DNA from: a virus
Taxonomy: Duplodnaviria > Heunggongvirae > Uroviricota > Caudoviricetes
Direction: 5' to 3' (one strand)
IMG/VR virus record: IMGVR_UViG_3300025011_000026
Length of the DNA stretch: 64,000 nucleotides
Shown here: positions 1 to 64,000 of the stretch, piece after piece
Position numbering within the stretch: position 1 is the first letter of the stretch
Layout of the letters: the number at the start of each line of letters is the position of its first letter
The notes under the pieces: generated by a model
Database searches by the model: none
What the model was told of the DNA's origin: nothing
Seen by the model: only the letters and a program-made list of their open reading frames with translations
Position numbers and translations under genes: made by a program

Positions 1-273
1 GATTTCATTTATTATCTCAATAAAGAAGTAGATTTAGAGGAAAATGCTTATGATTTTGATATGCCATTACCTGACAGTACAAAAGAATATTTTTTAATCT
101 TTAATGATAAGATTTGGCTTTACATAATTATATCTGATGAATATATGGGAAGTGGAGAATCTTCAACTTATGCTCATATTAATAGTATTTTAGTTCCAGA
201 AGGTACAGACATTGAAGAGGTCAGAGAAATTAAGGATTGGTTAATTAAGGGTGGATTTAAGTTATTGAAGTAG
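1..273 (+). CDS. hypothetical protein, 5' end outside window
   Basis: Frame is open from base 1 with no stop. The track Met at 61 has no SD. Confidence 0.45.
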   Translation, partial: DFIYYLNKEVDLEENAYDFDMPLPDSTKEYFLIFNDKIWLYIIISDEYMGSGESSTYAHINSILVPEGTDIEEVREIKDWLIKGGFKLLK

Positions 274-383
274 GAATTTCTTGAAAAATACAAAGTAAAA
301 TATAATATTGTGTTTTCTGAAAGTGTTGCTACAGTAGGCTTTTAGAAAACACAATATGGCATAAAACTAATCATTTAAAGGAT

Positions 384-743
384 GTGAGTATAAATTTGAA
401 TTTGCTAGAATTAAAAACAAATGTTGACTACATAATTAATAATTTACGAGATTATCAAGACCCAAAAGATATTGTTGTTGCAATTACTTTGTCGGAAAGT
501 TCAATTGGTTCAAGAGCTTTTGCTAGAATTTATTCTGCAGGTATGGGGTTTGATTGGGAAAGTGGACAATTTAGAATTGAGCCACAAACTCCTATAGTTA
601 GAAAAGGAAACACTTTTAATGATATTAAAAATGTTGAATGTAAACCATTCGAAGGTAGGAAGTATTACTTTTGCCCAAGATGTGAGAGTAAAATAAGCAA
701 AGATGATAAATTTTGTAGATATTGTAGTCAGAAATTAAAGTAA
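384..743 (+). CDS. hypothetical protein with C-terminal double zinc ribbon
   Basis: CPRC-x12-CRYC at the C-terminus, with AAAGGA upstream. Start is ambiguous (GTG 384 or in-frame TTG 396). Confidence 0.55.
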   Translation: MSINLNLLELKTNVDYIINNLRDYQDPKDIVVAITLSESSIGSRAFARIYSAGMGFDWESGQFRIEPQTPIVRKGNTFNDIKNVECKPFEGRKYYFCPRCESKISKDDKFCRYCSQKLK

Positions 744-796
744 CGTACAATAGAATTAACCTTTGATTCGATTATTAGAAAGAAGGAGTAATACAT

Positions 797-1072
797 ATGA
801 AGAAAGAAACTTTTTATTGTGATATTTGTAATAAAGAGATAAGTGAATTAGATTTAACTAAAAAATTTATTCCGGTTATTAATAAAATATATGCGACTGG
901 TGGAAAAAGTAATATAAAACTTGCATATATGGGTGAGGCATTGGAATTTGAAGAAAAAGAATTATGTTCTAAATGTTTACAAATACATGATCAAGAATTT
1001 ACAAAATATGCGACAATGTTTGCTCAAGGATGGAAAATACAAGTGGATTTTATTAAATCTCAAACCGTGTAA
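797..1072 (+). CDS. hypothetical Cys-pair protein
   Basis: SD AGAAGGAG then ATG. CDIC and CSKC pairs. Confidence 0.6.
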   Translation: MKKETFYCDICNKEISELDLTKKFIPVINKIYATGGKSNIKLAYMGEALEFEEKELCSKCLQIHDQEFTKYATMFAQGWKIQVDFIKSQTV

Positions 1073-1101
1073 ATATTAAATAAAAAATAGGAGGAATACA
1101 T

Positions 1102-1491
1102 ATGAGTGCAGACAATGGTATTTATATTTTAGAGTGCAAAGATCAATACAGAGTAATCCATGCTCAAGCAATTGATAATCTTTACTGGACTTTTCTTGAT
1201 GGTATGATGTCTGTTGATAAACCTGTATCCACTAGAATAGTAGAAATGTATGGTGATTCTAGGTATACTAGAGATATTAATATGGCAAGAAATATTGCCT
1301 TCTCAATGGAGAAAAGGCATCCAATATTAGAATATGGAGTAAGTTCAATTCGAGTTAATAAAACGTGGTATGAAATTGTGCAAGAAGCAAAGAAGCTTGC
1401 TCCTTTGGAAATTGAAGCAATTAATAACACTAAAAAAGATGATAGATGGGATTGGAATATTAAACGATTAGAGAAAATTATTGCACGATAA
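1102..1491 (+). CDS. hypothetical protein
   Basis: SD TAGGAGG then ATG. The antisense ORF 1182-1505 is treated as a shadow. Confidence 0.6.
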   Translation: MSADNGIYILECKDQYRVIHAQAIDNLYWTFLDGMMSVDKPVSTRIVEMYGDSRYTRDINMARNIAFSMEKRHPILEYGVSSIRVNKTWYEIVQEAKKLAPLEIEAINNTKKDDRWDWNIKRLEKIIAR

Positions 1492-1568
1492 AAAACTGAT
1501 TTCAAGTGATTAGGAAGGAGTTTATTTAAGTGTTAAGAAAACTAAGCCATAGATTGACATAAATTGAA

Positions 1569-1724
1569 GTGCCAAGATCAATTAAATTATTATCTTACAT
1601 AGTAATATTTTTATCAGCAATATTTGTTCCAACTTATCTTCTTTTCTTAGACCATTATATATTTGCACTTATAGCACTTGTGTTAGGTATTTATGGAATA
1701 ATTGAAAGTTTAGAGTGGCAATGA
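1569..1724 (+). CDS. possible 51-aa two-TM membrane peptide
   Basis: Translation VPRSIKLLSYIVIFLSAIFVPTYLLFLDHYIFALIALVLGIYGIIESLEWQ has two hydrophobic helices. No SD lies at GTG 1569. A good SD+GTG at 1530 is in frame but separated by TAA 1560-1562. Confidence 0.3.
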   Translation: MPRSIKLLSYIVIFLSAIFVPTYLLFLDHYIFALIALVLGIYGIIESLEWQ

Positions 1725-1752
1725 AAAAAGAAATTCAAAGGATGGTGAATAT

Positions 1753-1989
1753 ATGAGAAGAGAATTAAAGAAACCATACATAATAGATAGAATAGTACCA
1801 TTATTTTTATGGCATAAATGCGATTTGTGTGGAAGTGAATTTAAGTATGAATACGGATGGAAAATTCGCTATTCAACTACATCTAGAATTATATGTAATA
1901 CCTGTGCTGAGTTTAGTTGGGTAGCAGAAAAACTAGCACTTACATGGGGAGAATCTGGATGTGACAAGCCAAGTGTAAGACTTAAATAA
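1753..1989 (+). CDS. hypothetical zinc-ribbon protein
   Basis: SD AAAGGATGG then ATG. CDLC ... CNTC pairs. Confidence 0.6.
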   Translation: MRRELKKPYIIDRIVPLFLWHKCDLCGSEFKYEYGWKIRYSTTSRIICNTCAEFSWVAEKLALTWGESGCDKPSVRLK

Positions 1990-2032
1990 TTATACTTCGA
2001 ATCTCATATTTCGTAGGAGAGGAGGACTTCTA

Positions 2033-2158
2033 ATGATTCCGTGGGAAGAACCAATTCCAGAATGTACTGAGTGTGAGAATCATAAACCACCATATACCTT
2101 TTGTCTGTGTTGCCATTTTGCATTTAGTGAAAACAAACTGCTTCAAAAAGGAAGTTGA
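2033..2158 (+). CDS. 41-aa Cys-rich peptide (below ORF-track size cutoff)
   Basis: SD GGAGAGGAGG, 8 nt, then ATG. Translation MIPWEEPIPECTECENHKPPYTFCLCCHFAFSENKLLQKGS. Confidence 0.45.
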   Translation: MIPWEEPIPECTECENHKPPYTFCLCCHFAFSENKLLQKGS

Positions 2159-2164
2159 TTAATA

Positions 2165-2488
2165 ATGATTAGAAAATTTCCATATTTATGTGAAATGTGC
2201 AAGAAACATTTCGATGAGCCGAACATTGTTAAAGAAAATCATTGTAAATATAATGTATGTCACATTGTAATAGTAAGTGGATTACACGACCATGTTTTAT
2301 TAATTATCGATAATATCACTATTCTTAGAATAGAAAGGAGTAATATATGTCTCTATTTACTAAACAACCAATGTTTTGCTGTATTTGTGGAACTGAAATT
2401 ATGTTTGATTTTAATTATCGTGGTATTCCAATTTGTGATGTACAATGTTGGGACGAATATCAAAGAAGAAAATCTTTATATATTTTAG
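2165..2488 (+). CDS. hypothetical Cys-motif protein, 3' end doubtful
   Basis: Good SD AAGGAAG and ATG. The last ~45 codons read through the SD and body of the next gene and look like out-of-frame junk. Confidence 0.3.
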   Translation: MIRKFPYLCEMCKKHFDEPNIVKENHCKYNVCHIVIVSGLHDHVLLIIDNITILRIERSNICLYLLNNQCFAVFVELKLCLILIIVVFQFVMYNVGTNIKEENLYIF

Positions 2489-2553
2489 GGAAAAAGTATT
2501 ATGTAAAATCACAGCAAACAACTTTTGGTTTGATGAAAGGAGAATTATTATAA
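2347..2553 (+). CDS. hypothetical zinc-binding protein
   Basis: SD AAAGGAG then ATG. CCICG ... CDVQC motif. Confidence 0.55.
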   Translation: MSLFTKQPMFCCICGTEIMFDFNYRGIPICDVQCWDEYQRRKSLYILGKKYYVKSQQTTFGLMKGELL

Positions 2554-2756
2554 TAAGATGTAAAAGAAGATTAATAAATTGTTATGAAGATTCGTGTAAA
2601 GAAGATATAATATCAAGTATTAAAGCATCTATATCATTTGAAGGTTTAGAACCTAGTGATTATGCTGTTAATTTAATTGACCAATATGCAGATGGTAAAA
2701 TCACTGTTGAAAAATATATTGCTAAAATAAAAGAAAAATATAATATTGGAAGTTAA
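2544..2756 (+). CDS. VbhA-like antitoxin-domain protein (start uncertain)
   Basis: SISFEGLEPSDYAVNLIDQYADGKITVEKY matches the S-x3-E-G inhibitory helix motif of VbhA/FicA-type antitoxins. No ATG/GTG/TTG follows the SD AAAGGAGA; only ATT/ATA codons do. The track Met at 2445 has no SD. Confidence 0.5.
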   Translation: MIIIRCKRRLINCYEDSCKEDIISSIKASISFEGLEPSDYAVNLIDQYADGKITVEKYIAKIKEKYNIGS

Positions 2757-2782
2757 AAATGTTAGTTGAAGGAGGAATAAAT

Positions 2783-2974
2783 ATGTCTAATAAAACATTA
2801 AGCAAATATCTTGAAGACAATATTAAAAATAATGTAATTGATCATGCTATTAGAGCGCATAAAGATGATTATGGCAATATAGTTTTCTATATTCATCCTG
2901 CAAATGTAAGTGGAGACACCTTAGATTTTCTAGTGGATGAAAACGTATTATATCAGATGAATTATGAAGATTAA
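2783..2974 (+). CDS. hypothetical protein
   Basis: SD GAAGGAGG then ATG at 2783, in frame with track ORF 2759. Confidence 0.55.
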   Translation: MSNKTLSKYLEDNIKNNVIDHAIRAHKDDYGNIVFYIHPANVSGDTLDFLVDENVLYQMNYED

Positions 2975-3018
2975 TATCCTTCGAATCACAAATTTTATTT
3001 GAAATGAGATGATTATTA

Positions 3019-3135
3019 ATGTGCAAATATAGAAACTCTGAATATTTTTGTGCAATCACAAAAGAAAAATGTAATCAAAAGTCTGACTATGAATGTATCA
3101 TATATATTTCATACGAAGAAATGATTAGAGAATAA
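3019..3135 (+). CDS. possible 38-aa Cys-rich peptide
   Basis: Translation MCKYRNSEYFCAITKEKCNQKSDYECIIYISYEEMIRE. The SD is weak. Confidence 0.3.
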   Translation: MCKYRNSEYFCAITKEKCNQKSDYECIIYISYEEMIRE

Positions 3136-3183
3136 CAAATTATAAAATAAATACTTGACTTAATACCTTGCCCATGTTATTAT
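3134..3183 (+). promoter_or_regulatory. sigma-A type promoter with extended -10 and conserved upstream 20-mer
   Basis: TTGACT (3155-3160), 17 nt, TGtTATTAT (-10 at 3178-3183). It is preceded by AACAAATTATAAAATAAATA, which recurs identically at 23526. Confidence 0.6.
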
Positions 3184-3255
3184 ATAAATATACCAAATAC
3201 ATAAATAAATACTTCGAATTATTTCTTTTAATTGAAGACAGAAAGGAGGTTAATT

Positions 3256-3399
3256 GTGGATAAACTAAATTTACTTATACGAGAAATATTTAAAGAGATG
3301 AATACTAATTATGATGAACATCAAGCAGTTAAAATTGGCGAATTAATAACTGATTATTGCATTGATAAAGATTGGGATATTTATAAAGAATATAATTGA
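3256..3399 (+). CDS. 47-aa hypothetical protein
   Basis: SD AAAGGAGG, 7 nt, then GTG. Translation MDKLNLLIREIFKEMNTNYDEHQAVKIGELITDYCIDKDWDIYKEYN. Confidence 0.4.
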   Translation: MDKLNLLIREIFKEMNTNYDEHQAVKIGELITDYCIDKDWDIYKEYN

Positions 3400-3419
3400 A
3401 AAGGGGACTAAAATACATA

Positions 3420-3580
3420 ATGCAACAAAAAGTTAAAGCAAAATCAAAGGTACATTTTGGGGAACTGCTACAGTTATCATAGACCATGACGGAACAATTA
3501 TTGAAGTAGAAGAAGTGGAAAACCTTGATGATTTCGATGATTGTGAAGTTAGAGAAATAATTTATAGGATTAGAGGATAA
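3420..3580 (+). CDS. small acidic protein split by an apparent frame change
   Basis: ATG 3420 opens a 20-codon frame. The protein-like body (GTATVIIDHDGTIIEVEEVENLDDFDDCEVREIIYRIRG) is in the -1 frame and has no start codon. The junction lies in A/T/G runs at 3437-3462. Confidence 0.35.
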
Positions 3581-3582
3581 AA

Positions 3583-3831
3583 ATGGAAACAATTACCCTA
3601 CAAGATAATCATAAAAAAGCTATGAGCAGTAAAATTACCAAAGCAATTAATTCTATTCCAGATGAAACAATTCAAGAAATATTTTTAGATTATATTGCAA
3701 ATGAGATTGACAATTTGTATTCTGAAAGTAATTTCCAAGACATTATAGAATCTCAATTAAGAGAAATTGTTAGAAATATGTTTATCGAAAAGGGATTACT
3801 AAAAGCAACAAAAATTGAGGAGAGTGTTTAA
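3583..3831 (+). CDS. hypothetical protein
   Basis: SD GAGGA then ATG, directly after the previous stop. Confidence 0.6.
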   Translation: METITLQDNHKKAMSSKITKAINSIPDETIQEIFLDYIANEIDNLYSESNFQDIIESQLREIVRNMFIEKGLLKATKIEESV

Positions 3832-3834
3832 TAA

Positions 3835-4131
3835 ATGGAAAAGAAAATTACACTTAAATATCTAACGCCATTAGAATTTATTGCTACATACACAAGAGAA
3901 GAATTTTTTAGAGGAGAACATGATAGTGAAAGAAAATGGTTAGAAGAGGATGCAGGAATGCCTATATTGAATATTATTGCAAAAATTACAACTGGCAATT
4001 ATGATCAACTTATTATGAAAACTTTTGATAAATTCGCTCCAAAAGTAGGATTTTTGTATTGTGGAGAACACGATATATTTCATGAGTATGTAAATTGTCC
4101 ATTCTGTCAGTTAGACATACGAGTTGATTAA
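3835..4131 (+). CDS. hypothetical protein
   Basis: SD GAGGAG upstream. C-terminal CGEH ... CPFC pair. Confidence 0.6.
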   Translation: MEKKITLKYLTPLEFIATYTREEFFRGEHDSERKWLEEDAGMPILNIIAKITTGNYDQLIMKTFDKFAPKVGFLYCGEHDIFHEYVNCPFCQLDIRVD

Positions 4132-4185
4132 ATAGTTGAATGGTATATTTTCTAGCAATTTAAGAAAGAAAGGAATTGATACATA

Positions 4186-4515
4186 ATGGATAAAGAATTG
4201 TTTAAAGAGTTAGAAGAAGCATCAAAACCATTGCAGGACTTCTTAATGAAACATTTTGATCAAATGACTAAAATAGAGGTAGAAATTGGTCATATTAATG
4301 TGTTAAACGGAGTAATGGGAATGCCTACTGAAATTGATGATTCTGTAAAACAAATTGATAGATATATGAATGATAAAGAGAATTGTGATAATTGTAAATA
4401 TAATTTTATTGATTTTAATTTGGGTTGTTATGATAGGTGGTATGAGATGAATAGGATTTATACTAGAAAAATTGGAGATAATAGTGAAATGATTAATTGT
4501 TGGGAGCAAGGATAA
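4186..4515 (+). CDS. hypothetical protein
   Basis: SD AAAGGAA then ATG. The antisense ORF is treated as a shadow. Confidence 0.6.
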   Translation: MDKELFKELEEASKPLQDFLMKHFDQMTKIEVEIGHINVLNGVMGMPTEIDDSVKQIDRYMNDKENCDNCKYNFIDFNLGCYDRWYEMNRIYTRKIGDNSEMINCWEQG

Positions 4516-4570
4516 ATCAATTGAATAGTCGATTTCCAATGAAAATAAATTAAAAAGGAGAGATTAATAA

Positions 4571-5341
4571 ATGAATTATGATGATTATGACTATGAAACC
4601 CAATATGAACCAAGCGAAGTAGATCAATTAGTTGAAGAGTTTAGAGATAAAATTAGGGAACATTTATTACCTAATATTCAAGAAGAAATTGATCGCCTAA
4701 ACAAAGAAAATATTGAACTTAGACAAAAATATAATGAATATAAGACTAAGGAATCCGAATTAAGTAATAAGGAAAGAGACTTAAAATATAAAGAAGATAA
4801 TCTTAAAAGAGAAGTTGAAAGAGAATTTTATGCAAGTAACATAGGCGACACTTTGAAAGATTACATAGAAAATGCAGAAGTGTGGTTCGCGGATAGTAAG
4901 GGATTTCAACAAGATAAATGTCATTTATGTAATGATAAACGTAAATTAGTTGCTGAATTCCCTGGTGGTAAAACAACAGAAATAAATTGCGATTGTAGTA
5001 GAATAATATCTAAGTATGTTCCAGAAATATCTGAGTTATCTACTATTAGATTTAGCAAAAGAGATAGTCAATATCAATCAGAAAGAAAATTTTATTTATG
5101 GAAAACTTTTGTACCATCAGGAAAATCTAGTTATTATGATGATCACAGCTATAATGATTTTAAACTTTGTCAAATAGTAGACGAATTTAATGATAGTACT
5201 AAAGAACTTCATGAAGATAAGAAATGGGATACAAAAATTGGATTCAAAATTAAAGAAGAATGCCAAAAATATTGCGATTGGTTAAATAGAGACAAGACGG
5301 AAGAAATTGAAGAAGAAAACGATGAGGGAGATGAAGATTAA
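4571..5341 (+). CDS. hypothetical coiled-coil / Cys-cluster protein
   Basis: SD AAAGGAGAG. Heptad-like EEIDRLNKENIELRQKYNEYK, CHLC ... CDC cluster, acidic C-tail. Confidence 0.65.
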   Translation: MNYDDYDYETQYEPSEVDQLVEEFRDKIREHLLPNIQEEIDRLNKENIELRQKYNEYKTKESELSNKERDLKYKEDNLKREVEREFYASNIGDTLKDYIENAEVWFADSKGFQQDKCHLCNDKRKLVAEFPGGKTTEINCDCSRIISKYVPEISELSTIRFSKRDSQYQSERKFYLWKTFVPSGKSSYYDDHSYNDFKLCQIVDEFNDSTKELHEDKKWDTKIGFKIKEECQKYCDWLNRDKTEEIEEENDEGDED

Positions 5342-5403
5342 ATCCGAGGAAAAATTAGATTCGAGGGATTTTAGAAATAATTAAAATGAAAGAAGGAAAC
5401 AAT

Positions 5404-5970
5404 ATGGAAATATTTGATATTGAAAAACACTGGGATGATTTCAAAAACAATAAATTGGTGGTAAATTGTCCAACTCAAGAATTAGCAAATGAGTTTCATG
5501 ATTATTGTAGCAAACAAAATATTACATGGTTTGGTCACTCAATAAAAAATAATTATTGGAGTGACGAAAGTACTTGTTATAGACACCAAACATCACTTAC
5601 TTTTGCAGATATAGAACATTATGAAAATGAACATTATACAATAGTTGAATTCCAAGGACTTTCTAAAGACAAGATAAAAATTGAGATAAAAATTCCAACA
5701 GAAACATCCAAAGAAATCATTAAAGTAATCTATCACAATAAAGAAACAATTGTATTAATCAAGTCAGATGGCAGATATTATAAAGGCGTTGTCAGTTGTC
5801 ATTATCAAGATACATATGATAAAGAAATTGGATTTCAAAGAGCGTATGAAATTGCAAGAGAAAAATATAATGAATTTAAGGGATGTGAAAATAAAGTAAT
5901 CACCAAAACAAAAAATATTAATGATGATGACTTATATCCTATAAATTTGACTTATGGAGAATTGAATTGA
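5404..5970 (+). CDS. hypothetical protein
   Basis: SD AGAAGGAA then ATG 5404. The in-frame ATG at 5386 lacks an SD. Confidence 0.6.
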   Translation: MEIFDIEKHWDDFKNNKLVVNCPTQELANEFHDYCSKQNITWFGHSIKNNYWSDESTCYRHQTSLTFADIEHYENEHYTIVEFQGLSKDKIKIEIKIPTETSKEIIKVIYHNKETIVLIKSDGRYYKGVVSCHYQDTYDKEIGFQRAYEIAREKYNEFKGCENKVITKTKNINDDDLYPINLTYGELN

Positions 5971-6169
5971 ATTTAATTTTTAATATAATTGGTAGTGTTA
6001 ATGATAGAGGTAGTTATGAAAGATATTATGATGATCAAATTAAAAATGAAATTGATAGTATGTTGAATAAAATAGATATTGTTAGAGATGCAATTTGTAA
6101 TAAAGATTAAAGAGTATAATCCTTCGAAAGTTTCAGTTTATCTGAATTTAAGAAAGGAATGATAAAATA

Positions 6170-6355
6170 ATGCAAATCAGAATTATTAAAAATGATCCTC
6201 CTGTTAATGGAGCAAGTGATATTAGTAAATATGTTGGTCAAATTTTTAATGCACAAAAAGATGGAGACGGAGATGTTTCAATAGTCGAAGGGCTATTATA
6301 TGCAATGACAATATTTAATGGAGAATATGAAATTGTAGAGGAGGAAAATAATTAA
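6170..6355 (+). CDS. hypothetical protein
   Basis: SD AAAGGAA then ATG. Confidence 0.55.
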   Translation: MQIRIIKNDPPVNGASDISKYVGQIFNAQKDGDGDVSIVEGLLYAMTIFNGEYEIVEEENN

Positions 6356-6684
6356 TGAAATGCGAATTGTGTTTACTTCGTGGAGAAGATGAAAAAGAAG
6401 AATATTTAAATTTACATCTAATTGTAAAAGAAAATCACTATCAAAAATTCATTCTTAAAGATGATGGAACACTAGAATATGAGGATTCTGATGCAGATCA
6501 AACAATGTATTTAGAATGTCCTCTATGTGGAACTAAATTTGATTTAGATACAGATTATAAGAACTTTTCATTACAAATGGAAGAAAGACATGTCATTACG
6601 AGATTAGATTTTAACAATTATAAAAGTGAAAATCCTATTGTTAATTTGAATGATTATAAAATTATAGAGAGGATGGGCGATTAA
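6355..6684 (+). CDS. hypothetical zinc-ribbon protein
   Basis: TAATG overlap with the upstream stop. SD GGAGGAGGA. CELC and CPLC pairs. Confidence 0.6.
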   Translation: MKCELCLLRGEDEKEEYLNLHLIVKENHYQKFILKDDGTLEYEDSDADQTMYLECPLCGTKFDLDTDYKNFSLQMEERHVITRLDFNNYKSENPIVNLNDYKIIERMGD

Positions 6685-7019
6685 TGAAAATTGAATTCAA
6701 CTTATTCAAATTAAAGAAAGACAGTAAAACTTATCAACAATGGTCAACAAAAGATTATATGAAGAAAGAATTAGACCTTGACATTATCATTGTTGGAAAA
6801 GAGAAATTAGGTGATAAATTATACCTTAGAGGTTCTACCATTGGTGATAAAGGATTAACTTTGATTGGTGGTTTAATGCTTGATGAAAGTGGTTATTTAA
6901 TTCCAGAAGAAGATTTGCAATATACATCTTGTTCAATGGAATTCAATATCCATAAAAAGTATTTGAATGTTAGAATTATTGAGGATATTCAGAGAATCAA
7001 TGATAGGTTAATTGGATAA
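6684..7019 (+). CDS. hypothetical protein
   Basis: TAATG overlap with the upstream gene, suggesting translational coupling. Confidence 0.6.
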   Translation: MKIEFNLFKLKKDSKTYQQWSTKDYMKKELDLDIIIVGKEKLGDKLYLRGSTIGDKGLTLIGGLMLDESGYLIPEEDLQYTSCSMEFNIHKKYLNVRIIEDIQRINDRLIG

Positions 7020-7034
7020 ATAAAATTAAAGGAA

Positions 7035-7208
7035 GTGAAAATAATTATCTTAGCAGAAAAGATTATTGCATACATAAAAAATGAAGCAGATAAAGAAGTT
7101 GCAAGAAAAGCTAAGGCAATGGATAAAGATATAAGAGGATGCATTAGTCAAAGCATCTATAGAAATCAGCGTATGCTTAAAAGATTTATTGGGTGTGGTC
7201 AGAGGTAA
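7035..7208 (+). CDS. 57-aa hypothetical protein
   Basis: SD AAAGGAAG then GTG. It fills an otherwise empty 220-nt gap. Confidence 0.35.
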   Translation: MKIIILAEKIIAYIKNEADKEVARKAKAMDKDIRGCISQSIYRNQRMLKRFIGCGQR

Positions 7209-7241
7209 TACATATATAAACTAAAGAAAAAGGAGTTTAGT

Positions 7242-7529
7242 ATGAAGAAATTTTTCCACATCGTATTACCAATCATATTATCAATTGGTTTAACTGGCTG
7301 TGGTAGTAAAGGTACAACAGTAACTAGAATAAGTCAATATGATGGAGTTAAAGTTGTTTTTACGGGTAGCGTAGATAATCAATATGCTACATATGAATGG
7401 AAACTTAGAGATTATGATTTTACTGAAAAAGGAATGGAAGAAATCGTAAAACTAAATCCTAAAAACGGAGATAGAGTTAAAATAAATACTATAGGGTCTT
7501 TAATACTAAAATTGACCATATTGAATTAG
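7242..7529 (+). CDS. lipoprotein
   Basis: N-terminal MKKFFHIVLPIILSIGLTGC carries signal peptide II with lipobox LTGC. SD AAAGGAG. Confidence 0.75.
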   Translation: MKKFFHIVLPIILSIGLTGCGSKGTTVTRISQYDGVKVVFTGSVDNQYATYEWKLRDYDFTEKGMEEIVKLNPKNGDRVKINTIGSLILKLTILN

Positions 7530-7559
7530 TTCCTTAAAAACTAAAGAAGGAAACAATAA

Positions 7560-7967
7560 ATGCTTACAAAACCAGAACATGGTTGGACTAACCTACAAAT
7601 TAATGACTTCTCAGAAAGAGCGAGTTACATGACAAACATACCAAATGAATTTCTAGATGCTTTTATCAGTGCTTTACAAAATAGCACTCCTGCTGTAGTT
7701 TTCTTTGATGCTGAAGGTTGGGGCTTTCATTTGGTTGCATCATACTATTGTAGTTATATTATTGTAGATAAGGATGATGCAAAATTATTTACAGTTAGCA
7801 AGAATATTCATGCATTAGCAAAAGAATTATATGATGATATAAATAATAACCTTGATGATTGGACTAATTGGTATTTAGATGAAAGCGATACAGAGGAAGA
7901 AAGAAAAGAGTATAGGATGGTGTTGGAAGATAAATTAAATCAATTAAATATAGAGATTAACAAATAA
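7560..7967 (+). CDS. hypothetical protein
   Basis: SD AGAAGGAA then ATG. Confidence 0.6.
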   Translation: MLTKPEHGWTNLQINDFSERASYMTNIPNEFLDAFISALQNSTPAVVFFDAEGWGFHLVASYYCSYIIVDKDDAKLFTVSKNIHALAKELYDDINNNLDDWTNWYLDESDTEEERKEYRMVLEDKLNQLNIEINK

Positions 7968-7983
7968 AATGGAGAGTGATTAA

Positions 7984-8454
7984 ATGTCAATGACCATAGG
8001 TGTAATTTCAGGTATGGTAGCATTAGGTGCTTTTGGTATAGGATATTATTTATACAACTCTAAAAACAAATCTATTCCTAATTCTAATTCTAAACCAGAA
8101 ATCAAAGTAAAAGAAATCAAACAAAAGCAAAAAGTTGAATTATCACAGAAAACATATGCTCCATTAAATTATGTTCCTAAAAATACAAAACCAACTCCTA
8201 AGACAACTTATAATTCTAATTCTAATCAAAATCGTAAGAATAATAATCATGTTGAAGATGATTATTTGTTAAATACTTCAATAGGTTTTGGAATTATTAG
8301 TTCTGCATCAGATGATCATGATAGTCATAAACATTCATATCATAGTTCGCATAGTTATCATGACTCACATGATAGTGGTAGTAGTTCGCATAGCTCGTAT
8401 GATTCTGGTGGCAGTTCTGACTCAAGTAGTTGTGATTGTGGAGGATGTGATTAA
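7984..8454 (+). CDS. membrane-anchored protein with His/Ser/Asp-rich tail
   Basis: One N-terminal TM helix (IGVISGMVALGAFGIGYYLY). C-terminus is DDHDSHKHSYHSSHSYHDSHDSGSSSHSSYDSGGSSDSSSCDCGGCD. Confidence 0.6.
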   Translation: MSMTIGVISGMVALGAFGIGYYLYNSKNKSIPNSNSKPEIKVKEIKQKQKVELSQKTYAPLNYVPKNTKPTPKTTYNSNSNQNRKNNNHVEDDYLLNTSIGFGIISSASDDHDSHKHSYHSSHSYHDSHDSGSSSHSSYDSGGSSDSSSCDCGGCD

Positions 8455-8703
8455 ATGGAAATAAAGATTAATACAAAATTTGAGGATTCTGACAAAGCAT
8501 TTATGATTCTTGAGAATAATACTTTTATGCCAGTCGAAGTGACAACAGTTATTGCAATCGATCATGAAGTAAATGCATATAATGTTGATATTTATAGAGT
8601 AAAATATGAGGTTAAATCTCTAAAGCCATTCAAGCATTATTCAGTATACGAAGATGAACTTTATACTGCTGAGGAAATGGTAGGCGTTTTAGGTAATTGG
8701 TAG
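8455..8703 (+). CDS. hypothetical protein
   Basis: ATG immediately follows the previous stop. An SD-like GGAGGATG lies upstream. Confidence 0.55.
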   Translation: MEIKINTKFEDSDKAFMILENNTFMPVEVTTVIAIDHEVNAYNVDIYRVKYEVKSLKPFKHYSVYEDELYTAEEMVGVLGNW

Positions 8704-8738
8704 TAAAAACTGTTTATAATGAAAGGATGTGATGTAAA

Positions 8739-8864
8739 TTGTTTGTATTATTTATTCTATCTATAGTTGCAATACTACTATTCTTAGCAATACCACTATA
8801 CGGTAAAATAGGCCAGAAGATTGAAAATGTAGAAAATAAAATTAAAGAGGAGATTAAAAAATAA
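8739..8864 (+). CDS. 41-aa single-TM peptide coupled to the SPFH gene
   Basis: TTG start after AAAGGATG. Translation MFVLFILSIVAILLFLAIPLYGKIGQKIENVENKIKEEIKK. Its stop overlaps the SPFH ATG (TAATG). Confidence 0.45.
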   Translation: MFVLFILSIVAILLFLAIPLYGKIGQKIENVENKIKEEIKK

Positions 8865-9775
8865 TGAGAAATAATATTAATATTGATATGAGTAATTTTA
8901 AAATAAATAAATTCACCAAAGGTTTGATTGCTACCGGAGTATCAGCAGTTGTTTTACTTGCAGGATTTGGAATGTCAACTACAAAGATTAATCCAGGACA
9001 TGCAGGAATCATTTATAACATGCGTGGAGGTTTAGAGGAAAATACGCTATCACAAGGATGGCATATAGTCGCTCCTTGGAAATCAGTTAGAGAATATCCT
9101 GTATCAACTGAAACAGTATGGTTAACACAATCAAAAACAGAAGGTTCTCCAAATGATGATTCGTTCAATACCTCAACAATGGAAGGAAAACCAGTTTCAG
9201 TTGATGCATATTTTACATACCATGTTGATGTTGATAAATTACCTGCCATATTTACTCGCTTCAAAGGTGCTTCAATTGAAAGTATTTCTGGAGGATATTT
9301 AAAACAACAAATAAAAACAGCATCTCAATCAATTACTTCTGGATATAGTGTTATGGATTTATATGGAAATAAGCGTACAGAAATTCAATTAAAAGTACAC
9401 GAATTATTAATCAAAGAACTTACTCCATTTGGTTTGGTAATTGAAACATTTAGTTTTGGTGAAATTCGTCCTGATGAAGAAACCAAAAAAGCAATTCAAT
9501 TAAAGGTTGATGCACAGCAAAAATTACAACAGATGGAAACAGAATTGATGCAATCTAAAGTATTAGCTGATAAAGCAAGAGTTGATGCTCAAGGTGTTGC
9601 AGACGCAAGTCTTATCAAAGCAGAAGGTGAAGCAAAAGCAAATCAAGTATTACAAGCATCTTTGACGGATGCACTTGTAAGATATCAAACTGTTTTGAAA
9701 TGGAATGGTGCATACCCTCAAGTTGTAGGTGGTAATCAAATTATTAGTTTGCCAATGGCAGATGCAGGGAAATAA
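8864..9775 (+). CDS. SPFH / band-7 (prohibitin-HflC-like) membrane protein
   Basis: N-terminal TM helix, then PGHAGIIYNMRGGLEENTLSQGWHIVAPWKSVREYPVSTE, typical of the SPFH domain start. The C-terminus is an Ala/Gln/Lys-rich coiled coil. Confidence 0.75.
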   Translation: MRNNINIDMSNFKINKFTKGLIATGVSAVVLLAGFGMSTTKINPGHAGIIYNMRGGLEENTLSQGWHIVAPWKSVREYPVSTETVWLTQSKTEGSPNDDSFNTSTMEGKPVSVDAYFTYHVDVDKLPAIFTRFKGASIESISGGYLKQQIKTASQSITSGYSVMDLYGNKRTEIQLKVHELLIKELTPFGLVIETFSFGEIRPDEETKKAIQLKVDAQQKLQQMETELMQSKVLADKARVDAQGVADASLIKAEGEAKANQVLQASLTDALVRYQTVLKWNGAYPQVVGGNQIISLPMADAGK

Positions 9776-9790
9776 TAAGAATCTTAGTTA

Positions 9791-9827
9791 GTGAAACCCT
9801 TGCCAGAGTAAGGGTATAGGGTTTCAC
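9791..9827 (+). terminator. stem-loop after the SPFH gene
   Basis: GTGAAACCCT ... AGGGTTTCAC forms a 10-bp stem. The T-tract is weak. Confidence 0.4.
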
Positions 9828-9914
9828 ATTTGGTTAAAATTACGTTATTGTTGTTTAATATAAATAATTACATTTAAATTATAATTAAATTTTAATAAAG
9901 GAGAATGATAAATT

Positions 9915-10238
9915 ATGAACACAATAATTATCAATGGAACTAAAATCCAAACAAGTGGTAATAATATTTCAGTTGTAAATGGAATTATATATTGTGATGG
10001 AAAGGTTGCTTTATCTGGTTTATCAGGTGACGTAAATATTAAATTTGAAGGCGATTTGGCATCTTTAAAATGTGATGGAAGTGCTGAGATAAGTGGTAGT
10101 ATAAAAGGCAATGTAGATGTCGGAGGATCTTTAGAGTGTGGTGATGTCGGAGGAAATGTTGATGCAGGTGGAAGTATACGATGTGGCAAGGTGTCTGGAG
10201 ATATTGATGCTGGAGGTAGCGTTAAGTGTAGTCGGTGA
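9915..10238 (+). CDS. beta-helix repeat protein (bactofilin-like / polymer-forming type)
   Basis: Iterated G(D/N)V(D)xGGSxxCG units (GNVDVGGSLECG, GNVDAGGSIRCG, GDIDAGGSVKCS). SD AAAGGAGA. Confidence 0.35.
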   Translation: MNTIIINGTKIQTSGNNISVVNGIIYCDGKVALSGLSGDVNIKFEGDLASLKCDGSAEISGSIKGNVDVGGSLECGDVGGNVDAGGSIRCGKVSGDIDAGGSVKCSR

Positions 10239-10273
10239 TTCAATAAATTATTCATAAATACTAAAATAATTAT

Positions 10274-10302
10274 TTGACATGTAGGAAGTAAAATGTTATA
10301 AT
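10274..10302 (+). promoter_or_regulatory. near-consensus sigma-A promoter
   Basis: TTGACA, 17 nt, TGtTATAAT. Confidence 0.65.
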
Positions 10303-10350
10303 GAATAAGTAGAGAAGTTACATAAGAATCGAGGAGGTGATAAATCTTAA

Positions 10351-10914
10351 TTGAATTTTAACAGACCAAAGAATGAATCAGAAACACATTTTCTACTAAA
10401 AGAAATATCTAAATACATATTATTTGGTTGGGGATATAAAATGATTGGAACAGAAGTCCATGGCATGTGGGACTTAGACATTGGTAAAAAGAGAAAAGAA
10501 ATTATAGATTGCGTAGGACTTAAAAAGATATCAGAAGGCAGAGGTAAATTTCATTATGATATCAAAGGAATTGAAGCAAAAGCAAGTTTGTCAGATTATA
10601 ATAATGGATTTTGTTGCGCTCCTGCAATGAGTTATGTTATAAGTACAGTAAATACTATTCCAGTTAATATTTTGCCTCAATCTGTAGGATTAATTGAAGT
10701 AGATTTTGATATCTTTGAATTAAAGAAATATTCACAGAAAATCCCTGATATGCAAGGAGTTAAGTTAGTAAAAAGAGCAAAAAGAAAAATTGATAGTAGA
10801 TTTAAAAGTGAAGAAAAGTATAGGAAGTTTTGTAGTGATTGTTTAGAGAAAGTGGCGTATAGAAGCAGTTCAGAGTTGTTGTTTTGGAGAAATTATATAG
10901 AGTTTGTCAATTAG
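10351..10914 (+). CDS. putative PD-(D/E)XK nuclease (MmcB-like)
   Basis: E..H in the first helix, D in IIDCVGL and GIEAKASLSDY fit a D...E-x-K core like MmcB/DUF1052 proteins. SD GAGGAGGTG then TTG. Confidence 0.4.
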   Translation: MNFNRPKNESETHFLLKEISKYILFGWGYKMIGTEVHGMWDLDIGKKRKEIIDCVGLKKISEGRGKFHYDIKGIEAKASLSDYNNGFCCAPAMSYVISTVNTIPVNILPQSVGLIEVDFDIFELKKYSQKIPDMQGVKLVKRAKRKIDSRFKSEEKYRKFCSDCLEKVAYRSSSELLFWRNYIEFVN

Positions 10915-10943
10915 ATAAATAAATATATTGGAGGAATAATGTA

Positions 10944-11318
10944 ATGGAAATCGGAGATAAAGTTTTAATCACAGATAATCTTAAAGAACTTAGAGAAAAA
11001 TTTAATCAAGATATTACTTTTGAAATGCTAGAATATGCAGATAAAAAAGCAAAAATTACAGAAGTATTAAGTGATAGTTGGTATGAATTAAATATTGATG
11101 ATGGAGTTTATTGGTGGTCAGAAAAATGGTTAAAACCAGTTAAGAATAATATTACCGATGAGTTTATAACATTTAATGAAGTAATTGGTAATATTCAAAT
11201 GTTGTGGTCTAATATGAGTGAAGACGATAAAACAGAATGTATTCAATTATTCTTTGGATTAAAAAATAAATATGAGATGATTAATTTTATTGATAAGTAT
11301 ACACCTGTAAAACATTAG
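10944..11318 (+). CDS. hypothetical protein
   Basis: SD TGGAGGAA then ATG. Confidence 0.6.
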   Translation: MEIGDKVLITDNLKELREKFNQDITFEMLEYADKKAKITEVLSDSWYELNIDDGVYWWSEKWLKPVKNNITDEFITFNEVIGNIQMLWSNMSEDDKTECIQLFFGLKNKYEMINFIDKYTPVKH

Positions 11319-11357
11319 AATTTATACTTGGTTATTAATTTTAAGGAGGTGAACAAT

Positions 11358-11519
11358 ATGGAAACAACATCACGCAAAATGATTAATGAATATAAGAACA
11401 ATCCTAAGAAAGCAATTGAACAATTAGAGTTTTGTGGATATGAAACTGAAGGTGGAATATTGATTAATAATGTTGCATTTATTGCATTGAAGGAATTGAT
11501 TATGGAGGATGATAGATAA
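11358..11519 (+). CDS. hypothetical protein
   Basis: SD AAGGAGGTG then ATG 11358, in frame with track ORF 11328. Confidence 0.5.
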   Translation: METTSRKMINEYKNNPKKAIEQLEFCGYETEGGILINNVAFIALKELIMEDDR

Positions 11520-11705
11520 TTGCATAAAATAATATTCTTGCAAGACTTCAACTCATTTAAAAAAGATACTTGTCGAGTAATTATGGAAGAAACTGAACTT
11601 CATTATAGGATTCAAATTAAATTGGATAGTAATGAGTTGTATTGGATGCATAAAAGTGATAATGGGATTGTTTATAGGGTTGTAGAGAGGGGTTAGATAA
11701 TTAAT

Positions 11706-12399
11706 ATGAAATATAAAAATTGCAAAATAGGACAAAAAGTAGTTCCTCATTCCAAAAGTGTATTTGATTATGGTGATTTAGAAAATAGTCATCATTGGGG
11801 ACAAGCGAAATCAATTAATCAACCTTATTTGTTTATTACTAAAATTAAAGAAGAGATAATTGTTTTAAGTGTTGACAAAAGTGATGGAGATTATTTCTTA
11901 CCAGAAGATTTTGAACCATACATAGAAATTAATAATGAAAGTAGGAATATTAAAATGAAGAAATCTGATTTACATAGTTCAATGTTATTTAAAATGAGAG
12001 ATAATAAATTATATGTATTGCTTCCTGATCATGAGGAAGACTTGGTTTTTTTATGATGTAGATGATATTAATGCAGGATATACTGAAGGAACTGTATTTC
12101 TTTATGATTTATATGAAAATTTAGGACATTGTGACAATGACGATTATGATATTGTTGCTATTAAACAATATGAAAGTTGTGTAGAAGTTTTATCAAAGGT
12201 ATTGTGTAATAGAGAACCTAAAGAATGGGATTGGGTTGAAGAGGTTGAGAAGGAAGAACCAAAAGTAGAAGAACCACAAATTCCTGTTATTAATAATATT
12301 ACAATTAATTTAACTTTAGATTCTGATAGTTTTAATCCTGAAAATTTCTTAAAACAACTTAATGATGCTTTTAATATACTTAAGAAAGAAGGAAGGTAA
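11706..12399 (+). CDS. hypothetical protein, two ORFs separated by a +1 frame change at a T7 run
   Basis: ORF 11706-12056 ends just after GGTTTTTTTA (12045-12053). The downstream frame (YDVDDINAGYTEG...) has no SD-preceded start. With one T fewer, the sequence would read ...HEEDLVFYDVDDINAGY... continuously. Confidence 0.4.
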
Positions 12400-12401
12400 T
12401 A

Positions 12402-12611
12402 ATGGCAAAAGAAACAAAAACCCAAGAAAGTATAAGTAAAACTTGGATTATGACAGTTGGAGTTGTTTTCAATAGTGAAGAGACTAAGGAATCGGCTATG
12501 AGAGATTTTCAAGAATCATTGAACGATTATGTAGACAGTTGTAGGATGATTGAAGTTGTTAATGCAAAAGTAGGCAGTCTTAGTTTTAAGATTGTTGAAG
12601 ATGAGTTATAG
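12402..12611 (+). CDS. hypothetical protein
   Basis: SD AGAAGGAAGG then ATG. Confidence 0.55.
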   Translation: MAKETKTQESISKTWIMTVGVVFNSEETKESAMRDFQESLNDYVDSCRMIEVVNAKVGSLSFKIVEDEL

Positions 12612-12628
12612 AATAAACGTGAGATTTC

Positions 12629-12699
12629 GAAGGGTTTTGGTTGAATTAGGTTGAGGTTGTGAAATGTTTTTATGAATTGTAAAATAAATATATATTTGA
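12629..12699. repeat. C-free tract, inverted copy of the G-free element family
   Basis: The reverse complement CACAACCTCAACCTAATTCAACCAAAACCC resembles CAACCTAATCCAATCCCAAACCA at about 60475. Confidence 0.4.
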
Positions 12700-12725
12700 C
12701 ATGGGTTTGAGTAATATGGTATAAT
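12696..12725 (+). promoter_or_regulatory. strong promoter of the replication operon
   Basis: TTGACA, 18 nt, TGgTATAAT, with an A/T-rich UP-like AAAATAAATATATA upstream. Confidence 0.6.
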
Positions 12726-12898
12726 GATTAAGAGGTTAGAAAAATAATTGATTAAGAAGAAAGGATTGATTGGTTGAAGAATAAAGGTAAATGCAGAAGA
12801 CCTATCAAATTTAATAAAAGTCCACCTCTTTCAATATATTTTTAAAACTACTTGTATAAATAATAAAATAAAATTATTGAAAGAAGGAATTAATACAT

Positions 12899-14005
12899 AT
12901 GGCATTTTATAACAAGTTTATTTTCATTGGTGATATTGGTATAGCGAAAGATAAAGAAAAATTTTATAATTCATTTTTAAATGATAAAGGAACATGGAGA
13001 TCATCTAAGATCAATTTCATGATTAAAGAATCTGACCATAATGCAGTATTTGTAGAACTATTTGGTGGGTATATGGCTGATGGAAAAGGGAAAGTATTCT
13101 CAAAGGATTTAGAAAATAATAATATTGAAATTCCTTGGGCAGATCGTAATAATACAGAAACTTTAAAAATGGTAGCAGATATGAAAAAATTTAAAGTTAA
13201 TTTTGGAGAACAAAAAGAATTTATTACAGAGTTCGATATGATTGAGTGTTTAAAAGATGAACTTCCCAAGATTACAAAACCAGTTGTAATTACAGGACAA
13301 ATTAAACATAAAGAATATAAGGGAAAATATACGGATGTATTCATCATTAAAACTATAAGACTTGCTAAAGAAGATGAAAAGAATAAACTCTCTGCTAATA
13401 TAGAAATTTATTACTCTAAAGATTCTTTAGACACAGATGATTTTAAAGAAGAAAAAATTATTAAACTTGCAGGATTTGTTCCTCAATACATAGATAAAGA
13501 GACTGGTATAAAATATATGCCACATCCATTTATATTGAGTGCTAAGAAATTAGATTTCACAAATGAAAAGCATGTAGAAAAATTTGAGTTCTTAAAGAAA
13601 TATCTTACAGTAAAAACTAAAACTTATGTGCATATTCCTTGGCAAATGACAGTCTTTAGAGGTGCTGATGAAGTTGATTGGAATGAATCAATGCTTACTA
13701 AGGCACAAAAAGAACAGGTTGCGTTTGGTCTTTCTTCTGTAGATGATTTTAAACCTAAATCAAATATGCTTGGAGGCAACATATATGAGTATCGTTTAAC
13801 TAAACCATTATTGGTAGGAGATTTTTCCGAAGGAGTAGTAGATTCTGAGATTAAAATTGAAGAATTCGAAAATAATAATGTATTCACTCCAGTAGAAAAA
13901 ACTGAAAAATTTAAAAAACCTAAAGAAGAAAAACTCATTGAGCAGAAAGTGGAATCAAAGGTTGATGAAGTCATTAGTAAAGATGATGAAGATTTATTTT
14001 CTTAA
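12899..14005 (+). CDS. putative single-stranded DNA-binding protein (divergent)
   Basis: First gene of the replisome operon. The acidic C-terminal tip DDEDLFS resembles the SSB DDDIPF partner-binding tail. No canonical OB motif could be verified by eye. Confidence 0.4.
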   Translation: MAFYNKFIFIGDIGIAKDKEKFYNSFLNDKGTWRSSKINFMIKESDHNAVFVELFGGYMADGKGKVFSKDLENNNIEIPWADRNNTETLKMVADMKKFKVNFGEQKEFITEFDMIECLKDELPKITKPVVITGQIKHKEYKGKYTDVFIIKTIRLAKEDEKNKLSANIEIYYSKDSLDTDDFKEEKIIKLAGFVPQYIDKETGIKYMPHPFILSAKKLDFTNEKHVEKFEFLKKYLTVKTKTYVHIPWQMTVFRGADEVDWNESMLTKAQKEQVAFGLSSVDDFKPKSNMLGGNIYEYRLTKPLLVGDFSEGVVDSEIKIEEFENNNVFTPVEKTEKFKKPKEEKLIEQKVESKVDEVISKDDEDLFS

Positions 14006-14014
14006 TATAACTAT

Positions 14015-14040
14015 AGAGGGAAGAGTAATAGCTTCCCTCT
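14015..14040 (+). terminator. GC-rich stem-loop
   Basis: AGAGGGAAG ... CTTCCCTCT forms a 9-bp stem with no clear T-tract. Confidence 0.35.
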
Positions 14041-14097
14041 CAATTGGTAAATAGAAAAATAAAAATAATAAAATAAATATAATGGAGGAATTTTATA

Positions 14098-15198
14098 ATG
14101 GCATTTAAAAAGAATACGGTTAAGGTTGAACTGGCATCATATCCACCATACATCATCATGGGCCAAAGAAAAATTGGAAAGACATCTTTATTTTATAAAT
14201 TGCTATTAACTCACTATAAAACATTTGATGCAGGACTTTTAATTTCTTTTGGAGATGAAGAAGGATATCATAGTTTAGATGGATTACAATATGAGCGTGT
14301 CGTAGAATGGGATGCTGATACAGACGAAGAAACTAATCTTCGTGGTTTTATTCAAGTAGTAGATGATTTGGTTGAAAATAGAAAAGAATATGGAATTAAA
14401 GCTATTTGTTTAGATACTCTTGATGAAATGATTTCTATTGGTACTACAGAAATGCTTAAACAACATAAAAGAGAAAAAGGTACTGTATGTAAATCTCTTA
14501 ATGATGCGTTTGGTGGCTTTCAGAAAGGAAGAGATAGACTTCTAGAATCTGTAAATCTTCAAATTACTCGTCTAAGAAATGCAGGATATGCCGTATTTAT
14601 CCTTTGTCATACCAAATTAAAGAATGTTAAAGATGTAATGACAGGAGAAGATTATGAGCAATTAACAAATAATCTTCGTGCTGATTTCTTTGGTAGTGTT
14701 GCAGATAAAGCACAAATGATAGTAAATATTACAATGGAACGTGAAATAGTTGAAGGAAAACAAGTTGGAGAAAAGAGAATGATGTATTTTAGAAACACTT
14801 CTATTGTTGATGCAGGAGGAAGATTTGTTGGATTGCCAGAAAAATTAGAACTATCTGCTGAAAACTTTATGTTAGCATTTGAAACAGGTGTTAAAAACTC
14901 AATGATTAACCCTGTATCTGATAAAGATATTGAAGATCAGAAAAAGGTAGAGGTAAAAGAAATTGATTCTGCTGCTGAAATTGCATGGAAAAAAGAGCAT
15001 AAATTGATTCAGGCAGAAATGAGCAAAGATGATAATTTAGCATTTGTAACTACAATTCAATTAAAATATCCTAAAGCAACAGAAGATATTAAAGAAATTG
15101 TAAAAGGAATTATGTCTGAATACAAAATTGAAAACTTTAAATCTCCAGAAGAACTTTCAACTGAAGGATTAAAGAAAATAGTAACAACTTTAGGTTAG
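14098..15198 (+). CDS. AAA_24 / Sak4-like RecA-fold ATPase
   Basis: Walker A MGQRKIGKTS, Walker B-like ICLDTLDE, and a later ILCHTK strand. This matches the typical layout of phage Sak4-type recombination ATPases. Confidence 0.6.
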   Translation: MAFKKNTVKVELASYPPYIIMGQRKIGKTSLFYKLLLTHYKTFDAGLLISFGDEEGYHSLDGLQYERVVEWDADTDEETNLRGFIQVVDDLVENRKEYGIKAICLDTLDEMISIGTTEMLKQHKREKGTVCKSLNDAFGGFQKGRDRLLESVNLQITRLRNAGYAVFILCHTKLKNVKDVMTGEDYEQLTNNLRADFFGSVADKAQMIVNITMEREIVEGKQVGEKRMMYFRNTSIVDAGGRFVGLPEKLELSAENFMLAFETGVKNSMINPVSDKDIEDQKKVEVKEIDSAAEIAWKKEHKLIQAEMSKDDNLAFVTTIQLKYPKATEDIKEIVKGIMSEYKIENFKSPEELSTEGLKKIVTTLG

Positions 15199-15211
15199 AA
15201 TAATAATTAAG

Positions 15212-15236
15212 GGGATAGGTGAAAATACCCTATCCC
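15212..15236 (+). terminator. stem-loop
   Basis: GGGATAGG ... CCTATCCC forms an 8-bp stem. Confidence 0.3.
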
Positions 15237-15263
15237 TAATTAATATATAAGGAATTGATATGT

Positions 15264-15758
15264 ATGGCAAGAAAATGTATATGTTCAGCAACTAAGGAAA
15301 GTGGAACAACTGATATATTTTATTGTATTAATGATAAGGGCAAAAATAAATACTATAAATCAGAAGAAGTGTATAATGAATACATGAAGGATCAGGAATA
15401 CAAACGAAAAACTATTGAGTATTTTCTATCATTGTTAGGATATGAATATTCAAATTATCTCAAAAAGAGATTAGGAGAATTAAATGAACATTTTACATAT
15501 GAAATAATATATCTCGCATTTATCAAGCAAACAGACAGAATTAAATACGTACTAAATGATAAATTAAGATATTCTACTGAGCAACAAAAAATAAGTTATA
15601 TTATTAAAATAATTGAAAGTGTTATCAATGACATAAAACCATTTAAACAAGTAGAAGAAAATAGTGTTGAAGTAAATATAGAAGAATTAAATAATATTAA
15701 AATTAAATTGATTAAACGTGTTGATATTAGGCAATATCTAGATGAGGAGGATTTATGA
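15264..15758 (+). CDS. hypothetical protein (position suggests a helicase partner)
   Basis: SD AAGGAA then ATG 15264. Its stop overlaps the helicase ATG (ATGA). No motif was recognised. Confidence 0.5.
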   Translation: MARKCICSATKESGTTDIFYCINDKGKNKYYKSEEVYNEYMKDQEYKRKTIEYFLSLLGYEYSNYLKKRLGELNEHFTYEIIYLAFIKQTDRIKYVLNDKLRYSTEQQKISYIIKIIESVINDIKPFKQVEENSVEVNIEELNNIKIKLIKRVDIRQYLDEEDL

Positions 15759-17218
15759 AACTAGAAGAATACCCAGAATCACTTACAAAAAATCGTCAAA
15801 TGGTTGAAGCATCATTTATTTTTTCTCTCTATAAAAATCCTTCACTATATGATGATTACCACAAAAATCTTAAAATTGATTTGGAAGATAGCGATATACG
15901 AACTGATGACGGAATTTTCTATTATAGCTTAGGATTGCAGATGTTTAAATTAGGATATCAAACTTTCGATAGTTTAAGTGCATATGCTTTCTTAGAAAGT
16001 AATCAAGTATTAAAGGATGGATTTGAATCAAGAGGTGGATATAAATCCGTTGAAGAAATGAAGAGTTTAATCAACTTAGAAAATCTAGATAAATACTATG
16101 ATGAATTAGTTAAATACAATATGTTATTAAGATTATATGACAAAGGATTTAATGTTGAAAATAATATTGATAAATTTATAAAAATGACTAGCGATGAAGT
16201 ATATGCTTTTTATGATTACCAATTAAATAATATTGCTTTAAATAAATCTGTGCAAGCTAATATTGCAGATTTAAACGAGAATTATGATGAATGGATTGAT
16301 AAATGGGATCAAGGAAATTCAATGGGATATAAGATGGGATTTCCACTTATTAATTATCATATGGCTGGAGTACATAAAGGAAATTTAATTCTTCATGTTG
16401 GAGGAATTGGTCAAGGTAAAAGTACATCTGCAATTTTGTTTTATGTGCTTCCAACTATTGAATCAGGAGAAAGCATTGTAATTATTGGAAATGAACAAGA
16501 TGAAGATGCTTGGAGACAAATGATTTTATCTTCTGTATTGTTTAATAAAATTAATTATAGAAAAATGAATAGACAAAAATTTATGTTTGGAGGATTTAGT
16601 GACGAAGATAAGGAGGGATTACAAAAAGCAACAGAATGGTTAAAAAAATCTAAAGGTAAAATATTTTTTGCTCATTTGCAAGATTATAATATTAATACAG
16701 TAAAGAAAATCATTAAGAAATATAGTAAGAGAGGCGTAGGAGTATACTTATTTGATACTATGAAACCAGAAGATGACTCCTCAGACAAGGCTTGGGCGCA
16801 GTTCAGTGAAGTAGCCAAGGAATTATTTTTGATAGCTCACAAAGAAGATATAGCTCTTATTGCTACTGCACAATTATCAGGAGAATCTAATAAACGTAAA
16901 TATTTAGATTTATCATGTATTGGAAAATCAAAAGCAATTGCAGAGACAGCAGGGCAAGTATTAATGTTTAGGCCAGTAAGAAATGAAGAAAAAGAAAAAA
17001 TGAAGGGTTATTCATATAAAAAAAATAACGAAGGTAAATATACTAATATAAAAACAGTAATTGACTTATCGCCAGATAAAGATTACATCATTATGTTTGT
17101 CTCTAAAAATAGATATGGTAAAGCAAATATTTGTATACTCTATGAAAGGAATATGGACTTTAATTCGATCCATGAATTGGGTTATGTCGATATCGAATTT
17201 GATGGATGGGGAAGGTAG
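15755..17218 (+). CDS. dnaB: DnaB-like replicative DNA helicase
   Basis: RecA-type C-domain with Walker A HVGGIGQGKSTS. The N-terminal helical domain, length and position next to the primase fit DnaB. Confidence 0.75.
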   Translation: MKLEEYPESLTKNRQMVEASFIFSLYKNPSLYDDYHKNLKIDLEDSDIRTDDGIFYYSLGLQMFKLGYQTFDSLSAYAFLESNQVLKDGFESRGGYKSVEEMKSLINLENLDKYYDELVKYNMLLRLYDKGFNVENNIDKFIKMTSDEVYAFYDYQLNNIALNKSVQANIADLNENYDEWIDKWDQGNSMGYKMGFPLINYHMAGVHKGNLILHVGGIGQGKSTSAILFYVLPTIESGESIVIIGNEQDEDAWRQMILSSVLFNKINYRKMNRQKFMFGGFSDEDKEGLQKATEWLKKSKGKIFFAHLQDYNINTVKKIIKKYSKRGVGVYLFDTMKPEDDSSDKAWAQFSEVAKELFLIAHKEDIALIATAQLSGESNKRKYLDLSCIGKSKAIAETAGQVLMFRPVRNEEKEKMKGYSYKKNNEGKYTNIKTVIDLSPDKDYIIMFVSKNRYGKANICILYERNMDFNSIHELGYVDIEFDGWGR

Positions 17219-17227
17219 TAATGATGT

Positions 17228-18241
17228 ATGGATTTAATCTCAACAAAAGAATTCTTAAAGGATGATGCAGAAAAAATTATAGAATTACTTAATGATGTTG
17301 GATTTTGCCACATAAAACACAATTATAAACATAAAGAAATACGGTGTGCTGAACACGAACATGGAAATCCTACAGCAATTAAAATTAACACAGAAACTCT
17401 AGGATGTGTAAATTATAAAAGCAGTAAAAACGGAGATATAATTTCACTTATTCAGGAATTCAAACAAATAGGATATAGATCATCATTAGAATACATAATT
17501 GATTATTTTAATCTTGATTTAATACCACATAAAAAGATTCAATTACCATTTGGAGGATTTTATAAAAAAATAATTCCTCCAACGTCTTTGGATCAAATAG
17601 AGTTAAAAACTTATCCAGAAAGTATTTTAGATGAATACTGTAATAATCCTAATATTAGATTTTTTAATGATAGAATTGACTTAGATATTCAAAAACAATT
17701 CAATATTGGTTATGATATATCATCTTTAAGAATTACTATTCCTTGGAGGAGTGCAGAAGGAAAATTGATAGGAATCGTAGGAAGATTAAACGATGATGTA
17801 GTTAATGAAGATAATCCTAAATATTTAGCACTCCTTCCATTCTCAAAATCATATAGTTTATATGGATTTAGTGAAAACTATCAGAATCTAGTAGGCCAAA
17901 CTATCTGGATCTGCGAAGCAGAAAAAAGTGTGATGATTGCTAAAGGTATGAACTTGAATAATGTAATATCCGTAGGAAGTCATAGTATTTCTGCAATCCA
18001 AGTACAACTAATTAAATCACTTATGCCAAAAAGAATAATAATTTCTTTTGATGAAGGAATTGAAAAAGAGAAGCTGATTATAGAGTGTAATAAATTTAAA
18101 AATAGTTTCCTGAAGTATAATATAGGGGTTTTTGATACCACTTGTTTACCTAAAGATTCAAAAATGTCTTTGTTTGACTTAGATGATAATAAAAAAATAA
18201 TGCAATTAGCAAAGGAGAATATAATTTGGCTAGAGAATTAG
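17228..18241 (+). CDS. Toprim-domain DNA primase
   Basis: Toprim glutamate context WICEAEKSVM and acidic IISFDEG. N-terminal Cys/His cluster CHIKH ... CAEHEH. Confidence 0.6.
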   Translation: MDLISTKEFLKDDAEKIIELLNDVGFCHIKHNYKHKEIRCAEHEHGNPTAIKINTETLGCVNYKSSKNGDIISLIQEFKQIGYRSSLEYIIDYFNLDLIPHKKIQLPFGGFYKKIIPPTSLDQIELKTYPESILDEYCNNPNIRFFNDRIDLDIQKQFNIGYDISSLRITIPWRSAEGKLIGIVGRLNDDVVNEDNPKYLALLPFSKSYSLYGFSENYQNLVGQTIWICEAEKSVMIAKGMNLNNVISVGSHSISAIQVQLIKSLMPKRIIISFDEGIEKEKLIIECNKFKNSFLKYNIGVFDTTCLPKDSKMSLFDLDDNKKIMQLAKENIIWLEN

Positions 18242-19332
18242 AACCAATAGTAAAAAAATTAATAGAAGAAGGTAATATAGTTTATAGTTTTAGTAAATTA
18301 GGTTCATTTAATCAATGTGAATATGGATATTATAATACATATATACTTAAAAATAGAGGCATTGATAATATTTATAGTGTTTGCGGAAGCAATATTCATA
18401 ATGATTTGGAGCAAATATATAATGGTAAAGAAGTAGATTTAACTAAATCATTAAATAATACACTTTCAGAATTAGACATGTTGGGAGTTAATTTTGCAAA
18501 CGATAAAATTAGAAACGCTTGGGTGGCTGACATGGAACATTTCACTAAAAACTTTAAAGCAAAAGAAGGATCATATATTACTGAGGAAGGGTTTATATTT
18601 GAAATAATGCCTAGAGTTTATATACAAGGGTATATTGATATGGTGGAGCATCATGATGAAAATAATATTTCAATTATTGATTTCAAAACAAGCAGTAAAT
18701 TTGATAAAAAGAAATTAATTGGAGCAGGAAGACAGTTGGTGTTATATGGAATAGCAAAACAAGATAAATATACGATTAATAAAATAGCATGGTATATGCT
18801 TAAATATCTTTATGTTTGTTCTAAATTGAAAAACGGCAATATTAATAAGAAAATGTGTAATAGAGGGAAATGGGTTAAGGAAATAGGGACTGATAAAAAT
18901 ATAAAAGATAAAAAAACTAATACATATAAATTAACCAAAAGTGCTTTAAAAAGAGAATTAGAATCTTTAAAATATAAAGATTTTGAGATCGAAATATTAA
19001 TTAACGAAGCAATAAATAATAATAGTTTATTAAATATGCCAAAAGAAATTCAAGATAAGTATTGGTTAGAGGATTGTATTCTTGAATATGAGTTTAATGA
19101 AGAAACAAAGAGCGAATTTATGGAATTTGTGAAATCTACACATGAGAAAATTATTAAGAAAGATGTTGAGAATGAAAACGATTGGAAACCTTTAGATATT
19201 GAGAATGATAACTTTTTCTGTAGTAATCTTTGTGGGTTACGTCAATCATGTCGATATTTATTAGATTTTTATGAGAGATTAAAGTTAGGTGTTACTAAGA
19301 AAGACTCTGAGTGGGAAGATTTATTTGGATAA
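18226..19332 (+). CDS. PD-(D/E)XK exonuclease, Cas4/RecB-like with Fe-S cysteines
   Basis: GYIDMVEHHDENNISIIDFKTS gives the D ... D-x-K core. One N-terminal Cys (FNQCEY) plus C-terminal FCSNLCGLRQSC fits the 1+3 cysteine cluster pattern. Confidence 0.65.
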   Translation: MARELEPIVKKLIEEGNIVYSFSKLGSFNQCEYGYYNTYILKNRGIDNIYSVCGSNIHNDLEQIYNGKEVDLTKSLNNTLSELDMLGVNFANDKIRNAWVADMEHFTKNFKAKEGSYITEEGFIFEIMPRVYIQGYIDMVEHHDENNISIIDFKTSSKFDKKKLIGAGRQLVLYGIAKQDKYTINKIAWYMLKYLYVCSKLKNGNINKKMCNRGKWVKEIGTDKNIKDKKTNTYKLTKSALKRELESLKYKDFEIEILINEAINNNSLLNMPKEIQDKYWLEDCILEYEFNEETKSEFMEFVKSTHEKIIKKDVENENDWKPLDIENDNFFCSNLCGLRQSCRYLLDFYERLKLGVTKKDSEWEDLFG

Positions 19333-19346
19333 GAAGGAGGACTATA

Positions 19347-20318
19347 ATGAACTGTAGTATTTGTAATATTGATGAAAAAGATTCACCAAAATTTTATTAT
19401 AGTGGAATTTATGGGAATAATCTATGCAATAAGCATTATCTTCAAATGAGAAGGCATGGCAAAATTACTGATGATACTCCAAATATAAAATTAAATTTAT
19501 GTGAAGTTTGTGGTCATACTGAAGGGTTAAAAAGATGTGGGTTAGACGGAGACTTCAAAGGTAAAACATTGTGTGGAAAACATTATTCTCAAATATTTGA
19601 AAAAGGAATAATATTTGATGAATTACCAACTCATAAAGATATATTAAGGGTTTGCGAAATTTGTGGGGAAGATAAATCTACTGACGTTATTTTTTGTGCT
19701 GAAACAAATCAAATGCTCTGTAGAAAACATTATAATCATATCCGTACATATGGCAATATATTGGAGAGAAGTATTCATGATAAAAATACATATGTTTTGA
19801 AAGAGGATGAATTTGGAGAATATGCAGAGATAATATTAAGGAATATAGAACACAATGAAATAGCAAGAACGACAATTGACATTGAAGAATTGGAAAGGGT
19901 ATTACAAAGAGTGTGGGGTCATAGCACATGGGGATATGCGACCAGTAAAACTCAAGAAAGTTTTACGATGTTACAAAATTTTATTTTAAATCACGTAGGA
20001 TTAATTGATCATATTGATAGAAATACATTAAATAATAGGAAATATAATTTAATGCCCTCGAATAAATCATTAAATGCATTAAATTGTGGATTAAGAAATA
20101 ACAACATAAGTGGTGTTACTGGAGTTTCTTTTAGCAAAACTGCCAACTCATGGAGATCGTATATAAATTGGGAGGGCAAAAGATTAGAATTAGGAAACAG
20201 AAAAAGCAAAGATGATGCGATTATATTAAGACTATCTAAAGAAAATGAGTTATTAGGAATATTATCACCTCAAAAACAATTATTTGAAGAATATGGGATA
20301 GAGGTGAGAATTATATGA
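19347..20318 (+). mobile_element. free-standing HNH-AP2 homing endonuclease gene
   Basis: Three tandem Zn-knuckle repeats (CxxC ... C-x-KHY-x3-R-x-G). HNH_3-like HIDRNTLNNRKYNL. AP2-like ISGVTGVSFSKTANSWRSYINWEGKRLELG. SD AAGGAGG. Its stop overlaps the Pol III alpha ATG. Confidence 0.7.
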
Positions 20319-23300
20319 TTAAATTTCAAAATTTTCACCGCCATTCCAGCGATAGTAACATCTTCACAGCCGATAGTGCAATGGTTGTAGAGGACTATGC
20401 TAAAAGAGCAGTTGAATTAGGTCATACTATTCTATCTTCTTGTGAGCATGGTTTTCAGGGCCGATATTATGAAGTTTATGAAATGGCAAAAAAATATAAT
20501 CTCAAATTCATTTTTGGAACAGAAGCATATTGGGTTAAAGATAGATTTGAGAAAGACAGAACTAATGGGCATATTTGCATATTTGCTAAATCAGAGATTG
20601 GCAGAAAATCCATTAATAGAGTTCTATCAGAAGCAAACATTGATGGGTATTACTATAAACCAAGAGTGGACATTGAATTATTATTATCTCTTCCTCAATC
20701 GGAAGTATTTATTAGTACAGCATGTATGGCTTTTTGGAAATATGATGATATAGAAGATATTATATGGAAATTGCATAAACATTTTGGAGATAATTTTTTT
20801 CTTGAAGTACAATATCATCATACAGATATTCAACGTGAAATTAACAAAAGAATCCTTAATCTAGGTTTAAATATTGTAATGGGTTGTGATTCTCATTATA
20901 TATATCCAGACCAAGCAAAAGGCAGAGATGATGTTTTAGAAGCAAGAGGGATAAGATATGAAGGAGAGGAGGGGTGGTTCTTAGACTACCCCGATGGGGA
21001 TACTGCATATCAGAGATTTGTAGATCAAGGGATATTAAATCATGAACAAATAATGAGAGCAATCAATAATACTAATATTTTTCTTGAATTTGAAGATATA
21101 GAATTTGATAAAAATATTAAATTGCCATCACTTTACCCCAATTTATCTTTAGAAGAAAAGAATAAGATATATACAACATTATTAACTGAAAAGTGGAAAG
21201 AGTTCAGTAAAGATATTGATCCAAGTAAACATGAATTATATCTTCAAGAAATTCAAAAAGAAGTTAATATTGTTAGGAATACTGGCATGGTAGATTATTT
21301 CTTAATGGATTATGAGATTGTAAAACAAGCAATTGCAGATGGAGGAATTATTACTAACAGTGGCCGAGGTTCAGGCGTGTCCTTTATTACTAATACATTA
21401 TTAGGATTTAGTAAAGTAGACAGAATTTCATCACCTGTTAAATTATATCCTGAGAGATTTATGAGTGAAACAAGAATATTACAAACTAAAAGTTTACCTG
21501 ATTTGGATTTGAATTGTGGTACTCCTGAAATATTTGTTCAAGCACAAGATAAAATTCTTGGTGAAGGTCATGCATATCCTATGATTGCATATGGAAAATT
21601 TAAAATTAAATCAGCATTTAAGTTATATGCAAAATCGCAAAGTATGCCATTTGATACTGCAAATGAAATCACTAATCAAATTGAAAAATATGAGAGAGAT
21701 TTAAAATATGCAGATGAAGATGATAAAGATTTAATTAATGTTTATGATTATGTAGAAGAAAAACATCATGAAATACTTAAAGGTTCAGAAAAATACATGG
21801 GCATTATTGCTTCTAAATCTGCTCATCCATGTGGATATCTTTTATATCAAGGCAATATTAAAGAAGATATAGGATTAATCAAATGTAAGAGTGAATCAAC
21901 AAAAAAAGAAGTAGTTACCACTGTAATTGATGGTTATGTGGCAGAGAAATATAAGTTCTTAAAAAATGACTTACTTAAAGTTGATGTTGTATTATTGATT
22001 GATAAGGTTTATAAAAGAATTGGAATTAAACCTCATACAGTGAATGAATTATTAACTATTATTAAAAATGATTCAGAGACATGGGGTATATATGCTAAAG
22101 GATTGACTATTGGTGTTAATCAAGTAGAAAAACCATCTACGACACAAAAAGCAATGAGGTACAAAGCTAGTAATATTTCAGAATTGACCGCACTAATTGC
22201 TGCCATTCGTCCTGGGTTTAAATCAATGTATCATACATTTGAAACTAGAAAACCATTTAACTATAATACTCCAAGTTTTGATAAATTAATTCAAACTGAA
22301 GAAATGCCATTTTCTTTTGTATTATATCAGGAGCAAACAATGGCAACATTGCAATATGCAGGATTCCCTATGGATGAGAGTTACGGCATATTAAAAGCTA
22401 TCAGTAAGAAAAAAGCAGAAATTATTATTCCTTTAAAGGAGAGATTTTTAGATGGATTTAGTAAAAAACTAGTATTAGATGAGAATATTACGTTAGAGTT
22501 AGCATTAGAGAAAAGTGAGGATATATGGCGAATTATAGCGGATTCTGTCAATTATTCGTTTAATGCGTCACATGCTTTAAGTTATGCCATTGATTCAGCT
22601 TATTGTGCATATTTAAAAGCACATTACCCTTATGAATTTTACGAAGTTATGTTACAGTCTTATTCAGATAAAGGCAATAAGGATAAAGTTGCATTATTTA
22701 AAAAAGAAATGATAGAGGGGTTTGGTATATCCGAAGGAGAATATACGTTTGGATTAGATAATACTAAATTCTTAGCAGATAAAGAAAATAAAACTATTTA
22801 TCCAGAGATGCTATCAATTAAATTCTTAAATAAAGAAATGGCTCATACTTTATTGAAATTATCAAAGAAAAAATATGATAGTTTTTATGAATTATTACGA
22901 AACATTAAATCAACTAAGGTTAATTCAAGACAATTAAATATTTTAATTAAATTAGGTTATTTTAGAGATTATGCTGATATCAAAAAAATACAAATATTTA
23001 ATGATTACTATGATTTATTAGGAGATTCTAAACAAATATCTAAAGAAAAAGCAATATTGTCTGAATTACCAATAGAATTAATTGAAAAATATTCAAGATC
23101 AACAGATAAAACTTATGTAGAATTAGATGTTGACAATATTTTATTGGGGTTATGGGATAATATACCTAATGAGTCATTAAATATTAGAGAACAAATACAA
23201 AATGAAATTGAATTATTAGGATATGCAAAATCAATAAATCCAAATATCTCTCCTGACTATGGAATTGTAGTTGAACTCAACACTAAATATTCTCCAATTC

Positions 23301-23527
23301 CTACAATTTATCGAATCAATGATGGAAGTATTGAAACTATTAAAACTGATACAAGAAAGTATAAAGCAAATCCATTTCAGCAATTTGATATGATTAAAAC
23401 AATCACTAAGGAACCGAGAAACAAAAAGAAATATATGGGTAAGAATGAGAAAGGTAAAGGGATATATGAAACATTAGAAGAGAAAGAAGACATATTAACC
23501 CAGTGGACGATAGTGACATTTGATTAA
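20315..23527 (+). CDS. dnaE: DNA polymerase III alpha subunit (DnaE-type)
   Basis: N-terminal PHP motif FHRHSSDS. Catalytic-core strings GRGSGVSFITNTLLGFSKVD and LPDLDLNC. 1070 aa. Confidence 0.85.
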   Translation: MIKFQNFHRHSSDSNIFTADSAMVVEDYAKRAVELGHTILSSCEHGFQGRYYEVYEMAKKYNLKFIFGTEAYWVKDRFEKDRTNGHICIFAKSEIGRKSINRVLSEANIDGYYYKPRVDIELLLSLPQSEVFISTACMAFWKYDDIEDIIWKLHKHFGDNFFLEVQYHHTDIQREINKRILNLGLNIVMGCDSHYIYPDQAKGRDDVLEARGIRYEGEEGWFLDYPDGDTAYQRFVDQGILNHEQIMRAINNTNIFLEFEDIEFDKNIKLPSLYPNLSLEEKNKIYTTLLTEKWKEFSKDIDPSKHELYLQEIQKEVNIVRNTGMVDYFLMDYEIVKQAIADGGIITNSGRGSGVSFITNTLLGFSKVDRISSPVKLYPERFMSETRILQTKSLPDLDLNCGTPEIFVQAQDKILGEGHAYPMIAYGKFKIKSAFKLYAKSQSMPFDTANEITNQIEKYERDLKYADEDDKDLINVYDYVEEKHHEILKGSEKYMGIIASKSAHPCGYLLYQGNIKEDIGLIKCKSESTKKEVVTTVIDGYVAEKYKFLKNDLLKVDVVLLIDKVYKRIGIKPHTVNELLTIIKNDSETWGIYAKGLTIGVNQVEKPSTTQKAMRYKASNISELTALIAAIRPGFKSMYHTFETRKPFNYNTPSFDKLIQTEEMPFSFVLYQEQTMATLQYAGFPMDESYGILKAISKKKAEIIIPLKERFLDGFSKKLVLDENITLELALEKSEDIWRIIADSVNYSFNASHALSYAIDSAYCAYLKAHYPYEFYEVMLQSYSDKGNKDKVALFKKEMIEGFGISEGEYTFGLDNTKFLADKENKTIYPEMLSIKFLNKEMAHTLLKLSKKKYDSFYELLRNIKSTKVNSRQLNILIKLGYFRDYADIKKIQIFNDYYDLLGDSKQISKEKAILSELPIELIEKYSRSTDKTYVELDVDNILLGLWDNIPNESLNIREQIQNEIELLGYAKSINPNISPDYGIVVELNTKYSPIPTIYRINDGSIETIKTDTRKYKANPFQQFDMIKTITKEPRNKKKYMGKNEKGKGIYETLEEKEDILTQWTIVTFD

Positions 23528-23577
23528 CAAATTATAAAATAAATATATTTGACTTATTATTCCCAATATGTTATTAT
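23526..23577 (+). promoter_or_regulatory. promoter, paralogous to the one at 3134
   Basis: Identical 20-mer AACAAATTATAAAATAAATA, then TTGACT (23549-23554), 17 nt, TGtTATTAT. Confidence 0.6.
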
Positions 23578-23603
23578 TAATACATAGAGAGGAGGTAATA
23601 CTC

Positions 23604-23855
23604 ATGGAAGAGCAATATAGCAAAGTTAAAGAAATTAATGATATATGGTTAGAATTAACCAAGTTTTGCGACAGCATGAATTGTCATGATGGTATGGTTG
23701 ACGCTAATGATTTACTTGACAATGCTGAATATGTTAAAAATTTATTAGAAAAATACTTGAAGTATAATAAATTACTTATATCCCATAAATATCCAACCCT
23801 ACAACCCTACTCTCACAACACTTTCAAAATCATAAAATCTCATAATTTCCAATAA
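23604..23855 (+). CDS. hypothetical protein (3' third runs into the G-free element)
   Basis: SD GAGAGGAGG then ATG 23604. The C-terminal part is encoded by the repeated G-free tract, so the true stop and function are uncertain. Confidence 0.45.
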   Translation: MEEQYSKVKEINDIWLELTKFCDSMNCHDGMVDANDLLDNAEYVKNLLEKYLKYNKLLISHKYPTLQPYSHNTFKIIKSHNFQ

Positions 23856-23858
23856 AAT
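23763..23858 (+). repeat. 96-nt G-free tract (element copy A)
   Basis: No G from 23763 to 23858. CCATAAATATCCAACCCTACAACCCTAC is shared with copy B. Confidence 0.6.
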
Positions 23859-23899
23859 GTTCCATTTCTGGGATATTAATTTAAGGAGGTGAAAAATAA

Positions 23900-24049
23900 A
23901 TGCAAACTCAAAAAATCATCAATCGAATCGATGGAATTTGGACAGAATGCTCTTCTCAAGAGTACAATTCCAATGACAAATCAAACTTCATGTTCATTTC
24001 CAGCACATTGACCAATACCACTACATACCTGAAAAAGATTTCCCAATAA
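23900..24049 (+). CDS. 49-aa protein, paralog of 24139-24345
   Basis: SD AAGGAGGTG then ATG. IDGIWTECSSQEYNSNDKSNFMFIS aligns with DGDWIQCTQEEYENNYTDKVNYAFIV in the next gene. Confidence 0.5.
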   Translation: MQTQKIINRIDGIWTECSSQEYNSNDKSNFMFISSTLTNTTTYLKKISQ

Positions 24050-24138
24050 ATCATAAAATAAATGGCAAGGATTTAATCTCACAGATTATTCATTCAACTA
24101 ATTAAATTCTTGCTACACAAAAAGGAGTAATAATACAT

Positions 24139-24345
24139 ATGAAAGATAATCCTAAAATTCTACATGGCAGAGATGGCGACTGGATTCAATGCACACAGGA
24201 AGAATATGAAAATAATTACACTGATAAAGTTAATTATGCATTTATTGTGGATCAAGATTCTAACAAAGGCTCTTACTATAAAAAATTAATACTTGAGTCC
24301 TTAGAAAATCAATTTGAAATTAAAAATGAAAGGATGGAAGATTAG
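24139..24345 (+). CDS. hypothetical protein (paralog pair)
   Basis: SD AAAGGAG then ATG. Confidence 0.6.
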   Translation: MKDNPKILHGRDGDWIQCTQEEYENNYTDKVNYAFIVDQDSNKGSYYKKLILESLENQFEIKNERMED

Positions 24346-24348
24346 TCA

Positions 24349-24561
24349 GTGTTCGATTTCTGTTTATGTGAATATTCAGATTGCCCACAATCAATGATAT
24401 GTAGTAGATTTTTGTATAAAAATAGTTCTAATCCAGTTTATATTAAATTTAAGAATATTTGCAGTCTAGATGATGACTTTCAATGGTTTTATGGCGATAG
24501 GAGTAAGATGGTTAAGGTGGAATTGATTACTGAAATTGAAAACAAAGAAGGTGATACATAA
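24349..24561 (+). CDS. hypothetical Cys-containing protein
   Basis: GTG start 3 nt after the previous stop. Confidence 0.5.
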   Translation: MFDFCLCEYSDCPQSMICSRFLYKNSSNPVYIKFKNICSLDDDFQWFYGDRSKMVKVELITEIENKEGDT

Positions 24562-24732
24562 TAAGAGAAATTTATATAGTAGGACAAATTATTCTATTGC
24601 TTAATAATTATTATAAACTTAATTTGAAAGAATTAGATCAGTTGAGAATATTGTCTAATTTGCTAAGTTCGAGTCTTGGAGAATATCTTTATGATAAAAG
24701 AATTAATGGTTATTTGGAAGGAAGTAAAAATA

Positions 24733-24933
24733 ATGAAAACAGTTGATGAATATAACCAAGAAAGACAAAGACAATTTCAAATAGAAAATCCACAATGGAG
24801 AAATTGTAATATTGCTTGCAGCAAATGTGGTAATGAGTTGTTAATGGATATGTGGATTATACTTTGTTCAGATCCGCCACAAAGAAACGTTAAATGTAAT
24901 AAATGCAGTTATTATGGTAGTGTGTTGGCATAA
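24733..24933 (+). CDS. hypothetical zinc-ribbon protein
   Basis: SD GGAAGGAAG then ATG 24733, in frame with track ORF 24676. CSKC ... CNKC pairs. Confidence 0.55.
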   Translation: MKTVDEYNQERQRQFQIENPQWRNCNIACSKCGNELLMDMWIILCSDPPQRNVKCNKCSYYGSVLA

Positions 24934-24993
24934 ATGAAGATTTTCATTGTATTTACAAATAGATAAAAATAAAATATATTGGAGGATACATAA

Positions 24994-27237
24994 TTGACAG
25001 AGATAGATAATAATGTTCAGAAATTGTTGGAAAAGAGATATTTTTTAAGAGATAGTGAAAAAAATTTAATTGAAAATTCATGGTCTGATATAGCTATGAG
25101 GGTTGCAACAAATATTGCTCAAGCTGAAAATGAAAAGGATATTCCTTATTACATAGAAAAATTCTATACAATGATCAACAATATGGACTTTATTCCTTCA
25201 AGTCCTTGCATCTTTAATGCAGGAACTTCTTCACAGTCTTTAAGTTCTTGTTTTATTGTTGACATTGAAGACAATATTGAAGGAATATTTCAAACAGTAG
25301 CAGAATGTGCTAAGATTTTTCAAATGTCTGGTGGAGCAGGATTTTCAATGAGAAAGATTCGTCCTAATGGGGCAAGTTGTAAGTCTTCTGGATCTAATGC
25401 TTCGGGTGTAGTGTCATTTATGTTTATCTTCAATGAAGTAGTTAATAGAGTTAAGCAAGGAAATAAGAGAAATGGTGCAATTAAAATTGATCTACCATGT
25501 GATCATCCAGAAATTTTTTCATTTGTACACTCAAAAGATGATACTAAAGAACTAACCAATATGAATATTTCAGTCAGTATTACAAGAGAATTTATTGAGG
25601 CAGTAGAAAAAAATAGTGATTGGGAATTAAAATTTAATGGATTGATATATGAAACCGTCAAAGCAATCGACCTATGGAACGAAATTATGCAATGTGCTCA
25701 TAAAACAGGAGAGCCAGGTCTAAGTTATCAGACAAATATGGACGAAGGAAATATGAATCCGCATGTTAATTTGGAAGTATATGGTAATCCTTGCCATGAG
25801 TTTGTTAATGTTCCATATTCTAGTTGTAATCTAGCTTCTGTACACCTTAGAAAAATAGTTAAAAATAGCATCATTGATTGGAACAAGTTAAAAGAAAACA
25901 TTAAATTTACATTTAGGTTCTTAGATAATATGATCACAATGAATAAACTTCCTTTGAAAAAGATTGAAGAAATGACTAAAGCACTTAGACCTATTGGACT
26001 TGGAACAATGGGATTTGCCCAGTTGCTTTATGAGTTGAAAATTCCTTATGATTCTCAACAATGTTTGGATTTTGTAGACGAATTATATGGATTTATAGAA
26101 CGTACATGTTTAGAATATAATATTGAACTAGCCAAAGAAAGAGGAGTTTATCCTGCTTGGAAAGGTAGCAAATGGGAAGAAAAAGATATTGAGGTACGTT
26201 GTTCGAGTATGACAAGCATTGCTCCAAATGGTTCTATTGCTTTTATTGCTAAAACAACTGGTGGAGTTGAACCACAATGGTCTTTAGGAACAATTCGCAC
26301 AGATAACGATAATGATAAATATTATACTTTTGATTCTGTTTTTGAAAAATATTTAAAGGATAATAATTTATATACCGAAGAAATTTTAGACAGAATAACC
26401 AATAATAATGGTTCAATTCAAGGATTAGACGATATTTTTACAAAAGAAATCCAACGTATATTTGTTACTGCAAATGATATTTCTCCTGAATGGCATGTAA
26501 AAGTATTGGCACAAATTCAAAAGTATGTGAGTTTAAGTATTTCTAAGACTGTTAATATGCCTAGTAATGCTACACTAGAAGATGTTGGTAATGTATACAT
26601 AATGGCAGCAAAAAGTGGAATTAAAGGAATTACCGTCTATCGAGATGGTTGTAGAGAAAATCAAATATTAAGTACAGGAAACAATAATACAACAGAAGAA
26701 ATTATTGAAATCATAGATCGAGGACATGTAATAAAAGCCCCATCAGTAGCAGATAGCAGAACTTATAAATTTGTTAGTGGTTGTGGCAATGCTTATGTTA
26801 CAGTTACATGGGATGAAAAAGGCAATATCAATCAAACATTTACCAACAAAGGAAGTAGCGGAACATGTAAAAGCAATCAAGAAGCAGTTTCAAGATTAAT
26901 ATCGCTATCATTGCGTGGCGGTATTCCAATCGAGAAAATTATTGATCAATTAGAAAGCGTAGATATTTGTTCTTCATATACAAACGCTAGAGTTAAAGGA
27001 AAACCAGTTAGCAAAGGTGCTAGTTGTCCTCATGCCATTGCTAATATTCTTAAGCAAGCAATAAAAGACGTTAAGAGTAAATTTGATAATATTGACATAA
27101 AACAAGAGCGCAAAACTGAGTTGGAAGGCACAGAAATTATTAATGATGCTAATTCTTGTCCTGAATGTAAAGAACCACTAATTAACGAGGGTTCATGTAT
27201 ATGCTGTAAATCATGCGGTTATAGCAAGTGCTCATAA
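24994..27237 (+). CDS. nrdJ: class II (adenosylcobalamin-dependent) ribonucleotide reductase
   Basis: Active-site region GNPCHEF ... SSCNLASV. VYRDGCRENQ. C-terminal TSCPD-like segment GCGNAYVTVTWDEKGNINQTFTNKGSSGTCKSNQEAVSRLISLSLRGG and terminal Cys4 finger CPEC ... CKSC. No glycyl-radical RVCGY tail. Confidence 0.8.
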   Translation: MTEIDNNVQKLLEKRYFLRDSEKNLIENSWSDIAMRVATNIAQAENEKDIPYYIEKFYTMINNMDFIPSSPCIFNAGTSSQSLSSCFIVDIEDNIEGIFQTVAECAKIFQMSGGAGFSMRKIRPNGASCKSSGSNASGVVSFMFIFNEVVNRVKQGNKRNGAIKIDLPCDHPEIFSFVHSKDDTKELTNMNISVSITREFIEAVEKNSDWELKFNGLIYETVKAIDLWNEIMQCAHKTGEPGLSYQTNMDEGNMNPHVNLEVYGNPCHEFVNVPYSSCNLASVHLRKIVKNSIIDWNKLKENIKFTFRFLDNMITMNKLPLKKIEEMTKALRPIGLGTMGFAQLLYELKIPYDSQQCLDFVDELYGFIERTCLEYNIELAKERGVYPAWKGSKWEEKDIEVRCSSMTSIAPNGSIAFIAKTTGGVEPQWSLGTIRTDNDNDKYYTFDSVFEKYLKDNNLYTEEILDRITNNNGSIQGLDDIFTKEIQRIFVTANDISPEWHVKVLAQIQKYVSLSISKTVNMPSNATLEDVGNVYIMAAKSGIKGITVYRDGCRENQILSTGNNNTTEEIIEIIDRGHVIKAPSVADSRTYKFVSGCGNAYVTVTWDEKGNINQTFTNKGSSGTCKSNQEAVSRLISLSLRGGIPIEKIIDQLESVDICSSYTNARVKGKPVSKGASCPHAIANILKQAIKDVKSKFDNIDIKQERKTELEGTEIINDANSCPECKEPLINEGSCICCKSCGYSKCS

Positions 27238-27262
27238 AAATAAATGAAAAGAGGAAATTAAA

Positions 27263-27862
27263 ATGAATAAAGAGCAACTTAAGGCTAAATATGGTGATGT
27301 AGAAGTATTTGTAGTAAGTAACGAATTAACAAAGGACTTTGATACATTTATGCAATTAGACAAAAATAATAAGTATAGTGAAATTTTTAATGAACTTGGT
27401 AAATTTATTCCTAGATATGACGCAGAATTAAATTTCGAACATAGACAAATAATTCCGTATTGTTTAGTTAGATGCGGAGGAAATTATTTTATCACTCGCA
27501 GACTTGAAGGTGACTCAAGACTAACAGGTAAATATTCTTTAGGAATAGGTGGTCATTTAGAAAGATTAGATAATTCTAATAATTACATTACATCAGGAAT
27601 GTTGAGAGAATTAGATGAAGAAATTGATATACAATCAAGTATTAAATCTATTGACTTGATTGGTATGATTTGCTCCAACAATACAGAAGTGGACTCAGTT
27701 CATCTCGGTTTGGTATACGTAGTAGAAGTTGCAGGATTTTCAGTTAAAGTTAAAGAGACAGAAACACTGACTGGTGATTGGATCTCTACGGAAGCATTAT
27801 TAGAATTTGATGGAGAACTGGAATCATGGTCAAAAATTGCTGTAGATGAATTTATTAAGTAA
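27263..27862 (+). CDS. Nudix-family hydrolase (degenerate Nudix box)
   Basis: GIGGHLE ... GMLRELDEEIDI resembles G-x5-E-x7-REUxEExGU, but with altered spacing and Asp in place of the final Gly. Confidence 0.5.
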   Translation: MNKEQLKAKYGDVEVFVVSNELTKDFDTFMQLDKNNKYSEIFNELGKFIPRYDAELNFEHRQIIPYCLVRCGGNYFITRRLEGDSRLTGKYSLGIGGHLERLDNSNNYITSGMLRELDEEIDIQSSIKSIDLIGMICSNNTEVDSVHLGLVYVVEVAGFSVKVKETETLTGDWISTEALLEFDGELESWSKIAVDEFIK

Positions 27863-27873
27863 ATATTATAAAT

Positions 27874-27924
27874 AGACACTATATGTAGTATAAAATTAAT
27901 ATAAAACCACTACATATAGTGTCT
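27874..27924. repeat. perfect 16-bp inverted repeat
   Basis: AGACACTATATGTAGT, 19 nt, ACTACATATAGTGTCT. No flanking T-tract. Confidence 0.7.
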
Positions 27925-27975
27925 AAAACCACACCAAATAAACATTTCCAAGGATTATTGAAAGGAGATACAAAT

Positions 27976-28110
27976 ATGCAATTTTTATTAGAAGTCTACA
28001 TAGACGTTGACACTATAGAAGATGCAGAAGAAATAGCACATGATTTACATGAGATATTGGGCGATAATGGGATAACCAATAGTGTTAGTGTAATTGAAGA
28101 GGAGGAATAA
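27976..28110 (+). CDS. 44-aa acidic protein
   Basis: SD AAAGGAGA then ATG 27976, in frame with track ORF 27919. Confidence 0.5.
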   Translation: MQFLLEVYIDVDTIEDAEEIAHDLHEILGDNGITNSVSVIEEEE

Positions 28111-28118
28111 GTTTTAAA

Positions 28119-28316
28119 ATGAAAAGCGAATATAGAAAAAGATTAGAATACAATTCTGAAGATAATAAAGTAGAACTATCTGAAGCAAGAGATATAATGG
28201 ATGATATTGAAATGCAAGTAAATGACATTAAAGATAGACTTGAAGAATTTGCAAATCTAACTGAGATAAGTAAAATACATGAAATTTTAGAAGATTTAAG
28301 TAATAAATTATATTGA
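28119..28316 (+). CDS. hypothetical acidic helical protein
   Basis: SD GAGGAGGAA upstream. Confidence 0.55.
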   Translation: MKSEYRKRLEYNSEDNKVELSEARDIMDDIEMQVNDIKDRLEEFANLTEISKIHEILEDLSNKLY

Positions 28317-28331
28317 AAGGAGAGAATAGCA

Positions 28332-28562
28332 ATGAAAACATTAAATACACAAAAATCAGAAGAACTATGGAATGAAATTAAATCAATAGAATATCTTGTT
28401 TCTAAACTAGGTGGTTGTGTCCAAAATCCAGACTTTGTAAACGAAGAAAATGCAAGAGAAAATTATAATTATTTTATAAATGATTATTATAAAATTATGG
28501 ATAAATTAGTTGAGTTAAAAAATAATATACTTATATTACATGATGAATTAATTAATTTTTAA
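28332..28562 (+). CDS. hypothetical protein
   Basis: SD AAAGGAGAG then ATG. Confidence 0.55.
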   Translation: MKTLNTQKSEELWNEIKSIEYLVSKLGGCVQNPDFVNEENARENYNYFINDYYKIMDKLVELKNNILILHDELINF

Positions 28563-28646
28563 TAAAAATATCCAATATCCATAAATATCCACCTCTACAA
28601 TCCTTATACCATAAGGATCTTAAAATCCTAAAACCCTATAAAAATT
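28546..28646 (+). repeat. G-poor tract (element copy B)
   Basis: G-free at 28546-28614 and 28617-28646. CCATAAATATCCACCTCTACAATCCTTAT is shared with copy A. Confidence 0.55.
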
Positions 28647-28689
28647 GAATTTGGTTGGATTTATTAAAAAGAAAGAAGGAACACAATTT

Positions 28690-28956
28690 ATGATGGATAT
28701 AAAATTAATCAAAGCATTAGAACCAATTGAGGAAGAATTCGAGGTAGATTTATTTACATTTGATGAAGCACTTGACTTTTATAAATCAGATATTGAAGAA
28801 TATAAAACTTTTGTAAATCAAATAATTAAAACTACTCGACAAGGAAGAAAAGATGAGGAATTAAATACTGACGAATCATGTTATATTAGAGGGTTAAAGG
28901 ATAGTTTAGAAGCAGTTGATTTAATTTTTGGAGGAAGAGTAGAAGAAGGTTTTTAA
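28690..28956 (+). CDS. hypothetical protein
   Basis: SD AGAAGGAA then ATG 28690, in frame with track ORF 28645. Confidence 0.5.
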   Translation: MMDIKLIKALEPIEEEFEVDLFTFDEALDFYKSDIEEYKTFVNQIIKTTRQGRKDEELNTDESCYIRGLKDSLEAVDLIFGGRVEEGF

Positions 28957-28976
28957 TTGAAAGGATGTTGTGAAAA

Positions 28977-29288
28977 ATGAAACAACAATGTGTTCACTTT
29001 GATGGCGGAGTTTGTTATTCAGATGGATGGGTAGACCCATATGGAGAAGGTTGCGAATTAAACCATAAGGATTCTTGTCCTCACTATAAGTCAAACAAAT
29101 TAGTTAAAGTAAAATATAAAAATTGGCAAGGCGAAATATCAATCAGAACAATCATTCCTCAAAATATATATTATGGCAACACCGAATACCACAAAGAAGA
29201 CCAATGGTTGTTAGAGGTATGGGATGTAGAAAAAGATGCTCCAAGAACTTATGCCATGCTTGATATTATTGAATTTATCAAAGAATAA
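28977..29288 (+). CDS. hypothetical Cys-rich protein
   Basis: SD AAAGGATG upstream. The N-terminal region carries several Cys and His residues. Confidence 0.55.
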   Translation: MKQQCVHFDGGVCYSDGWVDPYGEGCELNHKDSCPHYKSNKLVKVKYKNWQGEISIRTIIPQNIYYGNTEYHKEDQWLLEVWDVEKDAPRTYAMLDIIEFIKE

Positions 29289-29455
29289 ACTAAAAATTAA
29301 AGTTTACAACAAACACAAAACTAAGTGATATTACATACAATATATAAATAAAATACGCAAAAATGTAATGTCGCTTCCTAGAATCACCATGAACTAACAT
29401 AATAAAATAGACAGAAAGGAGGTGATAAGTTAAGAAAGGAGGATAAACACATAAA

Positions 29456-29611
29456 ATGGAAGAATTAAAAAATTGGCTTATTTATCAAATAAATCAACCA
29501 ACAGAAAAATATAATGAAAATACTTTATTATGGAGTAAAGGTTTTAGAAAAGCATGTATAATAATTTTAGAATTTATAAAAAATATTGAAAAACAAAATG
29601 AGGGGAAATAA
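29456..29611 (+). CDS. 51-aa hypothetical protein
   Basis: Tandem SD AGAAAGGAGG repeats, then ATG. Translation MEELKNWLIYQINQPTEKYNENTLLWSKGFRKACIIILEFIKNIEKQNEGK. Confidence 0.45.
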   Translation: MEELKNWLIYQINQPTEKYNENTLLWSKGFRKACIIILEFIKNIEKQNEGK

Positions 29612-29783
29612 TGGAAAATAAACTGTTAGAGTTGAAAGAAGAATTTGTAAATATTATTGTCTTAACAAAGTAACTGGAATTGAAGATTATGATGGATATT
29701 TATTAGACAGACAATTTGTTTGTAAAATTTGTCAAATTAATGATTATATTAAATTTATCAGAGACGAAATGGGAGGGGAATAA
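29611..29783 (+). CDS. zinc-ribbon protein split by an apparent frame change
   Basis: ATG overlaps the previous stop (TAATG) but that frame stops after 20 codons. The -1 frame encodes RICKYYCLNKVTGIEDYDGYLLDRQFVCKICQ... and has no start. One extra A in the AAA run near 29620 would join them. Confidence 0.35.
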
Positions 29784-29786
29784 TAA

Positions 29787-30011
29787 TTGAATAAACGTCA
29801 AAACAAAAAGAAGATAAAATATATTTTAAATAATATTCAAACAATAAATCTTAAAGAAAATGAGTTCTTATTATTTAGATTTGATACAAACAAATGGAAG
29901 CCGAAAGATTTGGCAGACTTTTCTCAACAGATTTCTGAAAATATAACTAGCAAGATAATTTTTATACCATCAGATCTTGAAATGAAAAAAGTAATTGAAC
30001 AAACAAAATGA
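29787..30011 (+). CDS. hypothetical basic protein
   Basis: SD GGGAGGGGAA then TTG. Confidence 0.5.
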   Translation: MNKRQNKKKIKYILNNIQTINLKENEFLLFRFDTNKWKPKDLADFSQQISENITSKIIFIPSDLEMKKVIEQTK

Positions 30012-30495
30012 TAGTTTCGTATGTTCAAAGAAAGAAGGTAATATTATAGAAAATCTATTGCAATTCCAAGAAGAATTATCTCTCAAATATAAATACAGAA
30101 AACTTAATAAAACTCTATCGGCAGAAGTTAGACAAAAATATCTGGATAATTTACCTCAACAATTAAATGTAGATGGTGATATTAATTTCAAAATACATAG
30201 TTTAGAAGGTACATTAATATCCAAAGGTTACAATCGAATCGTTATTGGTGACTATGGAGCGTTTATTGAATTTGATAAAAATCAAATTAAAGGAAAACTT
30301 AAAGTAAAAGTTGGTCAAGAATATAGAATTGATAATCCTAAGTATAGTGAGAATGTTAAATACTATTGGTTAACTCCTAAAGATAATAGCGATATGAAGA
30401 TATATTATCAAAAAAGAACTGTAAGTTATGCAGATTATAAACCAGAGATGTATTATGTTTCACCTTATGAAGTTTTATTAGAAGGTGAATTATGA
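29995..30495 (+). CDS. hypothetical protein (start uncertain)
   Basis: Long open frame. TTG 29995 has a weak SD. A better SD AAGAAGG is followed only by ATT/ATA codons. Confidence 0.5.
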   Translation: MNKQNDSFVCSKKEGNIIENLLQFQEELSLKYKYRKLNKTLSAEVRQKYLDNLPQQLNVDGDINFKIHSLEGTLISKGYNRIVIGDYGAFIEFDKNQIKGKLKVKVGQEYRIDNPKYSENVKYYWLTPKDNSDMKIYYQKRTVSYADYKPEMYYVSPYEVLLEGEL

Positions 30496-30830
30496 AAAAT
30501 ATAATCGTTTATGGTTCTACTAAAGAAAAAGCATTTAATAAATTACAAGAATTACTTGATAATATAAACCAAGAAGATATCCATAAAGTTATCAAAACAT
30601 CTCCTAATACTGGTATATTTACTATTGAATTAAAAAATGGAGATTATTACAAGGCAATTAGTGCAAATGATAATGCAAGAGGTTATAGGTGGCAATATGC
30701 CTATATCGACAGAAATATAAGTAAAGTGTCACTTGACCATGTTGTTTTTTGTAAGTTTATACCTGAGTATGGTACTGAAGATTATTATAATCATGATAGA
30801 AATTTTAAAGATTACTATGAGTGGTATTAA
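30492..30830 (+). CDS. hypothetical protein
   Basis: ATGA overlap with the upstream gene. Confidence 0.6.
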   Translation: MKNIIVYGSTKEKAFNKLQELLDNINQEDIHKVIKTSPNTGIFTIELKNGDYYKAISANDNARGYRWQYAYIDRNISKVSLDHVVFCKFIPEYGTEDYYNHDRNFKDYYEWY

Positions 30831-30855
30831 TTAATTATGAAAGGAAGTAAACAAA

Positions 30856-31221
30856 ATGATAAAATCAAAAAATAGAGGAAACGATATTGAATTTATTAAC
30901 GATGTATGGGTCTATTCTGATACACAAGAATCAGTTGCTAATAATCATACGCATAAACCTTGTGGAAATTGTGGAAGAACTTATACAACAGAAGGACACG
31001 ATGGTTGTCTAGGAACATTGCAAGGGGTGATGAATGCATGTTGCGGTCATGGAGTGTCGAAAGAAGCATATGTCCAATTTTGGGATGGTTCATGTGTTAG
31101 AGGGCAAGATGCGAAAATAATACAAGATATATTAAAAAAATATCAATTAGATATTAATGGCGAAGATTATCAAAATCATATGAAGTTGATAAAAATATTT
31201 ATGCAATCTAATAAAAGTTAA
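30856..31221 (+). CDS. hypothetical Cys/His-rich protein
   Basis: SD AAAGGAAG. CGNCG ... GHDGCLG ... ACCGHG cluster. Confidence 0.6.
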   Translation: MIKSKNRGNDIEFINDVWVYSDTQESVANNHTHKPCGNCGRTYTTEGHDGCLGTLQGVMNACCGHGVSKEAYVQFWDGSCVRGQDAKIIQDILKKYQLDINGEDYQNHMKLIKIFMQSNKS

Positions 31222-31253
31222 TAAGTAGTTTTAAATAAGGAGTGAAAAATAAA

Positions 31254-31937
31254 ATGCCAATAAGAACTGAACAAATTGACGTATCTTTTAACCTCAAACT
31301 TCAAAAAGACCTCCAAGAACATGAAGTAATTTGCTCCCACTGTGGAGGCACAGGACTCCAAATAGATAATAATCCATTTGGAATTAAAGAAGAAAATAGT
31401 AAAGTTCATTTTCCATATAAGCAACAAACAATTATAGGTTGTAGACATTGTTACAATGGAGTTCAAAGTAAATGTTTACATTGTAATAAAATATTAGATA
31501 GAGGAACATCTCAATGCAATTGTGAAAAATATATACAAGAACGTACTCAAGAGCGACATAGTAAAGATTTGGGAACATGGAATAAAGCAAAGAAAATATC
31601 ATTTGAACAAGCAAGTGAAAAATATACAATGTTTTATATTTCTGAACATGATAAGTATATCAATGTTGAAGATTTTGAAGATTGGATACATGATAAAGGT
31701 TATGAGGAAGACGAGGTTGCATCATTAAGAGTTTATGGCACAAGTGTAATTGATTTATCGATTGATGCTTCTGATGTTATTGAAAACGCTTGTAGCGACT
31801 TACACGAAGATGCTAGAGATAATATTTTGGTGCAAGATGAAGAAAAACTTCAAGTGTTATTGGACAAATGGTGTGAAGAAAATAATGCAGGAACAACGAC
31901 TTATTATGCTGATTTTAATGTCGGGATAAATATGTAA
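31254..31937 (+). CDS. hypothetical protein with DnaJ-like CxxCxGxG zinc motifs
   Basis: SD AAGGAG, 11 nt, then ATG 31254. CSHCGGTG and CRHC ... CLHC motifs. Confidence 0.6.
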   Translation: MPIRTEQIDVSFNLKLQKDLQEHEVICSHCGGTGLQIDNNPFGIKEENSKVHFPYKQQTIIGCRHCYNGVQSKCLHCNKILDRGTSQCNCEKYIQERTQERHSKDLGTWNKAKKISFEQASEKYTMFYISEHDKYINVEDFEDWIHDKGYEEDEVASLRVYGTSVIDLSIDASDVIENACSDLHEDARDNILVQDEEKLQVLLDKWCEENNAGTTTYYADFNVGINM

Positions 31938-31956
31938 AAGAAAGGATGTAAATTAA

Positions 31957-32253
31957 ATGACCACATATAAAATCACTACACAAGAAGAGCTAGATAAATT
32001 AAACACAGATTATCTCAAACATTGCCCTCAAGAATCAAATTTAAAATGGTCTGGATGTAATTATTATATAAATCAAGGTAGCAATAAGCATGAACCTCTA
32101 GGTACAGCACAATCTATGCATGACTGTGATAATTGTGAAAGACTAGACTATTGCGAAGCTAATTTTGATACTCCTACTTGGTTTTGGGATAATGAAATTG
32201 AGCAGAGATTAAAAAATATTATTAATTCTTATATAAGAAAAGATGTGAATTAA
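31957..32253 (+). CDS. hypothetical protein
   Basis: SD AAAGGATG then ATG. Confidence 0.55.
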   Translation: MTTYKITTQEELDKLNTDYLKHCPQESNLKWSGCNYYINQGSNKHEPLGTAQSMHDCDNCERLDYCEANFDTPTWFWDNEIEQRLKNIINSYIRKDVN

Positions 32254-32254
32254 A

Positions 32255-32626
32255 ATGAAATTATGGGAATATGTTCTTGCGAATGACAAAGAAGCAGATT
32301 TTATAAAATGGAAAAGTGGAAAAAATAAATCAGAAGATAAAATATTAATCTATGATTATTGTCCTATGTCTTTTGAATGTTTGACTGACACTGAGTATAA
32401 TACAGCATATAAATTAAAAAATAAAAAGGGAGATTGTAAATATCAAGAAGTTAATCATGAAGATATTCGATTAGAATATTACGACAATAAAGATCAATTT
32501 GAAAAAGCTTTTCTTAAAGAGTATAAGATTTGTAGTGAATGTTGGAATAGGGAGATAAAGGATAAAACAGATGAAGAATATGAAATGTATTTAAAACTTA
32601 AAGAAAAATTTGATCCTAGCAAATAA
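32255..32626 (+). CDS. hypothetical protein
   Basis: ATG 1 nt after the previous stop. Confidence 0.55.
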   Translation: MKLWEYVLANDKEADFIKWKSGKNKSEDKILIYDYCPMSFECLTDTEYNTAYKLKNKKGDCKYQEVNHEDIRLEYYDNKDQFEKAFLKEYKICSECWNREIKDKTDEEYEMYLKLKEKFDPSK

Positions 32627-32708
32627 TGATTTTATGTTATATTCATTAGGTATTAATGCTTTCCTATCAAGCATTTAATATAATAAATTAATAAAGGATT
32701 GGTTAAAT

Positions 32709-32963
32709 ATGAAAGCTCTAGAAGACATACTTAATATGGTAAATCGAGAAAATAGACTATCAAATTCAATTACTAACAATATTATTAAAGATATTTATCA
32801 AAATTATCATGTAATGAAAGATTTTGAAGATAAAATTACAGAACCTGCACGAGGGATTAGACAAATGCTTGAATCTACTCAACAAATATTTGAAAAACAA
32901 AACCCTCATATAGATAGAGGACTCTCTTTATTCTTATCATCAATCAATAAACGATACCTATAA
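32709..32963 (+). CDS. hypothetical protein
   Basis: SD AAAGGATTGG then ATG. Confidence 0.55.
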   Translation: MKALEDILNMVNRENRLSNSITNNIIKDIYQNYHVMKDFEDKITEPARGIRQMLESTQQIFEKQNPHIDRGLSLFLSSINKRYL

Positions 32964-33045
32964 TATAAGATTGTAACCTATTGAGATAGGCATTAGGTAC
33001 AATTAAGTATAAACTATTAGAACCTTATTGAAAGGAGATATTAAT

Positions 33046-33225
33046 ATGCAAGATAAACAAGTAACATTTACAGAGGCGTTAACCGCAAAGAAACTAGGAT
33101 TTGAAATTTATGGTGTTACAGATAAGGGGACACCTACGAATTGGAATCCAGACGGTCAGAATATGGTTTCTTGGTATGCAATAGAAAATGGCAAATGGTA
33201 TATTAAAAATAAGAATGAACAATAA
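33046..33225 (+). CDS. hypothetical protein
   Basis: SD AAAGGAGA then ATG 33046. Confidence 0.5.
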   Translation: MQDKQVTFTEALTAKKLGFEIYGVTDKGTPTNWNPDGQNMVSWYAIENGKWYIKNKNEQ

Positions 33226-33253
33226 AGAACCTATTTGAAAGGATGGTAAAATA

Positions 33254-33484
33254 ATGAATATTGAAACTGCTAAAATAGTTGAGAAATTATTATATGAATT
33301 AAAAATTGCAGAGCAACGATTAAAAGATTTACACGAAAACATAGAACATGATGATTTACATATATGTGGTAGAAATTCTATTTATTTTAATGGTAATATG
33401 GAAATAAAAAAGATTGGTAGTTTACTTGAAGATTATTATAAAGAAAAAATTGAACAAATAAATAATGAAATTTCGGCACTTTAA
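33254..33484 (+). CDS. hypothetical coiled-coil protein
   Basis: SD AAAGGATGG then ATG. Confidence 0.55.
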   Translation: MNIETAKIVEKLLYELKIAEQRLKDLHENIEHDDLHICGRNSIYFNGNMEIKKIGSLLEDYYKEKIEQINNEISAL

Positions 33485-33525
33485 ATACAATAGATGATAA
33501 ATTCTATTGGAAAGGAAGTAAAAAT

Positions 33526-33663
33526 ATGTTTAGATGGTTGGTTATTTATGGAGATGGAAGTTCTGATGAAAAATTGGCAAGTAATTTAGAAGATGCTCTA
33601 TTTCAATCTGTTAATAATTGGTTAATCCATTCTATTATTAAACTAGGAGAAGTGAAAAAATAA
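33526..33663 (+). CDS. 45-aa hypothetical protein
   Basis: SD GGAAAGGAAG then ATG. Translation MFRWLVIYGDGSSDEKLASNLEDALFQSVNNWLIHSIIKLGEVKK. Confidence 0.45.
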   Translation: MFRWLVIYGDGSSDEKLASNLEDALFQSVNNWLIHSIIKLGEVKK

Positions 33664-33709
33664 TACTGTTAAAAATAAAGTTTTTAAATTATAAAGGAGC
33701 GATAATAAT

Positions 33710-33916
33710 TTGAGCACAAACAACATTGACATTCTACTATACAATTCCAAAGACGAGGTAGTAACAGCATACACATCTAACAATCCTAATTATCAAAATG
33801 GCGAAGCAATTACCATCAAAGAAAGCAATAAAAATTATAAAGTAGTAGATATTAACAAATACAGAATCATGGGATTGAGTGAGCGTATTGCTTTAGAGTT
33901 AAAAGTAGTAAAATAA
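33710..33916 (+). CDS. hypothetical protein
   Basis: SD AAAGGAGC then TTG. Confidence 0.5.
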   Translation: MSTNNIDILLYNSKDEVVTAYTSNNPNYQNGEAITIKESNKNYKVVDINKYRIMGLSERIALELKVVK

Positions 33917-33936
33917 TTATAAAGGAGTGAATAACC

Positions 33937-34140
33937 ATGGATGAAAATACTCGCGTTACATGTACAGATTGTATCCATTGGGAACATCTTAAAAAGAATC
34001 AAGAAAAATACTTCGGTTGTCAAGTGCTTTGTAACAAATGTCCGTGTGGCGAGTGTAGTTGCTACGATCCAACCAGTACAAGGAAATTTTCTCACAGACC
34101 TAAGTTTGTAATAAAAGAAAAAGAAATGATTAATTTATGA
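33937..34140 (+). CDS. hypothetical Cys-rich protein
   Basis: SD AAAGGAGTG then ATG. Nine Cys residues, including CTDC and CPCGECSC. Confidence 0.55.
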   Translation: MDENTRVTCTDCIHWEHLKKNQEKYFGCQVLCNKCPCGECSCYDPTSTRKFSHRPKFVIKEKEMINL

Positions 34141-34301
34141 ATCAAAATTGTAATCTAATTAAATGTATTCATAATTTACATAATTCCATTTCGCTATGTC
34201 TAAATATTTCTGAGCTAGAATATGATTATTTAAATGTTTGTTGGTTGAATCAAGGAATAACACCTAATAATTTTAATTGTACAAAGTACAAAATAAAATA
34301 A
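34137..34301 (+). CDS. 54-aa Cys-containing protein
   Basis: ATGA overlap with the upstream stop. Translation MNQNCNLIKCIHNLHNSISLCLNISELEYDYLNVCWLNQGITPNNFNCTKYKIK. Confidence 0.4.
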   Translation: MNQNCNLIKCIHNLHNSISLCLNISELEYDYLNVCWLNQGITPNNFNCTKYKIK

Positions 34302-34317
34302 AAGGAGCTTGGTAAAT

Positions 34318-34506
34318 ATGATTGAAAACAATACAAAATTATCCACAACTGAGGAATTAGAAACAAAACACTACAATCGCATGAAAAGATTTCTGACTGC
34401 TGATTTTGAAGGTAGGAACTTCGAGGAATGCGATATCATTCTTAGACAAATCATAAAAGTAGCATACGATTTACTCAATGAACCAGACCTAATGAATCAG
34501 AAATGA
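34318..34506 (+). CDS. hypothetical protein
   Basis: SD AAAGGAGC then ATG 34318. Confidence 0.5.
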   Translation: MIENNTKLSTTEELETKHYNRMKRFLTADFEGRNFEECDIILRQIIKVAYDLLNEPDLMNQK

Positions 34507-34631
34507 TATGTAAGCGACAGAATGACACGTAGAATGGGTTAGAAATTTGTTGAGGTATGATTGTTCAAAAACAAATTTCTAAGGTCTTAGAATCAAAATT
34601 AAGAGTTGATTAAGAAAGGATTGATATTTAT

Positions 34632-34838
34632 ATGTTGGTAAAAATTGGAGATATTATATACGATTCTACCAAAACTCCTATTATGTTAATTCTTAATGAT
34701 AAGGAAATTGAACATATGCAAGGGATTGAAAGCAATAATTATAAATATTGTTCGTATCCTGAAGATTCTAAAGAAGAGGATATTGTTGAGTTCATGAAAG
34801 TGGATGAAGTTGATAAGATAGGTTTTTTGCAATATTAA
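34632..34838 (+). CDS. hypothetical protein
   Basis: SD AGAAAGGA then ATG. Confidence 0.55.
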   Translation: MLVKIGDIIYDSTKTPIMLILNDKEIEHMQGIESNNYKYCSYPEDSKEEDIVEFMKVDEVDKIGFLQY

Positions 34839-34839
34839 T

Positions 34840-34868
34840 TTGCATGTAAGCAAAAAATAATGTATAAT
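34840..34868 (+). promoter_or_regulatory. promoter upstream of the homing-endonuclease gene
   Basis: TTGCAT, 17 nt, TATAAT. Confidence 0.55.
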
Positions 34869-35019
34869 CAATTCAGTGGGGATAAATACATAAAGCAAAG
34901 AGGTGTTCATTCTGGAACAAAACAATCAAAATACATATAACCCAGATTCTCTTGATTCTCTAGATTCTTTAGGCATATTAGGGGGAGTCAGGGCAAAACC
35001 TGCAAGAAAGGATAAAATT

Positions 35020-35970
35020 ATGACCAAAGGTAAAATAGTGAATATTGGAGATAAATTTATAAGTAATAAAGGATATGAATACGAGGTTATAAATAAATTA
35101 AAAGGAGGAAAATATGAAGTTAGATTTAAAGATACAGGATATATAGCTAAGTCTGACAAAAAAGAAGTTTTAAATGGATGCATACGAGATTGGGAGGCTC
35201 CTTATGTCGTTGGTATAGGGATAGTTGGAAAAGAAATAGATCATCCCCAAAAGCATTATTTATATGATAGATGGAGAGATATGTTAAGACGGTGTTATGA
35301 TAATAGGTGTAATAGTTATTGTACATATGGAGCAGTAGGAGTAACAGTTGATGAAAAATGGTTTAGATTTATTAATTACGTAAATGATATCGAAACTAAG
35401 GAAAATTTTGAAAAATTAAAGATAAAAAATTGTGGTTGGGAAATAGATAAAGATTTAAAAGGGAATGGTACAAAAATATATTCTAATGCAACAACTTCAA
35501 TAATAAGAGAAGAAGAAAATATTAAAGAAAGAAATATCAGGCAAGATAATCCAGCAATAAAGCTTAAAATAAAAGTCATGCAATTTACAACAGAAGGCAA
35601 TTTTATTAAAACGCATGAGAGTATTACTGAAGCTATGAAGTTCATCGGTGTTATAAATGGTAGTGGCTCATGTATAATTGATTGTTGTAAAAGTAGAGCA
35701 AAGACAGCTTATGGGTTTGCATGGATGTATGAAAAAGATTTTATAGATTTTGAATCAGCTCGTATAAAAATAATACATAGATTAGAATATATTCCAGATA
35801 AGTATCGTAAAATAGTTTTGAAAATGGACAATGACTATAACATTATAGATGAATTTAAAGGGTTAAAAAGAGCATCTGAAAGTTTAGGTGCTACTGTTGG
35901 TGCAATAGCAAATGCCATAACAAGAGGGAACAAATGTAAAGGATTTATAGTGAGATACAAGGAGGAATAA
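35020..35970 (+). mobile_element. free-standing homing endonuclease-like gene with two NUMOD-type HTH modules
   Basis: YLYDRWRDMLRRCYD ... YGAVGVTVDEKW core, common in phage HNH/AP2-type endonucleases. Two C-terminal modules (ITEAMKFIG ... KTAYGFAWMY and LKRASESLG ... KCKGFIVRY). It has its own promoter and lies immediately 5' of the topoisomerase gene. Confidence 0.55.
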
Positions 35971-35973
35971 AAT

Positions 35974-37965
35974 ATGAGCGACAAAATAACCGTACTATCA
36001 TACAAACAAAAGGCCAGAGAAAGAATTAATGTCTTTCATGGTTCAGCAAATCATTTTTTGAACATGGTGAAAGAATTGATCGCAAATAGTTTCGACATAT
36101 TTAGCAAAGACAAACTAAATACTATTAAAATTATATTACATAATGAAAATAAAATTGAATATATTGATTCTGGAATAGGCATTCCAATTGAGGGTATTGC
36201 TAGTGATGGTAGTCCTAGTTATCAAGCTATATTTGAAAGAGATTTTGCAGGAAGTAGATACGGCAATACAGAGCAAACAGCAGGTCAAAATGGCATATTT
36301 TTGTATACCCTAACAATGACATCAGAAGATATTGAATACTTTATAGCTAGACCAGATGGAAATTTATACAATATAAAATATCATAAAGGAGATATGGTAT
36401 CAGATTTAAAAATTATAGGTAAGGAGGAAACTACTTATTCAAGAATGATATTTTCACTTGATGGAGAAGTATGGAATAATCCTAAATTTATATTTCAAGA
36501 AATATGTGATATAGCACAAACACAGTCTTCATTATGTAATGTAAAAATTACAATAGAAGACAAAGAGAATAACTTAACAAATGAATTTTACTATGAAAAT
36601 GGGATATTAGATTACTTTAATGACACAACTCAAAACAAAGATATTGTTACAGATCAAATTAGGATTTCCCAAATTAAAAAACCAACAATAGAGAAGGTGA
36701 TCAAAGGAATCCCTAAAAAAATTGAAGATATTGTTTCGATTGATTTTATATTTTCTTATTCAAATGATTCTAATGAAGACTTTAAAAAAGAGTTTTTAAA
36801 TACTGCTGATTTATTGTTGCATGGAACAATTCAAGATGGTATATATGCTGGATTAAAAAATTGTATCAACAAATGGTTAAAAGATAATGGAAAATATGCT
36901 AAAAATGAAAAACAAATATCTATTGATGATATTTCCACAGGACTAAACTATATTTGTAACGTATTTAGTTATTATGTAGAATATGATAATCAAATTAAGC
37001 AGAAAACATCAGCAAAGCACTATAAAACTGTTTTACAAGAAACAATTGAAGAATTTATGGAAATATATTTTATTGAAAATAAAGAGGAAAGTGAGAAATT
37101 AGCCAATGCAATCCTCTTAAACAAAAGAATCCGTGAAAAATCTGAAATCAATAGGAAAAATATCAAGAAAGAATTAGAAGAGAAAATAACTAATCAAGTT
37201 AATAGACCTGCTAAATTTGTACCATGTAGAAGCAAAAATCCTTTAGAAATAAAATTCACATTGATTGAAGGTGATTCTTCCTTAAATAGTGTCAAATTAG
37301 CTCGTAATGCTTATGATACTTGTATTTTACCATTGAAAGGGAAACCGATAAATCCTTTTAAATGTAAAATAGATGCTTTATTAAATAATGAAGAAATAAA
37401 ATCTATTTTTAAAATATTGGGTTGTGGTATGGAATATAAAGGTAAATCTATAAAAGGAGTTCCTAAATTTAATATTGACAACTTACAAGTTGATAGAGTA
37501 CAGATTGCGACAGATTTTGACAATGATGGTTATCACATACAAGCATTATTGATTGGTATATTTTATACTTTATCACCTGAACTATTAAAACAGGGTAAAA
37601 TTTATATTCTTTATACTCCTTTATACGTAATCAAAACAAAAAAGCAGACAGAATACAAAAATGAAATCACAGATACTTTATTAGCTTATAGTGAAATGGA
37701 AAGGAATGAAATTGTAAATAAACTTCATGATGAAGATATTTCATTCAAAGAAACAAGGTTTAAAGGATTAGGAGGGTTACCTGTTTCTATCATGTCAAAA
37801 GCATTAAGTGAAAACAGTATGATTATGAAACAAATAACTATGGATGACGTTGAAGAAAGTAAAAAATGGTTAGAATTATTCCTATCAGAAGAAAAATTAA
37901 AAGATAGAAAAGAATATATTGAAACTCATGGTAATAAATATTTCGACTATTCTTTGTTTGAATAA
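35974..37965 (+). CDS. type II DNA topoisomerase, ATPase/Toprim subunit (GyrB/ParE/T4 gp39-like)
   Basis: GHKL motifs ELIANSFD and DSGIGIP. Toprim EGDSS, PLKGKPINP and IATDFDNDGYHI. Confidence 0.8.
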   Translation: MSDKITVLSYKQKARERINVFHGSANHFLNMVKELIANSFDIFSKDKLNTIKIILHNENKIEYIDSGIGIPIEGIASDGSPSYQAIFERDFAGSRYGNTEQTAGQNGIFLYTLTMTSEDIEYFIARPDGNLYNIKYHKGDMVSDLKIIGKEETTYSRMIFSLDGEVWNNPKFIFQEICDIAQTQSSLCNVKITIEDKENNLTNEFYYENGILDYFNDTTQNKDIVTDQIRISQIKKPTIEKVIKGIPKKIEDIVSIDFIFSYSNDSNEDFKKEFLNTADLLLHGTIQDGIYAGLKNCINKWLKDNGKYAKNEKQISIDDISTGLNYICNVFSYYVEYDNQIKQKTSAKHYKTVLQETIEEFMEIYFIENKEESEKLANAILLNKRIREKSEINRKNIKKELEEKITNQVNRPAKFVPCRSKNPLEIKFTLIEGDSSLNSVKLARNAYDTCILPLKGKPINPFKCKIDALLNNEEIKSIFKILGCGMEYKGKSIKGVPKFNIDNLQVDRVQIATDFDNDGYHIQALLIGIFYTLSPELLKQGKIYILYTPLYVIKTKKQTEYKNEITDTLLAYSEMERNEIVNKLHDEDISFKETRFKGLGGLPVSIMSKALSENSMIMKQITMDDVEESKKWLELFLSEEKLKDRKEYIETHGNKYFDYSLFE

Positions 37966-37982
37966 AGGAGGATTATATCAAT

Positions 37983-40175
37983 TTGGCAAACATTACAAAA
38001 ATAGAAGCAGGATTGCATACAAAAGAATCTTATATGCCTTATGCTATGAGTACAATATTAGATAGAGCATTACCTGATGTTAGGGATGGCATGAAACCAA
38101 TCCATAGAAGAGTTCTTTATTCTATGTATAAAGCTGGAATTACATATGATAAAGATAGGGCAAAGACAACTGAACCTATTGCAGAAACAATGAAAATACA
38201 TCATCATGGAGACGCTTCTATTTTGGAAGCTCTTGCTTTAATGACTGAGCAAAATGAATCATTGTTACATCCGTATATTGATGGAGAAGGTGCTTTTGGA
38301 AAAGTTTATTCAAAAGATAGTCCATCAGCCCCAAGATACACATATTGCAGATTAAATAAATTCTCTGAAGAATATTTTAAAGATGTTGATAATGGAGTTA
38401 TTCAATTAATTGGTGAAGACAAAAAACACTTACAACCAATTGTTTTAAGTTCTAGTTTTCCTAATATTCTTATTAAAAATAATTCTGGAATCGCTTGTGC
38501 TGAGGCATGTAATTTCCCTAGTTTTAATTTGTCAGAAGTGTGTGATACAACAATTGAATATATCAAAGATGAGAATGTCTATTTGCTAAACACATTAAAA
38601 GCTGTAGATTTTTCTACTAGAGGAGAATTAATTTACAATGAAAATGACTTGAATAAAATATATGATACAGGTCAAGGATCAATTCTACTAAGATCAAAAT
38701 ACACTTATGACAAAACCAATAATTGTATAGATGTATATGAAATTCCATATAGTACAACTGTTGATACTATAATATCTAAAATTACTGATTTAATTAAAAA
38801 AGACAGTGGTTTTAAAGATATTTTAGATATTAGAGATGAGACTGGATTTAATACAAAAACAAGCAAAGAAGAAATGAAGATTACAATTGATGTAAAAAAG
38901 AATACAGATGTGGATTTGTTAATGAAAAAACTTTTTAAGAAGACTCCATTGCAATCATATTTTTCAGCAAATATGAATTGTTTGGTTGATTATAAACCAA
39001 AAGTATTAGGCATTAAACAAATACTTGATGAGTGGCTTAAATTCAGATATGAGTGTGTTAATAAAGGATTAGAATATAATATTAATACATTATCAGGTAA
39101 ATTACATTTACTCAAAGGATTAGAGAAAGCATTATTGGATATTGATAGTGTTATTGCAATTGTTAGAAATTCTGAAAATGATAATAATGCCATACAAAAA
39201 TTAATGAACAAATTTAATATTGATAATGAACAATCTGAACATATAGTTGATATAAAATTAAGAAACATAAACAAAAATTATATTGTCAATAAAATTAAAG
39301 ATATTCAATTATTTGAACAAAATATCAACGACTTAAAATACAAGCATGATAATAAAGAAGAAATTGATAAAATTATTATTGATGATTTGGAAAGAATTAA
39401 GAAAGCATATGGCGTACCTCGTAAAACAGAAATAATTTACTCAGATTCAATGGAAGATGTATCAGAAGTGCAATTGATCGAAGATTATAATATCAGATAT
39501 TATTTAACCAATGATGGTTATTTAAAGAAAATTCCTTTGACATCATTAAGAGGAAGTTCTGAGCATAAATTAAAGGAAAAAGATTATATTATGTCTGAAA
39601 TTGATTCAACTAATAAATCTGATTTACTTTTATTCTCTAACAAAGGAATAGCATATAAATTAAAATCATATGAATTGCCTGATACAAAAATATCAAATCA
39701 AGGAGAATATTTGTCCAATATCATTGACTTAGACAAAGATGAAAAAATAATATATATGATTTCTACTACAGACTACTCAGGTTATTTATTACTTGCTTTT
39801 AAAAATGGTAAAATTGCTAAGATTAATTTATCCTCATATGCTACAAAAACAAACAGGAGTAAATTAATTAATGCTTATAGTACAGATAGTGAAATTGTAA
39901 ATATGTTACATTTAGAAAAAGATGTTGATTTATTGTGCAAGAGTAGTATTAATAAGGTATTAATTATTAATACAAATCAAATTGCAGTTAAATCAAGTAA
40001 GATGAGCGTAGGGGTAAGTGTATTGAAGAGTAAGAATGAAAGTTGTATGGATTTATGTGTTTTGTTGGAGGTGGTTAGTGGATTAGATGATGAGGGAATT
40101 AAGTATTATAGTGGGAATGTTAATTCTGTTGGGAATTATTTGAAAAAGGGAGATGTTATTAATGTTGTAAGGTGA
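37983..40175 (+). CDS. type II DNA topoisomerase, DNA-cleavage subunit (GyrA/ParC-like)
   Basis: RALPDVRDGMKPIHRRVLYSM, HHHGDAS, and active-site Tyr context SAPRYTYCRL. SD AAGGAGG then TTG. Confidence 0.85.
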   Translation: MANITKIEAGLHTKESYMPYAMSTILDRALPDVRDGMKPIHRRVLYSMYKAGITYDKDRAKTTEPIAETMKIHHHGDASILEALALMTEQNESLLHPYIDGEGAFGKVYSKDSPSAPRYTYCRLNKFSEEYFKDVDNGVIQLIGEDKKHLQPIVLSSSFPNILIKNNSGIACAEACNFPSFNLSEVCDTTIEYIKDENVYLLNTLKAVDFSTRGELIYNENDLNKIYDTGQGSILLRSKYTYDKTNNCIDVYEIPYSTTVDTIISKITDLIKKDSGFKDILDIRDETGFNTKTSKEEMKITIDVKKNTDVDLLMKKLFKKTPLQSYFSANMNCLVDYKPKVLGIKQILDEWLKFRYECVNKGLEYNINTLSGKLHLLKGLEKALLDIDSVIAIVRNSENDNNAIQKLMNKFNIDNEQSEHIVDIKLRNINKNYIVNKIKDIQLFEQNINDLKYKHDNKEEIDKIIIDDLERIKKAYGVPRKTEIIYSDSMEDVSEVQLIEDYNIRYYLTNDGYLKKIPLTSLRGSSEHKLKEKDYIMSEIDSTNKSDLLLFSNKGIAYKLKSYELPDTKISNQGEYLSNIIDLDKDEKIIYMISTTDYSGYLLLAFKNGKIAKINLSSYATKTNRSKLINAYSTDSEIVNMLHLEKDVDLLCKSSINKVLIINTNQIAVKSSKMSVGVSVLKSKNESCMDLCVLLEVVSGLDDEGIKYYSGNVNSVGNYLKKGDVINVVR

Positions 40176-40275
40176 TTATGTAAGTGATAAATAATTTTTA
40201 TGTTGTGTTTAATTATTAGTTAAAAGTATATAGCATTGATTGATAAATATAATAAATGAAAGAAGGAATTAATAA

Positions 40276-40902
40276 ATGAAAATTATTAAAGCAAGCGTAG
40301 AAGTATTAGACCAAATTAATGGAGATGAAATCCTTAAACATATTGAAATAGTCGGACGAACTTGTTACAAAAGTGAAGATAAAATAACTCCCGACTCGTC
40401 ACGTAAATTCGTTGCAGACCTAATTAAAAGGAGTCATGAGGCTATGATTGAGCACTTCAATATCTCTGTTAAGTTTATTTGCGATAGAGGTGTTACACAT
40501 GAAATTGTAAGACATAGAATAGCTTCTTATGCTCAAGAAAGTACAAGATATTGTAATTATAATCAAGAGAAATTTGGTAAAGAAATTACAGTAATTAAAC
40601 CTTTATTTTGGGATGATGGTTCTAAATTATATCAATCTTGGAGAATAGGATGCCTACAAGCTGAGATTACATATTTTGAATTATTAGCGTTAGGAGCAAG
40701 TCCTCAAGAAGCACGATCAGTATTACCTAATTCCCTTAAAACCGAAATTGTTGTTACTATGAATCTTAGAGAATTGAGGCATTTCTTTAGATTAAGAACT
40801 GCTAAAACAGCTCATCCTCAAATGCGCGAAGTTGCTATTATGTTATTAGAAGAATTAAAAAATAAAATTCCTGTAATTTTTGATGACATTGAGGTGAAAT
40901 AA
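40276..40902 (+). CDS. thyX: flavin-dependent thymidylate synthase
   Basis: ThyX signature RHRIASYAQESTRY. 208 aa. Confidence 0.85.
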   Translation: MKIIKASVEVLDQINGDEILKHIEIVGRTCYKSEDKITPDSSRKFVADLIKRSHEAMIEHFNISVKFICDRGVTHEIVRHRIASYAQESTRYCNYNQEKFGKEITVIKPLFWDDGSKLYQSWRIGCLQAEITYFELLALGASPQEARSVLPNSLKTEIVVTMNLRELRHFFRLRTAKTAHPQMREVAIMLLEELKNKIPVIFDDIEVK

Positions 40903-40903
40903 T

Positions 40904-42463
40904 TTGAATAAATTAAAAAATAAAATTGTTGTAGTTAGTGGTTTTAGTGCTTGTGTTGATGGGGATACAGAATATTTCAATGGTACGAGATGGATAAAAA
41001 TAAAAGATTATTCTGAAGGGGATGAGGTTTTACAATATCATTCAGATGGGACTACAAATTTAACATATCCACAAAAATATATCAAAGAACCTTGTAAAGA
41101 AATGTGGTATTTTAGAACGAAACATGGATTAAATCAATGTTTAACAGATGAACATGAAGTTTATTACATTACATCAAAAAATAATTTATATCATAAGACG
41201 TTTAAGGAGATAAGAGAGCAACATAATTCTAATAAAAATGGTTTTAGTGGTAAATTCATAACTACTTTCAATTATGGAGGGAAAGGAATTGAATTAACTG
41301 ACAATGAGATAAAATTAATGTGTGCTGTAATTTGTGATTCTTCTTTTCCAAACGGTACAAATAAATGTTTTTTTAATCTTAAAAAAGATAGAAAAAAAAA
41401 TGCTTTAAGAAAATTACTTAAAGAAATGAATTACGAATGGGAGGAAAAAGAATATGACTCAATGAAGGGGTATACAAGATTTTTCTTAAATGCTCCAAGA
41501 AAAGAAAAGGAATTTTCCCCATACTGGTATAATTGTAATCAGCACCAACTCAAAATAATTTGTGACAACATTATTCAATGGGATGGTAGTACATCCAGTG
41601 ATAGTATAAGATTTTTCTCTACTTCAAAAGATACTGCTGATTTTATTCAATTTGCTTTTTCGGCTTGTGGAATAAGAGCGAATTTATTAGAAAATGATAG
41701 GAGGGGAAGAATAAAGTATAATGAGACGACAAATAAAGAATATATTACTAAATCTATTGATTATGTGATAAATATTTGCAATAGTAAATTATTATCATTA
41801 ATAAGAGATAAAAATAAAAAAATCGAATTTAGCAAATACATAACTAAAGATGGATTTAAATATTGCTTTACAGTACCTAGTGGAATTTTAGTTTTAAGAA
41901 GAGATGGTTGTATATTTATAACTGGCAATTGTGGTAAAGACTCAATTCAAAAATACATATCTGATAATTACAATTACCAAATGGTGATATCACATTCATC
42001 TCGTCCTATGCGTCCAAATGAAGATGAAGGTAATCCATATTATTTCATTACAAGAAAACAATTTGAAGATATGATTAAACAAAATGAATTTATTGAGTGT
42101 AGGAAATATAATACACTTGTAAATAATGTGAATGATGTTTGGTATTATGGAGTTAGTAAAAATTCTATTGACTTAACAAAAAATAATTACATAGTAGTTC
42201 TGGATATTTTGGGATTAATAGAGATTAAAAAATATTTCAAAGATAATGTAATTTCATTCTTTATTGATGTTGATGAACCAATTAGAAAACAACGTGCTAT
42301 TAATCGACAAGGATTTGACCCCACAGAATGGGATAGGCGTTATCAAGATGATATTAAAAGCTTTTCTCAAGAAGTAATAAATAAAGAAGTTGATTATATT
42401 ATTGAGAATTATGATTTTGATAAATGTGTAAGTGAAATTCTTAGTAAGATTGGAGAGATTTAA
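40904..42463 (+). CDS. guanylate-kinase-like (d)NMP kinase interrupted by an intein
   Basis: Exteins join to VVVSGFSA|CGKDS (P-loop GxxxxGK). Downstream HSSRPMRPNEDEGNPYYFITRKQFEDMIKQNEFIE matches the guanylate kinase TTRxPRxGExDGxDYxF core. Confidence 0.7.
   Translation: MNKLKNKIVVVSGFSACVDGDTEYFNGTRWIKIKDYSEGDEVLQYHSDGTTNLTYPQKYIKEPCKEMWYFRTKHGLNQCLTDEHEVYYITSKNNLYHKTFKEIREQHNSNKNGFSGKFITTFNYGGKGIELTDNEIKLMCAVICDSSFPNGTNKCFFNLKKDRKKNALRKLLKEMNYEWEEKEYDSMKGYTRFFLNAPRKEKEFSPYWYNCNQHQLKIICDNIIQWDGSTSSDSIRFFSTSKDTADFIQFAFSACGIRANLLENDRRGRIKYNETTNKEYITKSIDYVINICNSKLLSLIRDKNKKIEFSKYITKDGFKYCFTVPSGILVLRRDGCIFITGNCGKDSIQKYISDNYNYQMVISHSSRPMRPNEDEGNPYYFITRKQFEDMIKQNEFIECRKYNTLVNNVNDVWYYGVSKNSIDLTKNNYIVVLDILGLIEIKKYFKDNVISFFIDVDEPIRKQRAINRQGFDPTEWDRRYQDDIKSFSQEVINKEVDYIIENYDFDKCVSEILSKIGEI
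40952..41929 (+). mobile_element. intein (326 aa) with LAGLIDADG-like endonuclease domain
   Basis: Starts with Cys1 (CVDGDT, block A). Block B is CLTDEH. Central KLMCAVICDSSF and FIQFAFSACGIRANL look like LAGLIDADG motifs. It ends ...FITGN, followed by +1 Cys. Residues 17-342 of the host ORF. Confidence 0.65.
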
Positions 42464-43042
42464 TTGATAGATAAAACTAAGTTATTTTTGGACTGTGATA
42501 ATTGTCTCACAGCAAGCACTAGAAGTTTTTGCGAATCTTACAACATTCTATACAAATATCATAAAGATTTTAAACCTGCAAATTGGGAACTAGTTAATGA
42601 GTGGAATATGCAAGATCAGTGTCCTATTCTTAAAACAGATTCAGATGTATTAGAAATATTTGAAACTCCAATATTCTTCAAATTACTCAAACTCATAAAC
42701 GACAATACATACGAAATAGCCAGAGAATTAAATGAAAAATATCATATAATTATAGCGTCAATTGGAACTCCGATTAATTTATCTAGGAAAGCAATGTATT
42801 TGCAAGAAACTTTGCCATTTATTAAAGACTATATTCTAATGTATAATAATGGGATAAAAATGAATAAAGAGATTATCCAAATGAATTATCCTGAATCAAT
42901 TTTTATAGATGACCATATATCAAATTTAATTTCAAGTAATGCAATAAATAAATATGTGTTTGGTAAGGATTATCCTTGGAGTAAAACAAATGATTATGAT
43001 AGATTATGGAATTGGACAGATGTTGCCAATAAATTGTTGTAA
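42464..43042 (+). CDS. HAD-family 5'(3')-deoxyribonucleotidase-like protein (NT5C type)
   Basis: N-terminal HAD motif I LFLDCDNCLT (DxDx). Late acidic FIDDH motif. Confidence 0.45.
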   Translation: MIDKTKLFLDCDNCLTASTRSFCESYNILYKYHKDFKPANWELVNEWNMQDQCPILKTDSDVLEIFETPIFFKLLKLINDNTYEIARELNEKYHIIIASIGTPINLSRKAMYLQETLPFIKDYILMYNNGIKMNKEIIQMNYPESIFIDDHISNLISSNAINKYVFGKDYPWSKTNDYDRLWNWTDVANKLL

Positions 43043-43077
43043 AAGTTAAAAATAAAATATATGGAGGTAATAATAAT

Positions 43078-43356
43078 ATGTGTAAAGACGAAAATGATGA
43101 CGAAAATAAAATTGAAGATTTTCTAGAATATGATGTTAGTAATATTGAGTGGTTAAGAGTTTGTAATTCTCAAATTCCCTATAGTGAATTATTGGATAAA
43201 AATGCATTAGGTGAGTATTTTAAAAATGAGAATAAGAAATATTGCGAACAAAATGGTTTATGTGAGATTTGCAGGAATCCTTTACAAGAACGTGTAGAAT
43301 ATGAAGATGGAATGATTAGTGAAAAATATTGGATTTGTAAATATGGATGCAATTAA
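43078..43356 (+). CDS. hypothetical Cys-rich protein
   Basis: SD TGGAGGTAA then ATG. CEIC ... CKYGC. Confidence 0.55.
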   Translation: MCKDENDDENKIEDFLEYDVSNIEWLRVCNSQIPYSELLDKNALGEYFKNENKKYCEQNGLCEICRNPLQERVEYEDGMISEKYWICKYGCN

Positions 43357-43519
43357 TAATTATCTAAAAGATGTAATAAAGAAATACGAAGATATACAAA
43401 AATGGAAGATAGAGAATAACTATTCTAATCTTTTGTTTGAAGATTATGGTACTCCTACTGATTATGAAGATTGGATTAATGAATTTACTAAATTTTGTAT
43501 AGAAATTAATCATAGATAA
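43343..43519 (+). CDS. hypothetical protein (start uncertain, GTG 43319 or ATG 43343)
   Basis: It overlaps the previous gene's end, and neither start has a clear SD. Confidence 0.4.
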   Translation: MDAINNYLKDVIKKYEDIQKWKIENNYSNLLFEDYGTPTDYEDWINEFTKFCIEINHR

Positions 43520-43594
43520 GGTACACTTAATCCTAATTATAAAAAATAAATTAAGTAATAAATAAAATTAAAAAACGAAAGAAGGATTTATATA

Positions 43595-44080
43595 ATGGCA
43601 AAATTTAAACAAATTGGTGGAAACCCTAAAGAAATCGCGTATGATGCAAAAGATATATTGATTTGGATGAAATGCTTAGAAAATAAATCTCATCCATCAT
43701 ATCTAATTACTCCTTATGCTGTAACGCATGTAAAATTAGGATGTCCATTGTGTGAAGGTAGAGAAGTTATTATTCCTTATCAAGTGAGATTTGGAATTAA
43801 ACTATACAATGATGATAGCAGTAATGGATCAGTTTTTGGTAGTAATTGTTATTTTACTACAATTAATGAAGCAAAAAATGAAGTAATGAATACATTTAAT
43901 ACAGCAATTAAGGAAATGTTTTCTGATGCAGAATGTGGTGAATTAATTATGGTTAGTGATTTAAAGTGTGATTGTGGATGTGGTTTTGAATCTGCTAAGT
44001 ATAAGGATGAGACAGAACTGGTTGGCAGAATGGAGGTAGAATTTGAGGGAGGGGAAGGGTATGTTGAGATTGTAAAGTGA
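43595..44080 (+). CDS. hypothetical Cys-motif protein
   Basis: SD AGAAGGA then ATG. CPLC and CDCGC motifs. Confidence 0.6.
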   Translation: MAKFKQIGGNPKEIAYDAKDILIWMKCLENKSHPSYLITPYAVTHVKLGCPLCEGREVIIPYQVRFGIKLYNDDSSNGSVFGSNCYFTTINEAKNEVMNTFNTAIKEMFSDAECGELIMVSDLKCDCGCGFESAKYKDETELVGRMEVEFEGGEGYVEIVK

Positions 44081-44087
44081 TAAGAAT

Positions 44088-44867
44088 CTACTTCTTTTTA
44101 ACAATTTCAGTAACTTTTAATTCAATAAAATACTCCTGATGATCTTCACTCAAAAACATAGACAATCTCTGTAGAAAGTTTTCTAATTCCAAGGTATTAA
44201 ATTTCCTCTTAATATTAATCAAAGCATTATTCACTTCAATTTCTTCTACTTTTTTTATAGAAGGAGTTGAAGTAAAATTTTTATCATTAATTTCTTTAAC
44301 ATCTTTATCATTTACCTGAGAAACATTAATATGTCTATTATATGCACGTTTCTTATGATCATCTTGTTCATTAATTTTAGGAAATCCTTTAGCAATTCTT
44401 TCATTGTTCAAATAATCTATGGCAGATTGACCAATAAAAACATTATTACCTTTCTTACTTTTTGCAACTTGCATTGTTAGAAAGTAAGAATTAAGAGAAA
44501 CTGATGAACATTTCCATTGTTTTACAATATCATGATTAGTATGAAGTCTTCTCAATTCTGCTAATGCTTTCTGACTATTTTCAAAATCCAGTGCTTCAAA
44601 TTCTGATTTAGGTGGAATTTCACCTGATTTAATCTTTTCTAGAAGTTCATTCATTTTCATTTCTCCAATCGTTGTTGAGTGAATTACTCCAGCGTTCATG
44701 ACAATTTTTCTTTCAATACCTGTTAAACTCTCAGAAGGGGTTCTTACTGATTCATGTTTTCTCAATCTTAATGCACGACCATGAATTCCATTTCCTGTTC
44801 TCTTTTGCTGTCGAATATCATCTTTTAACATTCTTTCAATTTCTGATTCTTGTTCATAGTCGAACAT
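44088..44867 (-). CDS. hypothetical protein downstream of the origin
   Basis: 259-aa ORF, the last gene of the minus-strand maintenance block. Basic N-terminus, no recognised motif. Confidence 0.55.
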   Translation of the reverse strand: MFDYEQESEIERMLKDDIRQQKRTGNGIHGRALRLRKHESVRTPSESLTGIERKIVMNAGVIHSTTIGEMKMNELLEKIKSGEIPPKSEFEALDFENSQKALAELRRLHTNHDIVKQWKCSSVSLNSYFLTMQVAKSKKGNNVFIGQSAIDYLNNERIAKGFPKINEQDDHKKRAYNRHINVSQVNDKDVKEINDKNFTSTPSIKKVEEIEVNNALINIKRKFNTLELENFLQRLSMFLSEDHQEYFIELKVTEIVKKK

Positions 44868-44946
44868 TCTGCACTAACTTTCTTTTTGCTACATAATTAT
44901 TGATGATACCATATCATGATGCTTATCTACTATCGGATAATTTTAC

Positions 44947-44956
44947 CTGTGGATAA
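44947..44956 (-). promoter_or_regulatory. DnaA box (perfect TTATCCACAG)
   Basis: The plus strand reads CTGTGGATAA. Confidence 0.6.
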
Positions 44957-45020
44957 CTTTCTAATAAAATGGTAATAATAGTAAGATATATACACCTTGT
45001 ATTAGTTTCTTTTGTGGGTC

Positions 45021-45124
45021 TAAAGTTTAGACTGGTCGGGTATAAAACTTAGACGGGTCTAGAATTTAGACAGGTGTTTTCTGTGGATAAGCATCATATA
45101 ACCAGTATAGAATTTAGACAGGTT
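45021..45124. repeat. iterons (4 direct repeats, core TTAGACnGGT)
   Basis: AGTTTAGACTGGTC, AACTTAGACGGGTC, TAGAATTTAGACAGGTG and TAGAATTTAGACAGGTT, with cores starting at 45027, 45049, 45066 and 45114. A variant TTCGACAGGTTGA lies at 45944-45956. Confidence 0.65.
45081..45090 (-). promoter_or_regulatory. DnaA box (perfect TTATCCACAG)
   Basis: The plus strand reads CTGTGGATAA, between iterons 3 and 4. Confidence 0.6.
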
Positions 45125-45130
45125 GACATT

Positions 45131-45523
45131 TTAACTATCTCTTTCTTCCATCATTTTTTCATATAATTTGTCTGCACTAATAACTCCTTCTTTAAAAGAT
45201 TGTTCAATAATTTCTGTTTCTTCTGAGCATAGAAAAATCATCTTTTTGATGTTGCCATTTACACCAGCACTTGCAGTCCACACATAACCATTCTCTTCTA
45301 GCCAATTCAATCCATTTATACAAGATTGGCGAGATAAACCAGTAAGTTTAATTAATTGAGAAATGCTGATCCAATCACCTGTTTTAGCAAATCCCCATGT
45401 TTTTCTAATCATTAAGAGATAAACCTTTAAAGCTGAGAAATTACTAATTCTAGGTATCAATTCATCAAATACAATATTAGGAACCTCCATATAATTTTTC
45501 TGTGGTTTAGGTAATCTGAACAT
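45131..45523 (-). CDS. replication initiator, phage_rep_O-like winged-helix protein
   Basis: YMEVPNIVFDELIPRISNFSALKVYLLMIRKTWGFAKTGDWISISQLIKLTGLSRQSCINGLNWLEENGY matches the N-terminal domain pattern of lambda-O-type and plasmid replication proteins. ATG 45523 has SD AAGGA. The TTG at 45559 in the track has none. Confidence 0.65.
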   Translation of the reverse strand: MFRLPKPQKNYMEVPNIVFDELIPRISNFSALKVYLLMIRKTWGFAKTGDWISISQLIKLTGLSRQSCINGLNWLEENGYVWTASAGVNGNIKKMIFLCSEETEIIEQSFKEGVISADKLYEKMMEERDS

Positions 45524-45570
45524 GTTTTCATCCTTCTTTCTAGCAATAAAAACAGGCAATGCTAGAAGAG

Positions 45571-45598
45571 TTGACGAATTTCTAAAAAATGATATAAT
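45571..45598 (+). promoter_or_regulatory. near-consensus promoter facing away from rep
   Basis: TTGACG, 16 nt, TATAAT. Confidence 0.55.
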
Positions 45599-45604
45599 GG
45601 GTAT

Positions 45605-45680
45605 ATAGAAATTTCATCTAGTCTTCTGGGTCTCCTAAAGCGATGTGTCGGCAAAACTCTACGCTTTAGGAGATTTTTCA
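45605..45680 (+). ncRNA. candidate small RNA 1 (promoter + terminator unit, no ORF)
   Basis: Perfect 12-bp stem TCTCCTAAAGCG/CGCTTTAGGAGA (45631-45673), then TTTTT. About 75 nt from the predicted start. Confidence 0.35.
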
Positions 45681-45793
45681 TTTGCTTATTTAATTTAAGT
45701 TAGTTACAACACAATAAAAAAGTTGATAGCATGTTCCATTACACACTACCAACTTTTGACATTCTTTTACTAAATTATTACCAAAATATAGAC

Positions 45794-45821
45794 TTGATTT
45801 TTTTCTATATCTGACTATAAT
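45794..45821 (+). promoter_or_regulatory. promoter
   Basis: TTGATT, 16 nt, TATAAT. Confidence 0.45.
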
Positions 45822-45827
45822 TAATAT

Positions 45828-45920
45828 CAAGAGCGTCAAGTAAATGTTGTGTTGGAACATTACTTGATCAAAAGCCTGTCAAGTCCTTGCAAGACCTGAT
45901 GGGCTTCGCTTATTTTATTG
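45828..45920 (+). ncRNA. candidate small RNA 2 (two hairpins, T-rich end)
   Basis: Hairpin TCAAGTAAATGTT/AACATTACTTGA at 45836-45867. Long imperfect hairpin at 45872-45906, followed by CGCTTATTTTATT. Confidence 0.3.
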
Positions 45921-45982
45921 AGTTAATTTGTTAGAGTTATATATTCGACAGGTTGATACATTTCTCCTTTAAAGAATTTAAA

Positions 45983-45992
45983 TTATCCACAG
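45983..45992 (+). promoter_or_regulatory. DnaA box (perfect TTATCCACAG)
   Basis: Read directly. A one-mismatch box TTATCCCCA follows at 46012-46020. Confidence 0.6.
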
Positions 45993-45997
45993 GTATT

Positions 45998-46026
45998 ATT
46001 ATACATGAAAGTTATCCCCATGTGTA
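45998..46026 (-). promoter_or_regulatory. possible minus-strand promoter for the rep leader
   Basis: The minus strand reads TACACA, 17 nt, TATAAT. The -35 is weak. Confidence 0.3.
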
Positions 46027-46071
46027 TAGAAATTTTGACAAAATATTTAATCGTTAGGCCGTACAACAAAA

Positions 46072-46110
46072 TCGAAAAAATAAACACTATCCAAAATTAA
46101 CTGGATAGTG
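46072..46110 (-). terminator. rho-independent terminator after parR
   Basis: 9-bp stem CACTATCCA/TGGATAGTG, followed on the minus strand by TTTATTTTTT. Confidence 0.6.
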
Positions 46111-46143
46111 CTTTTGTATTTCAATAAAATTCAATGAAATTAA

Positions 46144-46515
46144 TTATTCAGACATGAGATTGTTCATAGTTTTAAGAAAAATACTATCTTTCTTTTTATC
46201 AGAGACTTCAGGAACCATCTCAACCAGCTCATCTCTATCCACAATAACTTCATTTTTCTTTCTCGTTTTCTTCGGAACTTTTACACTATTTACAGAAACC
46301 TTAATATTGCCTGACACAATGTTATCTGTAATTTTTTCATTAAATTTATCCAATTTAAGTTTTTTTGGATAATAATCCATGTAAAATTTTAAACAAGTTT
46401 TAACCAACTGTGAATTAGAAATTCCTTGTTCTTCAATTTGATTAACATAATCAATTAGAATTTTGTCATTTTTTGAACTAAGGTTTGTGCCAACATATTT
46501 TCTCAGGCTACCCAT
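46144..46515 (-). CDS. parR: ParR-like ribbon-helix-helix centromere-binding protein
   Basis: Starts 2 nt after the parM stop. The N-terminus KYVGTNLSSKNDKILIDYVNQIEEQG fits a beta-strand plus two helices. The tail is basic. Confidence 0.5.
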   Translation of the reverse strand: MGSLRKYVGTNLSSKNDKILIDYVNQIEEQGISNSQLVKTCLKFYMDYYPKKLKLDKFNEKITDNIVSGNIKVSVNSVKVPKKTRKKNEVIVDRDELVEMVPEVSDKKKDSIFLKTMNNLMSE

Positions 46516-46517
46516 AA

Positions 46518-47495
46518 TTACTCATCCATATCCCAATATTGTTTTCCTCCATCAAGATATGCTAAAGCATTAGTCAATTGAGGATGTTCACTTGATAACT
46601 TTGCTGTATTATCAAGTTTAATATTAAGATAAGGTAACAATACTTCGGCAGGGCCTCCCATGACACAAGTTTCTAATGCCTGTTGTAAATCAAATGTTTT
46701 TTCCAAAGAAGAAATTACATTATCGATATAATCTATAAGAATTTCATCTTTTGTCCTATCTAGATCATAACTTTGCTTTCGCAATGTAATCTCTGACCGT
46801 TTAAGATATTGCAATAATTCATGAGGTTTAAATCTAGTTCCATTCTTAGAATTAAAAGTTGTTGTAATTTGCTCTAGTATTTGATCAAAACCAAATTGTG
46901 TATAACTTACTTTAGAATCTAAAATTACTTCAGTATTTTCAGGATTAATATCGTCACCTTTACGCCATAATGAAGCATCTAAAGTTCCACCACCAAAATC
47001 TAAAACCAATAGGGGATATTCATATCTTCCTTTTTGAGAATCAGTTATTCCAGATTGAATGTAGCAAATAGAATCAGTTATTTCAATATTGATATTACCT
47101 CTATCATCACCGATATTAATAGTTTGTGCTTTCATAGTTTTTAATTTTTCAAGATATGCATTTGCATGTTGTTTGTAATAACCAGCCGGAGTACCAACTA
47201 CTAATTTAACTTTAATATCTTTACATTCTGGAAAACTTAAAGCAATAGAAGTTAATGTACATAAATCAAAATGTGTTGTGGTGTATTTATCTGGATTGAT
47301 ATAAATTTTTCCTTCTGGATCTCCTACAAGATGACTTAAGCCATCTTTTTTAACTAAGTAAGTATTACTTTTTAGTAGACCATCGCCCTCAGTATTAAAC
47401 TTAATTCTTGCTCTCAATACTATCCCTTTACTGGTTTTGTAGTACGAATTTCCTGCATCAAGACCTAAAATTTCTTCATCGTTCATCTCATTCAT
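46518..47495 (-). CDS. parM: ParM/StbA-type actin-like segregation ATPase
   Basis: Phosphate-1 LGLDAGNSYYKT and phosphate-2 LVLDFGGGTLDASL motifs. 325 aa. Confidence 0.8.
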   Translation of the reverse strand: MNEMNDEEILGLDAGNSYYKTSKGIVLRARIKFNTEGDGLLKSNTYLVKKDGLSHLVGDPEGKIYINPDKYTTTHFDLCTLTSIALSFPECKDIKVKLVVGTPAGYYKQHANAYLEKLKTMKAQTINIGDDRGNINIEITDSICYIQSGITDSQKGRYEYPLLVLDFGGGTLDASLWRKGDDINPENTEVILDSKVSYTQFGFDQILEQITTTFNSKNGTRFKPHELLQYLKRSEITLRKQSYDLDRTKDEILIDYIDNVISSLEKTFDLQQALETCVMGGPAEVLLPYLNIKLDNTAKLSSEHPQLTNALAYLDGGKQYWDMDE

Positions 47496-47566
47496 TTTAA
47501 ATTCCTCCTAAATAATATTTCAATGTATGCGAATAGTGTATCATTAATTGTGTACTTTTACAAGTT

Positions 47567-47659
47567 TTCAATTGTAGGTAAATATATCTACAGTTGTAAG
47601 TATATATACTTGTCTACAAATGTAAGTATGTTAATATAGACAAACTTATCTATATTAAC
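47567..47659. repeat. parC-like centromere repeats upstream of parM
   Basis: TTGTAGGTA (47573), TCTACAGTTGTAAGTAT (47587-47603) and TCTACAAATGTAAGTAT (47613-47629). Also an 11-bp inverted repeat GTTAATATAGA-N8-TCTATATTAAC (47630-47659). Confidence 0.55.
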
Positions 47660-48156
47660 ATATCTATTAATTAGAAAAGTCAGAAACTTCAGAGATGATT
47701 CTATCTTATATGATTATTTTTTAAAGATCAGGGCAAAGTAATGCTAGAGGACGAGGAAAGTTAACATATAGAAGGAGTAGTTTGATGATTAAGTCCTGAG
47801 AAATCAGAGCTTTTCTTTTTTTGTAAAGTATACTTGGGTATATTGGTAAACATTTAGTATACTCATATTTTATAATAATATTATTTATATATTAAACCAT
47901 CATACGTACTCCTATAAACACCTAATTATCCATTTTTAAACCATTAATATAAGCTATTTTCAGGATGTAAAATTTAAGAAAAGATGAATTATCATCAATC
48001 TAAGCCTTTGAAAATAATGTTTGGTGTGATTGTGTTAGTATGATTAGTTAAGGTTGTTTTAGGTTAAAGATTTCCCATTTATTACTATACATAACGTACA
48101 AACAATACTCAATAAGATTAAACATATCAACACCACACAAAGGAGGTCACAAAGCA

Positions 48157-48408
48157 TTGATAACTGACAAACTCAACAAATCAGAGATTAAAGTTCTTCA
48201 AGTTCTTCAGGAATCAAATATCACTAATGATATGAATGCTATGAAAATATCAACATTGTCAGAAAAAACTGGATTAAGTTATTTCATTGTTAGAAATATT
48301 ATCAAAGCATTTTATATTGCTAATATTTGTAAGAAAGGGAGGAGAGAGGGGAATGGAGAGACATATTATTTGAGCAAAGGAATTGATGATATTGAAACAA
48401 AAACCTGA
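48157..48408 (+). CDS. small winged-helix/HTH regulator, first gene of the T4SS-like operon
   Basis: SD AAAGGAGG then TTG. ISTLSEKTGLSYFIVRNIIKAF looks like a helix-turn-helix. Confidence 0.5.
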   Translation: MITDKLNKSEIKVLQVLQESNITNDMNAMKISTLSEKTGLSYFIVRNIIKAFYIANICKKGRREGNGETYYLSKGIDDIETKT

Positions 48409-48616
48409 ATGTAGACTTATTTGTAATCAAAATGACGATGACAATTTTAATTCTGTTTTTACTATTACTGATGAAGTTGCAAAATGTTTAATCAGAGCAA
48501 AAAGAGATTATTCTGCTAAAAGTTATATTGATCAAATTTGTGATATTGAATCTGTTGAAGAAGTTTTGAGATTGAGTTTAGGTTATGTTAATTTTATTTT
48601 TGTATATGAATTTTAA
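48386..48616 (+). CDS. hypothetical protein
   Basis: It overlaps the previous gene's end, with AAAGGA upstream. Confidence 0.45.
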   Translation: MILKQKPECRLICNQNDDDNFNSVFTITDEVAKCLIRAKRDYSAKSYIDQICDIESVEEVLRLSLGYVNFIFVYEF

Positions 48617-48630
48617 GGAGGAGGATGATT

Positions 48631-48894
48631 ATGAAGAAACCTGAAATTGGATTAGTTAAGAAGAAATTTTTTGATTATTTTAAATATCCAGAAGCAAAAA
48701 AGGTTGTTATTCCCACTCGATGTCCTAATTTAAAGTGTAGGAGCAAGAATATTATCGGCAGAGGATTAGTTATTGGAATGGCTTATGTAAGTCTTAAAAC
48801 TATGGATGTTGATGAATTAGGTGATGATTTTGAGATTTTGGATAAGGATGGGATAAAGTTTAGATGTTTTGATTGTGGTGAAGATTTTGAGTAA
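48631..48894 (+). CDS. hypothetical zinc-ribbon protein
   Basis: SD AAGGAGGAGG then ATG. CPNLKC ... CFDC. Confidence 0.55.
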   Translation: MKKPEIGLVKKKFFDYFKYPEAKKVVIPTRCPNLKCRSKNIIGRGLVIGMAYVSLKTMDVDELGDDFEILDKDGIKFRCFDCGEDFE

Positions 48895-48923
48895 ATTTTA
48901 ATGAATTTAAAGGAGTGGTAAAT

Positions 48924-49130
48924 ATGGCAAAAGTAAAAGTAATTAAATCAAAAAATCTAATCAAAATCGAAGAGAAAACTGATGCAGAATTGTATGAAGA
49001 CTTTACTAGAAGAATTAATGACTTATATACTGTAAGCAAATATTATGAGGAAAATAATCTTAAAATGCCTAAATGGATTGAGAATAAGATTATTAAGATG
49101 GGCGAGGTTATTGGGCAATTGGGATTGTGA
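48924..49130 (+). CDS. hypothetical protein
   Basis: SD AAAGGAGTGG then ATG 48924. Confidence 0.55.
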   Translation: MAKVKVIKSKNLIKIEEKTDAELYEDFTRRINDLYTVSKYYEENNLKMPKWIENKIIKMGEVIGQLGL

Positions 49131-49142
49131 GGAGTGGTCAAT

Positions 49143-49448
49143 ATGAATTACAGACTTCCAAACGAAAAGAAAATGAGAAATTATTTAGATCAATTTAGTT
49201 ACAGGAAAGTTACTGAAAAAGAATGGGAAGATTGTATTGAGAATTTTGTTGGTTTCGCAGAGTATATTGAAGAAGAAATGGAAGGCAAACAATTAATTCA
49301 AGAAGGAGCATCTACTGAAGTAGATATTGGAAAAGATAGTTATGAAGTATGGATTATTTTCAATTGGGTTTATGAACATGGAGTTAAAATTGTGCTGATT
49401 GATTTTGATTATAGTTATTCATTAGGAATTGTGAATGGAGAGTATTAA
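49143..49448 (+). CDS. hypothetical acidic protein
   Basis: SD GAGGAGTGG then ATG 49143. Confidence 0.55.
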   Translation: MNYRLPNEKKMRNYLDQFSYRKVTEKEWEDCIENFVGFAEYIEEEMEGKQLIQEGASTEVDIGKDSYEVWIIFNWVYEHGVKIVLIDFDYSYSLGIVNGEY

Positions 49449-49465
49449 TTAAAAGGAGGATTATT

Positions 49466-49657
49466 GTGAAAACATACAACATTCTAAAACCTAAAAATGA
49501 CTTTTATGAAAAGGTAAAAAATCGTCTTCATGGTAGAACTTGTACTTGTGATTTGTGTAAAACTAAAAGTCCTCTTTTAACCAATAAATCAATTGTCACA
49601 AAAGATACTGAATCCCAGTTCATTCATGTTTTAAATTATTGCCCTAATTGTCAGTAA
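49466..49657 (+). CDS. hypothetical zinc-ribbon protein
   Basis: SD AAAGGAGGA then GTG. CTCDLC ... CPNC. Confidence 0.5.
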   Translation: MKTYNILKPKNDFYEKVKNRLHGRTCTCDLCKTKSPLLTNKSIVTKDTESQFIHVLNYCPNCQ

Positions 49658-49784
49658 CGAATGCCAATTAGAATTGATTTTATTGAAAATACTCTTTCTT
49701 TTGCTTTTCCTTCTTGGGATGATAAAGATGGTATTTATCCTAAAAGAAGAGCAGATTAAATTAGTTTAAAAGGAGGAATTAATT

Positions 49785-50024
49785 ATGCTAATCAGTGGGT
49801 TTTCTATTAACAAAGGCAAAGAAAAATGTTTTTCATATATGGTTAAACCATCTACAATTGTTTCATTATTATTAATAGGAAGTTTTAGTGTAAATTTATG
49901 GCATATTCTTACATCTTCTGGATTAGAGTTATCAGGTGGCAAAGACATTTATTCATTTTTAGATAGTGTGAAACTTGACGGACAGAATATTAATTATGAA
50001 TATGTTTTTATGAAATTTAGGTAA
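49785..50024 (+). CDS. hypothetical membrane-associated protein
   Basis: SD AAAGGAGGAA then ATG. Central hydrophobic stretch TIVSLLLIGSFSVNLW. Confidence 0.5.
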   Translation: MLISGFSINKGKEKCFSYMVKPSTIVSLLLIGSFSVNLWHILTSSGLELSGGKDIYSFLDSVKLDGQNINYEYVFMKFR

Positions 50025-50060
50025 ATTGTGAAGGATGAGATTAAGGAGGGTTGATTAATT

Positions 50061-50273
50061 ATGAAAATTCGCGTATCAATACTGATTAATCAAGGTCGTA
50101 AAATTCATGACATTATCAATCATTTGGAATTTGAGAATACTGATGATTTTGTTGATTATAAACATGATTTTTATGACAATCTTTTTGACAGAGGATGGAG
50201 AAGAAATGGTATGAGTGCTAATCAATGTTATAAGGGGAATTTGACTTTGACTCCTTATTTTATTAGGGAATGA
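50061..50273 (+). CDS. hypothetical protein
   Basis: SD AAGGAGGG then ATG. Confidence 0.55.
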   Translation: MKIRVSILINQGRKIHDIINHLEFENTDDFVDYKHDFYDNLFDRGWRRNGMSANQCYKGNLTLTPYFIRE

Positions 50274-50279
50274 TTGATT

Positions 50280-50837
50280 ATGAAAAAACCAAACAAAAAA
50301 TTATTATTCTCTCTTGTATTATTAACATTATTATCAATACCACATCCTGTATCTGCCAAAGGAGAATTAACTACTAAACAAGCAAAAAGCATTTTAAACA
50401 TCATTATTGATAAAACTTATACAATTCTCACATATTCGTCTTCTCCTTGGATTTATCCTGTAGATGGAATTGTCACAAGTCCTTATGGGCCAAGAGAATC
50501 TTCGATAGATGGATTTCATCATGGGTTAGACATCTCTGCAGTAGAAAACACTCAAGTTCATTGTTCTAAATCAGGGATCGTAGTTAAAGCAGAATTTAAT
50601 GAAATGGTTGGAAATGTTGTGTGCATTAATCATTCAGATGGATTTCAAACTATGTATGCACACAACAATAAATTATTAGTCAAAGTTGGAGATAATGTAA
50701 ATCAAAATGATGTTATTGCATTGTCCGGTAATACTGGATTATTGTCAAGAGGAGCGCATGTACATTTTGAGATTCGTACCAATAATGGAACAAATTCATT
50801 AAATCCAATGAATTATTTACCTGCTAAACAAAAATAA
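50280..50837 (+). CDS. secreted M23 (LytM-type) peptidoglycan metallopeptidase
   Basis: Signal peptide MKKPNKKLLFSLVLLTLLSIPHPVSA. HxxxD motif GFHHGLDI and HxH motif AHVHFEI. Confidence 0.85.
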   Translation: MKKPNKKLLFSLVLLTLLSIPHPVSAKGELTTKQAKSILNIIIDKTYTILTYSSSPWIYPVDGIVTSPYGPRESSIDGFHHGLDISAVENTQVHCSKSGIVVKAEFNEMVGNVVCINHSDGFQTMYAHNNKLLVKVGDNVNQNDVIALSGNTGLLSRGAHVHFEIRTNNGTNSLNPMNYLPAKQK

Positions 50838-50855
50838 ACCCCTCAAAATGAGGGG
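50825..50855 (-). terminator. terminator for the minus-strand peptide gene
   Basis: 7-bp stem CCCCTCA/TGAGGGG, followed on the minus strand by TTTATTTTTGTTT. Confidence 0.5.
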
Positions 50856-50881
50856 ATGAAGTAGGATCATATTGATATTCA

Positions 50882-50983
50882 TTATTGAATTAATCTTCCT
50901 AATTGTTGTGCAATATCAACTAATTGATATGATCCATACCCTATTAATCCTACTCCAATTGCTGTTCCAAATATTAAAAACAT
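50882..50983 (-). CDS. 33-aa hydrophobic glycine-zipper peptide, antisense-oriented inside the T4SS operon
   Basis: Minus-strand SD AAAGGAG, 9 nt, then ATG. Translation MFLIFGTAIGVGLIGYGSYQLVDIAQQLGRLIQ. It has its own terminator. Confidence 0.4.
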   Translation of the reverse strand: MFLIFGTAIGVGLIGYGSYQLVDIAQQLGRLIQ

Positions 50984-51227
50984 AAATTTTCACTCCTTTA
51001 AATCATATTTCATTAACTGTATTATTACCAAACTATATGTCGAATATACATGAATTGATGTAAATTTTAAGACAAGAACCCTATATTAGCCACCTATACC
51101 AAGGATAATACACCCTAAATCCTACAGTCCTTTAATATCAATGGTCTTAGACTTGAAAATGTGGGGTCTTCTTATATAAGGAGGCAGATTTGCCGACTGT
51201 TTTAATTTTCAAAGGAGGTTGTTTACA

Positions 51228-51479
51228 TTGAATGAATTTTTAAGTTGGTCAACAAAGATTTGTTTGGCTATGACTGCTCTTGGTGGAGGATTGGCTATGC
51301 TCATGATCGTCTGGTCTGGGGTCATGGACATCATCGGAAATGGGCAATGGAAAGCTCAAGCAAAAGAACTGAAAGAAAGTGTAATTCGTGGATGTATCAC
51401 TATAGTCGTTGGGCCTTGGATCATAAAAATCTTGTGGAGTATATTAAAAGGAATCTTTCCAACACTTCCTACATTTTAA
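51228..51479 (+). CDS. VirB2/TrbC-like two-TM protein
   Basis: SD AAAGGAGG, then in-frame TTG 51228 (TTG 51219 abuts the SD). Two hydrophobic helices flank a polar loop, and it lies just before the VirB6-like gene. Confidence 0.35.
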   Translation: MNEFLSWSTKICLAMTALGGGLAMLMIVWSGVMDIIGNGQWKAQAKELKESVIRGCITIVVGPWIIKILWSILKGIFPTLPTF

Positions 51480-51509
51480 TTATTACAATTATAAAGGGGA
51501 TGATCATAA

Positions 51510-52544
51510 ATGCTTACAGTTGGAGAAGTAGGAGATGCAATTATTAACTTTTTTATTAAACCACCATCTCCTGAAAATGTTGATATAATACATGGGGCAT
51601 TATTCAATGCTCCTTCTCCAGAAACAGTAGAGAGTGTCAATAATGCTCTATTTAATGCACCTACACAACAAGATATTACAACAGTCAATGGAAGATTAGA
51701 GCATTTTATTACTGACTCATTAGTACAAAACTTTGCACAATTATTTCTTCATACACCAAATGTATTGGCAGAAAACCCAACCATATTATCTTTATATACT
51801 TTCTTTTTAAAAATAATTATTTCATTTTCATTTGCAGGAATAGTATATTTTGGAATTATGCAAATCATGAATAAGGGTAGTAAACACAATACAACGGAAT
51901 ACATTGTTAAGATAGCTCAATCAATGGTAATTATAAATATAGCAATTATAGCATTGCCATTGCTAATTGAAGCAACAAACAAATTTACTATAGCAATTCT
52001 TTCTCTTGGTGGATCTGAAGCACAAATGGTAAAAGCATTAAGTCCTCAATATGGATTAGGATTAATCATATTCACATTAATTTTTGCATTAATTCTAATT
52101 AATCTAATATGGTTCTATTTCATGAGAATGATTTCTATTATGTTTCTAATTGCAACTGCTCCTATATTCTTCTTTTTATGGTTATTCCCTAAATATCAAA
52201 ATATGAGACAGGTTTGGATTGATGAATTATTAGATAATCTAATTGCACCAATTATACATGCAATAATTATGGTTATTTGGTTAGGGTTTGAATCATCAGT
52301 ATCAAAATCAAATCATGGAGCACTTTATCATGTAATGCTTTCCATAGCTGCTGGTTCATTTATGTTAAAAGCACCTTCTTATGTCCAACAATGGATTTCT
52401 CATGGTCATCAATCACCAAATCCTATACAAATGTTTAAAGAGATAAAGTATGGGTTAAGTCCTAGAAAACTTATCGGTTATGGAGGATTTGGAAGAATGG
52501 GAGGAAGTATGTTTAGAGGAAGAGGGACTACAAAAAGGAGGTAA
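51510..52544 (+). CDS. VirB6/TrbL-like polytopic membrane protein
   Basis: At least 5 long hydrophobic segments. N-terminal three 16-aa repeats (PSPENVDIIHGALFNA / PSPETVESVNNALFNA / PTQQDITTVNGRLEHF). Gly/Arg-rich tail. Confidence 0.5.
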   Translation: MLTVGEVGDAIINFFIKPPSPENVDIIHGALFNAPSPETVESVNNALFNAPTQQDITTVNGRLEHFITDSLVQNFAQLFLHTPNVLAENPTILSLYTFFLKIIISFSFAGIVYFGIMQIMNKGSKHNTTEYIVKIAQSMVIINIAIIALPLLIEATNKFTIAILSLGGSEAQMVKALSPQYGLGLIIFTLIFALILINLIWFYFMRMISIMFLIATAPIFFFLWLFPKYQNMRQVWIDELLDNLIAPIIHAIIMVIWLGFESSVSKSNHGALYHVMLSIAAGSFMLKAPSYVQQWISHGHQSPNPIQMFKEIKYGLSPRKLIGYGGFGRMGGSMFRGRGTTKRR

Positions 52545-52548
52545 TTCA

Positions 52549-52896
52549 ATGTTTAATAATGAGATGTTTGAAACTAATCAAATCATTGAAATGAAAGACG
52601 AAATATTTTATGGACTTACAGGAAAACAAACTATTTATTTATTAGGTGGAATAGTGCTTAGTTTATCTGTATTTAATACTGCATTACCTATTATTGCAAA
52701 ACTATTCATTCTACCAAATATAGGTATTCCTACTGCAATTTTAACTAAAACTGATGTAGATCAAGGGATAGTTTCTTTCTTTAAATTCAAATGGAGAGGA
52801 GTGACAAAACAAAATGTTACAATACAATCTTTACCCAAAAGCAAATTATCTTTTAGTAACAAAAGAAGAGCAGACGCTACTTCGATCAAAGTTTAA
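52549..52896 (+). CDS. PrgI/VirB3-like small membrane protein
   Basis: SD AAGGAGG then ATG 52549. KDEIFYGLTGKQTIYLLGGIVLSLSVF matches the conserved (F)GLTxRQ-TM start of PrgI-family proteins. It lies directly upstream of the VirB4-like ATPase. Confidence 0.45.
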   Translation: MFNNEMFETNQIIEMKDEIFYGLTGKQTIYLLGGIVLSLSVFNTALPIIAKLFILPNIGIPTAILTKTDVDQGIVSFFKFKWRGVTKQNVTIQSLPKSKLSFSNKRRADATSIKV

Positions 52897-54322
52897 GTAT
52901 TTATTAAATTCTCTAAATGAACCATTTAAGATTATTTGTAAAACTGACTTAAATCAATTAAACAAAGAAATACAAGTTAATGAGTCAAGTTATTCTCTTA
53001 CTACTAATGCAAATATTTACGAAAATTTGCGTAATTCTGGAATAGACTATACTCAAAATCAATTACTAATTGCAAGTAATATTCAAATAAAGGAGTATAG
53101 AAAGTACATTGGTGTTACTGAAAACAATGTAAAATATTTTGCTAAATCAATCAAGGTTATCCAATTTCCACAAATGCTTTCTACTGGATTCATAAACAAC
53201 TTAATGATTTCTGACACTGAAATTGCTCTTACAATCTTTCCATTGCCACAAGAAGAGGCTGTAAAGGCAGTAAAAAAGAGAATTGATACTACTGAAGCAA
53301 ATGCTAATTGGAAGGCCGTAAAGAACCCTAATCAAGAGTTTTATGTAGAAGATGAAATTGTATCAAAACTTCAAAAGACTATGGTTGATCTTATGGGTAA
53401 TGAGGAAAAACTTTGTATGGTTGGATTATATATTTTAATTAAAGGACAAACACTTGAACAATTAGAAACAAAATCAAAACAAATATCAATGCTTTTAGAT
53501 GGAATGCAAATCAGATTCAAATTCGCTAATTGTGAACATTTTAATTGTTTCAAGAATTTTAGATCATATAAAGAAATTGACTATGTAAAGGAGTTAAAAG
53601 TGTTTTTAACAAGTGTGATTAGTAATTTTTATCCATTTGTTAGATATGTATCAGGTGATGGAATTATAATTGGATATGATTATCAAAATTATCAATTAAT
53701 TAAGATTAATTTTGCAGAGCAATTCAATCTGTCATGGTTCATTTTTGGAATTTCAGGAAGTGGAAAATCATTTGCTGTGAAATCAATTGTCAAGAAAATA
53801 TCTAGTCATAAGAAGATTTATATTCTTGATATTACTGGTGAATACGCCAAATTAAAATCAAAGAATATTATCATTATATCTAAGGATTTTGAGAAATTCC
53901 TACTGTACACCGATTTTAAAGATTGCATGATTGTAATTGATGAAGCATGGGATATTTTAAAAACTGATGCAGTTATTAAAAGAGTGGTAGCAATTGCCAA
54001 AGGATACAGAAAACGAGGAGTAGGTGTTTTAGTCTGCACACAAAACATTGCTGATACAAGTAAAGAGGATATTGAATTAATTATTAAAAACTGTGCTAAT
54101 ACTTTAATTCTTCACTTAACCTCCTTAGAACTTCAACATATTAGTGAATACATGAATATACCATCTCATATTGTCGATTATCTTTCTAGGATTGAAAAAG
54201 GACAAGGATGGATGACCATAGGAACAAAGAAATATGCTTTTAGCCCCATATTTAGTAATGAAGAATATTTATTATTTAATACCAATTATGAGGAAATGAA
54301 AGGGGTTGGTTATAATGGGTGA
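52814..54322 (+). CDS. VirB4-like T4SS ATPase (short form)
   Basis: Walker A FGISGSGKSF, Walker B MIVIDEAW. SD GGAGAGGAG 11 nt upstream. It overlaps the PrgI-like gene by 83 nt. Confidence 0.65.
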   Translation: MLQYNLYPKANYLLVTKEEQTLLRSKFKYLLNSLNEPFKIICKTDLNQLNKEIQVNESSYSLTTNANIYENLRNSGIDYTQNQLLIASNIQIKEYRKYIGVTENNVKYFAKSIKVIQFPQMLSTGFINNLMISDTEIALTIFPLPQEEAVKAVKKRIDTTEANANWKAVKNPNQEFYVEDEIVSKLQKTMVDLMGNEEKLCMVGLYILIKGQTLEQLETKSKQISMLLDGMQIRFKFANCEHFNCFKNFRSYKEIDYVKELKVFLTSVISNFYPFVRYVSGDGIIIGYDYQNYQLIKINFAEQFNLSWFIFGISGSGKSFAVKSIVKKISSHKKIYILDITGEYAKLKSKNIIIISKDFEKFLLYTDFKDCMIVIDEAWDILKTDAVIKRVVAIAKGYRKRGVGVLVCTQNIADTSKEDIELIIKNCANTLILHLTSLELQHISEYMNIPSHIVDYLSRIEKGQGWMTIGTKKYAFSPIFSNEEYLLFNTNYEEMKGVGYNG

Positions 54323-56021
54323 AAAGATAAGCAAGATTAAAGATATGGCAATTAAATCAGGTAAATATTCTGCTTTGTATACTGGACAATTTATTTTAGG
54401 TGGATTAGGCTATGCTGTTCAAATTGCTTCAAATGGAATATTAGGAATGAGCATTCCAGATTATAAACTGCCTAATTTGAAGTTTGGAGATGATAAAACT
54501 TCATTAGGAGATAGGGTAGTGTTAACTCCTAGTAAATTTCTTCTTAAAGGAAATGGCATAGTAATTGGCAAAGACTATAATACAAAAAATGTACTTACTT
54601 ATCCTGTAGATCATTTTGACGATCTTATGAAAAATTTTATTTATGTTGGGTCTCCTGGAAGTGGAAAATCAAATTTAGCAGAAAATATAGCAGTTCAAAT
54701 ATCTAAAATTAATAATTTACCTAATTTTAATACAGCAGGATTTTGTGTGATAGATGTAGCTGATGGAGCATTGATTGATAATATTTTAATGTCTATTCCT
54801 GAAAACAGATTGGAAGATGTAGTTTTATTAGATTTCTCTAATAAAGATTTTCTGCCAGGAATTAACCTTCTAGAATTCGATGAAAAAGTAGAGAAACAAT
54901 TCCCACACTTTATTCATGCTGAAATAATCTCATTCTTTAAAAAACGATTTGGTGAACAAATTGGTTATGCTAGTGAGGATCTTTTATCAAACTCGTTGAA
55001 CGCAATTCTGAAACAAACTGACTATCCTAAAACACTATTAGGAATTATCAAAATGCTAACTGAAGTAGAATATCGTGAACAAATAGTTGCATCTTTGAGA
55101 AAAAATAAAAGGAATGCTTCAGTAGTCAGATATTGGGATAGATTTGAAGCTCAATCTCCTTCTGTTAAAAGAGATATGGTTAAGCCTTTATTAAATAAAG
55201 TTGGAAATTTAACCAATAATGATTATTTAAAATCTATTATATGTCAAAACAAATCTACCATAGATTTTAGAAAAATTATGGATAGTGGCAAAATTCTTCT
55301 TATAAAAGCACCAAAGGTTGCTGTCGGAAAAGTTAATATAGAAATATTGATACCATTGATTCTTTCAAAGTTTTGGATCGCTGCTTTATCAAGATTTGAT
55401 ATTACTAATACTAATTTACGCCGTCCATTCTTTGCCTTTCTTGATGAACCTCAAATGTATCTATCAAATGAAGCAGGAATAGAAGAAATGTTGACGGAAA
55501 TGAGAAAGTATAGATTTGGACTTCATTTTTTCTTTCAATCCCCTGAACAAACGCAACTTCAATCAGTTATCAAAATGATGTTAGAAGTCAATCCTCAAAT
55601 TATATCATTTGCTATGGGTAGAGGTGGAGCACAAACATTATTTAGAGAATTTGAAACTGGTGATGAAGAAAAAGACATGTCAAATAGATATGCAATTCTT
55701 AATCTCCCAAAACATCACGCACTTTGTAGATTTTTATATAAAAGCGAAAAGAGTGTATCTATTATTAAATGCGATCCTCCAATTAAACCTTTGCGTAAAA
55801 AAGTACCTGATATTATTACTGAAAACAGTCAAATGTATTTACGTTCTGTTGATGAAATTATGGAAGAAATTCTTGAATCGGATTATATCCCTGAACCAGA
55901 TTTTAGTTTAGGGGAGGTGAGCAATAATGAACAGCAAAGATTTAATGTTGAAAAAATTGATTGTGGGCCAAAAATACGCCCATTTAACGGCGAGAGATTT
56001 AGAGATAATAAGAAGTATTAG
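54315..56021 (+). CDS. VirD4/TraG-like type IV coupling protein
   Basis: N-terminal hydrophobic segment. Walker A VGSPGSGKSN, Walker B FAFLDEPQ. ATG 54315 has better SD spacing than TTG 54306. Confidence 0.6.
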   Translation: MGEKISKIKDMAIKSGKYSALYTGQFILGGLGYAVQIASNGILGMSIPDYKLPNLKFGDDKTSLGDRVVLTPSKFLLKGNGIVIGKDYNTKNVLTYPVDHFDDLMKNFIYVGSPGSGKSNLAENIAVQISKINNLPNFNTAGFCVIDVADGALIDNILMSIPENRLEDVVLLDFSNKDFLPGINLLEFDEKVEKQFPHFIHAEIISFFKKRFGEQIGYASEDLLSNSLNAILKQTDYPKTLLGIIKMLTEVEYREQIVASLRKNKRNASVVRYWDRFEAQSPSVKRDMVKPLLNKVGNLTNNDYLKSIICQNKSTIDFRKIMDSGKILLIKAPKVAVGKVNIEILIPLILSKFWIAALSRFDITNTNLRRPFFAFLDEPQMYLSNEAGIEEMLTEMRKYRFGLHFFFQSPEQTQLQSVIKMMLEVNPQIISFAMGRGGAQTLFREFETGDEEKDMSNRYAILNLPKHHALCRFLYKSEKSVSIIKCDPPIKPLRKKVPDIITENSQMYLRSVDEIMEEILESDYIPEPDFSLGEVSNNEQQRFNVEKIDCGPKIRPFNGERFRDNKKY

Positions 56022-56691
56022 GGATTTTAAAATATTCTCCAGAACTCAAATTCAAATAATGTTCTTTCAATCCAAACAAAGTTTAACTATTTGCAATCGA
56101 AGGCTGGCTGAAATTGAAAGATTAGAATTTATAAAAAGGACACCAATAGCATTAAATGGGGAATCATTAGTCACTGCGGGAAAATTGCTTTGTCAAATTG
56201 GTGGGGTATATATATCAAAATTACCATCCGACTATACGCATCAACTATTAATAAATGAAATTTATGCTTTATTGTTCAGAGAGCAGAATTTAAATAGAAT
56301 TACTATCAAGCAATATAAACCAGAATTTGTTTACAGATACAAAGATAGAGAAAATGGCAAACAATATATTTTTAGGTCTGATATATTAGTTGTATTAACT
56401 AAGAATAATCAAGATACCACTTTGCTATTCGAAATTGATGCCGGAACAGAAAGCAAGAAACAATTAAGAGAAAAGATTGCTGTTTATGAAAAAGTGTCTC
56501 AAAAAGTGAAAGGGTTTCCTCGATTATTCTGGTTGACTAATACATTGGGATATCGAAAATTAACAAATTTAGATAAACAAATTAATATTGCTCAAGTAGA
56601 AGAATTGAGAAACGACTTTTATATTTTTACTCGTTACCCAGATATGAAGAAGATTAAATTAATTCCTGATATTGTGGTCTGGAAAATATAA
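55927..56691 (+). CDS. replication-relaxation (Replic_Relax) family protein, candidate relaxase
   Basis: LTARDLEIIRSIRDFKIFSRTQIQIMFFQSKQSLTICNRRLAEIERLEFIKR is the typical N-terminal wHTH pattern of the family. Strong SD GGGGAGGTG. It overlaps the coupling-protein gene by 95 nt. Confidence 0.6.
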   Translation: MNSKDLMLKKLIVGQKYAHLTARDLEIIRSIRDFKIFSRTQIQIMFFQSKQSLTICNRRLAEIERLEFIKRTPIALNGESLVTAGKLLCQIGGVYISKLPSDYTHQLLINEIYALLFREQNLNRITIKQYKPEFVYRYKDRENGKQYIFRSDILVVLTKNNQDTTLLFEIDAGTESKKQLREKIAVYEKVSQKVKGFPRLFWLTNTLGYRKLTNLDKQINIAQVEELRNDFYIFTRYPDMKKIKLIPDIVVWKI

Positions 56692-56712
56692 CTGGAACGG
56701 AGATGTTTAATT

Positions 56713-56880
56713 ATGGGATTTATAAGTAATTTAATTAGTGGTTTTGATAAGCCAGAAATTGATATTGATGAATTAGTAAATTTTATAATTGAAGAAACAC
56801 ATGTTAGTAGAGATATTATAGAATTGATTTTAGATACCGAGGAAATTTATTTAAGGATGAGAGGAATTATTATTGATTAA
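56713..56880 (+). CDS. 55-aa acidic protein, last gene of the operon
   Basis: SD GGAACGGAG then ATG. Translation MGFISNLISGFDKPEIDIDELVNFIIEETHVSRDIIELILDTEEIYLRMRGIIID. Confidence 0.45.
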   Translation: MGFISNLISGFDKPEIDIDELVNFIIEETHVSRDIIELILDTEEIYLRMRGIIID

Positions 56881-56886
56881 GATTTT

Positions 56887-56914
56887 AAGGATGATTTAAT
56901 TATCATCCTTTTTT
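56887..56914 (+). terminator. rho-independent terminator of the T4SS-like operon
   Basis: 9-bp stem AAGGATGAT/ATCATCCTT, then TTTTT. Confidence 0.7.
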
Positions 56915-56956
56915 AATATATTTTATAAAAAAATGATTGACAAGGTATTATTTGCC

Positions 56957-56984
56957 TTGTTTTTGTGTATATTTAATGTATAAT
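56957..56984 (+). promoter_or_regulatory. promoter of the DGQHR gene
   Basis: TTGTTT, 16 nt, TATAAT. A perfect TTGACA at 56937 is too far upstream to pair with this -10. Confidence 0.4.
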
Positions 56985-57006
56985 GAACGGAAAGGACTGA
57001 TTTGAG

Positions 57007-58557
57007 ATGAAAATTCTATTTTCTGATAAAGTTAAGGATATTAAATTGGAAGGAGATATACATGATATGAGTAGGAAAAGTAAGGAGAGATTTACACAGA
57101 TGGATATTGGTTTGGTTAATGCAGTAAAGGAAGAGGTGATGAACGGAATGAGTGATAATCACTCAGAAGAAGATCAAGAAATGATTCAGGAGATGGAAAG
57201 CATCACTCGTGAAGAAACTGCCGTTGGTTATGAGAGTGCAAATAGTTTTGAAGAGAATAGTAAAAGTGGAGATGTTATTAATTTGGGTGAGAAATCTATG
57301 CCAGCATTTGGTAGTTTAAGTGAAAAGACTAAAATAGAAGAGTCAAATGGGGATGATAAAGAGCAAATGTCAACTGAAGAATTTAATGAAACTAGAAATG
57401 AAGTTTTAGATAGTAAGAGTGAGTTCGAAAAGAAAAAGGAATTAAGAGAAGCAAATAAATTGAAACGAGATATGAGAAGTAAATTAAAGCAATTAGACAG
57501 TGAAAATGATGATAAATCATGGGAACTAAACAATGTCCAAATCGTCTTGCGTGATGGTAAGCCTTATAAATATTTGGTATCACTATCTTGTATGCAGTTG
57601 GCTGAGTGGTATATCTCTAAAAAGCTGATTTACGATTTTGGCGTACAAAGAGGCAGTAAAACCAATAAAAAAGGCGAGGAAGTACCTATACTTTTTCTAA
57701 AACATTGCAATGATATCAAAACTGCAATTTTAGATGGGTCAATTCACGGGGGAACATTGAGTCTAAATTTGCCTACTGACAATAATACACAACTTTTTTA
57801 TGACGAAGACAATATGACTTTAAGTTCTGACGTTCCCTTAACCATAAATGATGGTTTTCACCGCATATATGCAAGTTATTTGTGGTATAAGGAATTTGTT
57901 AAACCAAATAGTACATGTAAAAGTCCTGAAACGTTCTATTTTCCAGCCAATATTGAGCATATTAGTAGACAAGCGAGTTGTGATTTATTCAAAGAATATG
58001 CGGTTATGGGGAAATCTATTAGTAAGAACAGGATTAGTGTCCATAATGTATTTGATAAAAATTATGAAATCACACAGAGGGTTGCAAAATCATCTCAACT
58101 TCGTGGACGTATAGAAATGATTTCTAATTCAATTAAAAGAAGTAGTCCTTGCATTTTTACTTATGGTACAATATTAAATGGAGTATCTGAATTTAAGGTT
58201 ATTACTCAGGGGAAAGAAGAAGAAGTTGGTAATTTCATCATTGAGTTCTTAAATGAATTAATCGAATTATTTCCTAATCTAATGGGTCATGTTGATTCAG
58301 AAACAAGAGCGATAGAAAAACAAAAGAGTTTTGTACTCGAAAAAATGTTTCAAAATTCTTATTTTGTGTTAGCTAGTCAATTACAAGGTAAAGATGATTG
58401 GAAGAGTAGATTGGCTAAATTGACACAAAACAATTTCCTATCAAGAAGTAATCCAATGTGGGGCTTTTGCCTTAGAGAAGGCGAAAAAATAGTGAATTCT
58501 TCAAAGGTGCAAAAAACAATTACTGAGAAAATTATTGACTATGTGATGGCAAACTAA
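57007..58557 (+). CDS. ParB/Srx-fold DGQHR-type (DndB-like) protein with acidic disordered N-terminus
   Basis: FGVQRG ... LTINDGFHRIYASYLW resembles the QR ... DGQHR signature of DndB/DGQHR-domain proteins. The first ~170 aa are Glu/Asp/Ser/Lys-rich. Confidence 0.4.
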   Translation: MKILFSDKVKDIKLEGDIHDMSRKSKERFTQMDIGLVNAVKEEVMNGMSDNHSEEDQEMIQEMESITREETAVGYESANSFEENSKSGDVINLGEKSMPAFGSLSEKTKIEESNGDDKEQMSTEEFNETRNEVLDSKSEFEKKKELREANKLKRDMRSKLKQLDSENDDKSWELNNVQIVLRDGKPYKYLVSLSCMQLAEWYISKKLIYDFGVQRGSKTNKKGEEVPILFLKHCNDIKTAILDGSIHGGTLSLNLPTDNNTQLFYDEDNMTLSSDVPLTINDGFHRIYASYLWYKEFVKPNSTCKSPETFYFPANIEHISRQASCDLFKEYAVMGKSISKNRISVHNVFDKNYEITQRVAKSSQLRGRIEMISNSIKRSSPCIFTYGTILNGVSEFKVITQGKEEEVGNFIIEFLNELIELFPNLMGHVDSETRAIEKQKSFVLEKMFQNSYFVLASQLQGKDDWKSRLAKLTQNNFLSRSNPMWGFCLREGEKIVNSSKVQKTITEKIIDYVMAN

Positions 58558-58571
58558 AAATGGTAAAAATA

Positions 58572-58607
58572 AGAGTAATAATCACAAATTAAAGTGATTA
58601 TTACTCT
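58572..58607. terminator. bidirectional terminator between convergent genes
   Basis: Perfect 14-bp stem AGAGTAATAATCAC/GTGATTATTACTCT with A/T-rich flanks. Confidence 0.6.
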
Positions 58608-58620
58608 ATTATATTATTTA

Positions 58621-60339
58621 CTACTTATAAATTCCCCAAACCAATTTTTCACCAGTTTCAGGATGTTTACCAGCCGATTTTTGATTGCCACTGCAACATC
58701 TAGATATGCCATTCGCAGACATATTATATTTTATTGAAGCATCCAACATACTCTCAAAAATTTCATTTGTTGTTATACAAATTACCTTTTTCTTACAAGA
58801 ATCATAATTTTCTGCTTTAGCATTTTTTAAACTATATTCTATTTCATCTTCTGTTTTCAAAAGATATTTTTCATAATACATCCAAACCAATGGCTCACCA
58901 GTTATCGACTTACCTGCTGATTTATGCTTACCTTTACAACATGCAGATATATTTGGTCTTATTGATTCTCTGCCATTGAATGAAGCTTCATATATAGAAT
59001 CAAATATTTCTCCAGTTGTAATGCAAATCACTTTCTCGCATATTTCTTCTTTTGGGTTATAAGAACACCATCCTAATTCTGTTCCTTTTTTAAGATAACT
59101 CCTTATCGCACTACTACTCAAATTTAAATTTTCCCCTATTTTAACTGTGCTTTTAATTCCTTCATTCCATAAACTACATGCTGTTTTAACTAAATTTCTA
59201 CACCCTGCTTCTTGCACTCTTAACCAATCTATATCTTCTTCAGTAAAATTTAATAACTCTGGCAATTTACTATTCATAATACTGTCCCTTATCCACCCTA
59301 TTTCAGACGTTCTGCAATCAATTATTAAATAATTTTTAATTTTATTACTCCTAGCCAACCATTCCTTATCAAAATCATTGATTTGTATATCATCTAATGA
59401 ATCCCACTTACTTTTCGTTTCTTCGTAGTGTTGAATTCCTTGACACTCTATCACACCATTTATTTTATTTATGTATATGTCATATCTATAATTTTCACAC
59501 CATTTAAAAGTAGTTTTTGATAATTGAATGATAAATGTTTCGTGTAATTGTTCTAAAACATTTATCATAACCTTTTCGGGGATGCTCACACCATCTCCAC
59601 ATCTGTTGCAACCGAAACCGTGATTTACTAAGTTAGAAATTTTAATCATTTTTTCATAACCACAATCAGGACATTTAGTTAATACATATTCACCTGACCC
59701 AAAAGAATATTTATGTGCATCATTTATATTCACAAAGAAATGTGTTAAATGAGGATGTGTGACAAAAATAGTATTGCACATATCACAATCTAGACTACCC
59801 TTTTGTCCTCCTGTAAAAGAACTTATATGTTTTTGTTCAGGTTTGTGTTCTGGATTATCTAAACAATTAAACCAATATCCTTTTTTATCTATGCCTTGTG
59901 AAGCAAAACTTACATCTTTGGGAGATAATTTATTACCATCTTTATCAACATTCAGTTCGCAATTCCAACGATTAATTATTATATCTGCTTCATTTTTATT
60001 TTTATTATCATAGCACCATTTGTAAAAAGATGTCCATTGTTTATCTCCTGCGTTTGCACATCTTAAACAATAATATTTTCCATCTTCTCTAACTTGTGAA
60101 GTATAGTCAGACCACCTTATATTTTCTAATAATTTTCCACATCCATCACATTCAATATTTACAAATACTCTGGCCTTATCTTGTAGATCCTCTACTTTAA
60201 CTTTTATTATTGCACCTCGTATATATTTTTCTTCGCCATTCTTATTTATGTATTTTGGTATCTCATATCCTTTTGCTTCATACCATTTAATATTTTTACT
60301 ACCTAACCCAACCTCAGCCTCTTTTGTTATCAATCCCAT
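58621..60339 (-). mobile_element. Zn-ribbon / PD-(D/E)XK-like / NUMOD-like endonuclease gene (free-standing homing-endonuclease-like)
   Basis: Several treble-clef-like Cys pairs (CDGC ... CLRC, CDMC, CPDC ... CNRC). Putative nuclease core YRYDIYINKINGVIECQGIQHY. Two C-terminal repeats VICITTxEIF(D/E)S ... CC(K/S)G ... KSAGK ... LVW. Confidence 0.45.
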
Positions 60340-60487
60340 AAATCTATCCCCTTCCTTAATAGGTTTAAAAATGGGAATAAGACACTCAAACTCTAAGGAA
60401 AGTTCAAGTGTCTCGTTTTACGCCTAAAACTCTGGCCTGAATTTTAGACAACCATATTTATTCCAACCTAATCCAATCCCAAACCAT

Positions 60488-60528
60488 CACAAAACAAAAA
60501 GAGGAATTTATCTTCATAAATTCCTCTT
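60488..60528 (-). terminator. terminator downstream of the lysis cassette
   Basis: 12-bp stem AAGAGGAATTTA/TAAATTCCTCTT, followed on the minus strand by TTTTTGTTTT. Confidence 0.55.
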
Positions 60529-60572
60529 CAAACAAATTCCTTATTCCCAACCAAAACCCTATTTCTCCCTAG

Positions 60573-60705
60573 TCCCTAAATACAAAATAAAACATAAATA
60601 TCCTACAATACATAAAACAAATAAATACTTCATATCTTTAATATATTCCCACCTTAATTAAATCAATCTCTAAATAATTTAAATCCTCTCTAAAAACACC
60701 ACTCT
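60573..60705 (+). repeat. 133-nt G-free tract (element region D)
   Basis: No G from 60573 to 60705. It contains ATAAATATCCTACAAT and AAATCCTCTCTAAAAACACC, which relate to copies A and B. Further G-poor sequence extends from 60448 to 60790. Confidence 0.6.
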
Positions 60706-60856
60706 GTAACCCAATCATACCAACACTTTCAGACCCACAATAATTCCATTCGCACAAAAACAACCCTAGAATCAATCAGAATTATCTTCTAGTATAATTG
60801 TTCCACTCGATAAATCAAGACGCTTAAATGGTGGTTTAATTTGTGATATTTTAAAC

Positions 60857-61240
60857 TTATTTTGTTTCCTCTTTTACTTCTTTGGTATCTTCTACTACAA
60901 CTCCATCAATTTTAAATTTACCACTAATAAAACTGGATAATTTAACCAAAACTTCCTTACCATAATAAAGGTAGCCAGACATCATAAGTAAATAAGTTGC
61001 ATTTGATAAATTTATTTCTTTTCCATCTACACTTACAAGAAGTATATTGGGATTTAACTGTCCTATGAAGCAAACACAAATAAAAGAGATCGAAACTACA
61101 ATCCCTTTGAAAACTCCTTGCCATAACTTCGTCTTGTCAAATTGCTTTAAAAAAAATGAATTTACTGAACCCAAGACGATATTCAAAACTATTAAACCTA
61201 AAAGACTGCCACCAAGTAATAGGGTATTTTGATCAATCAT
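60857..61240 (-). CDS. holin
   Basis: 127 aa with three hydrophobic helices and a charged C-tail. It is the last gene after xhlA and the amidase. Confidence 0.55.
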   Translation of the reverse strand: MIDQNTLLLGGSLLGLIVLNIVLGSVNSFFLKQFDKTKLWQGVFKGIVVSISFICVCFIGQLNPNILLVSVDGKEINLSNATYLLMMSGYLYYGKEVLVKLSSFISGKFKIDGVVVEDTKEVKEETK

Positions 61241-61254
61241 TTAAATACATCTCC

Positions 61255-61728
61255 TTAAATTTTAATTCCATATTTCCCTGCGACAAACGCCGATATTAAT
61301 AGACTTATTACAGCCAACGCCTTCAAAACCATCTTCGTATTATTATTTAGTCTAATTTTAGTAATTTCATTTCCTCCTTTTGCTTCAACTTTTGCAAGTT
61401 CATTGTTGCTTTTAGAATTAGATTGTGCAATACTAGAAATTGTGGAAACAAGCAAATTTGTGGATTGATAATTATTGTTTTCTATTCTTGTCAAACAACT
61501 TTTAACTTCTGAAAATTGCAAATCTATTGAATTGAATCTCTCATCATTTGTGGCTCCTCTAATTTGAAGCGCAGTAATTTCATCATCATGGTGATTTATT
61601 TTTTGATCGTGTTTTTCTATCTTTTCAGAATTATAAGATATCCTTTTTTCATGATCCTCAAGTTTAACAATAATTTCATTTTCATCCACTTCCAACACCT
61701 CTTCCATAATTATATTTTTATTTTGCAT
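61255..61728 (-). CDS. xhlA: XhlA-like lysis-associated membrane protein
   Basis: Coiled-coil N-terminus (KLEDHEKRISYNSEKIEKHDQKINHHDDEITAL) and a single C-terminal TM helix (VLKALAVISLLISAFVAGKYG). It is adjacent to the holin. Confidence 0.5.
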   Translation of the reverse strand: MQNKNIIMEEVLEVDENEIIVKLEDHEKRISYNSEKIEKHDQKINHHDDEITALQIRGATNDERFNSIDLQFSEVKSCLTRIENNNYQSTNLLVSTISSIAQSNSKSNNELAKVEAKGGNEITKIRLNNNTKMVLKALAVISLLISAFVAGKYGIKI

Positions 61729-61964
61729 TTGACTTTTACCCCTTTCTGTGTTAAACTAACGTCAATGGATGCAATATTTAGAGTATTGCAAACAGGAGAC
61801 AGTCCAGATCGGGCAATAATCTGGCTGTCATACATACTACAACTGAATAAATAAATAAAATTAATTAGATTTACTAAATGTAAAAATAATATTAAATAAT
61901 TTAGTAGATTAAAAGAGATGTAAAACAAATTACACCTCTAATTTGGCATTAAATAAAAAAAATA

Positions 61965-62705
61965 TTAAGCAAGTTCTAATTTTTTGCAAGCATATCCCAT
62001 TTTAATGATTTGCTTAATTACTTCTTCAGATTTAGATTCAAGAACACGAACAGATAGATAAATATCTTTATCTGTTTTTATTGTTGTGTCTGTTTTTACA
62101 TCTGCCACTTTAAATACAACTCCTTCCTTATAAACTATTCCAAAATAAATACAAACACTTTTAGCAATATTCACAGCAATTTGTTGTCTAATATTTGCAT
62201 CTGCTAATTTAGCATTATCATTTTTATTATCTAAAAACGCAGTTTCTAATAATACTGCTGGCATATTTGTGTCCCTAATTACTGCAAAATTTGATACTTT
62301 AATTCCTCTATTATAGAATAATTGTCCCATCATAGGATTTAAAATTTTAGCAAATCTTTCTGCATTTCCATTCAATCCAAATACATGACAAGTTGTGCCA
62401 AATGCCTGAGAATTAAAGGCATCACAATGGACAGAAAGAAATAAATCTGTTTTATTTGAATTTGCTATTTGACATCTTGTATTTAATGAAGCATTAACTG
62501 AAGATCCATTTCCATTTACAGTCCCTCCATCACGAGTCATAATAACTTTAACTCCATTTAACTCAATTAATATTTTTGCACGTTTGCAAATATCTAAAAC
62601 TATATCTTCTTCATGAAGACCAAAGCCTGAACATCCTGTATCAGCATTTGTAATTGACTGATGTCCTGCGTCTAATGTTATTGAATAACTCATTTTTACC
62701 TTCAT
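61965..62705 (-). CDS. N-acetylmuramoyl-L-alanine amidase endolysin (Amidase_3)
   Basis: LDAGH, LSVHCDAF and VLLETAFLDN, in the order of the Amidase_3 Zn-binding/catalytic motifs. An extra ~70-aa C-terminal domain follows. Confidence 0.8.
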   Translation of the reverse strand: MKVKMSYSITLDAGHQSITNADTGCSGFGLHEEDIVLDICKRAKILIELNGVKVIMTRDGGTVNGNGSSVNASLNTRCQIANSNKTDLFLSVHCDAFNSQAFGTTCHVFGLNGNAERFAKILNPMMGQLFYNRGIKVSNFAVIRDTNMPAVLLETAFLDNKNDNAKLADANIRQQIAVNIAKSVCIYFGIVYKEGVVFKVADVKTDTTIKTDKDIYLSVRVLESKSEEVIKQIIKMGYACKKLELA

Positions 62706-62748
62706 CTCCTAAATTTTATTTATTAATTTACCATTTTCCTATTCATAC

Positions 62749-64000
62749 CTAAACATCTTCCCTAACAAATACAATCTTACTACCTTTATATCCCAATTCA
62801 TTCTTTATAATTTTATACAAATCATAAATCTCTCCTTTATTAGCAAAATCACCTATCATTACCTTATAATAATTTCCCCTTTCAAAAACATAAATATTAT
62901 AATCTAATCCTCTACTAATTAATTCATCCACTAAATTATCAGCATCACTTTCTATCTTTGTAGATAAAACTTGAACAGAATAATATTTATCGGTATCTAC
63001 AATTGTTATGTATTTAGTATCTGTTTTATTTAGGTATTTTGCTGTGATTTTAACTTTTCCTGTTTTATTTGAATTTGCAATTAAAAGACCATTGTTGTCT
63101 ATTGTTGCAATAGATGGATTTGAAGTTGACCATTCTGCTTTGTCGGTAAAATTATATTTGCCATCAACTATTGCTGATAATTGTAAATTAGAATCAACAA
63201 ACACTTTAGGATAATCTACTTCTATGTCTAATCTTTTGATTTTTGGCATTGGATTAGGAGGTGTTATTTCTTTTTCATTAGAATCAACTATTGCCCAATA
63301 TTCATTTATAGGATAACCTTCTGCTGGCATGTAACAATAACCAGAAAACTCTCCCCAGTCTTTACCCCATGAGTTTAAAATTTTAAAATATAATTTATTA
63401 TGTATCATCTTCCATCCAATAATTGAGGTCGCATGATTTCCGTTATAATTTTCTAGTGTTTTGTCAGGAACAGGAAGTATCCCTCCACGATAAAATGAAC
63501 TATACACCCTAAAACTAATATATACTGGCCCAATATTAACAAGAGATTTTTTAATTTCAGATATATTGTGTAATCTGATATAATCTTTTATCCTATGATT
63601 CTTTGCTTCATCAATCATAGACTGTGTTATTTTTGCCTTTAGCTCAGGGTAATTACCTTGATCTGAAAAGGATGAGTTTAAACATGTTCCATTTAATTTT
63701 AACGCAGAAATTGCGTCAATGCTATACATCCCTTCGCCTTCATATCCACCAATACGATGGGCATAAATAAATCCTGCTGAATGATCTTCATTAGGATTTT
63801 CATTATTCAGACCTAATATATCCTTTATTCCGCGAAGAGCATAACTTACGCAACTTGAATATGGCCCTTGATCTAGGACTTCAGGCAATAAATTTGGAAT
63901 TGTATACTCTCCTACATCTAAATTTATAGATTTTATTACATTATTGTTTTCTATAAAATCATTTAGTTCTATTGTGCCAGTTTCATTTTCAGATGCAGGA
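62749..64000 (-). CDS. papain-family (C1) cysteine peptidase - Big_2 - SPOR protein, 5' end outside window
   Basis: Q-x5-C (DQGPYSSCVSYA), His (NHATSIIGW) and N-S-W (ILNSWGKDWG). Big_2-like SNPSIATIDNNGLLIANSNKTGKVKITAKY. SPOR-like YYSVQVLS ... YYKVMIGDF. The frame stays open to base 64000, so the track start at 63888 is not the true start. Confidence 0.7.
   Translation of the reverse strand, partial: PASENETGTIELNDFIENNNVIKSINLDVGEYTIPNLLPEVLDQGPYSSCVSYALRGIKDILGLNNENPNEDHSAGFIYAHRIGGYEGEGMYSIDAISALKLNGTCLNSSFSDQGNYPELKAKITQSMIDEAKNHRIKDYIRLHNISEIKKSLVNIGPVYISFRVYSSFYRGGILPVPDKTLENYNGNHATSIIGWKMIHNKLYFKILNSWGKDWGEFSGYCYMPAEGYPINEYWAIVDSNEKEITPPNPMPKIKRLDIEVDYPKVFVDSNLQLSAIVDGKYNFTDKAEWSTSNPSIATIDNNGLLIANSNKTGKVKITAKYLNKTDTKYITIVDTDKYYSVQVLSTKIESDADNLVDELISRGLDYNIYVFERGNYYKVMIGDFANKGEIYDLYKIIKNELGYKGSKIVFVREDV

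What the first reader, a model, noticed from the sequence alone, without database searches (positions are those of the whole stretch)
48157..56914. Minimal type IV secretion / conjugation-like operon on the same molecule as a phage replisome and lysis cassette
**Seen in sequence**
- One terminator-bounded plus-strand operon encodes the following:
  - an HTH protein and about 7 tiny proteins;
  - a signal-peptide M23 hydrolase;
  - a VirB2-like two-TM protein;
  - a VirB6-like polytopic protein;
  - a PrgI/VirB3-like protein;
  - a VirB4-like ATPase (GISGSGKS / VIDEAW);
  - a VirD4-like coupling ATPase (GSPGSGKS / LDEPQ);
  - a Replic_Relax protein.

**Established knowledge**
- This is the core parts list of Gram-positive conjugation systems such as Prg/Pcf and Tcp.

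**Inference**
- The operon sits between a Rep/ParMRC plasmid core and an amidase-XhlA-holin lysis cassette.
- The same contig carries a Pol III alpha/DnaB/primase/RNR/topoisomerase block full of homing endonucleases and an intein, which is typical of large phages.
- The element may therefore be a conjugative phage-plasmid.
- Alternatively, it may use T4SS parts for a non-conjugative purpose.

**Gaps and oddities**
- No VirB8/TcpC-like protein, adhesin or canonical MOB relaxase is visible.
- The VirB4 homolog is short (502 aa).
Basis: partly seen in the sequence, partly recalled or inferred. Interest (0 to 1): 0.78.

Follow-up and report, generated by a model that had tools for sequence, protein, structure and literature searches.

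The report
Conjugation-like DNA-transfer cassette in phage
A large tailed phage from groundwater carries a complete set of conjugation-type genes under purifying selection. A simpler form of this cassette was described in Bacillus phages in 2012 as a "DNA translocation operon" of untested function, so this is a fuller variant of a little-known phage module, not a new kind of system.

Summary
Window 48157-56914 encodes:
- a small winged-helix protein that turns out to be TubR-like;
- seven tiny variable ORFs;
- a secreted M23 hydrolase;
- a two-TM VirB2-like protein, a five-TM VirB6-like protein and a PrgI/VirB3-like protein;
- a VirB4 ATPase and a VirD4/TrwB-type coupling ATPase;
- a Replic_Relax protein.

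Neither ATPase is a HerA/FtsK packaging enzyme. The same genome encodes a 2702-aa tape-measure protein and tail fibres next to the lysis genes. It is therefore a phage, not an ordinary plasmid.

The cassette is not unique:
- It recurs, under purifying selection (dN/dS 0.07-0.21), in related viral contigs of up to 237 kb.
- It occurs in an unrelated 72-kb phage-like contig.
- It occurs in Bacillus phage G (gp146, gp153-156).
- It occurs in reduced form in the lytic phages SPO1 (gp27.3-27.9), CP-51 and 0305phi8-36, where it was named a "DNA translocation operon" in 2012 and is dispensable in the laboratory.

Most likely function (inferred, not shown): relaxase-initiated, virion-independent export of phage DNA. 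"Conjugative phage-plasmid" is only partly supported.

The parts
46518..47495 (-). Actin-like (ParM/ALP) protein, divergent from the operon. An actin-like gene occupies the equivalent position in the 237-kb relative and lies inside the SPO1 and 0305phi8-36 operons.
   Evidence: Pfam ALP_N 1.7e-10 and MreB-like_C 5e-5; phrog_691 partition protein 7.6e-25. L010 has an ALP directly upstream on the same strand. SPO1 gp27.9 hits ALP_N at 2.2e-27. The window's ParM sequence itself is not conserved in relatives.
47573..47662 (.). Iteron-like TGTA[AG]GTA repeats and a 17-bp near-perfect palindrome upstream of parM. Candidate centromere or operator.
   Evidence: Sequence read; inverted repeat I2 at 47627-47662, 94% complementary. 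Function is inferred.
48157..48408 (+). No TubZ is nearby.
   Evidence: PDB 6TEY TubR 3.3e-6 over residues 6-79 of 83. Pfam gives only HTH_Mga 0.085. Conserved at 30-85% identity in relatives.
48383..50273 (+). Seven small ORFs (63-104 aa) with good Shine-Dalgarno sites. They vary between relatives and have no family assignment.
50274..50837 (+). Secreted or anchored M23 peptidoglycan endopeptidase. Candidate functional analogue of VirB1/CwlT.
   Evidence: Peptidase_M23 5.9e-28; N-terminal hydrophobic segment at aa 10-28. Present in most relatives but absent from L010 and L042. An M23 domain also lies beside the phage-G-type cassette in L142.
50839..50855 (.). GC-rich hairpin CCCCTCAAAATGAGGGG. 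It is T-tailed on the minus strand, so it terminates the 33-aa gene and may also stop the M23 transcript.
50882..50983 (-). Conserved 33-aa hydrophobic peptide gene (MFLIFGTAIGVGLIGYGSYQLVDIAQQLGRLIQ), convergent with the M23 gene.
   Evidence: Called by JGI (L002 8069-8170); conserved in all relatives; translation.
50990..51218 (.). Conserved non-coding block upstream of the core operon. Candidate promoter/operator or oriT. It contains an invariant TGTCGAA at 51038-51044.
   Evidence: Alignment A6. No significant single-strand fold (z = 0.19). No Rfam hit. TGTCGAA is not enriched in the window (5 found, 3.06 expected).
51219..51479 (+). VirB2-like small protein with two TM segments.
   Evidence: T4SS_pilin 7.5e-4, a family matched by 3 of the 20 proteins scanned (which three is not reported); phrog_3528 1.9e-5; TM segments at aa 14-32 and 58-76; dN/dS 0.10-0.21.
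51510..52544 (+). VirB6/TrbL-like polytopic membrane protein with five TM peaks.
   Evidence: TrbL 0.016; phrog_3750 1.2e-7. Homologous to phage G gp153 (2e-10), which hits TrbL_4 at 1.8e-11. TM scan.
52549..52896 (+). PrgI/VirB3-like small membrane protein. The start is revised from 52480.
   Evidence: PrgI 3.8e-4; four orthologues hit PrgI, best 2.1e-5; hydrophobic hairpin from aa 31. The 116-aa gene call in L010 supports the shorter form.
52814..54322 (+). VirB4-family ATPase of the short phage type. Walker A at 53747-53770, Walker B at 53933-53950.
   Evidence: NCBIfam VirB4_plasma 3.8e-30, conju_CD1110 1.5e-28, CedB 2e-13; PDB 4AG5 2.7e-6; Foldseek top 14 hits are TrwK/VirB4 on a model of pLDDT 57.5; phage G gp155 at 26-27% identity.
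54306..56021 (+). VirD4/TrwB-type coupling ATPase (T4CP). Walker A at 54648-54671, Walker B at 55440-55454. It has an all-alpha insert and only a weakly hydrophobic N-terminal helix.
   Evidence: phrog_5156 4.2e-71. Homologous to G gp156 (1e-31), CP-51 gp91, SPO1 gp27.4 and 0305phi8-36 orf201.
55927..56691 (+). MOB_C-type (Replic_Relax) relaxase, also annotated as a nicking initiator.
   Evidence: Replic_Relax 1.6e-11; phrog_9381 'replication initiation by nicking' 6.7e-15. PF13814 is the MOB_C family (PMC5357655). Invariant H105, D152, E169, D171, K183 and Y187 are shared with G gp146, SPO1 gp27.3, CP-51 gp90 and 0305 orf200.
56713..56880 (+). Conserved acidic 55-aa protein of unknown role. 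Last gene of the operon.
   Evidence: Conserved at 43-69% identity in relatives; no family hit.
56887..56961 (+). Two terminator-like hairpins that close the operon.
57007..58557 (+). DndB/DGQHR (ParB-superfamily-like) protein. It always follows the cassette in the groundwater family and evolves fast.
   Evidence: DndB 3.5e-16; DGQHR 4.5e-6. It shares 25-39% identity with relatives, against 72-94% for the five core genes from the pilin-like gene to the T4CP and 73-85% for Replic_Relax. Absent from L042.

Best explanation
Identity (shown): this is a phage-borne, minimal monoderm-type type IV secretion and DNA-processing cassette. It is the fullest version yet seen of the 'DNA translocation operon' described for Bacillus phages 0305phi8-36 and SPO1. 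It sits in the genome of a large siphovirus-like phage, probably of a Bacillota host, between the replication genes and the lysis/tail genes.

Mechanism (inferred):
1. The MOB_C relaxase nicks phage DNA at an unidentified oriT. The conserved 230-bp block upstream of the core genes is one candidate.
2. The relaxase-DNA complex is handed to the TrwB/VirD4-type coupling ATPase.
3. The VirB4 ATPase, with the VirB3-, VirB6- and VirB2-like membrane proteins, forms and powers a channel through the membrane.
4. The secreted M23 endopeptidase opens the peptidoglycan locally.
5. The TubR-like DNA-binding protein and the neighbouring actin-like filament may bring the DNA to the channel.
6. The net effect would be virion-independent movement of phage DNA out of the infected or lysogenic cell into a touching neighbour.

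This conjugation-like route would complement infection by particles. It could help in biofilms or with cells that lack the phage receptor.
For: - All three mandatory conjugation functions are adjacent and co-oriented: VirB4, T4CP and a MOB_C relaxase.
- Channel parts and a wall hydrolase accompany them.
- A relaxase together with a T4CP argues for DNA export rather than import.
- Every component is under purifying selection (dN/dS 0.07-0.21) and syntenic in all relatives.
- The same six genes recur at 30-47% identity in a different phage-like backbone (L042).
- They recur in phage G and in two G-like viral contigs.
- Tape-measure and tail-fibre genes lie on the same genome.
- Pathria et al. 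2012 reached the same functional proposal for the reduced Bacillus-phage version, 'propagation by translocation' (PMC3357382).
Against: - There are no functional data for any member.
- Deleting the homologous operon in 0305phi8-36 gave no growth defect.
- The cassette occurs in lytic phages, where donor cells die.
- No VirB8/PrgL/TcpC-like scaffold or adhesin was found.
- No oriT was identified, and the conserved upstream block has no notable hairpin.
- The T4CP lacks a clear N-terminal transmembrane domain (best 19-mer hydropathy 1.28).
- The pilin-, VirB6- and PrgI-like assignments rest on sub-threshold profile hits plus transitive homology.
- PHROGs annotates the relaxase family as 'replication initiation by nicking'. 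That would fit a replication role instead.
Confidence: 0.45

Rival explanations
1. Intracellular DNA handling rather than cell-to-cell transfer. The relaxase acts as a nicking replication initiator. The T4CP-like pump, with the actin-like filament and the TubR-like adaptor, moves or segregates phage genomes inside the host. Examples would be transfer across a division or sporulation septum into the forespore ('virospore' entrapment), or partition of a plasmid prophage.
For: - An actin-like gene is part of the operon in SPO1 (gp27.9) and 0305phi8-36 (orf207) and lies next to it here and in L010.
- A TubR-like centromere-binding protein heads the operon.
- PHROGs labels the relaxase family 'replication initiation by nicking'.
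- The reduced SPO1-type operon has no VirB4.
- A recent paper links SPO1 gene 27.9 to possible forespore entrapment (PMC12991052).
- A perfect Spo0A-box heptamer is invariant upstream of the core genes.
Against: - VirB4, VirB3-, VirB6- and VirB2-like proteins and a secreted wall hydrolase are envelope-spanning parts. They are not needed for movement within one cytoplasm.
- The Spo0A-box count in the window is at chance level.
- No sporulation genes or host identity are established.
Confidence: 0.2
2. A DNA-uptake or competence-like machine. It would work like the crenarchaeal Ced system, the ComB system, or the relaxase-poor T4SS of Patescibacteria, importing DNA such as nucleotides, host DNA or co-infecting genomes into the infected cell.
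For: - VirB4 hits CedB at 2e-13 and the T4CP hits CedD at 1.4e-5.
- The closest cellular relatives of both ATPases are Patescibacteria proteins. The T4SS of that group is thought to be non-conjugative (PMC12102498).
- The gene set is minimal and has no adhesin.
Against: - A conserved relaxase next to a coupling protein is the signature of export of a nicked strand. Uptake systems lack both.
- The Ced and Patescibacteria similarities are no stronger than those to conjugative VirB4 families (VirB4_plasma 3.8e-30, CD1110 1.5e-28).
Confidence: 0.1
3. The molecule is really a conjugative (mega)plasmid that carries a prophage or phage-derived genes, like the 'Hodor' megaplasmids first catalogued as huge phages. 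The T4SS would then serve ordinary plasmid conjugation.
For: - Relatives reach 227-237 kb.
- ParM, TubR-like and Rep_O-like genes and iteron-like repeats are present.
- A precedent exists for megaplasmids misfiled as phages (PMC12934698).
Against: - The cassette lies about 4 kb from the lysis genes and about 20 kb from a 2702-aa tape-measure gene, with no integrase or boundary between them.
- The upstream 44 kb is a phage-type replisome with homing endonucleases. Its Pol III alpha is closest to those of large Bacillota siphophages.
- Homologous cassettes lie in genomes catalogued as complete genomes of isolated, named phages (G, SPO1, CP-51, 0305phi8-36).
Confidence: 0.1
4. A protein-secretion or host-manipulation device. 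It would deliver phage effector proteins into neighbouring cells or the envelope, with the relaxase as a translocated pilot protein only.
For: T4SSs are repeatedly exapted for protein delivery (established knowledge). Seven variable small ORFs sit upstream and could be cargo.
Against: No effector-like domains were found. The small ORFs are absent in L010 and L042 although the core persists. Monoderm T4SSs known to date are overwhelmingly DNA-transfer systems.
Confidence: 0.05
5. The two ATPases are HerA/FtsK-type virion genome-packaging enzymes.
For: PHROGs labels the VirB4-like family phrog_2666 'terminase large subunit'. DUF87/HerA is the top Pfam hit for VirB4. HerA structures score about as well as TrwB by Foldseek E-value for the T4CP.
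Against: - The VirB4-specific N-terminal region aligns to VirB4 models (residues 11-350).
- VirB4 structures fill ranks 1-14.
- T4CP homologues carry TrwB_AAD_bind and TraG-D_C domains, and a profile hits TrwB and DotL first.
- The phage is tailed, so by established knowledge it packages DNA with a terminase. No terminase gene was reached here.
- The ATPases are flanked by VirB3-, VirB6- and VirB2-like genes and a relaxase.
Confidence: 0.02

Closest known systems
'DNA translocation operon' of Bacillus phages 0305phi8-36 (orf200-207) and SPO1 (genes 27.3-27.9), also CP-51 gp90-96 (Pathria et al. 2012, PMC3357382)
   Same: - A Replic_Relax/MOB_C relaxase lies next to a T4CP-like ATPase: window versus SPO1 gp27.4 1.6e-30, CP-51 gp91 4.7e-37, 0305 orf201 1.2e-20.
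- Small membrane proteins and an actin-like protein are present.
- The operon lies in a large tailed phage of Bacillota.
- Relaxase catalytic-type residues are conserved.
   Different: - The Bacillus versions have one long ATPase (about 800-910 aa) and no detectable VirB4.
- No M23 hydrolase and no recognised VirB2- or PrgI-like genes have been noted in them.
- Here the T4CP is short (571 aa).
- A separate VirB4, VirB3-, VirB6- and VirB2-like genes, a wall hydrolase, a TubR-like protein and a DndB-like protein are added.
Bacillus phage G gp146 and gp153-gp156, and G-like IMG/VR contigs L142 and L144
   Same: - Same order: VirB6-like, small membrane protein, VirB4-like, T4CP-like.
- gp153 hits TrbL_4, gp155 hits P-loop_TraG/AAA_10, and gp146 hits Replic_Relax at 4e-25.
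- An M23 domain lies beside the cassette in L142.
   Different: - Only 21-27% identity.
- In G the relaxase is about 3 kb upstream on the opposite strand.
- The T4CP carries an N-terminal extension of about 370 aa.
- No pilin-like, TubR-like or DndB-like genes were recognised.
Gram-positive conjugation systems (MPF_FATA/FA: pCF10 Prg/Pcf, ICEBs1, Tn916/CD1110, pCW3 Tcp)
   Same: A VirB4 of the monoderm type (CD1110 1.5e-28, Mycoplasma ICE VirB4 3.8e-30), a PrgI/VirB3-like protein, a VirB6-like protein, a VirD4-type T4CP, a canonical relaxase class and a dedicated wall hydrolase.
   Different: - No VirB8/PrgL/TcpC-like protein and no surface adhesin.
- VirB4 is about 250-300 aa shorter.
- A VirB2-like protein is present, which Gram-positive systems normally lack (PMC12102498).
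- The carrier is a phage.
Patescibacteria (CPR) chromosomal T4SS (PMC12102498)
   Same: - The same minimal repertoire: VirB4, PrgI/VirB3, VirB6 and VirB2-like pilins.
- The nearest cellular homologues of the window's VirB4 (22-28% identity) and T4CP (about 24-34% identity) are Patescibacteria proteins.
   Different: - CPR clusters usually lack a relaxase and keep the T4CP elsewhere. Here both are adjacent.
- Tail-fibre and polymerase relatives point to a Bacillota host, not a CPR host.
Phage-plasmids such as Clostridium phage c-st (TubZRC partition, Pol III alpha replisome)
   Same: Pol III alpha shares 39.5% identity with that of c-st. A TubR-like protein is present, as are partition-type genes and iteron-like repeats.
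   Different: No TubZ is present and a plasmid state is unproven. c-st was not among the organisms holding a match to the T4CP in the phage collection. [quoted passage not shown]

Membership tests
Conjugative T4SS in the CONJscan sense (relaxase + T4CP + VirB4 + MPF-specific genes in one locus) | VirB4-family ATPase | tested here: met
   NCBIfam VirB4_plasma 3.8e-30 and CD1110 1.5e-28, both below the curated equivalog cut-offs; PDB 4AG5 2.7e-6; Foldseek ranks 1-14 are VirB4.
Conjugative T4SS in the CONJscan sense (relaxase + T4CP + VirB4 + MPF-specific genes in one locus) | Type IV coupling protein (VirD4/TrwB or TcpA type) | tested here: met
   Homologues carry TrwB_AAD_bind, T4SS-DNA_transf and TraG-D_C. 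A profile hits TrwB at 5e-10 and DotL at 9e-9. The model's best TM-score is 0.68, to TrwB.
Conjugative T4SS in the CONJscan sense (relaxase + T4CP + VirB4 + MPF-specific genes in one locus) | Relaxase of a recognised MOB class | tested here: met
   Replic_Relax PF13814 1.6e-11, above the Pfam cut-off. PF13814 is the MOB_C family (PMC5357655). The MOBscan/CONJscan profiles themselves were not run.
Conjugative T4SS in the CONJscan sense (relaxase + T4CP + VirB4 + MPF-specific genes in one locus) | MPF-type-specific accessory genes in quorum (for MPF_FATA, for example PrgL/VirB8-like, PrgH, PrgK, TrsD) | tested here: inconclusive
   PrgI-, VirB6- and pilin-like hits are sub-threshold. No VirB8-like protein was found among the small ORFs. 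MacSyFinder is not available here.
Conjugative T4SS in the CONJscan sense (relaxase + T4CP + VirB4 + MPF-specific genes in one locus) | Demonstrated contact-dependent DNA transfer and an oriT | not testable with these tools
   No oriT was recognised. Transfer needs an experiment.
Phage 'DNA translocation operon' (Pathria et al. 2012) | A Replic_Relax/CloDF13-MobC-like relaxase adjacent to a T4CP-like ATPase homologous to SPO1 gp27.4 and 0305 orf201 | tested here: met
   tblastn of the T4CP versus SPO1 gp27.4 1.6e-30, versus orf201 1.2e-20, versus CP-51 gp91 4.7e-37. All the relaxases hit Replic_Relax and align with invariant residues.
Phage 'DNA translocation operon' (Pathria et al. 2012) | VirB6-like membrane protein and actin-like (MreB/ParM) protein in or next to the operon | tested here: met
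   VirB6-like at 51510-52544. ALP at 46518-47495 is adjacent but divergent. It has no detectable sequence homology to gp27.9 or orf207.
Phage 'DNA translocation operon' (Pathria et al. 2012) | Carried by a tailed phage genome | tested here: met
   A 2702-aa PhageMin_Tail protein and tail fibres lie on contigs that share identical genes with the window. Tail-fibre homologues are named as such in Bacillota. A close relative has an SPbeta YomI-like tape-measure protein. Terminase and capsid genes were not reached.
VirD4/TrwB coupling-protein family | N-terminal transmembrane domain anchoring the hexamer | tested here: inconclusive
   There is only one weakly hydrophobic helix (aa 29-47, hydropathy 1.28) inside a low-confidence predicted helix at aa 2-44. 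Pathria et al. note that many relatives lack TM helices.
VirD4/TrwB coupling-protein family | Walker A and B motifs with an all-alpha domain inserted in the nucleotide-binding domain | tested here: met
   GSPGSGKS at aa 115-122 and LDEPQ at aa 379-383. G115, G118, G120, K121, D380 and E381 are invariant. A helical insert spans about aa 193-327.
Phage-plasmid | Virion and lysis genes | tested here: met
   Amidase_3 and tail genes.
Phage-plasmid | Plasmid-type replication and partition functions used in a stable extrachromosomal prophage state | tested here: inconclusive
   ParM, TubR-like and Rep_O-like genes and repeats are present. However, lytic SPO1 and 0305phi8-36 also encode actin-like proteins. 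No repressor or lysogeny module was identified in the window. The 237-kb relative has a serine recombinase.

The most novel reading that the evidence does not exclude
A family of large tailed phages, together with phage G and its relatives, encodes a self-sufficient conjugation apparatus (MOB_C relaxase, T4CP, VirB4 and a minimal channel). Their genomes would then spread in two ways: as virions, and by contact-dependent transfer without particles. These would be the first 'conjugative phages'. [quoted passage not shown] A possible evolutionary link to the enigmatic Patescibacteria T4SS would follow.
Probability: 0.3. Interest if true: 0.85.

Novelty: new variant of a known kind. Interest (0 to 1): 0.6.

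Why it matters
Phages and conjugative elements are treated as using mutually exclusive transfer routes. A 2025 review states that no phage-plasmid or prophage is known to be conjugative.

Here a complete relaxase, coupling-protein, VirB4 and channel set is fixed and under purifying selection inside phage genomes of at least three lineages. One of these is the cultivable phage G.

If the cassette moves phage DNA between cells, several things would change:
- how phage host range is understood;
- how spread in biofilms is understood;
- how resistance by receptor loss is interpreted;
- how virome tools separate 'plasmid' from 'virus'.

If the cassette instead moves DNA within the cell, for example into spores, it would explain how lytic phages persist in dormant hosts.

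Either way, the cultivable relatives (G, SPO1, CP-51, 0305phi8-36) make the question directly testable.

Tried and rejected
Searches and analyses that gave nothing:
- Megablast of the operon against the phage and plasmid collections found nothing.
- tblastn of the relaxase against both collections found nothing at 1e-3.
- The T4CP alone gave no Pfam hit and no PDB hit. A profile was needed.
- The seven small ORFs, the 55-aa ORF and the gene downstream of ParM gave no meaningful family hit. No VirB8/TcpC-like candidate emerged.
- Rfam on 44-61 kb gave only two sub-threshold chance-level hits.
- The conserved upstream block folds no better than shuffles.
- The Spo0A-box heptamer is not enriched.
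- No tRNA genes were found.

Attempts to reach the rest of the contig:
- Looking left of the window start failed. Every assembly breaks within about 300 bp of position 1.
- The tail-fibre query found nothing in IMG/VR.
- Walking along a 112.8-kb relative took three scans before a tape-measure gene was reached.
- The window's own tail-fibre proteins are not homologous to those of that relative.

Low-quality result:
- The AF2 model of VirB4 was of low confidence (pLDDT 57.5). Only the ranking of its fold matches was used.

Ideas rejected:
- A Patescibacteria host. It was suggested by the ATPase relatives. It was rejected because the tail-fibre and Pol III relatives are from Bacillota.
- The 'terminase' label of phrog_2666.

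Full report
**Source and setting**

The window is bases 1-64000 of a 92,482-bp groundwater metagenome contig (JGI 3300024999, Ga0209728_1000074). Window coordinates equal contig coordinates. GC content is about 28%. Near-identical copies occur in several other groundwater assemblies.

Upstream of the finding lies a phage-type replication and nucleotide block:
- AAA_24, DnaB, primase and a PD-(D/E)XK nuclease;
- Pol III alpha and ribonucleotide reductase;
- GyrB- and GyrA-like topoisomerase subunits;
- ThyX and guanylate kinase;
- HNH and NUMOD homing endonucleases.

Next come a Phage_rep_O-like gene and an actin-like ParM gene on the minus strand. Downstream lie a DndB-like gene, an HNH endonuclease, and a minus-strand lysis block with Amidase_3 and a Peptidase_C1/Big_2/SPOR protein.

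**The observation**

- The M23 hydrolase is unambiguous (5.9e-28) and has a signal-peptide-like N-terminus.
- The first ATPase is a VirB4.
  - Its residues 11-350 and its P-loop domain align to monoderm VirB4 models (VirB4_plasma 3.8e-30, CD1110 1.5e-28).
  - It hits the Thermoanaerobacter VirB4 crystal structure by sequence (2.7e-6).
  - The 14 best fold matches of a low-confidence model are all TrwK/VirB4, ahead of HerA, the STIV packaging ATPase, EccC, TcpA and FtsK.
- The second ATPase has no Pfam hit by itself.
  - Its homologues at about 30% identity carry TrwB_AAD_bind, T4SS-DNA_transf and TraG-D_C domains.
  - A profile built from them hits TrwB (5e-10) and DotL (9e-9) before any HerA.
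  - A reasonable AF2 model (pLDDT 77.6) shows a helical insert between the Walker motifs. Its best TM-score, 0.68, is to TrwB, although HerA and Cag-beta have similar E-values.
- The three membrane proteins rest on weaker evidence.
  - Their own Pfam hits are sub-threshold (T4SS_pilin 7.5e-4, TrbL 0.016, PrgI 3.8e-4).
  - In a scan of 20 proteins that included orthologues at 30-40% identity, T4SS_pilin was matched by 3 and PrgI by 4.
  - The VirB6-like protein is homologous to phage G gp153, which hits TrbL_4 above threshold.
  - Topologies fit: two, five and one-to-two hydrophobic segments respectively.
- The last enzyme hits Replic_Relax at 1.6e-11.

Two terminator-like hairpins follow the final 55-aa ORF.

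**Corrections to the observation**

1. Replic_Relax (PF13814) is the MOB_C relaxase superfamily. It is a canonical class that CONJscan recognises and that typically pairs with VirD4-type coupling proteins (PMC5357655). The statement that no canonical relaxase is visible is therefore wrong.
2. The leading 'HTH' protein is TubR-like (PDB 6TEY, 3.3e-6 over its full length). TubR is the centromere-binding protein of type III partition systems. No TubZ is present.
3. The stretch is probably two transcription units. Between the M23 gene and the pilin-like gene lies a 380-bp region that is strongly conserved in all relatives. It contains a hairpin, a minus-strand 33-aa hydrophobic peptide gene and about 230 bp of conserved non-coding DNA.
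4. The PrgI-like gene most likely starts at 52549.

**The cassette is a conserved unit**

Eight IMG/VR viral contigs (12.6 to 230 kb) and a 237-kb JGI contig carry the same core order: pilin-like, VirB6-like, PrgI-like, VirB4, T4CP, relaxase, small ORF, DndB-like. Protein identity is 72-94% for the five genes from the pilin-like gene to the T4CP and 73-85% for the relaxase.

The TubR-like and M23 genes are present in most of these contigs. The small ORFs vary, and the window's own ParM and Rep_O sequences are not conserved.

Pairwise dN/dS is 0.07-0.21 for the pilin-like, VirB6-like, VirB4, T4CP and relaxase genes.

A much more distant 72-kb contig has the same six genes at 30-47% identity. 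There they sit beside a different replisome of DnaC, DnaB, primase, a sigma factor and Pol A.

**Cultured phages**

The best hit in the phage collection for VirB4 is Bacillus phage G gp155.
- G gp153 to gp156 are syntenic with the window's VirB6-like to T4CP genes.
- G gp146, just upstream, is a Replic_Relax protein (4e-25).
- Two further IMG/VR contigs of 156 and 175 kb carry the G-type cassette, one of them with an M23 domain beside it.

The T4CP-like protein alone has relatives in 133 phage records, nearly all from Bacillus and allied genera. These include SPO1 gp27.4, CP-51 gp91 and 0305phi8-36 orf201. In those phages the neighbours are a Replic_Relax protein (SPO1 gp27.3, CP-51 gp90, orf200) and an actin-like protein (gp27.9, gp96, orf207).

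This operon was described by Pathria et al. in 2012 as a 'DNA translocation operon'. They reported that:
- the relaxase is related to CloDF13 MobC;
- the ATPase is a coupling protein;
- orf203 is VirB6-like;
- deleting the operon caused no growth defect;
- particle-free 'propagation by translocation' in biofilms was a possible function (PMC3357382).

Across all these phages the relaxases share invariant His, Asp, Glu-x-Asp, Lys and Tyr residues.

**Phage or plasmid**

Contigs that share identical amidase, 867-aa and 1038-aa genes with the window continue into further genes. These are 426-, 419-, 386-, 299-, 349- and 88-aa genes and then a 2702-aa protein with the PhageMin_Tail (tape-measure) domain.

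The 1038-aa protein has homologues named as tail-fibre proteins in Paenibacillus, Clostridium kluyveri and other Bacillota.

A close relative (VirB4 91% identical) has, in the same position, minor-tail proteins of 1842 and 2219 aa. It also has an 1884-aa protein related to the SPbeta tape-measure protein YomI.

Pol III alpha is closest to those of large Bacillota siphophages, including the plasmid-prophage c-st.

The cassette is thus embedded in a long-tailed phage genome, probably of a low-GC Bacillota host. Terminase, portal and capsid genes were not reached. A megaplasmid-with-prophage architecture, as reported for 'Hodor' elements (PMC12934698), therefore cannot be fully excluded. No integrase or module boundary separates the cassette from the lysis and tail genes.

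**Nearest cellular relatives**

The closest cellular relatives of both ATPases are Patescibacteria proteins. The chromosomal T4SS of that group has the same minimal VirB4, VirB3, VirB6 and VirB2-like repertoire but usually lacks a relaxase (PMC12102498).

The identities are no higher than those to phage G: 22-28% for VirB4, and about 24-34% for the T4CP against 26% for G gp156. The scans were also driven by a small set of sequence patterns. I read this as shared membership of a broad monoderm-type clade, not as evidence about the host.

**Mechanism**

Shown: the parts list, its conservation and its residence in phage genomes.

Inferred: that the parts act as in conjugation. A relaxase beside a coupling protein is the hallmark of exporting a nicked strand. 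VirB4 with VirB3-, VirB6- and VirB2-like proteins is the cytoplasmic-membrane translocon. A secreted M23 enzyme would open the wall. I therefore favour contact-dependent, virion-independent export of phage DNA (confidence about 0.45).

Main rivals:
- Intracellular translocation or segregation. This is supported by the recurrent actin-like gene, the TubR-like protein and the 'replication initiation by nicking' annotation. Forespore entrapment is one attractive version (PMC12991052).
- DNA uptake of the Ced or Patescibacteria kind.
- An ordinary plasmid conjugation system on a misclassified megaplasmid.

The packaging-ATPase reading is contradicted.

Points against the favoured reading:
- no VirB8-like scaffold or adhesin;
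- no recognisable oriT;
- a T4CP without a clear membrane anchor;
- occurrence in lytic phages;
- the null laboratory phenotype in 0305phi8-36.

**Novelty and interest**

The kind is known: the 2012 paper, and the GenBank note 'type IV secretory pathway protein; VirB-like' on G gp155. It is little noticed. A broad jumbo-phage survey does not mention it. [quoted passage not shown]

What is new here is the most complete version of the cassette: a separate VirB4, VirB3- and VirB2-like genes, a wall hydrolase, a TubR-like protein and a DndB-like companion. It occurs in an uncultured phage family of up to about 237 kb, and the full cassette recurs in three phage lineages.

I rate it a new variant of a known kind, with interest 0.6. 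The T4SS identity and the phage identity hold. The plasmid state and conjugation remain hypotheses.

Noticed in passing
window 50838-51218: The apparent gap between the M23 and pilin-like genes is one of the best-conserved stretches of the locus. It holds a bidirectional hairpin, a minus-strand 33-aa hydrophobic peptide gene (50882-50983) and about 230 bp of conserved non-coding DNA. The non-coding part includes an invariant TGTCGAATATACATGAA, in which TGTCGAA is the Spo0A-box consensus. It could be a promoter/operator, an oriT or a small toxin-type locus.
   Followed up: partly
window 48157-48408 and 46518-47495: A TubR-like centromere-binding protein sits without any TubZ, back to back with an actin-like ParM gene. 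The 660-bp spacer between them carries TGTA[AG]GTA repeats and a 17-bp palindrome. This looks like a possible hybrid of type II and type III partition parts.
   Followed up: partly
window 57007-58557: The DndB/DGQHR-like protein always follows the cassette in the groundwater family. It shares only 25-39% identity between relatives whose core genes, from the pilin-like gene to the T4CP, share 72-94% (Replic_Relax 73-85%). Such fast evolution is typical of defence, counter-defence or DNA-recognition proteins.
   Followed up: no
window 1-300: Independent assemblies from different samples all begin within about 300 bp of window position 1. This suggests a physical genome end, a terminal repeat or a repeat that breaks assemblies.
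   Followed up: partly
window 45016-45075: Tandem 17-22-bp repeats (CGGGTATAAAACTTAGA, about 2-3 copies) lie between the 259-aa minus-strand gene and the Phage_rep_O-like gene. They are candidate iterons of a replication origin.
   Followed up: no
PHROGs family phrog_2666 (matched by window 52814-54322): This family is labelled 'terminase large subunit', but the window protein that matches it (5.6e-30) is a VirB4-type ATPase. The label looks like a misannotation and could mislead automatic phage annotation.
   Followed up: partly
L130 1-3648 (same genome, about 18 kb beyond the window end): A 2702-aa tape-measure protein (PhageMin_Tail). If length scales as in other siphophages, this implies an unusually long tail. 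Relatives have 1884-aa tape-measure proteins and 1842- to 2219-aa minor-tail proteins.
   Followed up: partly
window 58621-60339 (minus strand): A 572-aa HNH/homing-endonuclease-like protein with treble-clef zinc fingers sits between the DndB-like gene and the lysis cassette. Relatives carry different genes at this spot. Further HNH and NUMOD endonucleases lie at 19311-20318 and 34903-35970.
   Followed up: no
L044 8358-12370 and the homologue list: In Patescibacteria the T4CP homologue is usually fused to, or directly preceded by, a DUF8128 domain protein. It lies among housekeeping genes (SecA, SecDF, ClpB, RecJ) and is not next to virB4. The phage T4CPs of G, SPO1 and CP-51 have long N-terminal extensions that did not hit DUF8128.
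   Followed up: partly
L010 4066-5658 (237-kb relative): A large serine recombinase lies immediately upstream of the actin-like gene and the cassette in the 237-kb relative. The window has none. It could be the phage integrase or resolvase, or could mark the cassette as a mobile island.
   Followed up: no
window 8864-9775: A Band_7/SPFH-domain protein (phrog_200 'lipoprotein', 6.8e-63) lies among the small early-region ORFs.
   Followed up: no

Follow-up and report, generated by a model that had tools for sequence, protein, structure and literature searches.

A conserved 33-residue predicted membrane peptide encoded divergently from a type IV secretion-like operon on large phage-like elements

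Introduction

Does a 33-codon open reading frame that runs against the direction of a type IV secretion system (T4SS)-like operon encode a functional peptide and, if so, does that peptide serve the secretion apparatus, maintain the element that carries it, or act independently of both? Annotation routinely overlooks micro-proteins this small, and little is known about the control of transfer in phage-plasmid hybrids such as the one considered here, in which the small gene is firmly tied to the start of a T4SS-like operon on a 140- to 280-kb phage-like element with partition genes. We found no account of either the peptide or the element in the literature. Here, we analyze the locus in the window (the whole stretch of viral DNA under study, 64,000 nucleotides long) and in its relatives.

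Results

The small gene is a complete minus-strand unit. The translation of the open reading frame, which consists of 33 codons and a TAA stop, agrees exactly with the product given in an initial annotation of this DNA (Table 1). The same annotation described a minus-strand unit with its own Shine-Dalgarno (SD) sequence, ATG, and terminator, and all three were confirmed: the SD sequence AAGGAG lies 9 nt ahead of the ATG (50983-50981), and, 3′ of the gene, the hairpin CCCCTCAttttGAGGGG is followed by the U-tract TTTATTTTTG. Its further claim that this is the only minus-strand unit of its block was borne out by genes called independently on an identical contig (L004), where the gene is the only one on the opposite strand from the ParM region to DndB. 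The gap described between the M23 peptidase gene and the VirB2-like gene exists, although it measures 390 nt (stop at 50837 to TTG at 51228) instead of 380 nt. Because the promoter extends to 51070, the feature reaches beyond the span of 50825 to 51060 originally assigned to it.

Table 1. Positions of the features of the locus in the window
Feature	Position	Strand	Basis
M23 peptidase, secreted, convergent neighbor	50274-50837	+	Peptidase_M23, E = 6e-28
Intrinsic terminator of the small gene	50829-50855	-	7-bp GC-rich hairpin (50855-50839) and U-tract (50838-50829)
3′ untranslated segment complementary to the gene's own codons	50857-50872	-	Pairing and relatives
Coding sequence of the small membrane peptide, MFLIFGTAIGVGLIGYGSYQLVDIAQQLGRLIQ	50882-50983	-	Open reading frame, conservation, coding signature
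Putative 5′ untranslated region of ~53 nt, including the SD sequence (50998-50993)	50984-51036	-	Inferred from sequence
Sigma-70-like promoter of the small gene	51043-51070	-	Promoter scan and conservation
Conserved blocks of the shared control region (~240 nt)	51071-51183		Alignment of 12-13 relatives
Block GACAAGAACCCTATATTA	51071-51088		
CCTATA direct repeats	51080-85 and 51093-98		
Block ATACACCCTAAATCCTACA	51108-51126		
Block TTGAAA	51153-58		
Palindrome-like CTTCTTATATAAGGAG	51168-51183		
VirB2-like T4SS pilin, 83 aa, divergent partner	51228-51479	+	Pfam T4SS_pilin, E = 7.5e-4

The promoter consists of a -35 element TTAAAA (51070-51065), a 16-nt spacer, and a -10 element TATATT (51048-51043), from which transcription would start near 51036. 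The -10 element falls within ATGTATATTCGACA, the best-conserved intergenic block, which is unique in the window; in relatives of the L028 type, the promoter block reads TTGATT-16-TATAAT. The SD sequence is kept in all relatives, and its predicted accessibility ranges from 0.06 to 0.84 among them, so that sequestration of the SD is not a conserved trait. Most relatives also have a similar hairpin and T-run 3′ of the open reading frame. In the window, the U-tract overlaps the last codons and the stop of the M23 gene, and the terminator is specific to the minus strand, because its plus-strand version runs into ATGAAG with no T run. Since there is no plus-strand terminator from the M23 gene to the pilin gene, the plus-strand read-through proposed in the initial annotation as a source of antisense RNA is structurally possible.

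The 3′ untranslated region can fold back onto the coding sequence, with 50864-50872 pairing with 50927-50935 (9 bp) and 50857-50867 with 50947-50957 (10 of 11 positions). This pairing is present in window-like relatives, takes the form of a perfect 12-nt inverted repeat in L028, and includes one compensatory change (in L022, UCA to GCA, paired by GAUCC to GCUCC). It is absent from L011, L012, L016, and L021. Given the modest z-scores and the loss in distant relatives, we dropped the fold-back as a candidate for a family-wide regulatory helix.

The peptide gene is conserved and under selection. The initial annotation suggested a search for the peptide in related elements. We retrieved relatives through the neighboring VirB6-like and VirB4-like genes, hence without selection on the peptide itself, and every relative recovered has a homologue of 33, 34, or 36 aa at the same place and in the same orientation. 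The family comprises 11 distinct peptide variants, and the peptide gene and the VirB6-like gene share the same IMG/VR contigs in 8 of 8 cases. A hand-built degenerate DNA pattern, run over 241 million metagenome records, returned 15 loci, which all belong to one family and show identical synteny wherever the sequence extends. Exactly one copy of the gene was present in each of 38 loci, and the pattern matched each of the 15 metagenome loci once.

A short frame in an AT-rich genome (28.6% GC) could be a chance open reading frame, as frames of this size often arise, or an element that acts only as RNA and has no functional peptide. The comparative data leave this reading effectively refuted, and we give it almost no credence. 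The annotated frame is the only stop-free one in 12 of 12 diverged relatives; variable columns are concentrated at third codon positions (19, 13, and 30 of 33 at the three positions; chi-square test, P = 7e-5); all indels are in frame (3 and 9 nt); and the ATG, SD, and stop are all conserved. The pN/pS ratio of the gene is higher than those of the pilin and VirB6 genes (0.46 versus 0.18 and 0.21), and it is below 1 in comparisons of distant pairs (Fisher's test, P = 0.015-0.024). Mean pS is only slightly lower than in the neighboring genes (0.53 versus 0.57-0.64), and, therefore, it gives no sign that an overlapping RNA adds a strong constraint. These comparisons, unusually clean for a micro-protein, indicate that the small open reading frame is a real conserved gene under purifying selection.

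The peptide is predicted to be a single membrane helix of no known family. Residues 1 to 19 are hydrophobic and Gly-rich (mean Kyte-Doolittle hydropathy of 1.5) and form a predicted membrane span, and hydropathy and hydrophobic moment outline an amphipathic tail with a heptad-like pattern in residues 20 to 33. AlphaFold2 models one helix across residues 2 to 32 (pLDDT of 87). Across the family, M1, F2, G10, G12, L13, Y16, and Q33 are invariant, the GxGLxxY(G) core and the tail are conserved, and residues 3 to 9 vary. The last 14 residues hold one K/R and one or two D/E. The net charge is 0 or -1. No member of the family contains a cysteine or a lipobox. The description of the peptide as a glycine zipper applies only loosely: a lone GxxxG occurs in 6 of the 11 variants, and the canonical motif, (G/A/S)xxxGxxxG or GxxxGxxx(G/S/T), in none of them.

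Searches of Pfam at E ≤ 0.1 produced only a sub-threshold COX14 match, and no family in NCBIfam, PHROGs, or PADLOC matched the peptide. In a phmmer search against 1.84 billion representatives, we found one true relative; the other three matches, to low-complexity repeat proteins (CHAT, SpaA repeats, and a TM-repeat protein), were discarded. Two insignificant matches among PDB sequences are to de novo coiled coils (E = 0.96 and 5.4). The possibility that the peptide is a truncated paralogue of the adjacent pilin was rejected (hhalign probability of 1.8%). To judge from these searches, the peptide belongs to no known family.

The gene keeps a fixed place beside a T4SS-like module. The peptide gene is always divergent from, and 229 to 286 nt upstream of, a pilin-VirB6-VirB3-VirB4 module (244 nt from the pilin gene in the window). 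The upstream side occurs in at least three distinct contexts (M23, M23 plus an extra gene of 61 to 65 aa, and no M23), and in all of them the pilin side is the constant neighbor; the pilin/T4SS arrangement does not vary among the loci whose sequence extends far enough. The pilin starts at TTG 51228, as the alternative TTG at 51219 falls inside the pilin's own SD sequence, and it is the first gene of a pilin-VirB6-PrgI-VirB4-ATPase-relaxase module (51228-56691). The VirB6-like gene of the module occupies 51510-52544. Other Pfam matches in the module are TrbL (E = 0.016), PrgI (3.8e-4), DUF87 (2e-9), Replic_Relax (1.6e-11), AAA_10, and P-loop_TraG, and TrbL_3 was recorded in relatives; of these, Replic_Relax scores above its family cut-off, while T4SS_pilin, PrgI, and TrbL fall below theirs but stand in canonical order. 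By its predicted gene content, the operon qualifies as a T4SS of the monoderm/Patescibacteria type, relaxase included, with the coupling protein uncertain.

On the other side, the M23 peptidase is a candidate VirB1-type wall hydrolase. It is absent beside the peptide gene in L011, L012, L016, L021, and L054, where the peptide gene persists, and it is therefore not an obligatory partner. The elements that carry the gene are 140- to 280-kb phage-like genomes of uncultivated origin from groundwater metagenomes; they are listed as IMG/VR UViGs and combine a phage-type replication module and an endolysin with plasmid partition genes. Their source samples are Rifle groundwater (PRJNA268031) and the JGI 33000250xx sets. 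The endolysin and its neighboring genes lie at 60.8-62.7 kb, 11 kb from the peptide gene. The locus has no DNA match among PLSDB plasmids, and profile scans of genome contigs with the VirB6-like and VirB4 alignments found no relatives. The next VirB4 relatives outside the clade are only 21 to 24% identical, and one distant monoderm T4SS locus that we examined has no positional analogue of the peptide gene.

The small gene and the pilin gene share a conserved control region. Each block tested between the two genes (Table 1) is unique in the window, which led us to reject a repeated phage promoter, and in L012 the corresponding position is occupied by a perfect inverted repeat of 12 nt. On the plus strand of the intergenic region, RNAalifold did not detect a consensus fold, so a structured RNA was likewise rejected and the blocks are read as DNA-level sites. 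We read them as an operator, a promoter, or, possibly, an oriT.

Discussion

What, then, does the peptide do? We tentatively favor, at somewhat less than an even chance, the explanation that it crosses the membrane once, is transcribed independently, and serves as an exclusion, gating, or assembly factor of the secretion apparatus. Entry exclusion, which the initial annotation had offered as an alternative to a toxin, fits better with the strict linkage to the T4SS. Under this explanation, the 19 Gly-rich hydrophobic N-terminal residues would form the membrane span, the one conserved K/R would remain on the cytoplasmic side and impose an N-out/C-in topology, and the conserved amphipathic Q-L-x-x-I heptad tail would mediate self-association or docking. 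Its synthesis would be driven by a separate promoter and would not depend on the T4SS operon, and the peptide would bind the VirB6-like channel protein or the pilin and thereby block, gate, or chaperone it. In the most concrete version, modeled on entry-exclusion proteins that act through VirB6 homologues, it would provide self-exclusion, so that a cell harboring the element would be spared a redundant second transfer. Convergent plus-strand transcription through the small gene would lower the expression of the peptide while the upstream operon is active. Transfer regions encode entry-exclusion factors that reside in the inner membrane and whose partners in the donor are homologues of VirB6 (PMC12282955); the peptide gene lies in such a region, and the membrane location of its product is predicted. 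We also counted toward a link with the T4SS that the promoter block is the most conserved intergenic part and that the placement on the pilin side is constant. The linkage could, however, reflect inheritance as a block and not function, because the relatives form one tight clade with only distant VirB4 sequences outside it. An identical peptide accompanies differing VirB6 alleles (86% and 93% identity to the window in L002 and L001, respectively), a hint against strict co-inheritance. Also weighing against an accessory role are the distant monoderm locus with no positional analogue, the lack of homology to the pilin, and the size of 33 aa with no cysteine, as opposed to the larger and partly lipoprotein exclusion factors.

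The main rival explanation, which we consider doubtful, is a type I-like toxin or addiction module, in which the peptide would oligomerize in the membrane and depolarize or permeabilize it, the antidote would be antisense RNA from convergent operon read-through instead of a dedicated small RNA, and loss of the element, or shutdown of the operon, would be lethal to the cell. Type I toxins in general are shorter than 70 aa, contain a transmembrane region, and have a C-terminus that is polar or aromatic (PMC2887945), and the 33-aa peptide, in which a polar tail comes after a single predicted transmembrane helix, fits that description as well as the size and helix features of the Ldr/Fst group. 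Its gene, which is carried by a mobile element and lies near partition genes, is equipped with a promoter and a terminator of its own; it is convergent with the M23 gene, with the hairpin common to both, and antisense read-through is possible; the heptad-like tail could drive oligomerization; and the fold-back onto the coding sequence, with its compensatory change, recurs in several lineages. The specific comparison with Fst made in the initial annotation did not hold. Ldr/Fst toxins are recognized by a conserved Trp that follows the transmembrane helix and is itself followed by a cluster of charged residues (PMC2887945), but none of the 11 variants contains Trp and their tails are near-neutral. 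No type I toxin profile in Pfam or NCBIfam, nor any PHROG or PADLOC family, matches the peptide; Rfam has no toxin or antitoxin RNA family in positions 50500 to 51500 at E ≤ 1; and we found neither a discrete antisense promoter-terminator unit for a small RNA at the locus nor a conserved intergenic RNA structure. Furthermore, the reduction in pS is slight, the SD is not consistently sequestered, the fold-back is lost in more distant relatives, and the gene is single-copy, never tandem, and found at a constant position by the T4SS in all relatives instead of being patchily distributed. Unlikely, in our view, is a phage membrane moron unrelated to the T4SS, with a role in superinfection exclusion, abortive infection, or lysis timing. 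Small transmembrane open reading frames with their own promoters are frequent in phage genomes, the element is phage-like in its replication module, endolysin, and listing among UViGs, and an M23 wall hydrolase adjoins the gene in many relatives. Yet the endolysin group is 11 kb away, the small gene is kept where M23 is missing, PHROGs and PADLOC hold no match, and the gene is never seen apart from the pilin operon; to our knowledge, 33 aa is also far under the size of any known holin. A holin of an M23 lysis cassette was rejected on account of the persistence without M23 and the endolysin elsewhere. We regard as very improbable a precursor of a secreted and processed signaling peptide (Phr-, arbitrium-, or pheromone-like) regulating transfer, whose hydrophobic N-terminus would be an export signal and whose conserved small-x-small GYG would be a cleavage site. 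The gene does lie within the control region of the transfer operon, and, as read from the alignment, G/S/T-Y-G/S at positions 15 to 17 fits the -3/-1 rule. Nevertheless, a positively charged n-region is missing, the sole basic residue is C-terminal and predicts an N-out/C-in anchor instead of export of the tail, no receptor-type regulator was recognized among the neighboring small open reading frames, and the entire tail is conserved, not merely a short mature peptide. The bacteriocin-like function raised in the initial annotation is unlikely as well, given the net charge of 0 or -1 and the lack of a leader or a cysteine. Scans of the neighbors (most open reading frames of at least 55 aa at 45-58.6 kb) matched no transporter or immunity family.

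If the peptide does gate the apparatus or exclude transfer through it, it would offer a minimal handle on the regulation of VirB6-type channels; a toxin would instead represent a new type I-like family whose antidote is operon read-through in place of a small RNA. More speculatively, and with a low probability attached, we conjecture that the peptide is the smallest known exclusion or gating factor and one arm of a switch, built from divergent promoters and convergent transcription, that decides whether a giant phage-plasmid of an uncultivated, possibly Patescibacteria-like, host deploys its T4SS. A 33-aa micro-protein would then help control a phage-borne machine that resembles a conjugation apparatus.

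Comparison with known systems

The peptide shares with Fst of the par locus of pAD1 its length of 33 aa and its layout, in which a polar tail succeeds a hydrophobic helix at the N-terminus. Its gene, too, is borne on a mobile element, has its own promoter and terminator, and is transcribed convergently over a shared hairpin. Unlike in Fst, there are no RNA I/RNA II-like direct repeats and no discrete antisense RNA at the locus, the tail is Q-rich and near-neutral, and the gene is strictly syntenic with a T4SS operon. It also lacks the Trp and charged cluster conserved in Ldr/Fst toxins (PMC2887945) and any match to their profiles.

The operon resembles Patescibacteria/monoderm T4SS clusters, which are MPF-FATA-like with VirB2-like pilins, in the order and content of its pilin (PF18895), VirB6, PrgI/VirB3, and VirB4 genes (PMC12102498). 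The parts of that survey searched contain no small divergent peptide gene (PMC12102498). Unlike those clusters, the T4SS described here is carried by a phage-like element with a relaxase-like gene, and its VirB4 is 21 to 24% identical to its nearest outside relatives.

In size and architecture, comparable molecules are the single-pass helices of about 30 aa that bind larger membrane machines and modulate them, such as MgtR, MgtS, AcrZ, and KdpF and, in eukaryotes, sarcolipin and phospholamban. The partners of MgtR-type micro-proteins are often encoded nearby, but they are transporters and not secretion systems, and we know of no homology between these micro-proteins and the peptide.

Among entry-exclusion proteins, TrbK (RP4), TraS (F), Eex (SXT/R391), and YddJ (ICEBs1) are small inner-membrane proteins, as is predicted for the peptide, and are likewise encoded in transfer regions. 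Known exclusion proteins are about 60 to 150 aa long, as opposed to 33 aa, and the peptide differs from them in having no sequence similarity and in having a separate promoter that drives its divergent transcription. Some exclusion proteins, including those of RP4 (TrbK) and pKM101, are lipoproteins (PMC12282955), unlike the peptide, which has no cysteine or lipobox. Entry-exclusion proteins act on channel proteins of the VirB6 family (PMC12282955), and the setting of the peptide gene is similar: in the window it lies ~530 nt from a VirB6-like gene, and it evolves faster than the structural genes.

A minus-strand gene between the M23 peptidase and pilin genes

The minus-strand ORF between the genes encoding the secreted M23 peptidase and the VirB2-like pilin was described correctly in the initial annotation: its translation is MFLIFGTAIGVGLIGYGSYQLVDIAQQLGRLIQ, it has its own Shine-Dalgarno (SD) sequence, ATG, and terminator, it is the sole opposite-strand gene of the block in the gene calls of L004 (a contig identical to the window), and it occupies a gap between its two neighbors. 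With TTG 51228 as the pilin start codon, this gap is 390 nt; the TTG at 51219 falls within the pilin gene's own GGAGG. The terminator hairpin is the only terminator-like site within 50-52 kb. Read on the plus strand, it is trailed by ATGAAG, and plus-strand transcription should therefore not stop there. The final codons of the convergent M23 gene (KQK-stop) double as its U-tract, and so transcripts of the small gene and the M23 gene must overlap at their 3′ ends.

Features of the small gene, its control region, and the host element (window positions unless a contig is named)
Feature	Position	Strand	Remarks
Small gene	50882-50983	−	33 aa
SD AAGGAG	50998-50993	−	9 nt ahead of ATG
Intrinsic terminator	50855-50839	−	Hairpin CCCCTCAttttGAGGGG, then TTTATTTTTG; sequence scan
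Terminator U-tract	50829-50838	−
M23 stop codon	50835-50837	+
Small-gene promoter	51070-51043	−	Promoter scan; −10 element in the ATGTATATTCGACA block
3′ UTR fold-back arms	50864-50872 with 50927-50935; 50857-50867 with 50947-50957
Fold-back, related contig L028	5361-5372 vs 5416-5427		Perfect 12-nt inverted repeat
Conserved block GACAAGAACCCTATATTA	51071-88		Alignment of relatives
CCTATA direct repeats	51080-85, 51093-98		13 nt apart; alignment of relatives
Conserved block ATACACCCTAAATCCTACA	51108-26		Alignment of relatives
TTGAAA	51153-58		Alignment of relatives
Palindrome-like CTTCTTATATAAGGAG	51168-83		Counterpart in related contig L012 (5645-5671) is a perfect 12-nt inverted repeat
Extra two-TM gene, 61-65 aa	L028 5136-5333; L015 1184-1369	+	Between M23 and small gene
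HNH/homing-endonuclease-like ORFs (three)	19311-20318, 34903-35970, 58621-60339		Among replication, gyrase, and DndB-like genes
DndB-domain protein, 516 aa	57007-58557		Directly after relaxase-like gene in most relatives
Endolysin	61965-62705
DnaB, primase, Pol III alpha, RNR, thymidylate-synthase/guanylate-kinase region			Phage-type replication and nucleotide-metabolism genes in the window
ParM-like partition gene(s)			In the window

The small gene is conserved and protein coding

Records of the identical peptide exist in 44 blocks of the collection, on metagenome contigs that come mostly from Rifle groundwater. Because such an exact look-up is biased toward identity, relatives were sought via the neighboring genes instead, and the VirB6-like and VirB4-like queries retrieved relatives at 71-93% and 74-92% identity, respectively. 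The search of related elements suggested in the initial annotation thereby returned a homologous minus-strand ORF of 33, 34, or 36 aa at the equivalent site on every neighbor-derived contig fetched. A degenerate pattern, which matches exactly once in each of 39 test sequences, gave 15 matches in the metagenome collection, all of them to the small-gene family. The two approaches combined yield 11 distinct peptide variants, and residues M1, F2, G10, G12, L13, Y16, and Q33 are invariant in an alignment of nine of them.

The coding signature is clear. Only the annotated frame is free of stops in 12/12 loci, the numbers of variable columns at codon positions 1, 2, and 3 are 19, 13, and 30 of 33 (P = 7e−5), and indels among relatives are of 3 or 9 nt. 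The mean pN/pS is 0.46 (Fisher P = 0.015-0.024 for distant pairs), and all five differences between the two closest lineages are synonymous. The small gene is a genuine orphan microprotein gene, and a chance ORF without a functional peptide is effectively excluded.

The product is predicted to be a single helix

The peptide opens with a hydrophobic, Gly-rich stretch (residues 1-19) and closes with 14 residues that are strongly amphipathic (hydrophobic moment, 0.55-0.69) and nearly uncharged. Through two heptads of this tail, position g is Q, a is L, and d is I or L; exactly one conserved K/R is present, four residues before the end. AlphaFold2 predicts one unbroken helix (residues 2-32, pLDDT 87), for which the positive-inside rule would imply an N-out/C-in orientation. 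The proposed glycine zipper fits only loosely, and the canonical motif is absent from all variants.

Linkage to the T4SS-like operon and control region

All loci with enough sequence have the same order: upstream gene (+), peptide (−), control region, pilin (+), and VirB6 (+). Upstream, the M23 gene lies directly beside the small gene, is accompanied by the extra two-TM gene, or is absent altogether. The peptide and the VirB6-like gene have matches on the same 8 IMG/VR contigs, and protein and metagenome pattern searches found no family member outside this context. One distant monoderm T4SS locus lacks any gene analogous to the small gene. The second TM segment of the extra gene (GALGVLMFGFGAYW) resembles the peptide core GxGVxxxG(Y/F)G(S/A)Y; on the related contig L015, this gene is convergent with the small gene across a 10-nt gap without a hairpin.

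When the 229-286 nt that separate the small gene from the pilin gene were aligned among relatives, the most conserved block (ATGTATATTCGACA), on the minus strand, was found to contain the −10 element (TATATT in the window, TATAAT in L028-type relatives); the −35 element (TTAAAA in the window, TTGATT in others) lies 16 nt further along in window coordinates. The 5′ UTR would be about 53 nt long. The small gene thus has its own, near-consensus promoter. The conserved control-region blocks within 51071-51183 are unique in the window. Because no consensus RNA structure was detected in the intergenic region, we read them as protein-binding DNA; they look like a candidate operator of the T4SS promoter and/or, possibly, oriT, which suggests separate regulation of the T4SS operon.

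Predicted SD accessibility ranges from 0.06 to 0.84 among relatives, and thus there is no conserved sequestering structure. In window-like lineages, the small gene's mRNA could fold back on itself, its 3′ UTR being complementary to codons 9-21. One compensatory pair occurs in this fold-back (UCA to GCA matched by GAUCC to GCUCC; S18A codon). The duplex outscores shuffled sequences by only 1-2 standard deviations, and it is missing in more distant relatives (L011, L012, L016, and L021); no argument below rests on it.

The host element

Downstream of the small gene, the pilin (PF18895-like) is followed by VirB6/TrbL-like, PrgI/VirB3-like, and VirB4-like ATPase proteins, another ATPase of 571 aa, and a Replic_Relax protein, a content and order that agree with the Patescibacteria/monoderm-type T4SS as given in PMC12102498. 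Start sites within 52480-52896 are uncertain, with gene callers on related contigs alternating between a VirB4 of 431 aa and one of 502 aa. The nearest VirB4 relatives beyond the clade are 21-24% identical, and no relatives of the module were found in 185,579 species-representative genomes or in PLSDB.

At positions 46518-56691 of the window and on contigs L001-L054, a complete-looking monoderm/Patescibacteria-type conjugation module, from M23 hydrolase to Replic_Relax, is present with ParM-like partition genes on a 140-280 kb phage-like genome. Related contigs include IMG/VR-listed viral genomes of 59-230 kb, and others reach 277 kb. The 516-aa DndB-domain protein matches phrog_5732 and no PADLOC defense model. 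The host element may be a conjugative phage-plasmid, phage-like by its IMG/VR listing, replication module, and endolysin, and its phage-borne T4SS module may be more notable than the small gene itself.

Possible functions of the peptide

The evidence best supports, albeit tentatively, a small membrane factor whose function is tied to that of the T4SS-like apparatus. In the most concrete mechanism, the peptide would act on the VirB6-like channel, for which exclusion or gating has a precedent (PMC12282955), and would thereby exclude or gate the apparatus. We regard a phage membrane moron unrelated to the T4SS as unlikely and a precursor of a signaling peptide as highly improbable.

The initial annotation had likened the peptide to type I toxins such as Fst; a type I-like toxin would here be silenced by operon read-through. 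A short peptide with a predicted TM helix ahead of a polar tail fits the general type I class (PMC2887945), and the sequence would allow read-through of the convergent plus-strand operon to supply antisense RNA. However, neither a toxin profile match for the peptide nor an Rfam match for the region was found, the small gene has no tandem copies, and no discrete antisense promoter-terminator unit was found. The intergenic region likewise shows no consensus RNA structure. The synonymous divergence of the small gene (pS = 0.53) is close to the values for the pilin (0.64) and VirB6 (0.57) genes, which speaks against an overlapping RNA under strong constraint. We consider such a toxin unlikely, although it is the leading rival reading. 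Unlike the Ldr/Fst toxins, the peptide is without the Trp-plus-charged-cluster signature, and it represents a new family of a familiar type, the small membrane peptides that mobile elements carry as accessory functions.

Follow-up and report, generated by a model that had tools for sequence, protein, structure and literature searches.

The window that we analysed is a stretch of 64 kb from the genome, 92 kb or more in size, of an uncultured groundwater phage, and our searches for partner genes covered about 40 of its ORFs. Within it, a gene for a 516-aa protein of the DndB family stands alone, preceded by genes for a DUF87/VirB4-like ATPase, a protein with a weak PrgI-like match, a phrog_5156 protein and a Replic_Relax protein, and followed, in convergent orientation, by genes for an Amidase_3 endolysin and a C1 peptidase; the initial annotation, which placed it between transfer and lysis modules, was correct in this respect. 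It is flanked directly by a 55-aa ORF and, in convergent orientation, by an endonuclease-like gene. The features of the locus are the following:

56887-56910, + strand: hairpin with a perfect 9-bp stem followed by TTTTTT, ending the upstream transcription unit of Replic_Relax and the 55-aa ORF (-10.9 kcal/mol, z -3.7)
56939-56961, + strand: second hairpin or palindrome, ACAAGG-N9-CCTTGT, its 3' arm overlapping the likely -35 element, with a T-run after it (-10.9 kcal/mol)
56957-56984, + strand: likely promoter, TTGTTT (56957-56962), 16-nt spacer and TATAAT (56979-56984) with TG before it (from positional conservation)
56990-56996, + strand: ribosome-binding site GAAAGGA, 5' of the ATG
57007-58557, + strand: coding sequence of the 516-aa DndB-family protein (phrog_5732, YopQ/SroE-like), with ATG start and stop codon included
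57007-57156, + strand: conserved N-terminal head, residues 1-50, including a helix F-x-QMD-x-x-VVN-x-VKEEV (from identity to relatives)
57157-57372, + strand: acidic linker, predicted to be disordered, residues 51-122, with a P-x-FGSLSE motif at residues 99-106 (from composition, pLDDT and alignment)
57373-57510, + strand: long charged helix, residues 123-168 (AlphaFold helix 123-163, pLDDT 64-82)
57511-57906, + strand: ParB/Srx-like core, residues 169-300, with QRG and DGFHR
57907-58554, + strand: helical C-terminal domain of the DndB family, residues 301-516 (from the Pfam DndB match, pLDDT and hhalign)
58572-58607, both strands: bidirectional terminator common to this gene and a convergent 572-aa gene (perfect 14-bp stem, 8-nt loop)

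As initially proposed, the gene forms a monocistronic unit, with strong hairpin terminators on both sides. The perfect 14-bp bidirectional terminator is equally well founded: its arms at 58572-58585 and 58594-58607 yield -18.6/-18.7 kcal/mol and z values of about -7.5 to -7.7 on the two strands, with the better T-tract on the minus strand. At the other end, a hairpin plus T-run occupies the position equivalent to 56887-56910 in three related loci (L003, L005 and L007). The same three relatives keep in place a CTTG at the -35 position and an A/T-rich -10 region, and it is because of this conservation that we favour the combination TTGTTT-16 nt-TATAAT as the promoter; we infer the site rather than read it off, since a simple consensus scan left it uncalled, and promoter-like matches in the region (13 observed versus 14.1 expected) do not exceed chance. 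Of the -10/-35 pair named in the initial annotation, TATAAT stands as the likely -10 element, while TTGACA (56937-56942) is rejected as the -35 because it lies 36 nt away. The palindrome at 56939-56961 could serve as a further terminator or as an operator. The window has no other copy of it, with 0.01 matches expected by chance, and it is missing in L003, L005 and L007, so that it is not a feature of the family; we make no claim that it acts as an operator.

The surrounding element, a phage or phage-plasmid of low GC content, looks like a plasmid-type prophage: it carries iterons, DnaA boxes in clusters, a Rep_O-like gene and an actin-like partition locus, in which the ALP_N gene is accompanied by a small partner. 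It also encodes ribonucleotide reductase and a fusion of PhoH with guanylate kinase, while the relative L007 has Thy1 and a dNMP kinase. No Rfam family or tRNA was detected in the window. The initial annotation also envisaged the protein as a putative binder of dispersed G-free elements; no family of recurring palindromic operator-like sites in the window had more than one copy or did better than in shuffled sequences. The genes next to the present one change from relative to relative and include several homing endonucleases; the gene thus sits in a variable region, in line with the accessory hotspot suggested at the outset.

Domains and family of the protein

Judging from profile similarity, the gene is a divergent member of phrog_5732, the YopQ/SroE family: the match to this PHROG has an E value of 4.2e-28 and aligns residues 120-508 with profile positions 63-434 of 441. 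The 460-aa YopQ-like ORF of SPbetaL8 matches the same profile at 2e-170, and the proteins from C. difficile, Perkons and Alkaliphilus do so at 1e-123 to 8e-64. When compared by hhalign, the family profile scored a probability of 99.0 against YopQ and of 99.6 against the DGQHR protein of C. difficile phages. The Pfam model for DndB (PF14072) matches residues 269-510 with 59.6 bits against a gathering score of 29.1 (E 3.5e-16), the match spanning profile positions 91-332 only; 47 of 58 family representatives match this model too. The NCBIfam DGQHR model TIGR03187 reached 26.6 bits, short of its cut-off of 58.85, and no NCBIfam equivalog model for DndB or DpdB matched. The resemblance to a DGQHR (DndB-like) branch of the ParB/sulfiredoxin fold that was noted originally holds as regards DndB and the fold, but not as regards the DGQHR model. 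Profile searches back a relationship with DndB, and structural comparison one with the ParB/sulfiredoxin superfamily, the core being of Srx-like alpha/beta type with a G/x-x-x-R phosphate-binding motif. The C-terminal domain has pLDDT values of 84-97, and its hhalign alignment extends to residue 486 for YopQ and to residue 513 for the C. difficile phage protein.

The motifs that first drew attention to the protein, QRG and NDGFHR, lie at residues 214-216 (57646-57654) and 281-286 (DGFHR at 57850-57864), respectively, and proved to be conserved across the family as QR and D-x-x-H-R. In an alignment of 25 homologues, Q214, R215, G216, D282, H285 and R286 are invariant; the Q, R, D, H and R remain so once YopQ of SPbeta, ORF65 of Perkons, the C. 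difficile phage DGQHR protein and an Alkaliphilus plasmid protein are added. The form present here is DGFHR, not DGQHR; family-wide, the residues at the places of G and Q are variable, and invariance is limited to D, H and R.

Residues 1-170 contain 25% D+E, 16% K+R and 11% S, with a pI of 4.69, and are for the most part predicted to be disordered, in keeping with the Glu/Asp/Ser/Lys-rich N-terminus described earlier. The AlphaFold model has pLDDT below 50 across residues 1-122, followed by a long helix at 123-163; the segment 123-168 is a possible coiled-coil or dimerisation element in this model. The linker (residues 51-122, pI 4.15) varies in length among the 25 aligned homologues, with its FGSLSE motif conserved. 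Known DNA mimics are folded and far more acidic; we reject a mimic role for this stretch, which is predicted to be disordered and has a net charge of only -13 over 72 residues, and the idea of a DNA mimic in the initial annotation is accordingly weak. Changes at third codon positions indicate that the head is under selection at the protein level. No other gene of the window or of related loci contains the head motif or FGSLSE, and the N-terminal 171 residues as sole query matched only truncated copies of the same gene, so the head is not common to other protein architectures.

Among annotated phage and plasmid records, the family is matched in SPbeta-like phages, in Perkons (as an integrase-DndB-integrase triad), in 130-kb phages and phage-plasmids of C. 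difficile and in an Alkaliphilus megaplasmid. Each of these records looks temperate or episomal, a status that we in part presume from general knowledge. Other searches were less informative: a sequence profile run against the PDB gave only a spurious match (E 0.03), which fell in the low-complexity N-terminus, and among phages and plasmids megablast detected nothing similar to the 10-kb neighbourhood. With the single protein or an alignment of 7 sequences as query, both scans of GTDB genomes retrieved no relative, so that no host is assigned, and IMG/VR yielded only a contig that was already known.

Conserved heads and divergent bodies

In the relatives, the gene is kept as the last of the same rightward block, and all long relatives have an ALP_N gene 5-10 kb upstream, which lies on the same strand in L003 alone. 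The head of the protein is 50-60% identical to that of relatives, while identity in the DndB body drops from 80% to 28%; one conserved head of 50 aa is thus paired with at least four divergent DndB bodies. The relative P0012 is a mosaic, with 87% identity in residues 51-122 and 41-48% in the body. At the DNA level, L005 and L007 are similar only over the first part of the gene: the similarity sets in at the ribosome-binding site or a little way into the ORF and ends near codon 45-50. Different types of body occur in the same sample, namely P0014 and P0028 in 3300024999, and P0001 and P0014 in ERZ27254726. As far as sequence comparison goes, such a combination of head and body fits a determinant of specificity or immunity. 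A neighbouring M23 peptidase has 35-44% identity between relatives and is about as divergent, so the divergence of the DndB body is not exceptional by itself. The ALP protein is 91-96% identical between phages that have conserved DndB heads but bodies of about 30% identity, and the gene that follows ALP immediately, of 123 aa, shows 88% conservation. One head joined to several bodies amounts to a set of natural chimeras, in which DNA specificity may be set against contact with a partner.

Possible roles of the protein

These observations lead to a question: does the gene regulate the DNA of the phage itself, or does it act in defence? The former is the more likely. Among the options listed in the initial annotation, that of a regulator is best supported, because the protein falls within phrog_5732 together with YopQ/SroE of SPbeta. 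SroE is reportedly the same protein as YopQ (Brady et al. 2023). A recent preprint describes SroE as a second repressor, required to establish lysogeny (bioRxiv 10.1101/2025.11.27.690993), and the dormant SPbeta prophage transcribes yopQ along with the master repressor gene yopR (bioRxiv 10.1101/2021.11.22.469490). Our main reading, to which we give a probability of about 40%, is that the protein regulates lysogeny or maintenance by binding DNA under the control of a nucleotide. Several observations count against it: deletion of yopQ does not induce SPbeta (bioRxiv 10.1101/2021.11.22.469490), the domain search found no HTH or other recognised DNA-binding domain in the protein or in the 58 family representatives, the window yielded no repeated candidate binding site, and no integrase or CI-type repressor was found among the scanned ORFs of the 64 kb.

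Such a regulator would be transcribed as a single gene from its own promoter, with the terminators insulating it on both sides. The invariant QR and D-x-x-H-R would allow the ParB/sulfiredoxin-fold core to bind a nucleotide triphosphate, beside the helical C-terminal domain that would complete the protein; so gated, it would bind phage DNA and silence or regulate genes while the prophage, probably in plasmid-like form, is carried, and would presumably be expressed in lysogeny as a repressor. The lineage-specific N-terminus, with its head, acidic linker and helix, might dock a conserved partner, auto-inhibit DNA binding, or both, and the exchangeable DndB body would set the DNA specificity. A bolder form of the same reading, which we hold to be decidedly unlikely as a whole, would have a stand-alone, modular silencer of immunity type in plasmid-like prophages: the gated body, working without a SroF partner, would be swapped between near-identical phages to produce hetero-immune or incompatible types, and the invariant head, on its acidic auto-inhibitory tether, would couple all types to a single partner that is itself conserved, such as the actin-like partition apparatus or a factor of the host.

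It is unlikely that the gene instead encodes an effector of conflicts (defence, counter-defence or exclusion between elements), a stand-alone NTPase or nuclease of ParB/Srx type that would degrade the nucleotides or DNA of competitors, or block DNA transfer in the manner of Osa, and diversify in an arms race. ParB/Srx enzymes do include Osa and the DUF262 sensor domains of GmrSD, SspE and BrxU (PMC10853773, PMC11662687), and a position in a variable region adjoined by homing endonucleases, directly after the T4SS-like/relaxase block, would suit such an effector, as would a body strongly diversified between otherwise similar phages. Yet PADLOC-DB 2.0 contained no match (0 families at E up to 10), and neither this protein nor the 58 representatives have a fused nuclease or other effector domain; the single-gene defence first envisaged gains no support from these results. 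Moreover, the members of phrog_5732 that have been studied, and DndB itself, are described as repressors, and relatives without the relaxase block keep the gene in its position, which argues against a specific link with transfer genes.

A slim chance may be granted to a factor for the maintenance of a plasmid-type prophage, that is, a ParB-like DNA binder in partition, replication control or incompatibility, whose head would contact ALP and whose variable body would recognise a site specific for each element. ParB proteins use an N-terminal peptide to contact their partner NTPase, and the fold of the protein, the recurrence of ALP_N upstream of a rightward block that closes with the DndB-like gene, and the contrast of near-identical ALP and conserved heads with divergent bodies all agree with this possibility. 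However, the 88%-conserved gene after ALP is what one would expect of an adaptor of ParR/AlfB type, and the partition locus is actin-like with a small partner of its own; we know of no ParB-fold adaptor in actin-like systems; the protein matches neither ParBc (PF02195) nor HTH models, as a canonical ParB would; and there is no centromere-like repeat array near the gene.

Highly improbable, in our opinion, is an accessory role as ATPase in DNA modification, in which the protein would act like DpdB or DndB with catalytic partners encoded outside the 64-kb window. Membership in Pfam DndB, the many genes of nucleotide metabolism in these phages and the partial view of the genome given by the window are compatible with it, and there is a precedent in DpdB, a DndB-like protein that is reported to be needed for the insertion of 7-deazaguanine (PMC10164549). 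But scans of about 40 window ORFs with Pfam or PHROGs found no dndACDE gene and no match to TGT/DpdA or Que families, bearing out the initial remark that Dnd and Dpd partners are lacking nearby; no such genes, whether of Dnd/Dpd or TGT/Que type, were present in the 20-kb contexts of five relatives, TIGR03187 and the equivalog models gave no support, and the neighbours of the gene vary, leaving no conserved partner evident. As a caution, a 'DndB/DGQHR' annotation in phages need not signify a gene for DNA modification or defence.

Finally, it is hardly credible that virions carry the protein and inject it, with the head as capsid-targeting propeptide, FGSLSE (of L-x-E type) as prohead-protease site and the DndB-fold body entering the cell with the DNA: FGSLSE does resemble the T4-type L-x-E processing sites, and it is conserved with the head inside an otherwise variable, disordered and acidic N-terminus, but the gene is not part of a structural module and lies behind a promoter of housekeeping type, the family has members without the N-terminal extension, and we know of no report of YopQ as a virion protein.

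Comparison with known systems

The DUF262/GmrSD_N sensors (SspE, BrxU and DndI) and Osa belong to the same superfamily and share motifs of the QR and D-G-x-x-R type, but they carry a DUF1524/HNH nuclease or are themselves nucleases, whereas the present protein has no effector domain and no PADLOC match. KorB, a member of the ParB family that represses transcription and is encoded on a mobile element, offers a useful mechanistic analogy; unlike KorB and ParB, which are nucleotide-dependent DNA clamps, our protein has no Pfam match to ParBc or HTH and no ParA partner, no parS- or OB-like sites were identified, and structural similarity extends over about 100 residues only. A third system is DndB of the dnd phosphorothioation clusters, described as an ATP-modulated, DNA-binding autorepressor, with which the protein shares PF14072 above cut-off and a ParB/Srx fold followed by a helical C-terminal domain. 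By analogy with DndB, we infer that the protein may act in the same mode, as a DNA-binding regulator modulated by nucleotides, even if it differs in the DGFHR motif, in covering only part of the Pfam profile (positions 91-332) and in the absence of dndACDE among the approximately 40 scanned ORFs.

The phages and phage-plasmids of C. difficile of about 130 kb (LIBA6276, ES-S-0107-01 and NZ_CP149699) possess a DGQHR protein of the same PHROG, which aligns over the whole DndB domain to the C-terminus (hhalign 99.6), and both kinds of element have ribonucleotide reductase and the order helicase, primase, DnaE, with RecJ before DnaE in LIBA6276 and a PD-(D/E)XK nuclease plus an unassigned ORF at that point in the window. 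Their proteins, however, have 379 aa and no N-terminal extension, and are encoded between dnaE and the ribonucleotide reductase gene; here that interval lacks the homologue, which lies 30 kb away, beside the lysis genes. Since the C. difficile gene is not in a lysogeny module, the role of the family may not be uniform.

There is also the comparison with YopQ/SroE of SPbeta. Proteins of this type represent a recently recognised class of phage repressors built on a ParB/DndB nucleotide-binding fold. Besides the PHROG and the hhalign probability of 99.0, over about 300 aligned columns, the two proteins have in common the QR and D-x-x-H-R motifs and an extension of at least 100 aa ahead of the DndB domain, and both come from large phages of low-GC hosts, presumably so in our case. 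They differ in that identity is only 22.6%, a homology so remote that function may not transfer, and in their unrelated N-terminal extensions, the one described here being acidic and disordered with a conserved head of its own. Gene order differs as well. In SPbetaL8 the 460-aa ORF is followed, 23 bp on, by one of 325 aa, matching the yopQ-yopR arrangement (bioRxiv 10.1101/2021.11.22.469490); in SPbeta and Perkons the gene lies between genes of tyrosine-recombinase fold (YopP/SroD and YopR/SroF), and YopQ is co-transcribed with the integrase-fold YopP and YopR, whereas here the gene is monocistronic between its terminators, has no such genes adjacent, and tblastn found nothing like YopP or YopR in the window, so that the locus is not a SroD-SroE-SroF operon. 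The family can therefore occur without integrase-fold partners, and it now extends to uncultured groundwater phages that resemble plasmid prophages.

Fold and family of the DndB-like protein

57007-58557 (+): DndB-like coding sequence, 516 aa; ribosome-binding site GAAAGGA 10 nt upstream
Residues 214-216: QRG motif
Residues 281-286: NDGFHR motif

The Pfam DndB family (PF14072) matches residues 269-510 of the protein with 59.6 bits (gathering score 29.1, E = 3.5e-16); the narrower NCBIfam DGQHR model reaches 26.6 bits, under its cut-off of 58.85. An AlphaFold2 model built with 25 homologues leaves residues 1-122 disordered (pLDDT <50), turns residues 123-163 into one long helix and folds residues 170-516 confidently (pLDDT mostly 80-97). 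Structure comparison with BFVD returned 11 matches with E ≤1e-3, among them 'DNA-sulfur modification-associated' and GmrSD_N proteins. Despite the lack of any significant Foldseek match in the PDB, the ParB/sulfiredoxin fold predicted by the initial annotation stands, because these BFVD matches, modest in score, are accompanied by a clear profile match. Residues 1-170 contain 25% Asp+Glu, 16% Lys+Arg and 11% Ser (pI 4.69), with a net charge of -13 across residues 51-122.

Of the library families, phrog_5732, which has no assigned function, matches the protein best (E = 4e-28, residues 120-508). Searching phages and plasmids by tblastn gave weak matches only (22-26% identity), which lie in SPbeta-like Bacillus phages, Psychrobacillus phage Perkons, an Alkaliphilus megaplasmid, C. 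difficile phages of ~130 kb and one C. difficile phage-plasmid. In the SPbeta match, exactly 23 bp separate an ORF of 460 aa from the 325-aa one that follows it, an arrangement that Kohm et al. reported for yopQ-yopR (bioRxiv 10.1101/2021.11.22.469490). The 460-aa ORF is YopQ. Brady et al. reportedly renamed YopQ as SroE in 2023, and are said to have found that SroE and SroF (YopR) bind multiple sites of the phage genome. Also matching phrog_5732 (2e-170 to 8e-64) are the YopQ ORF and its counterparts from Perkons, Alkaliphilus and C. difficile; compared with the window-family profile, YopQ gives a probability of 99.0 and the C. difficile protein one of 99.6.

Among 1.84 billion representative proteins, a profile search retrieved 659 relatives with E ≤1e-3, which have no N-terminal extension (~375 aa), a ~100-aa extension (~445 aa) or a long acidic one; Q214, R215, D282, H285 and R286 are invariant or nearly invariant across these classes. 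Of 58 family representatives, 47 carry PF14072 and 5 carry GmrSD_N, and none has another domain fused to it. In Perkons (L017, 5524-8957) the family member is flanked by integrase genes on both sides, a triad resembling the SPbeta order YopP-YopQ-YopR, and on the Alkaliphilus megaplasmid pB6464 (L016, 6289-9065) it adjoins a divergently oriented integrase. The window lineage lacks such tyrosine-recombinase-fold neighbours, and so do the C. difficile phages, whose homologues have a genomic context different from that of the window gene.

Neighbourhood and modular organization of the gene

Gram-positive conjugation-like gene set within the phage genome (window 50274-56880), and the convergent gene beyond the DndB-like gene
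50274-50837: Peptidase_M23
52480-52896: PrgI-like, weak match
52814-54322: DUF87/VirB4-like ATPase
54306-56021: phrog_5156 protein
55927-56691: Replic_Relax protein
56713-56880: acidic 55-aa ORF
58621-60339 (-): 572-aa ORF matching phrog_4538 and homing-endonuclease PHROGs

In all five related contigs the DndB-like gene closes a rightward block that begins beside the locus of the actin-like protein ALP, and beyond it lies a convergent, variable gene set, often with homing endonucleases. The M23 peptidase gene is immediately upstream of it in four related loci (L003, L004, L007 and L008), and L005 has ORFs of 79 and 228 aa in between. The window lineage and L013 have a 5.7-kb block (PrgI-like, weak; DUF87/VirB4-like ATPase; phrog_5156; Replic_Relax) interposed before the DndB-like gene; among the compared loci this 51.2-56.9 kb part of the set is found only there, being absent from L003, L005 and L007, and may represent the insertion of a mobilisable module. 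Ahead of the peptidase gene, L003 and L007 have an unrelated ORF of ~790 aa. The mechanical ORFs of phrog_5156 and Replic_Relax overlap by 95 nt; on identical contigs the latter gene is called with a later start, giving 210 aa (L009, L010, L012) or 242 aa (L011) versus 254 aa, and its true start is probably downstream of 55927. The 572-aa ORF has a weak match to DUF4379, a treble-clef zinc-finger family, its C-terminal modules are internally repeated, and it shares 50% identity with an ORF of 740 aa that occupies this position in L007, other relatives having GIY-YIG/NUMOD3 endonucleases there.

How conserved is the protein itself? Its head (residues 1-50) shows 50-60% identity to most full-length relatives (extremes 33-64%, and 16% in the homologue P0006), and the DndB bodies cluster at about 80%, 45% and 30% identity. 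Mosaics occur as well: P0012 has 87% identity at residues 51-122 and 41-48% in the body, and P0021 has 60% versus ~30%. DNA similarity is limited to the gene start: with L007 it begins at the ribosome-binding site and ends near codon 45, and with L005 it spans about codons 19-50. Differences in the conserved segment QMD..VVN.VKEEV fall largely in third codon positions, indicating that the peptide is under selection. Body divergence by itself is not notable, because the M23 peptidase is also divergent among the compared phages (35-44% identity; 91-96% for the actin-like protein ALP); the notable feature is a conserved head on exchangeable bodies. Different body types are present together in the same samples. 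Neither the head nor the FGSLSE motif was found in any other protein.

Transcription unit

56887-56910: upstream hairpin with T-run
56939-56961: upstream hairpin with T-run

Downstream of the gene lies a hairpin with a perfect 14-bp stem (58572-58585/58594-58607; -18.6 kcal/mol, z ~-7.5 on both strands). The only good TATAAT lies at 56979-56984. The perfect TTGACA at 56937, where the initial annotation started the unit, cannot be the -35 of this element because the two are 36 nt apart. In an alignment of the upstream regions with three relatives, CTTG is invariant and the -10 conserved at matching positions, which points to TTGTTT (56957-62), a 16-nt spacer and TG-TATAAT as the likely promoter. 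In this AT-rich region, promoter-like matches are no commoner than by chance (13 observed, 14.1 expected), and the call therefore rests on conservation, not on a consensus scan. A perfect palindrome, ACAAGG-N9-CCTTGT (56940-56960), overlaps the likely -35; it occurs once in the window (chance expectation 0.01), is not found in L003, L005 or L007, and may be no more than a second terminator that arrived with the module inserted upstream.

The host element and the role of the protein

44948, 45082, 45983: perfect DnaA boxes (TTATCCACA), three of the window's five, within ~1 kb
45018-45123: four 19-nt iterons
45131-45559 (-): Phage_rep_O-like ORF
46144-46515 (-): 123-aa partner downstream of ALP_N, 88% identical to relatives
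46518-47495 (-): actin-like ALP_N gene, 91-96% identical to relatives

With these features, window 44900-47500 resembles the origin and partition region of a plasmid, which suggests that this large phage is probably kept as a plasmid prophage. G+C is 27-31% all along, and no near match occurs among GenBank phages or PLSDB plasmids. The window encodes a DnaB-like helicase, a primase-like protein, a PD-(D/E)XK nuclease, a DnaE-type polymerase, ribonucleotide reductase, two-subunit topoisomerase II, a PhoH-guanylate kinase fusion and an Amidase_3 endolysin; no tRNA genes or Rfam families at gathering threshold were found in these 64 kb. G-free stretches on the + strand at 23763-23858 (96 nt) and 28546-28614 (69 nt) have in common a 63-nt repeat (CCATAAATATCCA...), in surroundings whose coding strand is G-rich; shorter runs lie at 8043-8097, 47858-47952, 50965-51018 and 51772-51833, and the stretches have no Rfam match. 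Identical copies of the DndB-like protein occur on groundwater metagenome contigs; a scan of 185,579 GTDB species genomes found no relative, and that of IMG/VR one contig only, already known.

yopQ and the master repressor gene yopR form an operon that is transcribed in the dormant SPbeta prophage, and yopQ deletion gave translucent colonies and no SPbeta induction (bioRxiv 10.1101/2021.11.22.469490). YopQ contains a ParB_N_Srx domain (PMC8612738), and a 2025 preprint describes SroE as the second repressor that SPbeta-like phages need to establish lysogeny, its relation to SroF being given as unknown (bioRxiv 10.1101/2025.11.27.690993). Both branches studied by experiment therefore indicate repression and nucleotide-modulated DNA binding.

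The best-supported reading, tentative at a probability of about 0.4, is that the DndB-like protein is an SroE-like, nucleotide-gated DNA-binding regulator of the phage's own genome. Expressed from its own insulated unit, it would bind DNA under nucleotide gating and act during lysogeny or plasmid maintenance, its N-terminus forming a tether that docks a partner and/or is auto-inhibitory. Several points count against this reading: the remote homology to YopQ, the absence of integrase-fold partners and of candidate binding sites in the window, the lack of a recognisable DNA-binding motif, and the differing context of the C. difficile homologues. Of the roles first proposed, that of regulator is borne out by membership in the phrog_5732 family of YopQ/SroE; DNA mimicry gained no support, nor did defence, PADLOC having no match for the protein. 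An unlikely alternative is that the protein acts in conflicts as an effector like Osa or DUF262 proteins. An ALP-linked partition or replication-control factor seems less likely still. It is quite improbable that the protein is a DpdB/DndB-like modification accessory, a role in which its partners would be encoded outside the window. Least credible is that the protein is packaged in the virion, its head being a cleavable targeting signal.

The gene belongs to an established Pfam family and PHROG, the biology of which is just starting to be described; from their studied members the DndB-like protein differs by its N-terminal module and because its gene stands alone.
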